Shown here piece by piece: positions 1 through 45,363 of a DNA stretch of 45,363 nucleotides (the stretch's first letter is position 1; every line of letters starts with the position of its first letter). Origin of the DNA: Atractiella rhizophila (lineage: Eukaryota); NCBI GenBank assembly GCA_021432655.1, contig MU271429.1, positions 21,339 through 66,701 on the forward strand, written 5' to 3'. The notes under the pieces were generated by a model that saw only the letters and a program-made list of their open reading frames with translations, had not been told where the DNA came from and ran no database searches. The translations under genes were made by a program, and so were the position numbers.

Positions 1-1344
1 TAGCAGATGTAGAATGAGTTGAGAGCTTGTAGCTGTTGAGCTGAGAGTGGAGAGAGTGCGGCATGAGGATAGATGTCTAGCCTCCCTGTCTGCACGGCGA
101 AATCAAAGAGGGAAGCCATGAAGAATTCGCTGGCAAATTCAACCTTGAGATCCGCGAGTTTCATGGGTTCGAGATCGTGGTCGACCAAAATGCCTGAACG
201 AAGCGGCGTGTGCAAGCGTTCTAGGCGAATGTCGAAGAATTTTGACCGCGATTCGCTGCTGAGCAAGAAACGGATTACGCCCAATTCATCCCAACCCGTG
301 AGTCTCAATGAGGTGAGAGTGCGTATATGCCTTAGGTCAAACAATAACGAGCGCTGCTCGACCCTAGGATATACTAGATATAACTGGGACACAATGGGCT
401 GATAAATTCTGATGCTTGAGAGTAATGTATTAAGATTGACTTTTTTCTTGAAGTCGGAATCAAGGTAATTCAATTCATACCAATGTTTCTGGACAACCGG
501 AGTTTGCTTGAGAAATTCAAGCTTTCGGTATGCATCATCGAATTCATACGACATGGCCATCAGTCGTTGCCGCCATAACCTACACACGAGTCTACAGCTC
601 GACAAATGCTCGTGCCAGACGTTCTCTGCATAGCGAAATAATATTTCGTGGACATTTTCAAAAACAAGGTCCAACAGTTCGATGGGCAAAGTGGGCAAGG
701 GTGCTGTCCCAGCTGTAAATAAACCAATAGTGCCGTTGAACGGTATCTCGCTGAGAGAGTGATGGCCCGCAGCTGTTACGTGAAAGAAAGCTAGCTTTTC
801 GCAGGGTTCGGAAAGTTTTGTCAACTGTGTATCGAATTGTGCATCAAAGAAATTGGTGGTAGGGTGTGAAAATGTAACCAATTCCTCCGCATTCCATGCA
901 GCATCATCAAATTTGCCTTTCGGACGGATCAAGAAGATATCGAGAGTCATCGGAGTAGTTTTGTGTGGGATCTCGACGGAAGACATGAACTCGGTGCCTC
1001 CAGTCTCAATTCGTTGGACACTGAAATGAGGCGAAAAGTATGTAAAAAGGCTGTTGCCGTGATCCGGAGATATTTCATGAAATGTGAGCAAGTTTATCCA
1101 TCGGACGTTAGTTGAAGCTAAGAATGATTCGGTACATGTTACACTAAATGGGGTTGCATTGTCGTAGTTATAGCTATAGCTGATCATAGGCCGACGTCTT
1201 TGAAACGACGTTGGAGAAAGTTGCCTAGAGCTTGAGGGAACCTCATAAGTAGTAAGCTGCAATCGCAAAGTGGTTAGTTGAGTTTCACCGTTCAATTCTC
1301 AAGGAGAGGCACACATCCGAGTCTATATCTGGCTGTTCAGCCAT
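1..1344 (-). CDS. Internal F-box protein, paralog A (3' end runs off the window)
   Basis: ATG at 1344, exon 1315-1344 (MAEQPDIDSD), intron 1257-1314 (GTGTGC...CTAAC...TGCAG), then a stop-free frame to position 1. It is absent from the ORF track because no stop lies inside the window. It is collinear with the 2488-4153 protein (FSVTCTESFLASTN, FNGTIGLFT, SYEFDDAYRKLEFLK, GWDE, EPMKL..FASEFF). F-box-like motif LPTLPIELLDLVF...LVCRLWR. Confidence 0.8.
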
Positions 1345-2168
1345 GACTTCTTCTTTCTCTTACTGTCGCGATGTATGAGAGGCGACGTTAACTCGAACTT
1401 CCTTCGCCGTCGAAACAACTGTCTACAAACACGAATTGAAGACGGACACTGATCAAAAATGCGAGATAAACCCACATGCATATAGCACCCAAATGGCCAA
1501 ACGGCGGTGATGCAATTTGCCTTGAGTACACAGTGTGTTGCTACCGCATATCCTGAATTTCTGAATTTGGAGTCACACAATCTTTTGGCTATCGCGACTG
1601 TGTGCTTTGGCTAACCGGATGATTGGTTGCATCCACAAAACCTAAACGGCCATTTACTCCCCTCTTCTGTACCAATCTTGAGTCTTGAGAAGAAAGCAAT
1701 ATTGCATGACCTACTGTGATGCTCTTGGAACTTGTCTCTTGCGATTCTTTGAAAGAAATCTGTCCTCGAAAGCCGCTAGCTCGACCTTCGTACTTGTTAG
1801 AGGCAGCAACAAAGGTGATTGGGGATTCTAGAAAGTCGGGCAGACTCAGTTACTCTAATTCGCCAGATGAAACTGTGACGTCTTTCACAGGATCGATTTC
1901 GAACCTGGATCATTGACAGGAAATTCTTGCCGAAAAGAATGACATGATCGCAAGTGACGCTAGAATGGAGTTTTGGGGAAAGTGCACAAGGCGCAATGAC
2001 ATTCATGGCACGGTTCCATGAAGAGGCGATGACTAAGTGTCGTTTCTTCGTCCAGGGGAATAAGAAGGGGGAGAGTGTGAAATGAAACGTAACCTGTTTT
2101 TGTGCATTTGAGGACCAGAATGCCTCTCACTAATCCTCGAAGATAACCTTTTACATCCAACCTACACA

Positions 2169-2218
2169 AACGTGCTTACCGAGCTCTTCGCTTTTGCAAG
2201 GTTCCGGTATTCCAAGGT
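2169..2218 (+). pseudogene. Decayed fragment of the local kinase-like family
   Basis: cgtgcttaccgagctcttcgcttttgcaaggttccggtattccaagg matches 16526-16573 (RAYRTLRFLQGSGIPR) with a 1-nt deletion. Weaker echoes upstream at ~1768 (KPLAR vs KDPLVR) and ~1968 (EFWG). Confidence 0.65.
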
Positions 2219-2487
2219 GCAGAGAGTTTACCCGGTTGGGTATTTTCATTAGAAAAAGGCAGACTTATTTGTTTTCTGCTCGTCTCCTCCAAGTCTGTTG
2301 CTTCCTTCCTCGTGTTGGTGAGGAGCGATCAATGATGGCCGAAGGAAGGACTGAAAAGAGCAGCATCAACTCTATCTCTGCGCTAAAGGCTGCTGGTGCC
2401 TTGTAAGATATTTCAATTTTATCTTTGCAGTTCAATACCCATATTTTGCGCAACTAAGCTATACGTAGACTTCCATTGCACTTTGAT

Positions 2488-4153
2488 TCAAGTTTCAAAT
2501 ATTCTAAGCACACATCTACCAGCCAGCTGCTTCGCAATTCCTTTCACAACCAGTTCTTCAACCGCAGTCCATTGTCCGTACAAGAGCTGGATACGAACAT
2601 CTCTACGGTATTCTCCTTGAAAGAAGCTTCGAGTAAAATTAACAAAGTCGTTGAAGTTAATGTGACAATAATATAAACAGAGATCCTGAAGCTGAACAGT
2701 GCTGATCTGATGTAAAAAGTTCTCTGACAAGATATTGCTGTTTTCGTGTCCTCCATCGATATACAGCCAGGTAAAGTGACAATGGGGGAGCATCATAGGC
2801 TTGTCAAACGCAATTTGTTGAACGTCAAACATTGAATTCGCTTCATAGCTTATTTCAAAAGCCTGGAGCACTTGCACTAATAGTTGAGCGGAAGTTGGGA
2901 CAGGAGGATCAATCTCAGGCCTCGACATCTGAACTGGAAAACCAAAAAGAGAAGCAATGAAAAACTCGCTCGCAAATTGAACCCGCAGGTACCTAAGCTT
3001 CATGGGTTCGAGCTCGTGCTCGGGAGTAATCGCTGCACCAAGAGATGTGTGTAAATGGCCGAGGTCAATGTTGAGAAATTTCGGGCGAGATCGGCTGCTG
3101 AGCAAGAAATGGATGACCGTGAACTCATCCCAACCAATCAACTCCAACCTCTTGATCCTGTTGAGATGTGCTAGCTCCAACAATAACGACCGCTCTCCGA
3201 TCTTGGGATATACGAGTGTTAAGTCGGTGACCGTCAGTTGATAAATTCTGACATTTGATATCAATGTATCCAGGCTGACTTTATTCTCCAAATCGGAGTC
3301 GAGGTAGGTCAGTTTATGCCAACGTGTTTGAAAAACGGGGGTTCGCTTAAGAAATTCAAGTTTTCGGTATGCAGCGTCGAATTCATATGACATGGACATC
3401 AGTCTCTCTCGCCATAGCCTGCACACTAACACGTAACTCGAAAATTCCTTGGGCCAATAGTTCAACTGGACGCCTCCATGAGCCTGCTGAAAAGTAACGT
3501 CCCACAACTCGACCGGTAACACGGGCATGGATGCTGTCCCAACCGTGAACAAGCCAATGGTGCCGTTGAAGCTCACCCCGCTGACAGGATGGCTTGAGCC
3601 CGCAAGTGGAATGGAAATGACTTTCTGGCATGGTTCAACAAGTTTTGTCAACTTTTCATCAAAATTGGAATTGAACGAATCGGGGATCGGGCGTGAAAGT
3701 AGGACCAATTCGTTCGCACTCCACTTGGCATCATCAAGTTGATCTTTGAACCGGATGAAGCAGACAGCAAGAGCCGTCGACGTATTTTTATCTGCATCCC
3801 CGTGAGAAAATATGAATTCGGTCGCTTCATGTTCAATCCGTTGCATTTTGAAGTGCGATGGAAGAGCTGTAAAAAGGTTGGCGCCGTGATCCCCAAAAGT
3901 GTCACGAACGACGAAGAAATCCACGGCTCGGGCATTAGTTGAAGCCAAAAAAGATTCGGTACAAGTTATAGTAAACAAAGTTGGTTGGTTGTAGTTATAA
4001 CTATAGCTAATTAAAGCTCGGCGCGACGATGTTGGACAATGTTGCTTTGAGCTTGAATTGCTTGAAGAGGCTTCTTGGGTGGCAAGCTATGCGAATTATG
4101 AATTGGCTTTCAGTCTTTCATTGCTACACATAGCGGCGCACCTCTGAGGCCAT
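2488..4153 (-). CDS. Internal F-box protein, paralog B, with possible LRR-like C-terminus
   Basis: ATG at 4153, exon 4142-4153 (MASE), intron 4087-4141 (GTGCGC...CATAG), then an open frame continuous with the 496-aa ORF to the stop at 2488. F-box-like motif MPVLPVELWDVTF...VLVCRLWRE, followed by LxxLxL-type segments (IKRLELIG, LRYLRV, LQDLCLY). Confidence 0.85.
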
Positions 4154-4477
4154 AACTGCCTTCTGTTCTCTTCTCCCTGTTTCCACAATCGTGATGTGAG
4201 CTTAGATCAAAATTCTTGACACAATGATAAAAAATGCGAGATAAACTAGGCCAAACAGGGGTCATGGTCGTGGAAGGCTGGTAGGAGAGGGACGAACAGC
4301 CGTCTAAGTCCTCTAATGCCCCAGCGTCCACCAGATTTGGATCAGCCGTAAATCTGATTCAGACTTCCCTAAGTTCAGGAGGCTGGCCATACGTTTAGTT
4401 TACCAAGGGTTGGTAAAGAGGTGGAAAATCGAGCAAAGGGGGTTTTGAGGGTCCAATTTTGTAGGGTATCTCTTTCA

Positions 4478-5460
4478 AGCTTGTCCGTGCCATCATAAAA
4501 ACGACCTATGCGCAAATTGACCTACGGGCAACTCATGTACGGTAACGTTTACTTCTCTATTTAACTCCTCCTCCACAGCAAGAAGTAACGGAGGATGCTG
4601 ATGAAAGACCGATCAATCAATTGTCCCACGACTCCCTGGCTTTGTTGAAAGTGATCACCGCTCTGCTAAGGCAACAAGCTAGGCCTGCGGATCGTTAAAG
4701 GCAATTGCTAATCCTTGCCCGACGGAGCTTATTGTCCGTGTTGTCCACTTTGAAGAATGGAACAAATATGTAGTAGAGTATGCTCGAGCGCTTGTTGACG
4801 CGTAAAGTTCCAAGGAGATGGCGCGTGGAGGGCTAGAAGAGGCAGAAATCGAATTCTTCGGTGTTGGAAACGCAGGTGAAAAGGTGCGAGAACTAAAGAG
4901 GCTGTCCCGTATATCTAGGTAAAACCGAATTTGGAAAGAAAGGAGGATGAACCACACGACGATTGGAGTCGTCCTCTTGTCGAATGTTTGTGGTCACGGG
5001 CTGTTGGATGCTCTCCGAAATTGAAATAGAAGGAGGAGAACCTTCATGTGTCTTTTATGGTGGCGAACCAGCTAAATAAACAAGGCAGTCTCTTCTGACC
5101 TTTCAAAGCCGTAGACTTCGACATTGAATTTCGCAGGAACGCCAGCGAGGGTATCCATCGACTCCACGGCCCATCACTTCACGCCACACAAGTTACAAGA
5201 CGGGATGGCAAAATAATGGTGACAGGGACCGTCATTGTACAGCCTTGGTTGTCATCTTCTGACAGTCCGAGTCGTCCAATGTGGAGGAGGATCCGCATCC
5301 ATCTGCTGATGTTCCCTTGCCGCCGCCCCGGCGCAAATAGAGTCAGATGCTCAGGAAAGCTTTGTTGGAAATGGAAGAAGTGAAGTTTATCCATGAGCGG
5401 TCACATCATATGGTCGAATGAGAAAAGAGGCTCTTGGAGCAGATGAACATTTACCGTTGC
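4478..5460 (+). pseudogene. Probable decayed gene of unknown family
   Basis: Protein-like segments (KLVRAIIKTTYAQIDLRATH | QEVTEDADERPINQLSHDSLALLKVITALLRQQ; TELIVRVVHFEEWNKYVVEYARALVDA*; MLRKALLEMEEVKFIHE) joined by a GTACGG...CACAG intron and broken by stops and frameshifts. Confidence 0.35.
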
Positions 5461-5951
5461 TATTTTACTCTACTGCTTCATACAAATCGTATGCGATCTT
5501 ATGAGTTAACTGTGCCTGGCATAGAAGTGGAGGTCGTCTAGTCTACATGCAACCACGAGAGGCATTGGCGAGATTCGGATATGATAAGCTGTACAGCACG
5601 TTTTCGTGATTGTCACAAATTTTGGCACTAGTTCAAAGGATCTGGCAGATTTGTTACAGTAGTTCGTTAAAATGAATGCTTTAAGAATCTAGTACTCTGG
5701 TACCTTTTAACGTTTCAAATCCAAAAGTACAAAGTAAACAAAACATGTCCTGGGTTCGAGCTCACCTTCCAAGCTTCCCATCCACATTTGCAAGTCTCAG
5801 TTCCCCACGCACTTTAGGGTTCCCTCGTCTTTTGTCCTCGAGACGTCCGCACCGTCAAAAATATCATAGAAACAGAAAACCCGCGGTTTGTGTTGCAAAA
5901 TCACGTGAATCAGGTTGCTGCATGAGTCAGTCGCAATCGTTGTCTTCATTT

Positions 5952-10068
<4,117 letters not shown>

Positions 10069-10209
10069 ATAGCTTATCGGTGGGAACAACATGGAAATAT
10101 TCGTTTATATCATCTACATGCTCTAAGGGTTGTAACAAGTCTGTTTAGAATTCTAAAACAAACATTTGTCGCCTCATTTAGTTGAACGTGTGTGAAGTTA
10201 GACAGTGCT

Positions 10210-12444
10210 CTACTGCTTGAACTCGTCGCGTCCTCTAGCGTCTGTCTTCGTCCAAATGCTAACACTTCTTCCATGGCATTTAAAGGTCGCCCAGCCATCC
10301 TCTTCGATCGTCACTTCTCCTTGGAACCATCCGAGAACATCGGTCCATTTCTCGCCCGCATGCTCCTAAAACGACGCATCAGTCTTGTCTCGCTGGAATG
10401 AAGGGCTGGATGATTGAAGCACCTTCCCAACCTCCATCCTCTTCTCTCCGTCATCCCCGTTGCCCATCACGACGGCACAACCGTCCCTGTCATTCTCTTA
10501 GTCGCCAGTCCTCAGCCATCCAATAGTGTTAGGATAGTCAAAATAATCCCTCATCTCTCCATACGAAAAGAGTTTCCTCGACCTGTGTCGGTGAAAGATG
10601 AGACGCTAGCTCTGGATCAAAAACGCAATTCGAACCTGACGAAGTCTTCCAGTTGCGAGACTGGCTCGGAGAACTCGACGTCTGATTCTTTGTAACGATT
10701 GCAGCCACGTAGGTCACCCATGAAGACACATGGGTATCCTTCATTCCGAAGGAGAATGAGAGCGTAAGCCAGTGGCTTAAACCATGGTTGGACCCATGAT
10801 TCGACAGTTTGATATGGCCTGTTTTCTTCTCAGACTTATCATGGCAATCAAGCATATGGGATTGCTCACTGTGTATCGTGGTTGTCAACGAGCGTGACAG
10901 CTTCAGTTGATCGTCTTTGTACCAGGGTACCTTCAAATATTTGGGAAAGGTCGTAATTCGCCCCTTGTTCGGACGCTTCCTTGAACTTGTAATGAAGCGG
11001 CGTGTCAAATAGAGAGAACTGTTGTCCAAACCTATCGAGGAGCAAGTAAGAACCCTAAATTCAGCCAAGAAATGGAGAAAGGAACTTGTTGAGATAAGCG
11101 TCCATATCATCCACACTGTCCTTCCAAAACTCTCCCACAGCAAAAATACTGCCCTGTCCTGCCGTTTCCCTAGCATGTTTCACAAACTGAGCAACGAATT
11201 TAAGGTCCATACTGTGAACATGGGTGGTGTTCTTTAGCTAAACGAAAAGAATGTGACAACTAGATACGTACTGCCTAACGGCGTCAAATCGAAATCCATT
11301 TGCTCCTGTCTCTTTGATCACCCAGTCTCCCCAATCATTGAGGTGCTTCTCAACGTCTGGGTGGGAGTGGTCGATGTCAGCAAACATCTTTATTCAAGTT
11401 CGTCAACTTGAAGGAACGCGACAAGAAGGCGAGGAGCAAAAATTCACAAGGTAGTCGAAGTTCCCTTTCTCTCGGTCGACATTTCTGCTCCTGGATCTCT
11501 TGTAAGTCCACATTAGAAAGCGAATGGAAGAATTAACCAGTTCTTTCCGTCACCCTTGATACGAAAGATCGAGTTTTTCTGCAGGCCAGCAACCTTTACA
11601 AGTCGCACTCGATATCAAGGTCACAGGAACTCACCTTAGTTTTATCATCATAATCGACACCTGAAATATGTTCAGAAAAGAACCAAAAACAAGAAGGAGG
11701 CAGGACCCGTAAAATGGTTGAAGTCCCATTTGAAGGAGGAGTATTTGTCTCCTCGTCCTGGGAAATTGAATCCTGTCCATCCTTCAATGTCGTACGCGTC
11801 CGAAATCTCCTTCGTGCGATCATCAGAGTCGACTTCAGTCGCATTAAATGTTTCCTTGAAGTCTGCACCAGCCTTCCATCCAAGGTGTCATGAAATTCGG
11901 AAGGAGAAGTATAACAAGAAATAAGCACCTTATGATTCAAAACCGCATCTATGTAGCACACTATTCCCGCATCTTTTGCTTTTCTGATAGTTTCCACGAG
12001 CTCGTCCTTCGTTCCCCTTGTTCAAATCTACCGTCACTAGCTTCCATGCAGACTCATGAGGGGAGTACACACCACTTCGTAGCAACGGACCCTTTCTGGT
12101 CAAACTCTCCTAAATCGAAAAGGTCGTAGATGTCATATCCATTCCCTTTCTAAATTTGTAGCTTGGCGTCATTTTCTGAGCGATCGAAGAAGCCAGGACG
12201 ACAAACTGGAGCTGAGGCTTTGCAGGGTGGAGGAATCCATGCTCCAGTGATGCCCATATCACCGAACTATTGCTGCCTTCAACCCCTACAATGCGCATGT
12301 GAGAGGAATACGAACCATTGCCATTTTATCGCCCAGCCACTTCCAATGGGTCCCTCCACTGGGAGAGTACCATTCAAATGCCTGCAGCATGGTGTAGTTC
12401 TGGTACTTTGTCGTCGAATACTCTTTATTCGCGTCTGTGGCCAT
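10210..12444 (-). CDS. Intracellular bacterial-type alpha-amylase (GH13_5-like), with in-frame TAA at 10498-10500
   Basis: 14 exons reconstructed. Motifs: [67 protein letters not shown], catalytic [15 protein letters not shown] and [25 protein letters not shown]-terminal [15 protein letters not shown]. No signal peptide. Confidence 0.92.
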
Positions 12445-12719
12445 CTAGCCTCTTCTTCAATATCTTCAAGTGGCAGTTCAAAGTGGACACAGGGTAGACA
12501 GCTTCTGGATCCAGAGAAACGTCATTGAAATATTCCAAAACAGTGGAACGCAGTGTTGATGACCGTTGATGCTGAGCAGACTGCTGGCATTGCCCACACG
12601 TAGTTTCGTCGTTCGTCAGACTATGCTCGTGATAAGTTTCCAGAAAAATTCAAACGCTCAGCTGTGACAAGGTGAGCTTTTGTATAATTGCAGCGGCTGC
12701 AGAGTGTGATTAAGGCTTC

Positions 12720-14384
12720 ATCCTTCTTTACTGAGGACTATCTCATGTTCGCTGCTAATGGTAGCAAGTTTGTTAGTTGCAAAAGTTGCAGAGCTCAATA
12801 CTGTGTCCAGTACACTGTTGTTATCAAATATAAACCGATTTGTGTTGTTTCTGAGTCCTTGAAACTTGATGCTTTGTTCTGGTGGATCTGCGAAAACGTA
12901 GCAGGATCCGGATCGCAAGTGGTGATACTAGGACATTCTATCGCATTATGCATACTGGGATCTATATCTGACAACAACTTCTCTTACTCCGGCAAGTGTT
13001 GCTTATCTGCATACCGTTGACACCTCTTCTCGAATTTCTTGTTCGCTTTTTCATTGTTTGCATCCACCGTAATCATTCCTTGATCACTCATACTCACAGC
13101 TTTGAGTCCCAACCAACCTAAATAGGCGATTGCCAACCTCGTGTGTTTTGGTGGGATGTGACTCCATTCACATAAGTCCGCTCTTGATCTCTCACGATGT
13201 GGAAAGCGAGGGTCGTGACTGAGTCTGTTAGGATGCAATAGTCTGTCCCGTAAGACTCGGAATAGCACAACACCTGAGGGAGGATAAGATTGCTCTTGTT
13301 CACAATCTGTGACCATGACTTGGTTCTTGCGGTTGGTCGCAAACCGTACGCTGTAGCATTAGAAGGAGCACAATTTGCTTGGACTTTTTCCATGTGATCT
13401 AGAGCAAAACTGCTTAGACTCTTTGCCTAAGTTCAGTATCTCAGTTGAGGAATGAGAGATAAACTTCTACCGTGCCTTCGACCAAAAGCACATAAAGGAG
13501 CCCTCGTCCAACCTGACTTCAGTACGGACTTCGCAGTTCATCAGATTCAACTTTCGCTTTGATAGTCGTTGGGAAGAAACCCAGGAGGTCGACCCGCACT
13601 ATCAATCCCTCCTCAGACGACTGCAGATACTATGTCAATGATGGCCCGCACCGAATAATTTCTTGTCCCTCCCTTCACTTCGCTCTAATTTTGCTGCATT
13701 TTGAGGTGCCGGAACCGCCTTGCGCGCCTCTGCGAGGCACTCCAAGGTGATGGGAAGCTCTGTTTGCGAGGGTTTTGCATCCCGCTGCCGCCTATGTGTC
13801 GGATATACCCTTCGAGTATATTAGCGCATACCCCAACGGTGTCTTGAGTGACATGAATCCGGTTTTTCCATCAGATGTATCATGAGCTGAATGGTGGAAG
13901 ACTCACATGACATCTGCTTCTGACCTCGGATGGGTTGCGACTGGATTTGCCGTTTCCCTACCGCCTCCTCTTCCAACATCTCCAACACCTTTTGATAGTG
14001 TTGGTAATCGATACAGTTTCCGCCCACCTATTCTGTGACCTGGTACCATTCACACTTTTTGAAAAAGAGCGTGTCAGAATTCAGTTGGTGCGAATATTCC
14101 TCAGTCCCTACAGAGGAGAAGCTGTGAACATTCTTTGAAGCAGTCTTGACGACCTCTTCTTGCTTTCCTGTGCGGAATGGTGCTGAGCTACTCGAAGGTT
14201 TCGTGTGCTGCTCACGTAGATCGTGTAGCCTTTGCGTGATAGGTGTTGACGGCGCATATATCAACTTGGTGATTGCGATGATGGGATGAAGTTCCTCGTG
14301 TGACGGAGGCTCAAACTTTGGGAAATCTTGTTGCGTCGTTGAATTTGAGGACCATCTGAAGCCAGGAGTTTGCGACTCAGACAT
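12720..14384 (-). pseudogene. Probable decayed ORF of unknown family
   Basis: ORFs 14028-14441 and 13821-14027 are in the same frame, separated only by one TAG (..WYQVTE*VGGNCIDYQHYQKVLEMLEEEAV..). Further protein-like segments broken by stops continue toward ~12720. The 3' limit is uncertain. Confidence 0.35.
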
Positions 14385-15063
14385 GGTGGTTGTATGGAAA
14401 TGATGAGGAGAGAACTGGGTACCACGAATCAAGGGTGCCAACCGCGTTGTTTATAGCTGCTCCCTCCGCTCCTTTCGCTTAGGTTGAGATGGTCCGTCGT
14501 GTTCACAGCAACGCAGCAACGTTTCTACGCTAATCAAAAGGACCACATTGGGATGGCATCACCTTTCATTGAGGTCATTCTCTCCTTCTTCTTTTTTTTT
14601 CCCTTCAAAGCATTCGTTTTCAAAGGGACCTTATTTGGGGCATCTTACTCTTTGTTTGATTGTTCTTGGTTATGCTACCTACTGCTTTCTCGAGTCAGCT
14701 TGGGTTCGCTGTACAATTGGATTTGACGAATTTAGGGAATGATGTGCAACCCTTTATGGTTATTCCTTTTGCTATCCACTTTATATTTGTGTTGATTGGG
14801 TACCAAACGTGGCAAAGCCGTCCAGTATTCAAGTTGCGCCACTCGCCCGTATGTTTCGTTTTCAATCTCTTCTTGTTTTGTCATAACCTAGTCTGGTCTA
14901 TCTAATCCTTTGTCGCACGATACGCTCCTTTATCATAAACCGACTGCCAGCTACTACCGTCGTTTCTGCAATCGAGACTATCTGCGTGACTGCTCTGTTT
15001 CCCATCAGGGCCTTTGTGCTTCGTACTACGCCGCAAACTTGCTGAGCCTCTGAAATGGCTCAG

Positions 15064-17236
15064 ATGCGACTGCAAGCTCTTCTCACCCCAACGTTTTTTA
15101 TCCCTCTTGGGAACGATGAGAGCACACAAGTCCCTCGACTCCTCTTTCAGGACGTTTGCGAACCTCATGCCAAATCTCAGTCCTTGATTACGTGCGAGCA
15201 ATACTTCCCGCGAAGACCAACAGATAAATTTTTTGATGTTTGCTATGGTGATCACCTGAAGAAAGATATCGAACTCCTTCCTTCAACCGTGCTCGCTCCT
15301 TTCTGGCCCGAAATTATGTTATATGGAGAGGTGCAACAGTGAGATCGTGCTCGTTCATCACTTGTACTCTTGCTGATCGCGCCTGCAGTAACTCTCGCCT
15401 TTCGTCCGTTTTGATTGATATGCAGACTTTCTTGAAGTATATGTATCCTTCACGAGCATCAGGTCCACTATCCATTCATGTCTCTCACCGGAAGTGCTCC
15501 TCAAATGGATGTCGGAGCGAAAATGTCGATCTCATAAGCTTACAGCTCGATGATGAAGTTCTCGCTCTCCTAGTTATCTTGGTTCGTGCAGTATCAACGG
15601 CCCGCAGATTACATACTAAATCTGAATGCAGGAGACGCCAGGCACGATTTGTGAGGAAGACTGGAAAAGTCCCACGTCTTCGCCCATAGATTTTGGGGAT
15701 ACTTCCAAGGTAGCAGGGAACTACCTGGCTTTCCTTCAATCTCTCGGTATCACTGGGTTGAACTATGCCGCTTTCCTCGATTTCAAGTCAACAGTCATCG
15801 TCAACATCTCCCGGTTCTTTTCTTGCGTCTCATTTGAGGATGGACCATATCTTCCCACGCTGACCCTTCTCAGCGAGGTGTTTTCTCGACGATGGGACTG
15901 CTCAAAATTTTCCCACCAGACTGGCGAAGCATCTTTCCCACGAGTCCTCGTATCCGGCGCAGGAAGAAATCCAAACGAAAGGCTGCAGGTGGATCTCAGC
16001 GCAATATCAATGGCAGCTGACCTGGACCTTTATGATGCTCAGAACGATAACGGTCCGATTCTGGGCGCCATGGCAAATTGGCACAATAGCCGGCTCAGAA
16101 AAGGCCAGGTTTGGCTCGACGCGCTCCGTTTACCAGGCCACGAGCTTCGAGTTGTTTCTGTGATTTCCGCTTATACCACCAGTTCAGAATCATTAATCCC
16201 GCCTCTGCTTATGACCGCGAAAGACCCGCTAGTGAGATTTTTTCAAAACATACTCTTCCAAGCGACTTCCGCCGTTCGACCCTCTACTGAAAGTTTTTCA
16301 CTCCGTCCAGGAGACTCGATTTTTCTCGAGAGCTCTTTACGTTCCGGACGAGAATTTTGGGGCCAAACCTTTGAAGTAAGGGTTTCGCCGTTGGGAGCGC
16401 AGAGGTTAGTCTTGAAGATTTACGATGAGCGTCTCTTCCCTCGTCCAGCATGGGAGATGGGCTATGACCGGATTTTACGCATAAGACGATGGCCGAATGC
16501 AGAAGATTCGTGGCAGCGCGAAGAACGTGCTTACCGAACTCTTCGCTTCTTGCAAGGATCTGGCATTCCAAGGTCGTACGGTTTCTACCGTGTAAGCTTG
16601 TTTTCATCGAGAGGAGCTTTTAATAGACCTTTTACAAACAGATTCAGCTTCCAGATGGCGAAATGGTGGCAGCTCACCTCTTGGAATATGTGGAAGGTTC
16701 ACACCTTGATGATACCTTGCTCAATGACCTGTCTGAAAAGGAACAGCAGAATTTCGTGAGTTTTCTAGTTGATGCTCACTCGACATTTACTCATCTCAAA
16801 TCAGTTCAATAAAGGAATGGCTTTGATGGGTGCAATGTTTCTCCTTGGTGTCAACCACACAGATCTTCAAGACCGTCCCGATCAGATCATATGTCTTCCT
16901 TCCGCCTGCCCTGGCAGTGCACCCAATTTGGTGCTCATCGATTTCGGGATGAGCAATTTGGTTCCAATAGATGAGAGCTGGCTGCTGTCCGACTGGGCGT
17001 GGGACCTGTCTATCTCGGAGGACTCTCGCTGCATGAATCAAATGCTCAATGAACAACTTGGCTGGACTCTGCCGGATGACAAGGACAAGCATCCAGAGGT
17101 TTTTTTAGATCACACGTGGGAGATTTTGCTGAGAGAGCGAAAATTCGGTATTCTTGATGTGAACTGGGACGAGGAAAAAAGGGCTAGACAAGGTGATGTA
17201 GAAATGGCTCAGGCAAGTCCCAAACGTCTCAGCTGA
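15064..17236 (+). CDS. Kinase-like family copy 1 (657 aa; possible REase-like N-terminus plus atypical protein kinase-like domain)
   Basis: Exons 15064-15338, 15389-15581, 15632-16591, 16642-16755 and 16805-17236 join in frame through canonical introns. Kinase motifs: LRSGREFWGQTF, LVLKIY, REERAY..L..LQGSGIPRSYG, LLEYVEG, HTDLQDRPDQII, LIDFGMS. Confidence 0.85.
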
Positions 17237-17552
17237 ACTACTCTAGTCGCATATACTTCGGTATTAAATTAGGAGCTACAAAATATATCTGAACTTGGCG
17301 GTGTTGGGTTTGCATAGTTTCGTGCCACCAAGTGGTAAAGTTTCTTACTTTCCTTGAATGCCATCCACTACTTTTACTTGCCACTCTTGTAGATTAGATA
17401 AAGAATTCCACTCGGTGGTGCTCACGCGTTTGCAACAGCTCAGCGAAACGGACCCCGCATTCTGACGATGACCCTTGAAGTATGTGTTATCTTCTCCCAA
17501 ATATTGTCTTGCACTGCGCCGAACTGTCCAGCTTTATGACTGCTTATTGCAA

Positions 17553-18640
17553 TTGAGCATTAGGGAAGCGTTCAAGTTACTATCTCAACTCCAAAGCTTC
17601 GCTAGAGTTGACGCGCTGTTGTGCTTCCAACGTGAGTTTCAATCTAGTTACTAGGGCTTGAAGGAGCAGTCAAGAGAGAAGAGTCATTTCGACAATCTAC
17701 GCTTTTGTTGCAAGGCACGCTTCCTGGTACAAAGATTCAGGAACTGAAGGTTTACCGTTGTCACGATGATACCAGCTGTTCCGTTTGACGGTGACACTGC
17801 ACCGTGACCTGGAGGACCATCTCACGAACGTCGGCGAGGCACGCGAAGGTACCATCCGTTTCCAGGCATGGCTGATGTTCCATATATGATTCCAGGATAT
17901 TAGCAGAACTGCAGTCTATGTTAGGCGTATTCTATTTTTTCACAGTGGAAATGGGAGCTCGCCATGGTGATGCTACATTTTGGCTGCCTGCATTATTCTT
18001 CCTCTCTTCATCATTTCTTGAACAATTTGTCAAATGGTCATGTGATGTTCACTTTTCTCAAAAATGTGAATTCCTAAACTACTTATTGTATCCTTCTTAT
18101 TGCATACTTGAGCATTAGGGACGTTCAAGTTACTATCTCAACTCCAAAGCTTCGCTAGAGTTGACGCGCTGTTGTGCTTCCAACGTGAGTTTCAATCTAG
18201 TTACTAGTGCTTGAAGGAGCAGTCAAGAGAGAAGAGTCATTTCGACAATCTACGCTTTTGTTGCAAGGCACGCTTCCTGGTACAAAGATTCAGGAACTGA
18301 AGGTTTACCGTTGTCACGATGATACCAGCTGTTCCGTTTGACGGTGACACTGCACCGTGACCTGGAGGACCATCTCACGAACGTCGGCGAGGCACGCGAA
18401 GGTACCATCCGTTTCCAGGCATGGCTGATGTTCCATATATGATTCCAGGATATTAGCACGAACTGCAGTCTATGTTAGGCGTATTCTATTTTTTCACAGT
18501 GGAAATGGGAGCTCGCCATGGTGATGCTACATTTTTGGCTGCCTGCATTATTCTTCCTCTCTTCATCTACCTTCATTCTTTGTCAACAATTTGTCAAATG
18601 GTGGGCATGACTTGTATGTTCACTTTTCTGCCAAAAAATG
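17553..18640. repeat. Near-perfect tandem duplication, period 553 bp
   Basis: For example, ttcgacaatc at 17688 and 18241. The cores are almost identical. The junction at ~18010-18110 is a deletion-riddled version of 18560-18700. Confidence 0.9.
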
Positions 18641-19010
18641 GCTGAGATGTCCTCCGAGGATCTGACCTTTGTAAGTATCACTTCCAATAACATTACTTGG
18701 ATTCACCGGCACTGTGACGTCGATATCTTTGTAATAGGCTAGCAGGTTCTTTGTTCAGACCTTAATGTTACTCCCCATGCAGAAGTGCAGTCTTTGTCAT
18801 CTGCACAAAAGGCAGCATTCTTATTTTTGTTAACGAAGCAATGGCGTGGAGAGTTATATGTTCTTATACTCACTGACCTGTTGCCTTATCTGGGCACCGG
18901 ATCCGGAGCGTCGCTTCTTCTGGCGGTCTACTTCGCCGTTTTTCGTCTCTTTTGGTCCTGTTCTTACGTGGATCTTTAAAAGCACAAGAGCAACGGAGAA
19001 CTATAGGATG

Positions 19011-21153
19011 ATGCGGCTTCCTGCCTTTCTCAAACCGGCCTTTCGTATGCATGCCAACCCTACCAAAAGTCCGCCTCTCCTACAGGATGTTTCTGGAGAA
19101 CCTCACACTCTGTCGAAGTCGCTGTTCACCGGCGCGCAATTTGTGCCCACGAGAGAGACGGACAAGTTCATGAAGGTTTCATATCGTGATCACCTACGAA
19201 AAGACCTTGAGCTGCTGCCTCTGAATGTGGTTGTCCCATTTTGGCCGGAGATCCTGATTGATGGCGAAGTTCTGCCGTAAGACCAATGGTTCCTCTCCCG
19301 TCTCACTGACCGTGTTGAGTAGGGAATCTCCTCTTTCTGCGTTTTTGCTCGATATGACGACGCTATTGAGGTATATGTACCAGCGAGGGCATCTACACCA
19401 CTTTCCATCCACGTTAAGCATCAGACCTGTTTTGCCAATGGAGTCCGGACCCAGGATGTGGAGATTGTGAGCGTACAAATAGAGAAGGAGATATTGGCAG
19501 TTTTTGTCATCTTAGTAGGTGTTGTGTAACGGTTTGTAGGCTATACTAACATGGAGAATAGGAAACTCCAGGCACTCTCCGTGAACAAGACTGGGAGCCT
19601 CTCGCCCACTGCTCCATCGATTTTGCGGATACGTCACAAGTAGCAGGCAACTACTTAGCCTTTCTTGATTCCCTCGGCATTTCCGACCTCAACTTTGCAG
19701 CTTTCCTCGATTTCACATCTACCATCGTCGTCAACATCTCTAAGTCTTTCTCTTACGTCTCTTTTGAGGAAGGAGCCTATCTTCCGGCATTGACGCTTCT
19801 GAGTGAGGTCTTTTCTAAACGATGGGACTGCTCAAAGTTTTCACATCAGACTGGGGCATCGTCCTTTCCCCGAGTTCTTGTGTCTGGAGCGGAAAGAAAT
19901 CCCAATGAGGAGCACGATGTGGATTTGAGCACAATAACGCTGGCTGCTGACCTGGATCTTTATGACGCTCAAAATGACGATGGTACCATCCTTGATGCGA
20001 TTGCAGATTGGCACAATGATCGCCTCAATAAGGCTCGACTTTGGCTCGATGACCTCCGGTTACCAGGTCATGAGCTTCGAGTTATTTCTGTGATTTCTTT
20101 GTGCCTTCCCAGCGCAATATCGTCCATTCCACCTCTACTCATGACCGCGAAAGACCCGCTAGTCCGATTTTTTCAAAATATCCTTTTTCAAGCGGCGTCC
20201 GCCGTTCGACCATCCGTCCAGACTTTCTCACTCTGCCCAGGAGATTCTATTTGTCTCAAACGTTCTTTACGGTCGGGACAGAAATTTTGGGGACAAGTTT
20301 TTGAGGCAAAGGTTCACGCCGTGGAAGCCCAAAAACTGGTTTTGAAGATTTATGACGAACGCCTCTTCCCTCCTCCGGCGTGGGAGATGGATTACGAGGG
20401 CATTTTACGGATTAGGCGATGGCCGAACGCAGAAGATTCGTGGCAGCGCGAAGAAAGAGCATATCATGCTCTACGCTTTCTGCAAGGTTCTGGCGTTCCA
20501 AGATCCTACGGCTTTTACCGAGTGAGTTCTTTATCGTCGGAGCTGACTTTTTGATTATCTTCTACAATCAGATTCAGCTTCCCGATGGCGAAATTGTGGC
20601 GGCTCACCTCATGGAATATGTGGAAGGTCCACACCTCGACGACACTTGGGTCAGGGACCTGTCCGAAGAAGAACAGCAGAACTTTGTGAGCGCAGGTCTA
20701 TTGTGCGTTGATCATCATTTCATTAACCTCAAGCAGTTCAACAAAGGGATGGCGTTGATGGGAGCCATGTTTCTCCTCGGAGTGAACCACACAGATCTTG
20801 ACGACCGACCTGACCAAATCATCTGCCCTCCTTCTTCCACCCCAGGTGCTTCCCCTGATTTTGTGATCCTCGACTTTGGGATGAGCAATCTGGTTCAAAT
20901 GGATGAAAGCTATCTTGCCTCTGTGTTGGCATGGGATCTTACCATCTCCATCGATTCCAATTACATCAATCGAATGCTCAATGACCAACTTGGCTGGAAC
21001 CTGGTACATCATCAGGAAACACACCCAGAAGTGTTTTTGCGCTTTACGTGGGAGATTCTGGTGAGGGATCGAAAGTTCGGCATTCTGGATGTGAACTGGG
21101 ACGAAGAAAAAGGCTTTTCCCATCATCCAAACGCATCAACTACCAGCCAGTGA
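19011..21153 (+). pseudogene. Kinase-like family copy 2, with a 1-nt frameshift near 19380 (real or sequencing error)
   Basis: Same 5-exon layout as copy 1. Exon 2 reads TATATGTAC CAGCG where the paralogs read YMYP(A/S)RA. Restoring one C gives YMYPARASTPLSIHV and an otherwise open gene. Confidence 0.75.
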
Positions 21154-21428
21154 TGACATCCTTTGACCTAGAACTCACTTTTATTCACGTTAGATGCAAT
21201 GTGATTAAGCAAGACATTTCACAATCAGCACTCGAAGAGTTTATGGACGGTGAACGACTATATGATTATGCGGACCTAATGTTTCATAAAATACAATGCT
21301 TTATGCACGAACCGGCATTCATAAAAGGTCAGTCAAACGGTGGCTATGGTAACTCCTAAAACTTGTGCTCAAAAGGATCAAAATCGAAATTAAGACGAAA
21401 CGGACTAAGACTCCCTCGCCATCTAAAG

Positions 21429-24400
21429 TTACGTGGTGAGGTAGATTTTCTGGACATCTGCTACCCCAAAGGCGACTTGACAGCCTGGACATTTCCGTTG
21501 TCTCGTCTCTATACGGGCGTCTATGCATTCTTTGCAGAAGGTGTGGAAACATCGCGTGATGACATGCGACTTGAAACGTTCGTTGCAGCTCGAACATTTT
21601 AAGAGTTTCTGTTCCCCTTGTAATCAGCACCCAAACTCATCAAGTTTGAAGGAAGGAAGGCGGACCTGAAGGTGCTGCGTTGTTTCCCGTAATTGCCCCA
21701 GCTCTGCGTCCAGCGCCCCATTCCCGTTCACGAATTGGGATTTTATCACGGATTGCTGTTGTGCTGCTGAACGCAACTTTTGAAGGCGAATGATATCCTC
21801 TTCAAGTTTCCTCCTCTCCCGCTGCTCTGCTGAACGACTCTCCAGCAACTGACGGTTCGACAACTCCAGCTACACCCATCGATACCATAGTCAGTCTGAG
21901 GCCGCCTCGACAAGAAAGACGGTATTGAGCTTCACGAACCTCATTGACCTTCTTCTGCGCGACCTCCTCCTTCCTAGTCAAATCTTGACTCTGCAGGGTG
22001 AGTTCTTCAAATCGAGACTGAAGAGTCCGGTACGCCACTCGCTGTTGATTAAGTTCCTGCTCGATATTTGTCTACCGACAACAATCAATAACATTCTTAA
22101 GACTGCAGCAGAATGGGGAAGGAGTACGAGAGATGCGCTGATAGTCTTGTTGCTCTCTAAGGTCGACTCGACTGCCTTTTGCTGCTTGTCCGTCAACCGA
22201 TTTAGCACTTGATTCTCCCCCTGAAGAGCTTCCTTCGCACGCATCGCAGCAAAATATCGATTATCGGCCTTTGCTTTCTATGCACAGCCAAAGCTATCAG
22301 CACATCCTTCTCCACCACAAGACATGACGACAGACCTCTGTGAGCAGTTTAGCGACCTTCTCCTCCAATCCAACAAGGGTGAAGACTTTATTCGAGCACT
22401 GCTCATCGAGCGTCTGCCAGGCAGCCGAGAGTCGATCAACTTCTCCATAAAGCATGGATGTCGAAGCCTCCTGCGTCTTAAGCTGAGCCTCCAGGATGCG
22501 GACTCTTCGATCCCTCTCCTCCACCCTCTCCTTCAACTGTTTGACCTCCACACTTGCGGCATCGCCAACCAACGCCTGCAACCGCTCCAGCTGCTCCTTG
22601 ACCTCTCGAAGTTCCATCCTCGCCTTCTCCTCGCTCTGCATGATGGTTTGGACGTTCAAGAGGCCGGAGTTCTGCGAGTAGCTCTTCAGTTGGTCCCGAA
22701 GGGTGAGCGCGAGAGATTCGGCACGCTTCAGTCGGCCCTCCAGGTCCTTCATCGCGTCCAGCTCCTCGTCTGCATACGTCTCCACGAGCTCCGTCTCCCC
22801 ATTGTTCGCAAGGATACGCATCTTCAGTCGTTTGACCTCCGAAGCATACGCCGCCAGCCGGTCCTATATCACCGGTACGGTGAGACCCAGATCATGGAGG
22901 AGGAGAGTGACGAGTGACACACCTTTTGTGAAAGAGCAAGAGTCTTCACCTGTTCCTGGTGCTTCATCTTCTCCGCTTCCCGCGCCTTCAACTCCGTCAG
23001 CTCCGACCTAAACTCCTCCCTCTGCCCTCGGACCCTCGTCAAGTCAGACTCTTTCGCGTTGAGCTTCTTTTGAGAGTCGTCCGTGATCGCATGTGCTTCT
23101 TTCTACATCACAATGCAACAACTCAGCCTTGGAAGGGGATTGGGAGGGATGGGACCGGGCGACGAACGATGACATCCTCGCGGAACCGTTGTTGCTGTTC
23201 CCTCATCTTTGCGTTCTCGCCACGCAGTTCCTCTGCCTCCTTTTTGGCGCGTTCACTGTCGGCTTTGAGGAAGGAAAGGTGGGCGTGAAGCTGTCGATAG
23301 TGTAGGGATTCCTGCACAGTGTCTTCGGGAAGGTCGACGAGCTGTTCCCTCCGGCGTTAGCCTGCATCCTATTAATACCACTGAGGAGACAAACGGAGAG
23401 CCTTAGGGATTGTAACTCGTTCTCGAGCATCACCTTCTCCCTTCGCACGTCCTCAATCTCCCGCAGTCTCGCATCCGCAATCTCCCTCAACGCCTCCAGC
23501 TCTTCCTGTTCGTCCTTAGAAATATGTGCAATAACAGGTTTCACCTCATCGACCTAGAACAACAAACTTCACCATCCGCTCCTCACACACGAAGGAACCA
23601 ACCCACCTCCATCATCGTATCGTTCACCTTAACCTTCTCTTCCTCTTCCTTCCGCCCCTCCGCCCACCTCACGCTCGAGCTCTTCTCCCTCTCTCCCCGC
23701 TTCCATATCGCCCGACACCGTTCCCGTTCGCTCTCCCTCTCGTCGCGTAGGCGCTCAACATCTTCTTTGAGCACTTGCACGGCGGCGCGGAGGGAGGAGG
23801 ATTCGGAAACGAGGGTGGAACAGCGCGATTGCAGATCCTCCGTCGACGGTGGCGTCGGCGGATTCTGTCCTGGTGGAAGACAGCGTAGAAGACTTAGGGT
23901 CGAGGATTGTAAGGAAGATAGATGGGTTTGTAGGCTGGTTAAAGTGCTGGTGGGAAGTTCGAGGTCGACAAGGGAGGCGGAAAGATCTTAACAATCGAAC
24001 ACGACATGCATGTCACATGCCCTCCTTGGTACTGATGAGAGAAAGACACATACCTAGGATGGAATCTGAAGAGTGCGGGAGAGACTTCTGGTCACAGAGT
24101 ATCCGGACGTCTTCGACCAACTGTCCCATCGTCACCAACAGACATCAACACACGACTTCCTTTTCTAGACCGAGCAAAACGCAGGCTCTCAGAAAGCATG
24201 ACTATGTACCTTAGTCCAAAAGACTCCCACTGCAGCCGCACGACACCGTTCGTCCTCTAGCACTCGTTCGAGTTCCCTCTCTCTCTCCTCAGCCTGCAGA
24301 GCACGCAGCTTGTACTCTCCCATCTGCCTCCATATCGCTTCCTTCCGAAAAGACTGTTCATTGCCACATAATACAACATACCCTCAGTTCACCACTAACG

Positions 24401-24591
24401 GAATAGGTAGAAAAGAGAGAATAAGGAGGAGGCGAACGAACCTCGAGATCTGGCGCGTGCGTGGTCGCAATGCCATTTCCGTTGCCATTCGGGAGGGCAG
24501 AGTCAATAAACGGCTTCTTCGAAGGGCCTGGGCTGTACGTCTCAGGCGAGGGCGGGGCTTTGCGCTTGAGCGTGAGAGACTCTGCTGCCAT
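21429..24591 (-). CDS. BRE1: E3 ubiquitin-protein ligase Bre1 (histone H2B ubiquitylation), multi-exon
   Basis: N-terminal SFRKEAIWRQMGEYK, long coiled coils, KADNRYFAAMRAKEAL, and a C-terminal C3HC4 RING CSSCNERFKSHVITRCFHTFCKECIDARIETRQRKCPGC, ending QKIYLTT* at 21429. Not every internal splice site was verified. Confidence 0.93.
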
Positions 24592-24639
24592 CTTCACTTA
24601 ACTCAGTTGGTGGTGTGAGGAGATTTTCGGCAACTGCTG

Positions 24640-24651
24640 CCCTAACCCTAA
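24640..24651. promoter_or_regulatory. Telo-box-like (CCCTAA)2 upstream of BRE1
   Basis: ccctaaccctaa lies ~50 nt upstream of the BRE1 ATG. Confidence 0.3.
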
Positions 24652-26883
24652 TTGCCCACTACTCACTGCAATCGCTACGACCAACGATTATCTGGCTGCC
24701 ATAATAACCACCCAGTGGTTGCGCCTACGACCTACTCACGAGTCTTAGAATCCGCAAAAACACCCTTACCAGCCTTCTCATTTCTCCAAAAGCGCACTCT
24801 CAAAAGGAACGACGTCAAAGTCAAGAACAACAGATTGGGGAGAAAGGCTGGATTGATCACTCTCAACGACGATCCCATTATCGTAGACAAATTCAAAGGT
24901 CAGAGGTGTTGGCAGCGTTATTCGTCTGATTGGAGAAGCGTCTGAGGTATTTGGAGCTAAGAAGTAGAGGTTGAGTGATATTCTACTCCGGATAAACAAC
25001 TCGATCTGTTGGTGAGCACTTCCTTCTTTCTATCTGGAATTGTTTGAGATGGACTTTTCTGTCTGTTTTGTGGCGTATTATGCGCGATTTCAGTGTTCCA
25101 AGCGCCTTTATCGCCCTTTTGAAGCACAACTGATTACCCGGTTGTTGTTGCCATTTTGTCCTTTCACTGACTTTCTACCTTATGTCCTCGCGCCGTGGTT
25201 TCTACCGTGAGCATGAGGACTTAGCTATCACAGTCCTGGGTGATAACTGCAAATGTTCTTGGATCTCTAAAAGGGAGCCCAGACGGCATCGTCATACCTT
25301 GCATACCTGGAGCTCAAGCATTGAAAAGTTACATTGAAAAGTTACGTTGGTTCTAGGTCTAGAATCTCTGAATATTTTTTTGTACAACTTCGAGTACGGC
25401 CTTTGCAGTAATGTGGACTCTATGTTCGATTATGCAGCGGATTTTATCACTTGCCATGTTCTATACTCTTGTGTTATTATTCCGCAAGCACCTTGCTGCT
25501 TTGCAGCCGTTGAATGAGCAGTCGCTGAATGAGCTGCTGCTTAAAGGAGATTTCGTCTTCCATTTGTCTTCGCCTCCATCCAAGGATGTCTGGCACCCAC
25601 TCCTGCTGTGGAACCTAAGAAATATATGGGCATATCTCCAAGGGACAACATGAAGCCGCCATTCGAGATTCTACACCGCAATCCACATCTTAAGTCGAGC
25701 CGTCTGAAGCGATTGGCTAGACTCGACGCGTAGAGCGGAAGGGTATGATCTTGGATTATGGTTCTGTGTTCTGTTGCTCAGCTCCGCACGCTTACCTCGG
25801 ATATAGAGTGTGCGTGTGGCGGTATCTTCCGCATGGACGTACTGTCTTGTCGTCCTGCCAGACTCCTTTCTTTAGAACGACCACAACTTATCATCCCTCT
25901 CTTTCAGGCAAAAGAGCCTTTTCTCTAGCTTTGCGTATTCTCAGCTTTCGAAGCTCCCTCATGTTCCTATCTTTGCTCTCCTTTCAATCTCGGTGGTCTG
26001 AACGTAGTGAGCACTATTAGCCTTCGCAGGTCCAGGTCCGTTACTTCTCTCGTTGGCATCTGTTCCTCTATCTGGATAGTTTCTTTCTCGAGCTGTCCCA
26101 CCTCTCCGCTCTGACTGCTCAGGCGATAACACGGCGTGTGGGCTCCTCCTGTGAGCTTCTCACAGGGATACCTCATGTATCTGTGGCATTCTGTTCGTCT
26201 TCACAACGGACCGCAGAGATACATGGGGCATGGGGAGTCGGGCTGAACGTTAACTCGATCGAACATTCTTTCGGTGCCGTCGGTTTCCATGTAGGAAGGA
26301 ATGAATTCACGGTCCCCGCTCCCAGCTCCTCACCATTGTCCTCTTCCTTTCATGAACGTTTTCATCAGTAGCCATAGCTGCTATCTCTTTCTGCTACTTA
26401 TCCTGCGGTTTGGTATCGGCGCTGGATGTGAGTCACGTCTACATGCGTGTCGCGCCATCAAAACGCCAGAGCGGCGCCATCTGTTCTTAGAAGCGGAGCG
26501 TCAGATTCCGTGTGCTTTCGCGACCCATTGTCATAGCGCGCATTTCGTAGCCCCTATCTTGCGTCTACATCTGGGAGTTCTGCGGAGGAAAGAAACTGAC
26601 GATTCCGTCGAAGGATAGGTTTCTTGAATTCTTTTCACTCGTTCCTCGAACCAAGCAAGAGAAATCGATATCAATAGGCAATCCCTTCGATACCCAACCA
26701 ACCTCCACCCAAGGTTAACGAACGATTGAACGCAACAATCTTCTCGGCAGTTTCGGATTCAAGTTCACTTCACTTTTCTCAGTCATTTTCGAACATTTTA
26801 GAAGTTATCTGGGCACATTATTTATTTAGATGTTTTCGTTTCCTGGGAGTGCCGTTGGAAGCAGGAAGAGAAAGAGAGGGGAG

Positions 26884-29800
26884 ATGGAAAGGGATCAGAG
26901 AGAGTTGAGCATAGAGGTGGAGAGGAGGCAGGTCGCGCCGCCCGGTCAGACATTGCCACCTTGGTACTCGTGGGTCTGCCCTTTGCGTTTCTAGGAGATG
27001 AGCTAACATAAATGAAGTATCACCACGATCCCCGTAGTCTCCACTATCGATGGAGATCCGACCATTGTTGGCTCATCAACGATCATGTATGAGTTGCCCG
27101 CGCTTTACACGGGCGAGGGATCTGTAGCGCTTGGTTGGCCGTATACCACAGCTTTCCCCGCCGATCCTAGCGCGGGCATCGTGGTCAGCATCGTCGGTGG
27201 GACTCAGGGTCTTGTTACCATTGGTGGACCAAGCGGCTTCGGTGCTTCCCCAGTTGTTCCAACGCCAACTCCCGGTACTCCTGGCTCTCCTGGTACCGCT
27301 ACGCCTCCTGGCTCTTCCCCGGTACAGGGAACAGCTACCACCAGTTTTACAACAGGCACGTCTCCAACGACTACGACTTCTGCATCCTCTACGACGACAA
27401 CAGGAGAAGGAGGCTCCCTCCAGCCTTCTGGAAAGTCGGTGTCGTTATCAGGAGGCCAAATTGCAGGCATCGTTGTCGGTTCTTTCTTTTTCCTCCTTCT
27501 CCTCGTCGCCCTTTTCCTCTTCATCATGTACCGTCGCCGACGGCGTCGGAACCAGCGGCTGGCTCAAGCGCACAGCACGACGGATTGGGAGTTCGTGCGC
27601 TCCCCAGAGACGAACGCCCCTCCACCGCCTGGCGCCGTCATCCCAGACCGCGGACCTTACGGGGATGTGGAAAGCGAGGGCGAGGTGAGGGAGGGAAATG
27701 CTTTGATCAGCGCTATGGGAGGAGCTGGGGGGTTGGCGGGTCTTGCGAGTCGGAGCAGGGAGATGATGAGTAGGTTGAGCAATCGGGGAGGAAGCTCGAC
27801 TATTCGGCCAAGCGAGGATCGACCGGATTCGAGAAATATCTTTCCTAGTCAAGACCAGGGACAAGATGCTACCGAGGTATTAGGGACTGAGGCAACTCGA
27901 GCTGGGGAGAGGCAGGGACTGCTAGGGCAGGAAAGCGATCATCGATCAGCATCTAGCGGGGACATCGGGACCGTTGTAGCTGGAGTAGGGCTCGGCTTTG
28001 GAGTGCTAGGCGGTACGTTTAGGGGAGAAGACAGTTTGGGCTCTAGTTCAGGGTCGGGTGCCGGAAGAGGCTATGATACTCCAATGACTGGACGTGGTAC
28101 TGGCTCAGGCAGTGAGAGGATGGCAAGTGGAGCAGGCAGCTTGTCGACGTCGAATGAGGGGTCGAGGAATACTCGTGGAACACGCCAAACTAGTGGGTCG
28201 AGTAATCCGTCAGGCTCTGGTTCGGGAAGTGGGAGAGGTGGTGGAGGCGGCCCTGCAGGTAACTCAAGCAGTGGAGAAAGCCCTTCCGTGAACTCTGACG
28301 ACCTCTTTTATTCTCGACCACCTTCAAATCCCTCAGGAGGACGTGGTGCTGGACCTTCGAGCGGCGACCGGCAGTATGGTTGGAATTTAAGAGATGTTGG
28401 AAGAGCTGCAGCTGCAACGGTTGGGTTGGGTGCCCTGGTAAACGCAAAAGGTCGAGACTCTGATGCCTCCTCACCCGAGTCCAACGTTGATGGCCCTTCT
28501 GGCCGCTCGGAGATGTCTCGACCTTCGTTTCAGACAGCTCCAACTGGCCCATCCACCGATCAATCTGTTTATGGGACCGCGACCAGCGGAACTGCGACGC
28601 CAGCCGGAGCTTATCAGTCCGTGGACACATTGAATCCTCAATCCACCGCAAACCGCTCAAGTTCTTCCCTCACTGGTGCTGTCCGTCAAGGTTCTGCGTA
28701 TTCTTCGACATATGGAATGCCAGATGTTTATGCATCCGGAAGCATTGATACGAGTGTCCCAAGTCAAGAAACGCCCGCTTCCTCTCTCCATACCCCTACC
28801 ACCACGGCAGCCAATTCACCTCAACGTGTTCCCTCATCGAGTCCATCATCCGGCAGTGCAGGTTTAACCTCTCGGCGCGAAAACTACCTCCCGCCTATCT
28901 TCACAGGCCGTCGAACAAGCACGATAGCTGAAGAGTCAGAAAGTTTGTACTCCTCAGAGATGAAACGACGCAGCGGAACAGGCTCAGAGTCTCACTCGAC
29001 GATGCGTCCTGTCAGTGTTGGATCCACGTCAAGCGCGAAAGAAGGGATCGGTGGAGTTCTGGCGGGATTGGGTATCAGACTCTTCGGTGCTCAGCGAAAG
29101 GGCACATCGTCACCACGGGAGACGCTCATGGAAGAGAAGGAACCAGAAATGGATGAAAAGCTGGATCCTGAGTCAGAGGAGTCGTCGTGCGTCTTATTCA
29201 TTCTGTTTCTGTGACTGGGGCTAAGCGTACAGCAGATCGAGTCGACATCCGATCCTTCGAGATAATCCACGTTATCGACCAGTTACTACGACCGCTACAG
29301 GTTTTGAGTCCTCTTCGCTGACGGAGCTGGGCAAAATTGCAACTCCCGGCGAAGGGGAAATCGATCCAATCTCAGCGAGCACTCGCACATCCTTCTCGCA
29401 TTCCCAACCCTCTTTACACGCTAATTCCCCAAGTCAATCGGTTCACTCACGACGGTCTTCTGAGGACCGTCGAGAACCCAGCGATTCCTCCACAGATCTC
29501 GCGCGCCGCACACGCTGGTCCAAGGCAACGATGGGCCAGTCCATTCCACCGTCCCCAAGGCCATCTACTGGACATACACTCGACCGTTCCCTTTCTGTCA
29601 CTTCTTCCCTTCATCCAGGATCCCGCAACGTTTCCGAATATGGCGTACTGTCGAGGACACATTCAGCAGGGCAAAATTCTCGGAAAGAAGCCTCGCACTC
29701 ATCTTCTGGAGGAAAAGGTAGCTCGGGGAGAAACGACAGCCACAACTCGTCCAGTTCAAGCGAGCCAGGCTTGAGTCGGCGGCATAGTCACAAAACAGTC

Positions 29801-29908
29801 CCCATCCTGGAAGAGTCTGACGTAGTCCCAAGTCCTGTGGATCTTCAGGTTCCCACATCAAGCAAAATAGAGCAGGAAGCCAACGTTTCGGGAGCTCCCG
29901 CGTCATAA
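26884..29908 (+). CDS. Single-pass membrane protein (~974 aa) with Thr/Pro/Gly-rich ectodomain and long Ser/Gly-rich disordered tail
   Basis: Exons 26884-26963, 27018-29186 and 29233-29908 join in phase 2. TM helix LSGGQIAGIVVGSFFFLLLLVALFLFIMY followed by RRRRRR, typical of fungal Mid2/SKG6-like TM segments. The start codon is tentative. Confidence 0.8.
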
Positions 29909-30140
29909 CACTGTGACTACGATTAGCCAAGTGGACACTGAGCATTTAGTTTCTAGCAGATTGGAGTCGTGACTGAAAATCATTGTGAAAGGACGTATTT
30001 CGATATTCTTCAACGGACTCTTTGAGTGCTTGTGACTTAGTTGCCGATTATGAAAAGTCTTGCTTCATTACATTCCCATCCCAGACATGTACAGGGACGC
30101 GACGAATGAGTTCTAGTGGAGACTGAAAAAAGCTCATTGC

Positions 30141-32252
30141 TTACCACCCCTTCTCTGCATCCCAGTTCACATCCAGAATCCCAAATTTTCGTTTTCTCAG
30201 CAAAATCTGCCACGTGTACCGTAACAAAACTTCAGGGTGCTTTTCGTCATCATCAACCAAGGTCCAACCAAGTCGTTCAATGAGCATCCGATTGATATAT
30301 TCGGAATCCACCGAAATATTAAGATTCCACCCCAACACGGATGTGAGGTAGCTCTCATCCATCTGCACCAGATTACTCATTCCAAAGTCGATGAGCACGA
30401 AATCCGGCGCAACACCTAGGAGGGAAGAAGGAGGGCAGATGATTTGATCTGGTCGATCGTTGAGATCTGTGTGTGTAACGCCTAGGAGAAACATTGCCCC
30501 CATCAACGCCATTCCTTTGTTGAACTGCTCCAGGTTAGTAACTTCAAATGGCGGAAAGAATATCAACACACAAAGTTCTGCTGTTCTTCTTCTGACAGGT
30601 CCCTAACCCAAGTTTCGTCGAGGTGCGGACCTTCGACATATTCCATGAGGTGAGCCGCCACAATTTCGCCATCAGGAAGCTGAATCTGATTGTAGAAGAT
30701 AATGAAAAAGTCAGCTCCGACGAAAAAGAACTCACCCGGTAAAAACCGTAGGATCTTGGAACACCAGAACCTTGCAGAAAGCGGAGGGCATGATAAGCTC
30801 TTTCTTCGCGCTGCCACGAATCTTCTGCGTTCGGCCATCGCCTAATCCGTAAAATACCGTCATAGTCCATCTCCCACGCCGGAGGAGGGAAGAGGCGTTC
30901 GTCATAAATCTTCAAAACCAGTTTTTGGGCTTCCAAAGCGTGAATCTTTACCTCAAAAACTTGTCCCCAAAATTCTTGTCCTGACCGTAAAGAGCTTTCT
31001 AGAAAAATTGAATCTCCTGGATGTATCGAGGTCGTCTGGGCTGAGGGCCGAAGGGCAGACGACGCTTGATAAAGGATATTTTGAAAAAATCGAACTAGCG
31101 GGTCCTTCGCGGTCATAAGCAGAGGTGGGATGGACGAAATTGAACTGGGGAGGCAAGGGGAAATCACAGAAATAACTCGAAGCTCATGACCTGGTAACTG
31201 GAGCTCATCTAGCCACACCTGAGCTTTGTCGAGGCGATCATTATGCCAATCTGCAATCGCATCAAGGATGGGACCATCGTCGTTTTGAGCATCATAAAGG
31301 TCTAGGTCAGCAGCCAGCGTAATCGTGCTTAAATCCACGTCGTGCTCTTCGTTCGGATCCCTCTCAGCGCCAGACACGAGGACTCGTGGGAAAGAAGCTT
31401 CACCAGTCTCATGCGAAAATTGAGAGCAATCCCATCGACGAGAGAAAATCTCACTCAGGAGTGTCAACGCAGGGAGATAAGGTCGATGGTCGAAAGAGAC
31501 GTAAGAGACATATTTAGAGACATTGAGTGTGACAGTAGACTTGAAATCAAGGAATGCGGCATAATTGAGCTCAGCAATGTCAAGTGATTGGAGAAATGCT
31601 AAGTAGTTCCCGGCAATTTGGGAGGTATCCTCAAAGTCGATCGATGAAAACGTGGCACCTTTCCAGTCTTCCTCTCGCAGTGTGCCTGGGGTCTAGGTCT
31701 ATGTGAGTATTTCCCGTCGGTCTTGAAACATGTACCAACCAGAACAACCAGAACAGCTAAGACTTCCTCCTCCATTTGGATTCGCAGAACATCGATCTCC
31801 TGGGTTCTCACTCCGTGTGAAGAACACATCTGGTGGGAAATGTGGATGGAAAGAGGTGCGGATGCTCTTGCAGGGTACATATACGTCAAGAAGTTTTTGA
31901 GGTCGAGCAAAAATGATGAAAGACAGGTTTCGCTACCATAGGTGATCAGCGAGGTGGGGGACAGCAAAAAGGAGTAGCTTCACGGTTGCACATCTCCATG
32001 AACCAAGATATCCGGCCAAAACGGCACAGTCACATTCAAAGGCAGCACCTCAAGGTCTTTTCGAAGATGATCATAATACGAAACCTTGATAAATTTGTCC
32101 GTCTTTCTTGTAGGTTTGAACTGAGCGCTTGTCACCAACGATTTGCACAAGGCATGCGGCCCCTTGGAGACATCCTGAAGGAGCAGTGGTGGAGTTCCAC
32201 CCCGGTCAGAAGGGACATGGAAGCTTGGTGTGAGAAAGGCGAAAAGCCGCAT
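30141..32252 (-). CDS. Kinase-like family copy 3
   Basis: Same 5 exons in frame: MRLFAFLTP..., YMYPARA, TPG, LVLKIYDERLFP, HTDLNDRPDQII, LIDFGMS. It lacks the Glu codon at the start of exon 3. Confidence 0.85.
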
Positions 32253-35200
32253 TATCGGATAAACCTCGATTTGCAGCTGCAGCTAGTAAACAGTTCAACG
32301 CGGGACCATACGAAAAGGATAAATATGCGTGGCACACTTCCATGGCCATTAACCTTTCCCAGTGAAAGAAGCAACTACCAACAACCATTTTTCTCACGCG
32401 GATATGAAAGGGACATGTTGGACAATTAGAAATTACGTTGCGGAGAAGAGGAACGAACACGTAGGCCTCCTTTCCTTTAGAAGTGAATCTGGCGGTGCAA
32501 GAATATCATAGTCAGGTGACAATGCTTGGAATGATACTTACGAAGGATCATAATTGATTCGGATTGAACCATGAAGTGCATGACAGTTTTTGAGTAGCAG
32601 ACAAAGGCGGGCGGTTGTTATTCGTCGAAGCAAAAGTCAACAAAGAGTGAGACCAGGCGGAACAAAGAAACGATAGGAAGGAATAGAAAGGAAGACATAG
32701 GTGCAGGTGCCTACAATTGTGGAAGAGTAGCCAAAGGGATCATTTTTAGGCGTCACATGAAGGATCAAAAAAGATATCATTCATTGCAAAGCAGACAAAG
32801 GAATATCGCTATGTGCGAGGTTGTTTACCATTTCTGTGAGAAAGGATGACGCATGAAGGAATACAGAAAGGCGGGAATAATAGAAACAAAGAAAGTGCTA
32901 CTTCAAGGTGGACGGCCAGAGATGGCACCATTTAGGAACTAATGTTAAGTGCGATGAAAGGCACCAGCCCTCTGACTAGCAGACAAGGCTCTGCTAGAAA
33001 CCTTGACAAAGCAGAGAAAGAAAGGGAAAATAGGCGACAGACGACTGTAAAAGTGGGAAAGTACTAGTACTTCGATGATTTTGGTGGTCGCATTCTCAAC
33101 ACGAATAAATCACGATGTCAAAAATCACAAGCTCCAGCTTTCGTATGGTCGTCCGAACTATCGACGGAAGGAAAGGACCCAGAGGGAGAGGGCATCTGGG
33201 ACCCTGCACAACTGACGAACTTCATCCCCAGAACGAAATTCTTAAACTCATTTACGCCGAATCCACGTTCATAATGCGAGATTAAAACGGATGAAGGAGA
33301 AACATGAAGCTCTGTCGCGAAATTCGGAGGATACGGAGGCTCTTTCCCCAGAGACGACCGTAAGGGCCTGCTAGTAATTTTCATCCGTCGGTACCGCTTA
33401 CTACTCGCAAGACTTGAATTCAGTGTTGCTTTCAGGAAATGTGATGGTATCAAATTACAGAACAGGTTGGACTTGACGTGTGTATTGCCCATGGCATCAA
33501 GACACAGTGTTGGGGATGTTGAAGGTAAATGCCCCCCCCCCCCGTCTAGATGGGCTTGGAAACCGGGGATCCCATCGCTACACATCCCAGGTCTGAGGCA
33601 GAAGCGATGTGAGCAATCCCTGCATCTCGCACTGCCTCTGAAACACAAATAAAGACATCATCACAGTGCGCACAAACATCCTCGAACGATATCTCTGGCA
33701 TAGAAGGCATGCTCCAGCAACAAGCGCCAATCAAGCTACCGTGACAGACACGTTCATCACCTTGGAATACCTCGTGAGGGTCAAAAGACCGTCCCGAGAA
33801 AAGGTTTACATAGAGTATAGAGGTCTCGGTATCCATGAACGAAATACGACAGCATAGGCGCTTCCAGCAAAGTCTAGAACATCTTTATGCCAACAAAGCA
33901 GTCAGCCTTAATAAGTCCGCCCTCCGTTCATCTAACTGCAGGACTTGTCTATGACATGCCTTAATTTCCATCGATGACTAGATGACATCAGTTCTAGCAT
34001 CGTAACCCAACACTGCAGTGGCAGGCACACACAAGCTGTTGGCGAGAAAGTTTGCGTTGTATACACTGTCTAACAACAAATGCCAACCGCCGAAAGCATC
34101 ATAGCGGCGGTTTCTAGATAGCTTGTTGCTTACTACGCTTGCTCTGATGGAGTCAAACAACAGCATCGCAAAGGGCTCACCTTCAAGCCAAATACACAAG
34201 TATATACGATGATAGCATCCTCTATGGATTACAGACGATCAAGGAATTTGTAGAAACAGCGGTGATTTGCAGACAACAAAACACGTCCAAAGAACCTCAA
34301 CATGCCCCTCGGATACGACTGAACTGTGAGACAACTCACCCGTGGATTAATACAATGACGTTCACCTTATAAATCACTAGCACCCTTTTGAACAAATGAT
34401 AAATGCCAGAAAGGTAACACGGCTATAACTGGCGCGAAGCTCGGCAAATTTGAGAGCGCACTGCTGTTCGGACGGGAGGTTGAAGGGATTATGTATGAGT
34501 GACAGAGTGCTGTGGTCTGTTGATGCATATGCCTGCACTCGCTTGCACTGGCGCGTGCTTTGTTGTTGTGATGATCGAGCTGTCAGTCAAGTTGTAGTTT
34601 AGTCTTTGCAAGCAGCGGCCGCGCAACATCACAATGCTACGGTATACAAGAGCAGGATATTTAGGGTATATACCTGTTCCTTAACGTGAGGAGAGTGCGC
34701 CTGCTCGTGGGGTGGATTGCACCAAGGCTTTCGTCCAAACAGGGCCGGATAGCCCGCTTAACAGGCAAGCCCCAACAGGCAAGACCCAACAGAAAGAAAG
34801 GGACATGGCCGTCACACCAAATGCTGCAGGGCTTCAGGGCAAAAGCAGTAATGCTTCTGACCTGCACCCAAAGTGAAGTGGCCAGCAGAGTTGGTGGGTT
34901 GCCAGAGGCACACTTTTTCCGGAGGACCCTTGTACTTTATGGCCCGATGTGGCATGCTACTGGGCATTGGGCATTTACTTTGTGATACATCGTGGCACGG
35001 AACATGAGTCTCTGAAGTAGACATTGGCATTTTGTGGAAGGGAGCAAGAAGCCCTGGAGGAATTTGGGCTTTGGTACTTTGTGACATGGAGCGACAAGCT
35101 CCGTCAGAAATTGGGCTTGGTACGACAAAAAGTGATGCTAGAGGATTGAGGCGATGTGCAGCCGAAGGTGGTGGTTGAGTTGAGGAGCTTGGCCGCCGCC

Positions 35201-35461
35201 TTCGACTCTCTTTCAGAGACGGCCTCGTCCAACGGCACAGTTCCTACCTTACTCTTCTGGAAATACAGCAGAAAACGTAGAACATTGATGTATCCTGTTA
35301 TTTCTGACAAAAAACGTCCTGAATCGTCACGATGAAATGGTAACTGTTTGTGGACTCTGAGTGATTGCTTGTAGCTTACAAGTAGTCGCTATAATGGAGC
35401 GGTCTTGTTGGTCATATTGCATCCAACACAAGTAGCAGGGAGAACAAGCGATCACTACCAC

Positions 35462-37582
35462 TTACGACAACCCCTTTTCTTCATCGCAGTGCACCTCCAG
35501 AATACCGAACTTGCGCTGTCGCAGCAGTATCTCCCACGTATAGTACAAACGCACCTCAGGGTGTTTTTCCTTATCATGGAGTAAGGTCCAACCAAGCTGT
35601 CGGTTGAGCATCCGGTTCATATGAATGGAATCTCTGGAGATGCTGAGATTCCATGCAAAGATAGATGTAAGGTAGCTTTCATCCATCTGAACCAGATTGC
35701 TCATCCCAAAGTCGATGAGCACGAAATCTGGAACGCGGTTTGGGGAGGAAGGCGGACAGATAATTTGATCTTGACGATCTTCAAGATCAGTATGGTTCAC
35801 GCCGAGGAGAAACATTGCTCCCATCAATGCCATGCCTTTGTTGAACTGTTTGGCTTAATGAAATGATGATCAACACAAAATAAACAGGAACCCACAAAGT
35901 CTTGCTGTTCTGCTTCAGAAAAGTCAGTAGCCCATGTTTCGTCAAGGTGTGGACCTTCTACGTATTCCATGAGGTGAGCCGCCACAATTTCGCCATCGGG
36001 AAGCTGAATCTGATTGTAGAAGATTAGAAGATAATTAAAAAGTCAGCTCCAACAAAGAAGAACTCACCCGGTAAAAGCCGTAGGACCTTGGAACGCCAGA
36101 ACCTTGCAGAAAGCGGAGTGCATGATAAGCTCTTTCTTCGCGCTGCCACGAATCTTCTGCATTTGGCCATCGCCTAATCCGTAAAATACCGTCGTAATCC
36201 ATCTCCCACGCCGGAGGAGGGAAGAGGCGTTCGTCATAAATCTTCAAAACCAGTTTTTGGGCTTCTAAAGCATGAACCTTTGCCTCAAAAACTTGTCCCC
36301 AAAATTTCTGTCCCGACCGTAAAGAATGTTCGAGACGAATAGAATCTCCTGGACAGAGAGAGACAATCTGGACTGAGGGTCGAACGGCAGAGGCAGCTTG
36401 GAAAAGGATATTCTGAAAGAATTGGACTAACTGGTCCTTCGTGGTCATGAGCAGAGGTGGAATGCATGACATTGCACTTGGGAGGCAAGGCGAAATCACG
36501 GAAATAACTCGAAGCTCATGGCCTGGTAACTGGAGCTCATCGAGCCACAGTTGAGCCTTGTCGAGGCGATCATTGTGCCAACCTGCAATTGCATCAAGAA
36601 TGGGACCATCGTCGTTCTGAGCATCGTAAAGGTCTAGGTCGGCAGCCACCAGTATTCCACTGAGATCCACGTCATGCTCTTCATTTGGATCTCTTCCGGC
36701 GCCAGACACGAGAACACGGGGGAAACATGCTTCCCCAGTCTGATGTGAAAATTTCGAACAGTCCCATCGCTCAGAAAAGACCTCACTTAGAAGTGTCAGC
36801 ACAGGAAGGTAAGGACCTTCCTCAAAAGAGACGGAAGAGAAAGATTCAGAGATGTTGACTATGACTGTAGATTTGAAATCGAGGAAAGCCGCGAAGTTGA
36901 GCTGAGTAATGTCTAGTGAGTCGAGAAAGGCCAAGTAGTTCCCTGCTATTCCTGACGTATCATCAAAATCTATGAACGAGTATGTGCGACCTCCCCAGTC
37001 TTGCTGACGAAGTGTACCCGGAGTCTCCTAATATCTGAGTTAGGACCGACCCTTAATCTTCAAGCGATACCAACCAAGATAACAAGAGCCGCCAGCACCT
37101 CCTCCATCATTTTCAAGAGCAATATATTCACATCCTGCGTCCGGACTCCATCCGCAAAACAAGTTCGGTGGGTAACGTGGATGGAAAGTGGAGCTGGTGC
37201 TCTCGCAGGGTACATATACTTCAAGAATGTCGTCAAATCAAACAAGAAAGCTGAAAGACGAGATTCTCTGCTTGAGCTCATCAGTGGCACAGCAGATCAA
37301 CGAGTAGTCGTCTTACGGATGCACATCCCCCTGAATCAAGATCTCCGGCCAAAATGGAACAACAACATTCAACGGTAGCAGCTCAAGGTCCTTTCGTAGG
37401 TGATCACGATATGAAACCTTAATCGACTTGTCTGTCTCTCTAGTAGGTATAAATTGAGCGCTCGTGAACAGCGACTTTGATAGAGTGTGAGGTTTTCCAG
37501 AAACATCCTGAAGGAGAGGTGGGCTTCCGGTGGGATTGGAGTAGACAGCAAATGTTGGTGTGAGAAAGGCGGGAAGCCGCAT
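35462..37582 (-). CDS. Kinase-like family copy 4
   Basis: Same 5 exons in frame: MRLPAFLTP..., LVILETPG, LVLKIYDERLFP, HTDLEDRQDQII, LIDFGMS. Confidence 0.85.
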
Positions 37583-38644
37583 CGTTGCTTGCAGCCAGAT
37601 GCGTTGCTCAAACAGGACACAGGATGGGGCGAAATGAAGAAGGGCTGTATAGACTGTTATAAGAAGCTATGTGGTGAAATTAGCATCTGGACAACGGAGC
37701 AGATCAGTCAGGCTCGGTCAAAGAACAACAAAGATAAGAACACATACATTCTTCACCCTTTATTTCGCTACAAAGGCTGTCCCGGTGGCAGTCTGGGACA
37801 GTAGTCAAAGAGGTTCATTAAAGTGTGGAAATCGGAACTAAGAGCTTTATGCAGAAGACTTTCGTGCGTGGAGTACAGTGTCGTAATGGACATCACATTC
37901 GGCAGCAAAAAAATAAGGCTATTTAAAACAAAGAACCCCGAGGAACTAATACAAAGGGATATCTGAACTCTGTTACTTACAAAGGGCTACAGTTGGTTAA
38001 ATAAACGGCATGAACGTAGCATGGCAAGAGAATAGGGGGTATAATGACTCTGTATCCAAGATTGAAATGAGTTAGTCCATCTACCAATTTTAGGCGGCCC
38101 TCAAACAAGCGAAACCATAAGATGGCGGTCCTCAGTCATGTTCAGCATGTGCAATATTGTTTTTACGAATCAGCAAAGAATTTGCGGGAACGACCACCCG
38201 TTCCAGACAAGAAATAACAGTGACGCTTGCTCCACAGCTCCATCACATGCAACTGAACCACGCGACAACTCACCTGAAGATTACTATGCTGTAGTGAAGT
38301 AGTCAATTCCTGGGTCCCTCTCCAGCTGATCATTAGCTATTCCAAACTTCCGTTCGGTCCACCGGAGAGGCGCTGAAGAAAGTTGTGTGGAAGAACCGCA
38401 ATATACTTGTTGCCAACAAGCAGCAAATGTCTGTGCTGACGCTGACAACACGAATGTCGATTGTTCTGAATTTCGCACGTGCGTGCACCGTTCGAAACTT
38501 TATTTTATTGGATGCATGCAAACTGCTACACGATTTGAAAGGTACCCTGACCACGTAACAAATTCGGTCTTAGCTGCTCAGTAATAGTACCATTGAGCCA
38601 GAATGAGCTCAATCGATTAATATATTCGCCATATACAGGTTAGA

Positions 38645-38840
38645 TTTGATCCAGCGTATTTGTGAAAACCCACGGTTTGATCCAGCGTATTTGTGAAAAC
38701 CCACGGTTTGATCCAGCGTACTTGTGAAAACCCACCGTTTTGATCCAGCGTATGTGAAATCCCACCGTTTGATCCAACGCACCCATGAAACCGATGCCTT
38801 TTTATGCGTGAAACCACCGTTTGATCCAGCGTATTCACGA
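38645..38840. repeat. Array 1 of the TTTGATCCAGCG core (~31-bp unit)
   Basis: Cores at 38645, 38676, 38707, 38739, 38768 and 38820. Unit tttgatccagcgtatttgtgaaaacccacgg. Confidence 0.9.
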
Positions 38841-39669
38841 AACGGACTGCCGCGTTTGAGTCAGTGTGTCCATGAAACTGATCGTTAAACCTTGTGCATG
38901 CGAATTCTTCATGAATGGTCCTCTTTCCGTGTTGGGGAAGTCTGACCCTTGTGGTTACCGTTGGTATTGTGGTCTAGCTGGTGCCCAGATCGTTCACAAG
39001 CCCAACAGATTCCATATTCTCGTCTTCCGAATCCACTATTCTTCTCCTCACCACCAACCGAACTGTATCACTAGATCAGCGGACGCTAGACCTCGTGATG
39101 CAGATGAAGATGAATTTGATGTTGAGTCGAGTGTGATGGAAGAGATTATCACCCTTCCTTCTTCCTCCGTCGTGGTTTGAGCAACCGGGCCCGCGTACCT
39201 CCCCTTTACCTCCTTATCTCCGTTTCCCACCCTCCAAAACCTTGGATAGCTCTGGAGTAGTTTTTCCAATGCCGCTTTCACACTGTCGCAACGAAATCGT
39301 CCTCAATGGAGTGTTTCAAGGTCTCGAACAGCGCTTTGACGGTCTTTGGTTGCCTCACAGCATGGACGGAGAGGCAGAACGGGACAGCTCCTCGTACCAG
39401 GAGTTCTCGAATCGCCGACCTATTTATTGCCCCGCAGGACTTTTGTGAAAAGACCCCTACTCGTTTTCCTTTTAGTGACTCGTACTTTCAAGTGGAAAAG
39501 GGACAGACCAGATGGATCCAAAATCCTTGAGATCAATCGGTTGGTCTGTGACCATTCCCCAAGTGCTCAAAGGAGATAGCAAGAAGCGAAGTGTCAGAGA
39601 CCATTCCGAACGGATCAAAAACCAGTCAAGCGTTATGTCCCGTATACCGACTGGTCGAATCAATAGCCA

Positions 39670-39980
39670 TTTGATCCAGCGATCCAGCGAATCCATCTTA
39701 AATTACCATTTTGATCCAGCGAATCCACAGAAGCGACGGTTTGATCGAGAGTGTCCACTTACACAACACAATAATGGCCCTTTCATCCATCACCTGTTTC
39801 ATCCAGCGTACCCACACAGGATCATGGCTTGATCCAGCGTATTTGTGAAAACCCACCGTTTGATCCAGCGTTCAGAAATGCCGGTTCGATCCAGCGGTTG
39901 AATGGCGGTTTGATCCAGCGTATCTGTTATGAATTCCCGTTTGATCCAGCGTCCCGCCCCGAATGGCAGTCTGATCCATC
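39670..39980. repeat. Array 2 of the TTTGATCCAGCG core with variable spacers
   Basis: About 10 exact or degenerate cores in the same orientation as array 1. The unit at 39829-39858 nearly equals the array-1 unit. Confidence 0.85.
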
Positions 39981-39994
39981 TTGTCCTTGTGCAG

Positions 39995-41197
39995 CATCTC
40001 TCGGACGTCCTATTGAACGCGACGAACGAGCTGGACATCACCAAGATTCAATAAAACCTCAAAGTGAAAGAAGACTCAGAAGGACCTCCCACACCACGGG
40101 AAACAACAGGGCTATGGGTGCGTCAATCTTCATGTGTGGACAATGCTGAGCGAATCGCTAACAACGCTGCTTCCTTCCCCAGTACGTAACTTATTCCAGT
40201 CGGGCAAACGTTACTGACAGACTGTTGCTCTCAGGACTATACAACGAGAACCATTCTGAGCGATGATGTATCGAGTGCTGCAGCGCTGGCAGTTATGACT
40301 GGTCAAGGTTGTGAGAATTGTAAGGTCTCGACAAGTTGTAGGTGGAGGAAGGATGAGGCTGGGAAAAGAATTTGCAATGCTTGTGGCATGTCAACGTTCG
40401 TCATTCAGCAAAGCTTATGAAGACTTCTAGGACTTTATTACATGGTCAACTTCATCAACCTCTTTCAGATCGTGGTTGATGCATTGAAACAGCGCAATGG
40501 CAAACACCGCATTATGCAAGCTACCAACAAACGCCACCATAGACGGGAAATAGTCAGGACTCCTACTCCACAATCTGAAGCAGCGAATGTGTGTTCAATT
40601 CGTACTAAAGCAGGCAAGGTGACATACTGTGTCTTAGCCCCAACTGTACCCACATCCCCATTTCTCTTCCGCAGCTGTGAGAGATCACCGAGGATTCGAA
40701 AACTCACACAGAGTGCGTCCATCGCTTCTGCGATGACACGGGAGGAAACGCTATCATGTTTAGAACCAACCGTCACATTATGTGTTCCCACAACCACACG
40801 ATGCGCACCAACAAATCTCCTCTGCAGCGATTTATAATCACCATCGGGTCCAAGAACGGAGGGGAGGGCTTAAGATCCCCAGTGGCCGCGACCTTGGCCA
40901 ACAAATGGTGCGTGTTTGTTTGAGCTAAGATCGGTATTAAGAACACCTTCAGCTCAGTGGTTGTATGGCCGATGCTCGTGACTTACTGCACAAAGGTATT
41001 TCTCTAACTATCAGTGGTTGCATTCGCATTCATTTTCCGTAGAGTTGAACACCATCAAGGAAGAGAACAATGGCTTGTGGGAAATGATATCATGGTTGGA
41101 AGGGCAGAAAGAACTGGATCTCATGAAAGCAGAGAACAGATGGTTGCGAGAAAGGATATCAACACTAAAAAGGAGATGGTGGGTCAAGATCTCGTGA
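39995..41197 (+). pseudogene. Decayed GATA zinc-finger plus coiled-coil gene
   Basis: CENCKVSTSCRWRKDEAGKRICNAC (CX2CX17CX2C) at 40310-40384 is spliced through a GC-AG intron (40386-40430) to GLYYM and then RNGKHR. The last exon (41043-41197) has heptads IKEENNGLWEMISWLE and MKAENRWLRERISTLK. In-frame TAA at 40052 and a further stop at 40835. Confidence 0.7.
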
Positions 41198-41350
41198 ACA
41201 TTCTATTAACCTCATTTGGTCTCACCAGACCTCGCTCTATCCGTGCACAGGTATCGCGACGGTGAACTAGAAACGATCAAGTCGACCAAAACATATCAAA
41301 ACAGAAAATCCACAGAAACCGATCCCCCCAACACCCTCCCGATCACTCCC

Positions 41351-43204
41351 ATGCCCCAAAAAGGCCCAAAGTCCTCACAGGAGGGCGGTAAGGCCCACGC
41401 TGGGCCAGGGATTGGAGGGGGTACAAAGGTAGACTTTGCTTCAACATCTACCCACGCACCCCTCCCCTCCCGACAGCTACCGAACAACGTTAAAGTAGGA
41501 GGAGGAATACTTAAAAACAGCCAGAGGGCTATAGATGAAAGTGACGGAGTAGGAAGAATCATTGGTGCGCACCTTTTTGACAAGTCGGATGGGGAGCCTG
41601 TTTCTTCCACTTCCGTACATCTTCACGGCACACCAAACTTCAGCCGAGTCAAAGACATTTTAGGCATCTCAGAGGAAGTGCAAAGCGATCCGGTTGAACT
41701 TCTCGAATTCACGTACAAACAATTCATAGCCATGAGTTCCATCAATAAACTAACCAGGAACACAAAAGGCGAATTCAAAACTGATCAATCAATTGTTGAT
41801 AACATTGAAACCTTACTGAGAGCCTGCGTCTCACTGCTTAAAAAAGATCCACTTAGCGAAATGTGTCGTATTTCTCGCAATCAGATTATCACAAACAGGT
41901 TTATCGAAACTATCCTTGACAAAATCGAAGGGATTGAACGTAAACTCGCAGACGGAATCCATGTCCAGGAGGACAGCATTCAACCCATATGGGTTCCGAA
42001 TGTAAAGGATTTCCCTCCTCTCAACGCTCTCCCCTCCTCCCTCTCTCTTAGCAATGTTCAACATCCCCGCTCCAAGGCGGCCCTCAAAAAGGCCCGCCAG
42101 AGGAGGAACCGTGCCAGGAAGCTGACACTTTTCCCCCCGGACGGCTCCACAAGCCCTTTAGACAGTAAATCCGACACTGACTTGCTATCCCAAGTCAATG
42201 ATGCCTTTGCCACGAGCATGATATTCAAAGACCAATCACGGGACAACACCCCTGACTCTCAGGAAGTTACATTTGTCTCAGCCTCGGCTGTCGACAGATT
42301 ACCTGGAGGAGGAATAGCCCTGTGGTTTAATGACGATGTCACCTGCTCAAGGGCATCGAAGACTATCAGGGAATGGCTCCGGTCATGCGGTGACTTAAAG
42401 GACTACACCCTCAGTATTCCGGCCGACATTGTGGTGGTTCACAAAGTCGCGACCAATTGGAACATTAGGGATATGGACCAGGTCAAGGCTAAACTCCTTG
42501 ACCGCAACAAATGGACAGAGGATGACATTGTTAAATTAGAATGGGTGTCGAAGAAGATCTTCGTAGATAAGAATGTTGAGCGCCCAGCACTCAAAAGTTT
42601 CTCGTCTCTGCTAATCTTCTTCAAATGTGGCAAAGTAGCGGATGACGCTATTGAACGAGGTGTTTACTTCAATGGCAGACGCTTACAGGCCGAAAAGTCC
42701 ATTAGGGCACTACCGCAATGTTTTAACTGCTTTCAGCTAGGACATTTTGGAAAGAATTGTCACAGGAAAGGTAAACCGGTCTGTGGTGCCTGTGCAGAGG
42801 ACCACAACACAAAACATTGCTCAAAGAACCTTACTTGCTTTATGAAAGAAGGAATTAACCCTTCACTGTGCAGTGAAGACGCACCAGGCGCTCCATGTGA
42901 ACACATCATGGTTAACCTCCGTTGTGCATATTGTGGGGAGAAAGGACACGGAGCGCATGGTGCATATGGGGGTGACAAGTGCACCAAAAAAACTGGTGAC
43001 AGAGCAAGGGCCAGGAGAATAGAGCTAGAATCCGGAGAGTACTTCGAGAGAGATGATGTGGTCGTTGGTACCCAAACGATAGCTCAACACAAAGAAGAGA
43101 GCATCACAGACATTGAAGCAGTAGAGGGAACTGAGGGGCTGACCAATGCCCAACACGAAACGGAATCGTCGCCAGAAAGCAACAGAAACTTTACCCAAGA
43201 ATGA
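41351..43204 (+). CDS. LINE ORF1 (gag-like, 617 aa from the first ATG)
   Basis: PQCFNCFQLGHFGKNC (CX2CX4HX4C), CGACAEDHNTKHC and CAYCGEKGH, preceded by the SSLLIFF...ADDAIERGVYFNG segment typical of LINE ORF1 upstream of the knuckles. Confidence 0.9.
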   Translation: MPQKGPKSSQEGGKAHAGPGIGGGTKVDFASTSTHAPLPSRQLPNNVKVGGGILKNSQRAIDESDGVGRIIGAHLFDKSDGEPVSSTSVHLHGTPNFSRVKDILGISEEVQSDPVELLEFTYKQFIAMSSINKLTRNTKGEFKTDQSIVDNIETLLRACVSLLKKDPLSEMCRISRNQIITNRFIETILDKIEGIERKLADGIHVQEDSIQPIWVPNVKDFPPLNALPSSLSLSNVQHPRSKAALKKARQRRNRARKLTLFPPDGSTSPLDSKSDTDLLSQVNDAFATSMIFKDQSRDNTPDSQEVTFVSASAVDRLPGGGIALWFNDDVTCSRASKTIREWLRSCGDLKDYTLSIPADIVVVHKVATNWNIRDMDQVKAKLLDRNKWTEDDIVKLEWVSKKIFVDKNVERPALKSFSSLLIFFKCGKVADDAIERGVYFNGRRLQAEKSIRALPQCFNCFQLGHFGKNCHRKGKPVCGACAEDHNTKHCSKNLTCFMKEGINPSLCSEDAPGAPCEHIMVNLRCAYCGEKGHGAHGAYGGDKCTKKTGDRARARRIELESGEYFERDDVVVGTQTIAQHKEESITDIEAVEGTEGLTNAQHETESSPESNRNFTQE

Positions 43205-45363
43205 ATTACGTACCCTTCTCATGGTCACGCGAAGCCAGTGTCTCCAGTCTTGATAATCTTTTCGAACCTCCTCCTAACCCCTTTATTCAAATCGGTACTT
43301 TACAATCAAAGAAACATATTTCCATCATCCAGCAGAACCATCATAAAAGAGGAACAATATCACACTCTTTCATGAACTCTGATGACAGACTTGCCGATAT
43401 TATCTTAATTCAAGAACCTCCTACTGTATTACCTGATAGTAGCAAACTTATAATTTATCCTGGCTATAAATGTGTTGCCTCAAAGAAAGTTAAGACATCC
43501 AATACCAGAGCAGAAATTTCCAGATCCATCATTCTCATCAACCGTAACTCCTTCTCCGGTGAATCCTACGTTGAACTATCCAATCCTTACGAGGACATTT
43601 CTGCTGCTGCCTTCTTGCTTCCAGGAGGGGAGCGCCTCCTAGTGATCAATGTTTACAATGCAGGGGGCAAATCCCAAGTAATTCACAATGTTGCCACATT
43701 CATAGAGGAGTTGCGCACAAATGGTCTTCTGAGAATGGAAGACCTGATATATGTTGGAGGTGATTTTAATCTACACCACACTGAGTGGAACCCACCAGGG
43801 TATACGAAAATTGATGGCAACGCAACCATTCTCCTAGAGGTCTTCCAAGAACTAGGACTTACACTCAGATCTCAGGCAGGCATTCCTACCTACATCAGTG
43901 CCCTGGGATACGAGACAACTATCGATCTAATCTTTACAAACGACTTTGCTGACGAGTTCATCTCATACTGTGTGACTGACCAAGGGGGAGACAGCCACAA
44001 CTCTGACCACTACAGGTTACTCACAACTCTATCACTTATCCCTCCAGCGTTCGATCCGCGTCCCCGGTACAACTACCAGTCAGCTGATTGGGAATCGGTA
44101 AGAGACTTCCTTCAACAGTCAGACTTGATTGCAGGCATCCCGGGACACACGGATCGGCTCTCGACGCTGGAGGAGATAGATGCAGCAGTGGAAAACCTCA
44201 CCTTGGCGTTAATGGAAGCTTCAAAGCTGCTCCCAAGGGCTTCGAAGACCCCACCCATCAAAAGGTGGTGGACGGATCAACTTACGAAGAAGAAGAAGAT
44301 AGTTAACAAGCTACGGAACAGATTCCTAAGGCTACGACGGTCAGACAGCAAAGAACCCACCTACGAAGCTCGCATGTTATGGCGTAAGGCTGCTAACCAA
44401 TTCCATACTGATATTAAAACAGCCAAATCCCTCCATTTCGAAGACTTCCTCGCTGACCTGGATCAACACACCATCTGGACAGCGCACAAATATGGTAAGA
44501 GGGAAGAACGGTGTCGAGATATTCCGCCTCTCAAACGACAAGGGAACCCAAATGATGCCCCCAATGGCCCCGTTTCCTCCCCTGCTGACAAGGCTCACCT
44601 ATTCCACTCCACTTTCAACCCTTCTGCTCTCCACTATGACCTCTCTGACCTGCCTTCTATCCACCAACCCCCCCCTCACCAATCCCCACCCCTTAAAATC
44701 GAGGAAATTGACGAAGCTCTAGACAGATTAAAAACGAACTCAGCCCCAGGCATGACGGGTATCTCTAATAAGCTCCTGAAGGAGCTAAGGGGAGAGATCC
44801 GCCACCCACTCTTCATAATCTTCTCAGCTTGTTACCGCATCGGCTATTATCCATCTGCCTGGAAGCGCTTCTCGACCGTTATCCTTAGGAAACCAAAACG
44901 AGCTGACTATGCCCTCCCTTCCTCCTATCGCCCCATCGCTCTTCTCGACTGCATAGGGAAGGTTTTCGACGGCGTTATCGCAGCCAGACTCTCCTTCCAT
45001 GCAGAGAGCAGTGGGGCCCTCCCTGATCATCATTTTGGCGCGAGGCCCTGCCGCTCAACTAATGATGCACTCCTTACCGTTACAGATTTCATAAGGGAGG
45101 GCTGGAGAAGAAAGGAAGTCACAGCTTCGGTATCGCTTGACGTCAAAGGGGCCTTCCCAACCGTCATCCACGACCGACTCATTGACAACCTAAAGAAGAG
45201 AATGGTCCCCACACAAGAGGTGGGAATCATTAACTCATGGCTAAGGGGAAGAAGCACGACCTATAACTTCGATGGATATTCTTCGGAGTTCTTCGTCCTG
45301 CATGTAGGACTGGCACAAGGCTCCCCCCTTTCTCCGATTCTCTACCTCTTCTACAATGCTGAC
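43201..45363 (+). CDS. LINE ORF2 (APE endonuclease plus reverse transcriptase), partial
   Basis: 721 codons with no stop to the window end, so it is missing from the ORF track. APE motifs: IIQQN, DIILIQEP, INVYN, GGDFNLHH, TIDL, SDH. RT motifs: SAPG, YRPIALL, HFGARP, LDVKGAF, GLAQGSPLSPILY. Confidence 0.95.
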   Translation, partial: MNYVPFSWSREASVSSLDNLFEPPPNPFIQIGTLQSKKHISIIQQNHHKRGTISHSFMNSDDRLADIILIQEPPTVLPDSSKLIIYPGYKCVASKKVKTSNTRAEISRSIILINRNSFSGESYVELSNPYEDISAAAFLLPGGERLLVINVYNAGGKSQVIHNVATFIEELRTNGLLRMEDLIYVGGDFNLHHTEWNPPGYTKIDGNATILLEVFQELGLTLRSQAGIPTYISALGYETTIDLIFTNDFADEFISYCVTDQGGDSHNSDHYRLLTTLSLIPPAFDPRPRYNYQSADWESVRDFLQQSDLIAGIPGHTDRLSTLEEIDAAVENLTLALMEASKLLPRASKTPPIKRWWTDQLTKKKKIVNKLRNRFLRLRRSDSKEPTYEARMLWRKAANQFHTDIKTAKSLHFEDFLADLDQHTIWTAHKYGKREERCRDIPPLKRQGNPNDAPNGPVSSPADKAHLFHSTFNPSALHYDLSDLPSIHQPPPHQSPPLKIEEIDEALDRLKTNSAPGMTGISNKLLKELRGEIRHPLFIIFSACYRIGYYPSAWKRFSTVILRKPKRADYALPSSYRPIALLDCIGKVFDGVIAARLSFHAESSGALPDHHFGARPCRSTNDALLTVTDFIREGWRRKEVTASVSLDVKGAFPTVIHDRLIDNLKKRMVPTQEVGIINSWLRGRSTTYNFDGYSSEFFVLHVGLAQGSPLSPILYLFYNAD

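Follow-up and report, generated by a model that had tools for sequence, protein, structure and literature searches.

What kind of protein is encoded by the kinase-like genes that surround BRE1 in the fungus Atractiella rhizophila, and why would a nuclease-like fold stand in front of a kinase? We addressed this in a stretch of 45,363 nucleotides of contig MU271429.1 (hereafter the window). An earlier note, made from the sequence alone, had proposed four paralogs of about 650 residues and five exons each, with matching introns, and all four are found on the strands and at the positions it gave. These are copy 1 at 15064..17236 on the plus strand (657 aa; exons 15064-15338, 15389-15581, 15632-16591, 16642-16755 and 16805-17236), copy 2 at 19011..21153 on the plus strand (649 aa with an X at one break; exons 19011-19276, 19323-19514, 19562-20521, 20572-20685 and 20737-21153), copy 3 at 30141..32252 on the minus strand (638 aa; exons 32252-31984, 31932-31740, 31692-30736, 30685-30572 and 30524-30141) and copy 4 at 35462..37582 on the minus strand (638 aa; exons 37582-37317, 37267-37075, 37027-36068, 36009-35896 and 35845-35462). 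The introns are homologous, GT-AG and 46-58 nt long with phases 2,0,0,0, and the proteins share 69-81% pairwise identity. Exon 3 of copy 3 lacks the initial Glu codon.

The splice models hold up against both annotation and reads. Copy 1 is identical (100% over 657 aa) to the A. rhizophila database protein P0003, so its splice model agrees with an independent annotation; exons 3-5 of copy 4 are identical to P0001, and the database fragments P0017 and P0170 match copy 3. Spliced read contigs span copies 1-3, the copies that the read comparison took in. In run X3 a contig ends at 15338, the end of copy 1 exon 1 (depth ~10 on this copy), copy 2 splice sites are matched by loose ends at 20572 and 20685 and a contig start at 20737 (depth ~170-315), and a contig end at 30524 fits a copy 3 splice site. 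Given the homologous splice sites, exon 2 of copy 2 is frameshifted near 19380 in the assembly, a point that the earlier note had missed. One extra base is present there in X1 and X3, the two of four runs with substantial depth at this position, so the frame is open in both; the idea that copy 2 is a pseudogene can be rejected as far as these two runs go. The root metatranscriptome X6 has a few short contigs over copies 1 and 2 (depth ~2); X6 and X7 are small-share runs and carry no firm weight on expression. The family is expressed.

How did this arrangement arise? BRE1 (PF08647; 21608..24442 on the minus strand, the extent of its read-supported introns) has CT..AC joints in X3, which bears out its earlier identification. 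It forms a head-to-head pair with a membrane-protein gene that has a hydrophobic stretch (25010..29908, plus strand, GT..AG joints in X3) and a long ORF at 27016-29214 with weak matches to transmembrane families. BRE1 converges with copy 2 and the membrane-protein gene with copy 3. The suspected relic near 2170 is real: a frameshifted piece of ~100 bp from the kinase ERAY..LQG segment lies at 2169..2269 on the plus strand (nhmmer E 1.7e-10; blastn E 2e-11, 90% over 51 nt). The proposed homology of the 3' flanks of copies 2-4 also withstood shuffling, with scores of 41 for copies 2/3 and 29 for copies 3/4 against a shuffled maximum of 28 (reached in 0/200 shuffles in both cases) and 27 for copies 2/4 (reached in 1/200); the same comparison found no similarity between the 3' flank of copy 1 and those of the others. 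Copy 1 is an outlier, with ~70% identity to each of the other three, and because of this we reject a mirror (palindromic) duplication as the source of the ++/-- layout. A patch of the kinase N-lobe (approximately 20290..20620, plus strand) is 92-96% identical in copies 2-4 and is a candidate gene-conversion tract; dS for these pairs is 0.18-0.29 in the patch versus 0.55-1.44 elsewhere, with identical runs of 68-74 nt.

Is the family restricted to this lineage? The suggestion of a lineage-specific expansion stands for the local amplification and falls for the restriction, since the full-length architecture recurs across Agaricomycetes, with relatives in 15 genera. Database matches place members on at least 7 contigs of the A. 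rhizophila genome, and together with the four copies and the relic this confirms a multi-copy family with fragments and local clusters. In Gloeophyllum and Abortiporus, too, neighbouring accessions of the family share a contig. The 18 long-form relatives looked up all come from mushroom-forming fungi, which we take to be mostly wood or litter decayers. Stand-alone kinases account for 79 of the 139 non-Atractiella-like matches. In a kinase tree the Atractiella clade lies apart from most long forms, which may be long-branch attraction. Word-based homolog searches gave matches in Atractiella only, Pfam searches with exons and full proteins returned no family for the window copies, and a literature search of papers outside subscription found no publication on this family.

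An REase-like N-terminus had been proposed, and structural models give this moderate but consistent support, with BpuSI and HsdR closest. In copy 1 the predicted domain spans 15316..15892 on the plus strand (P0003 residues ~88-246), with support from AF2 models, VIA structure searches for the paralog P0012 and ESM structure matches for P0003. The modelled layout is a helix, a long hairpin with D142, a strand ending in I158-L-E160-T-P-G, an NY helix and a strand with D209. Block pLDDT is 77-93 across the core (residues 81-210); residues 1-82 are mostly below 50, and the first 85 have no confident modelled fold. The VIA query was not a window copy but P0012, which shares 67.5% identity with copy 3 across 237 aa. 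Among 48,161 chains its best match, BpuSI at Z 8.3 (rmsd 3.6, 125 aligned), is close to the tool's stated background of 7-8; EcoR124I HsdR reaches Z 7.3 (rmsd 4.0, 121 aligned) and V. vulnificus HsdR Z 6.0. REase-fold proteins fill the first three ranks and five of the first seven, with the non-REases CsgE (Z 6.2) and CadC (Z 5.9) interspersed in the ranking. In a second look the top 13 rows were all REases or putative-nuclease or uncharacterised entries, six of them further HsdR entries. In the suggested AlphaFold and Foldseek check, a Foldseek search of PDB and BFVD with the N-domain model returned nothing at E<=0.001. From these best matches, type I HsdR (EcoR124I, V. vulnificus) and type IIG REases (BpuSI, DrdV; Z 5.8-8.3 overall), the family differs in its 6-14% identity, lack of ExK, longer hairpin and a kinase partner instead of a helicase or methylase.

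Comparisons of features and profiles point the same way in part. The Atlas model of P0003 matches the SPOK2_N, HSDR_N, MmeI and BpuSI_N clusters (TM by query 0.28-0.35). SPOK2_N (PF27653) is the top match both times, with feature scores of 0.91 and 0.89, a TM of 0.55 by row over 124 residues and 149 and 158 shared features versus 170 typical of family members; a direct Pfam scan for it gave no match. With hhalign, the N-domain aligns to Agaricomycete proteins at a score of 33.8; 40 column shuffles reach 18.1 at most. When Agaricomycete N-domains were made into a plain HMM, it scored the Atractiella proteins at 2.0 bits versus 4.5 for shuffles. This HMM was positive for the linker in 2/11 proteins and not for the REase part. 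The opposite search, with Atractiella N-regions as the HMM and the other matches as targets, gave weak linker matches only.

Could this domain still cut DNA? For the catalytic E...D...(D/E)xK motif we find no Lys after the third strand in any of the four copies and [DE]xK at the inferred position in 0/28 relatives, a position set by register against HsdR rather than read from a superposition. A recent decay of ExK is rejected, as the loss is family-wide. The proposal that ExK became ETP is right about degeneration; the site itself would, by the same register, be I-L-E and not E-T-P. Position 142 is D/E/D/N in copies 1/2/3/4 (D142 in 7/9 Atractiella rows), E160 is missing in copy 3 and Pro in four paralogs, and D169 and D209 occur in 10/10 Atractiella rows, D209 also in 38/41 others. 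D209 lies in a TD/LD turn that is presumably structural in HsdR-type REases. Conserved in the Atractiella clade, D142, D169 and D209 could form an unusual metal site. Purifying selection acts on all parts of the protein: dN/dS comes to 0.16 (0.09-0.21) for the REase-fold part and to 0.12-0.13 for both linker and N-lobe. For the N-extension and C-lobe, some pairs that include copy 1 have a saturated dS and yield no point estimate. Nuclease-based toxicity of the family is unlikely.

The family-specific linker of copy 1 (15893..16279, plus strand) is marked by alignment columns at G268, D-x-D-L-Y-x-x-Q 289-296, W309 and R375, and from residue 281 onward its pLDDT stays mostly within 72-97, apart from a single block of 10 residues at 60. 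The kinase domain follows at 16280..17158 on the plus strand, with K421, E456, the ExxAY..LQG..P..YG signature, D537, Q544 at the Asn position and D563-F-G. The C-terminal kinase named in the earlier note is well founded: searches with the full-length model returned kinases (Foldseek E 3e-7; VIA Z 14.2 to YabT), which informs on this domain and not on the N-domain, and K421 (95/95 rows), E456 (96/96), D537 (83/89; 10/10 in Atractiella) and D563 (83/89) are kept. Its closest sequence relatives are unnamed stand-alone fungal kinases with the same signature (~300-370 aa), which give weak Kdo/ABC1/APH/Pkinase matches and lack the REase-fold domain and the linker. The catalytic-loop Asn is Gln in 12/12 Atractiella and 34/41 other long forms versus 6/58 of these short relatives, and is retained in 47/58 short forms and in 5 long forms. 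The Gln aligns with the Asn of DAPK, the catalytic-loop Lys is replaced and, in the window clade, the loop is longer by an insertion of two residues. Judged from sequence, the change to Gln and the loss of the Lys could make a weak or dead kinase. FunK1 (PF17667, Pkinase_fungal) appears only as a lower-ranked Atlas look-alike, and P0003, P0006 and P0009 match no Pfam family at E<=0.1.

One chain thus appears, from the models, to join an REase fold of the HsdR/type IIG kind to a kinase fold through a conserved linker. The reading that we prefer, tentatively and at somewhat under an even chance, is that the family consists of intracellular pseudonuclease-kinases whose ancestor was the REase+kinase module of CR toxins and Spok spore killers, with a dead REase domain that binds or regulates and a kinase that gives the output. 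The REase-fold domain would no longer cut DNA; it may serve as a binding or regulatory module for nucleic acid, a rival toxin or a partner, and act via the linker on a kinase that may still bind ATP and phosphorylate itself or a target. By analogy, a likely role would be in defence signalling against nonself or selfish elements, and this would account for the repeated tandem expansion.

Spok1-4 of Podospora anserina, the top Atlas look-alike, resemble the family in that a single chain carries an HsdR-like PD-(D/E)xK fold and, after it, an atypical kinase; they are likewise multi-copy. The Spok3 study reports V. vulnificus HsdR as its best HHpred match and K240 as needed for killing (PMC6660238); the family has no such catalytic Lys, whereas the kinase catalytic Asp (D667 in Spok3) has its counterpart in D537. 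The Spok C-x3-C-x13-C-x5-H-x7-H cluster upstream of the kinase is absent from the alignment (the copy-1 linker has one Cys), and the family further differs in its linker, in its basidiomycete range and in lacking an evident coiled coil at the N-terminus. CR (Crinkler-RHS) REase+kinase toxins such as P. infestans CRN8 show the same domain order and lineage-specific expansion (PMC5289972), but in the family no LFLAK/Ubl header was detected (LFLAK/HVLV in 0/6 proteins), the REase motif is lost and there is no secretion sign. By the features tested, the family is neither a Crinkler nor a Spok member. Wolbachia CidB has REase folds without active-site residues and a C-terminal enzyme proposed as the active part, and CifB/CidB is a precedent for retained inactive REase domains (PMC11342252); with four REase units and a peptidase in a bacterial protein, it is an analogy only.

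Other explanations must be weighed. The kinase may act purely as an antidote, neutralising active Spok-like or CR-like nuclease toxins of the genome or of competitors in trans; the dead REase domain would then serve for recognition or as a decoy. This predicts the observed pattern of no Lys and a conserved kinase Asp, and SPOK2_N is the top Atlas feature match. The Spok3 kinase confers resistance in cis and trans and K240A resists without killing (PMC6660238), and antidote-only alleles have been described (PMC12693581). We nevertheless consider it unlikely, as no active partner was found among the 28 relatives, the Spok cysteine cluster is absent and the shared Atlas features fall below those typical of family members. 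A live single-gene toxin-antidote or meiotic driver, whose active nuclease has a rearranged site (e.g. D142, D169, D209) and is restrained by its own kinase, is distinctly unlikely: the Spok-like domain order, the conserved acidic residues and the resemblance of the copy expansion, relics and candidate gene conversion to drive families are set against the lack of a Lys or general-base equivalent, the variation at positions 142 and 160, the presumably structural D209 turn and a low dN/dS between copies, which favours conservation over an arms race.

The changed catalytic loop (the Gln of most long forms at the DAPK Asn position, the replaced Lys and the insertion in the window clade) would suit a doubly inactive scaffold, in which pseudonuclease and pseudokinase form a nucleotide-dependent switch or adaptor. 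This seems quite improbable, given that K, E, the catalytic D and the DFG-D are all kept at 93-100%, that metal binding is still possible with Gln and that five long forms have Asn. The Crinkler-type effector role raised in the earlier note, with delivery into plant root cells, was not borne out and is highly improbable: header motifs and a strong N-terminal hydrophobic stretch are missing, the first 85 residues have no confident modelled fold, and all the long-form relatives looked up belong to mushroom-forming fungi, which we presume to be mainly wood or litter decayers. In its favour are the share of REase+kinase among CR C-termini, about one sixth (PMC5289972), the life of A. rhizophila as a Populus root endophyte (PMC6450171), a mycorrhizal CRN precedent (PMC6131194) and the short X6 contigs. 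However, CR toxicity is ascribed to the REase, whose motif the family has lost.

REase+kinase proteins are known as killers, in which the nuclease is the weapon and the kinase the safety catch. Here an unannotated family in many basidiomycetes keeps what appears to be this layout under selection, with the cutting motif lost and the kinase catalytic loop changed. It is possible, if rather doubtful, that this basidiomycete-wide, Spok/CR-derived family has been domesticated to guard against nuclease toxins and meiotic drivers or to act as their antidote, or else that it is a live driver, in which a Gln-type kinase goes with a nuclease site that is new and Lys-free. If true, both versions would mean that Spok-like conflict biology reaches into Pucciniomycotina and the mushroom-forming fungi. 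The mechanism of kinase protection in Spok is still open (PMC12693581), and the family would offer a natural 'nuclease-off' comparison for this resistance question. Fungal 'hypothetical' kinases would also gain a testable domain architecture.

Four paralogous regions of about 2.1 kb with 71-81% DNA identity were recovered by a blastn comparison of the window with itself: copy 1 (15064..17236, +), copy 2 (19011..21153, +), copy 3 (30141..32252, -) and copy 4 (35462..37582, -). A short relic of the family, which the earlier note had placed near 2170, was found at 2169-2269 (E 1.7e-10). The same intron positions and phases had been claimed for all copies and this is correct, as enumeration of GT-AG introns gives homologous splice sites in 4/4 copies, the introns being 46-58 nt long and in phases 2, 0, 0, 0. 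Copies 1, 3 and 4 have stop-free translations of 657, 638 and 638 aa; exon 2 of copy 2 is one base short near 19380 and was translated with X at the break. At the protein level copy 1 is 69-70% identical to the others and copies 2-4 are 78-81% identical to each other, therefore inversion of a tandem pair is ruled out as the origin of the ++/-- layout. The proposed homology between the 3′ flanks of copies 2-4 holds for copies 2 and 3, whose common block scores above 200/200 shuffles. For pairs 3/4 and 2/4 it is marginal against shuffles, and the copy 1 flank has no block in common with the others in this comparison. Two other paralogous genes, 62-1235 and 2488-4086 (-), lie on either side of the relic with 68% DNA identity. 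Neither has a Pfam match; a 532-aa single ORF in this pair is F-box/LRR-like by eye only.

All 12 of the 12 matches in the first homolog search were proteins of Atractiella rhizophila, described as a Populus root endophyte (PMC6450171). The database protein P0003 is identical to copy 1 in sequence and splicing, P0001 equals copy 4 in exons 3-5, and the existing annotation splits copies 2 and 3 into fragments. Four sequencing runs were mapped over 14800-33000, a stretch with copy 4 outside it. Run X1, taken as DNA from its even cover, and run X3, which consists of spliced contigs, both have one extra base at the copy-2 break, so this frameshift is most likely an assembly error; a strain difference is a possible alternative source. 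X3 contig ends or loose ends at 15338, 20572, 20685, 20737 and 30524 coincide with predicted splice sites. Copies 1-3 are thus transcribed and spliced. One X3 contig spans copy 2 into the 3′ end of BRE1 (20737-21797) and another the membrane-protein gene into copy 3 (29312-30524), which suggests overlapping convergent 3′ ends for both pairs. The membrane-protein gene has an unusually long intron of 1607 nt at 25010-26618, against about 50-90 nt for the other introns in this region.

Copies 2-4 share 92-96% identity across a stretch of ~300 nt in the kinase N-lobe region. In this patch dS is 0.18-0.29 versus 0.55-1.44 elsewhere, and X1 depth is three- to four-fold higher in its bins. Both the low dS and the raised depth point to gene conversion among the copies, including copies elsewhere in the genome, with local constraint a possible cause of the similarity. 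At 17540-18637 there is a 553-bp tandem duplication with units 94.7% identical, differing mostly by indels. At this site X1 omits one unit and its depth falls to about half, so either an assembly artefact or a strain difference probably accounts for the duplication. A LINE-type retrotransposon that looks intact (41210-45363, +), with a zinc-knuckle gag-like ORF and an overlapping ORF for endonuclease and reverse transcriptase, lies 3.6 kb from copy 4. Short direct repeats occur at 38646-38779 and 39823-39951, where no genes were recognised, and a housekeeping alanyl-tRNA synthetase gene (PF01411) at ~5700-10000 (+).

The N-terminal domain was modelled from P0012, a paralog without the kinase that shares 67.5% identity with copy 3 across 237 aa. 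The core of its AlphaFold2 model is confident and runs helix, long hairpin, strand, helix, two strands, strand, helix, and these elements recur in the full-length model of copy 1, at residues 88-246 (mean pLDDT 77, pTM 0.70). Among 48,161 chains the top structural matches were BpuSI (Z 8.3), EcoR124I HsdR (7.3) and a putative restriction endonuclease (REase; 6.8), scores to be read with Z near 8 close to this tool's background. They were followed by CsgE (6.2), V. vulnificus HsdR (6.0), CadC (5.9) and DrdV (5.8). A second structure search again returned REases, the independent Atlas model of P0003 led to SPOK2_N, HSDR_N, MmeI and BpuSI_N clusters at low TM, and Foldseek with the N-domain model gave nothing significant. 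Because REases head the rankings from both model sources and the topology fits, the REase-like fold of the earlier note is very probably right.

That note had also read the ExK of the nuclease site as turned into ETP. Copy 1 has D142 on the second strand of the hairpin, and its third strand finishes with I158-L-E160-T-P-G. The HsdR register, as we assume it, places Ile where the Glu would be and Glu where the Lys would be, giving I-L-E and not E-T-P; what stands is the loss of the Lys, which is absent from all copies. E160 is lost in copy 3, four paralogs have Pro instead, and residue 142 is D, E, D and N in copies 1-4, respectively. Among 30 non-Atractiella long forms (N-domain, linker and kinase) examined, none of the 28 having the segment contains [DE]xK, and their consensus is F-x-x-P-G. 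D209 is conserved (9/9 Atractiella, 38/41 other rows), as is D169 within Atractiella. Active CifB-type REases are described as having E...D...ExK...Q (PMC11342252), and Spok3 as depending on K240 (PMC6660238). The dN/dS of the REase-fold domain is 0.16 (95% bootstrap 0.09-0.21), close to the linker (0.13) and the kinase N-lobe (0.12), which argues against a decaying nuclease. The pseudonuclease-like state is old and has been maintained.

A family-specific linker (G268, DxDLYxxQ, W309, R375) leads to the C-terminal part, which has the kinase fold expected of it (Foldseek E 3e-7; VIA Z 14.2) and keeps K421, E456, D537 and D563 in 93-100% of rows. Gln replaces the catalytic-loop Asn in 12/12 Atractiella and 34/41 other long forms, and Asn is retained in 47 of 58 short forms, i.e. 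stand-alone kinases; the Gln of the family profile aligns with the DAPK Asn. Since long and short forms are largely clades in the kinase tree, Gln is a common marker of the long form and not many independent events.

Family members occur on at least seven A. rhizophila contigs, counted by their distinct lengths. Searching 1.84 billion representatives with a profile yielded 383 matches at E<=0.001, 150 of them listed. Among the matches listed, 139 lie outside the close clade: 60 fit the N-domain or linker profile (26 being its own training set) and 79, with a median of 314 aa, match neither. Of 30 matches examined 26 were named, which we take to be 23 Agaricomycetes, 1 Dacrymycete and 2 Atractiella. 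All 18 long forms examined are from Agaricomycetes (15 genera) and are annotated as hypothetical or kinase-domain proteins. Adjacent accessions on one contig suggest local clusters in Gloeophyllum and Abortiporus too. The homolog P0044 (1144 aa) has apparently two tandem N-domain+kinase units, which would be a true internal duplication or the product of fusing the gene models of neighbouring copies. Separately aligned Atractiella and Agaricomycete N-domains match by hhalign at P0003 residues 150-217 (score 33.8, probability 41%; best of 40 shuffles 18.1), a relationship missed by a plain HMM test.

The pairing of REase and kinase is widespread (PMC12693581, PMC5289972). Spok proteins, of which Spok1 has been linked to DNA damage (PMC9972908), and Crinkler-RHS (CR) REase+kinase proteins have a similar layout; however, the nuclease Lys and cysteine cluster of Spok and the LFLAK header of CR are absent from the proteins examined. 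The family is real and resembles both in layout without their tested membership features. The idea of REase-like+kinase conflict or effector proteins thus survives in part, with an REase-like fold and a kinase in one chain and no LFLAK header. Our literature search found no description of the family, although the CR-REase/kinase clades of Zhang et al. 2016 may already include it.

The architecture, motif loss, selection, expression and amplification are established, and several functions can be weighed against them. A suppressor that is only an antidote is unlikely. A live toxin-antidote with an unusual nuclease site is less probable again, a double pseudoenzyme, in which the kinase too would be inactive, is more doubtful than that, and a translocated effector is the most improbable of these. 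The reading we tentatively prefer, at a little short of an even chance, is that the REase-fold domain would bind instead of cutting and would control the kinase as the working end, in a setting that may be intracellular conflict or nonself signalling.

Follow-up and report, generated by a model that had tools for sequence, protein, structure and literature searches.

Paralogs in the basidiomycete Atractiella rhizophila that combine a predicted, apparently inactive restriction endonuclease fold with an atypical kinase

What kind of protein is encoded by a cluster of paralogous genes on contig MU271429.1 of Atractiella rhizophila (GCA_021432655.1), and from what ancestry might it derive? The window, i.e. 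the whole 45,363-nt stretch of DNA analysed here, contains four paralogs combining a restriction endonuclease (REase) fold with a kinase, 69–81% identical at the protein level, each with five exons and four GT-AG introns of 46–58 nt at aligned positions and in phases 2, 0, 0, and 0. Copy 1 (15055..17236, plus strand; exons 15055-15338, 15389-15581, 15632-16591, 16642-16755, and 16805-17236) is intact, encodes 660 aa, and is identical to NCBI model P0001, whose start at 15055 lies three codons upstream of the 15064 given by an earlier, sequence-only reading of this DNA. Splice models of copies 2–4 were built here by homology, the corresponding NCBI models being split or truncated (P0046/P0158, P0016/P0159, and P0007). 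Copy 2 (19011..21153, plus strand) is frameshifted: its exon 2 is short by one base near 19382, the remaining frame is open, and splicing on the copy 1 pattern yields 19 stops. Copies 3 (30141..32252) and 4 (35462..37582), both on the minus strand, give open models of 638 aa, although in copy 3 the donors of the first and fourth introns are weak. Hence the coordinates, strands, exons, and intron positions and phases previously proposed for four ~650-aa paralogs hold, but the base missing from copy 2 leaves only three ~650-aa open reading frames. Pfam detected a BRE1 domain on the minus strand at E 8e-7; its RING was not found by a simple pattern. The ++/-- arrangement of the paralogs around BRE1, pointed out earlier, showed no sign of meaning, and nothing tied the paralogs to BRE1. 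A single inverted block duplication was ruled out by pairwise distances, as copy 2 pairs with copy 4 and copy 1 is the outlier.

The N-terminal domain of copy 1 (residues 61–246; 15235..15892, plus strand, spanning introns 1 and 2) is predicted to fold as a PD-(D/E)XK restriction endonuclease, an assignment supported at modest Z-scores. The model runs helix, three strands, helix, three strands, helix, in keeping with the alpha-beta-beta-beta-alpha-beta core of this fold, with residues 1–62 at pLDDT<50 and forming short helices only. In a structure search of 48,161 chains, the top five matches were all PD-(D/E)XK REases, with Z-scores of 5.6–7.8, i.e. below 8 and within the range that the search tool calls common: BpuSI (Z 7.8, rmsd 3.8, 126 aligned), EcoR124I HsdR (Z 7.2, rmsd 4.2, 119 aligned), 9y1l (Z 6.6), Vibrio vulnificus HsdR 3h1t (Z 6.1), and DrdV (Z 5.6). 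The Atlas model, with TM scores by query below 0.5, matched a cluster with 11% SPOK2_N members (TM 0.46/0.55) as well as HSDR_N, Uma2, MmeI, and BpuSI clusters (TM 0.40–0.47), and SPOK2_N was the nearest named family, with a feature score of 0.90 (152–158 of 256 features in common). Homology to distant relatives was weak (hhalign probability 61%, E 8e-5), and a Foldseek search of the PDB with the domain model gave no match at E<=0.001, the rows that did appear being due to the tail of P0014, which is frameshifted. An REase-like N-terminus had been proposed in refutable form before these searches, and the independent structure searches agree with it. In BFVD, one row at E 9.9e-4 can be disregarded with its rmsd of 17, and a DUF5898 protein (E 5e-3, TMq 0.32) is no more than a lead.

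Downstream lies a conserved helical linker (residues 288–322; 16016..16120, plus strand) with the family pattern FxDFDLYTxQR...W, in which D291 is kept in 42 and W309 in 43 of 48 aligned rows. The C-terminal domain (about residues 329–654; 16139..17215, plus strand) is supported as an atypical member of the protein kinase-like superfamily retaining K, E, D, and DFG. Its model matched YabT (Z 15.3, rmsd 3.3, 217 aligned) in an independent structure search, which backs the kinase-like C-terminus suggested by the sequence-only reading, and profile matches were obtained to DAPK/ULK (E ~1e-6). Pfam searches of exons and full proteins returned nothing at threshold for the four window copies (ABC1 at E 0.04-0.3), and NCBIfam and PADLOC gave weak generic kinase matches only. 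Docking of the N-terminal domain on the linker and kinase scored 0.00, with the alignment unused and the partner fold uncertain, and speaks neither for nor against a contact.

The cluster is part of a larger set of about 11 copies spread over 7 contigs of A. rhizophila, so that the "locally expanded family" first described is real as a cluster but reflects a genome-wide rather than merely local expansion. This family turns over by duplication, decay, and, probably, gene conversion. A relic of a fifth copy (2169..2305, plus strand), comprising the end of exon 3, intron 3, and the start of exon 4, had been suspected near 2170 and is borne out by 90% identity to copy 1 over 2169-2218 (E 2e-11), with a weak extension to ~2305 over the intron-3 homologue (score 66–86 vs shuffled maxima of 38–43 in 30 shuffles). 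The 3′ flank of copy 2 (21154..21270, plus strand) is homologous to those of copies 3 and 4, as previously noted: similarity between copies 2 and 3 and between copies 3 and 4 exceeded all 200 shuffles, while that between copies 2 and 4 was reached by 8 of 200, and both flank motifs quoted earlier were found in copies 2 and 3. The flank of copy 1 had nothing in common with these in the shuffle comparison. A tract of copy 2 covering the kinase N-lobe, intron 3, and exon 4 (20293..20685, plus strand) matches 30572-30964 in copy 3 and 35970-36296 in copy 4, and probably represents gene conversion. Together with the broken copy 2, the relic, and fragments elsewhere in the genome, this tract supports the birth-and-death evolution originally envisaged; dS values of 0.6–1.6 between copies indicate long persistence.

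A close described parallel is Spok, a group of meiotic-drive proteins from Podospora and Fusarium (PMC6660238, PMC9972908, PMC12693581) whose killing requires a nuclease Lys (PMC6660238). Like Spok, the Atractiella family has an atypical kinase behind a PD-(D/E)XK-fold domain that most resembles HsdR, and is multi-copy with probable gene conversion and pseudogenes; a V. vulnificus HsdR, as among the top matches above, is also the best HHpred match of the Spok3 nuclease domain (PMC6660238). Unlike Spok, it has no catalytic Lys and no clear QxxxY, and its genes carry four coding introns in a basidiomycete host, whereas Spok homologues are reported from ascomycetes. Where Spok has an N-terminal coiled coil and domain 1, the low-confidence residues 1–62 of the model show short helices, with no coiled coil evident. 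The pattern of the Spok cysteine/histidine cluster before the kinase was absent in 9/9 proteins. The same order, REase-fold domain then kinase, and a lineage-specific expansion are also seen in Crinkler-related (CR) proteins, about one sixth of whose C-termini are REase+kinase (PMC5289972). Unlike these, the Atractiella proteins have a degenerate REase and lack the Ubl/LxLFLAK header and the HVLV motif by which CRNs are defined (PMC5289972), both motifs being absent in 9/9 proteins. As judged from sequence and published descriptions, the family has the domain architecture of the Spok spore killers and of Crinkler REase-kinases, yet the missing header, cysteine cluster, and killing Lys place it in neither group. 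By analogy only, Wolbachia CidB also keeps inactive REase-fold domains ahead of a different catalytic domain (PMC11342252), although it has four REase units and a peptidase, with the antidote on a separate gene.

The explanation that we favor, at slightly better than even confidence, is that these proteins are intracellular atypical kinases behind a catalytically dead REase-fold binding or regulatory domain, with ancestry in Spok/CR-type toxin-antidote systems. The missing strand-3 Lys, the acidity of the domain, and the purifying selection on it, detailed below, speak for this reading, and precedents are nuclease-dead Spok, which retains kinase-based resistance (PMC6660238), and the inactive REase domains of CidB. 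The ancestor would have had the nuclease-plus-kinase architecture of Spok and Crinkler-related proteins; its killing half would have been disarmed and retained as an acidic module, most likely to recognize a partner protein or to control the kinase, which may then phosphorylate the partner or itself. The proteins might thereby act in intracellular conflict, through self/non-self surveillance or protection from related toxins. The paralogs diverge most in the N-terminal module while the ATP-binding lobe is homogenized, as expected of kinases with different partners in such a conflict. No positive selection was seen, which counts against this reading. A bolder version, which we hold only tentatively, is that this is an old fungal family, new to description, of disarmed and domesticated Spok/Crinkler-type killers, in which the dead nuclease domain would vary and either sense nuclease toxins or non-self proteins or act as their decoy, with the kinase as antidote or cell-death switch.

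Among the alternatives, the proteins could be antidote-only suppressors, i.e. nuclease-dead Spok-like relatives whose kinase acts in trans to neutralize an active nuclease-kinase toxin, be it encoded in their own genome or brought by a partner nucleus or a competitor. There is precedent, since resistance without killing is seen with Spok3 K240A and with a natural Spok2 allele, and resistance operates in trans (PMC6660238); the multi-copy turnover with gene conversion is also as in Spok. However, an intact (D/E)xK was seen in 0 of 38 N-terminal family rows, which leaves such suppressors without a matching toxin so far, the cysteine cluster needed for Spok resistance is missing, and the persistence indicated by dS also counts against this scenario, which we consider unlikely.

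Somewhat less probable still is a toxin that is active but protects itself, with the kinase as antidote as in Spok and a nuclease site rearranged so that its acidic residues lie on helix A, on strand 2, and on the helix that follows strand 3. Active PD-(D/E)XK nucleases carry (D/E)xK at the end of strand 3, together with a Glu on helix A, an Asp on strand 2, and a Gln on helix B, and variants with moved or replaced site residues do exist. In the catalytic register predicted from the model (copy 1, plus strand: D105 at 15417, D142 at 15528, strand 3 at 15555-15634, N189 at 15719, and D209 at 15779), most Atractiella rows keep acidic or amide residues where an active site could lie (D105 8/8, D/E142 7/9, D169 10/10, and N/Q189 10/10), which makes a variant active site conceivable, and the domain is under purifying selection (dN/dS 0.09–0.20 in 6/6 pairs). 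Against this, no Lys occurs within residues 151–166, around strand 3, in 10/10 Atractiella rows, all six domains computed are acidic (pI 4.7–5.0), intact copy 4 carries N142, and none of these four positions is kept in distant relatives as aligned. Overall, the N-terminal domain looks catalytically dead and would lack nuclease activity. The route to inactivity suggested by the sequence-only reading, an ExK turned into ETP, is not upheld: E160 opens exon 3 and is missing from P0003/4/5/9 and from copy 3, where the intron-2 acceptor has moved by 3 nt, and the family consensus at this site is hydrophobic-x-P-G.

It is also improbable, and slightly more so, that both halves are pseudo-enzymes and the proteins serve as scaffolds or decoys. 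In the kinase of copy 1 (plus strand: K421 at 16415, E456 at 16520, D537 at 16862, Q544 at 16883, and DFG at 16940), the catalytic-loop Asn that canonically follows the Asp by five residues is replaced by Gln, as it is in 38 of 48 rows (2 rows have His and 4 a gap), Atractiella kinases have a 2-residue insertion in this loop, the Gly-rich loop is degenerate, and Pfam assigns no kinase family at threshold. Yet the four core residues are near invariant over 16–24% identity, with K421 and E456 in 46/48 rows (2 gaps) and D537 and D563 in 44/48 (3 gaps, 1 other), and four distant rows retain the Asn; the domain may well be an active kinase.

The Crinkler-effector interpretation raised at the outset, taken here as secretion and delivery into plant root cells, is very improbable despite the root-associated lifestyle of A. 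rhizophila, the frequency of REase+kinase CR C-termini, and the use of CRNs by a mycorrhizal fungus (PMC6131194), because the header is missing, the four window copies have no signal-peptide-like or strongly hydrophobic N-terminus, residues 1–60 are unstructured in the model, and the nuclease residues linked to toxicity in CR and Spok are gone (for CR REase+kinase effectors such as PiCRN8, toxicity is ascribed to the REase by Zhang et al. 2016, as cited in PMC5289972).

In a natural family with a kinase and a nuclease fold but no cutting residues, the two activities come apart, which bears on the mechanism by which the Spok kinase blocks the nuclease of its own protein and on the reasons for the large expansions of odd kinases in fungi. 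The family would also supply proteins that are not toxic and can be expressed for studies of structure and substrates. If the disarmed-killer reading is true, basidiomycetes would have their first Spok-like conflict system, and this would be a defense against killer drivers encoded in the genome; if this is merely a private signaling kinase family, the value is one of annotation. The family draws 377 matches at E<=0.001 among 50% clusters, and no Pfam family reaches threshold for its Atractiella members; a group so far without a name is thereby given an architecture and a proposed origin. Among the papers listed in literature searches, none described it, and the numbered CR-REase families of Zhang et al. 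2016 may already include it; 43 pattern matches to prokaryotic relatives in GTDB (alignment A2) yielded none confirmed. FunK1 / Pkinase_fungal (PF17667) are likewise lineage-expanded fungal atypical kinases; Atlas feature similarity to them was weak (0.85–0.88), and 7/7 Atractiella proteins had no Pfam match to PF17667 at E<=5. A quick version of the family tree places as sister class 14 shorter proteins consisting of the kinase without the N-terminal domain, and two kinase-only relatives gave weak matches to PF17667.

Self-comparison of the window revealed four related genes, at 15055-17236 (+), 19011-21153 (+), 30141-32252 (-) and 35462-37582 (-) (copies 1 to 4), with 71-81% nucleotide identity across 1.6-2.1 kb. 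Their alignment confirmed the paralog cluster and the shared gene structure proposed in the sequence-only reading, each copy being interrupted at the same positions by four GT-AG introns (46-58 nt; phases 2, 0, 0 and 0). The proposal of four ~650-aa products holds for copies 1, 3 and 4, which are open (657 aa, or 660 from the ATG at 15055, 638 aa and 638 aa, respectively), but not for copy 2, in which exon 2 is one base short near 19382, giving 19 stops; with an X placed at the break, the remaining frame is open. The copy 1 protein is identical to the NCBI model of Atractiella rhizophila (P0001), and NCBI annotation splits or truncates copies 2-4, so that their splice models are based on homology only; copy 3 has weak donors. 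Ordinary neighbours, of approximate extent, are alanyl-tRNA synthetase (~5700-10000, +), BRE1 (~21700-24400, -) and a single-pass Ser/Gly-rich membrane protein (27016-29908, +).

Two further observations of that reading were borne out: the relic near 2170 was recovered as a 51-nt match (2169-2218, +), beyond which it extends, across an intron-3 homologue, as far as about 2305; and homology links the 3' flanks of copies 2-4, with scores reached by 0, 8 and 0 of 200 shuffles, whereas the copy 1 flank showed none in the same comparison. In all 6 pairs dN/dS was low (0.13-0.18 overall, and within the REase-like part 0.09-0.20), which shows that both halves are maintained and that copy 2 either broke recently or contains an assembly error. 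The closest pair is formed by copies 2 and 4 (81% identity, dS 0.62), and copy 1 stands apart from the others (69-70%, dS 1.4-1.6), which excludes a single inverted block duplication. Among copies 2-4, a tract of about 390 nt spanning the kinase N-lobe and intron 3, its borders picked from the same data as tested, shows 92-97% identity (intron 3: 96% between copies 2 and 3); its score was reached in 0, 1 and 0 of 2000 permutations with all polymorphic sites and in 82, 72 and 11 of 5000 with four-fold sites only, and pairs with copy 1 displayed no such tract (63-701 of 2000; 1219-2950 of 5000). The simplest explanation is gene conversion.

About 11 copies were identified over seven contigs of the genome, counting as two the near-identical proteins P0002 and P0003, which may be alleles. 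Among 48 C-terminal regions placed in a quick tree, a branch with support 100 separates the 12 Atractiella-type rows (two assigned by similarity) from all others, and copies on other contigs are interspersed with those of the window. When 1.84 billion representatives were searched with a profile, 377 matched at E<=0.001, the best 150 of which include 30 proteins of 520-720 aa; the 29 aligned (P0063, a tandem kinase, was omitted) keep the copy 1 motif order at 16-24% identity. Fourteen shorter proteins, chosen by eye from the first 22 of 63 and possibly including truncated gene models, carry the kinase without the N-terminal domain and cluster together in the tree. No prokaryotic relative was confirmed in a GTDB search. 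On another contig (74,365 nt), at least two copies lie in pieces (proteins P0014, P0008, P0157 and P0002), and part of the N-terminal domain is repeated within P0002. The literature searched held no description of this family, although the survey of Zhang et al. 2016 may cover it.

The N-terminal domain (residues 61-246 of copy 1) is modeled as a helix, three strands, a helix, three strands and a helix. When the domain was modeled by itself, as the natural fragment P0014 (pLDDT 67 overall, with most of the core at 76-93), and compared to 48,161 chains, five PD-(D/E)XK endonucleases rather than a non-REase fold came first (BpuSI, EcoR124I HsdR, a Leptospirillum REase-domain protein, V. vulnificus HsdR and DrdV), at middling Z of 7.8 to 5.6; Foldseek gave no match at E<=0.001. 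Despite this, we consider a PD-(D/E)XK fold probable, because the independent model in the Atlas structure resource retrieves HSDR_N, Uma2, MmeI, BpuSI and one SPOK2_N-containing cluster, and because a V. vulnificus HsdR is, according to PMC6660238, the best reported match of the Spok3 nuclease domain. This modeling covers the Atractiella domain, to which the distant N-terminal domains are weakly linked (probability 61%, E 8e-5).

The predicted REase-kinase architecture proves largely right, but its motif mapping is wrong. Strand 3 ends in hydrophobic residues followed by P-G, and (D/E)xK was found there in none of 38 N-termini (10 of 48 rows were dropped as too short), with Glu kept at the expected column in one and Lys in another. 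The ETP segment, read as a converted ExK, is ruled out as such since its Glu, E160, the first codon of exon 3, is missing from copy 3 and four other paralogs; hairpin geometry, with the spacing of type I enzymes, would instead place E160 nearer the Lys position. NAGNAG intron-2 acceptors occur in copy 1 (15629-15634) and copy 4 (37025-37030), and alternative splicing could therefore include or skip E160.

For the C-terminal domain, the AlphaFold model of P0001 (48-row alignment; pLDDT 77, pTM 0.72) matched kinases at residues about 313-630, led by YabT (Z 15.3, rmsd 3.3, 217 aligned), while Rio and lanthipeptide kinases scored Z 12-14; Foldseek likewise returned kinases, and matches of the family profile to DAPK and ULK had E about 1e-6. 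None of 7 Atractiella proteins matched the FunK1 Pfam family at E<=5. K421 and E456 are kept in 46 of 48 rows, and D537 and D563 in 44. Because the catalytic-loop Asn is replaced by Gln in 38 of 48 rows and the Atractiella loop is 2 residues longer, kinase activity is likely rather than proven.

We favor a reading in which the proteins are intracellular kinases that would derive from a nuclease-kinase toxin/antidote ancestor and in which the dead REase domain would bind a partner or regulate the kinase; inactive REase domains retained beside another enzyme are described for CidB (PMC11342252). Antidote-only suppressors would parallel Spok, alike in architecture, where the nuclease Lys is reported to kill, the kinase to protect, and nuclease-dead alleles to protect still (PMC6660238, PMC9972908, PMC12693581), although the Atractiella proteins lack the Spok cysteine cluster. 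With neither this cluster nor the killing Lys, they share the architecture of Spok but not its defining features. An active toxin with a rearranged nuclease site is a weaker alternative: most Atractiella rows retain D105, D/E142, D169 and N/Q189, which speaks against a fully dead site, and variant PD-(D/E)XK sites are known, but no Lys occurs within residues 151-166 in any of 10 Atractiella rows, and the domain is acidic (pI 4.7-5.0 in 6/6 domains), unlike a typical DNA binder. Secreted effectors, in this endophytic fungus, would resemble CR REase-kinases in architecture; this suggested role is not supported, as the proteins lack an LxLFLAK or HVLV header and the killing Lys, and in CR proteins the REase is held responsible for toxicity (PMC5289972). 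A double pseudo-enzyme, inactive in both halves, would suit the altered catalytic loop but not the retained kinase residues.

Other elements were also observed in the window. A second paralog pair (62-1235 and 2488-4086, -; 68% identity) lies either side of the relic, with an intronless 532-aa frame that is F-box-like by eye and has no Pfam match at threshold. A 547-nt tandem duplication (17540-18064 and 18093-18637, 95% identity), whose first unit contains no open frame, separates the first two kinase copies. Between copy 4 and a retrotransposon, a ~31-nt repeat with core TTTGATCCAGCG forms two arrays in the same direction, about 1.1 kb apart (38630-38880 and 39660-39960). The retrotransposon (41210-45363, +) is an intact-looking non-LTR element, presumably Tad1-like, with a 664-aa ORF1 carrying cysteine/histidine knuckles; its ORF2 has endonuclease (E 1e-13) and reverse transcriptase (E 2e-17) domains and stays open as far as the end of the window.
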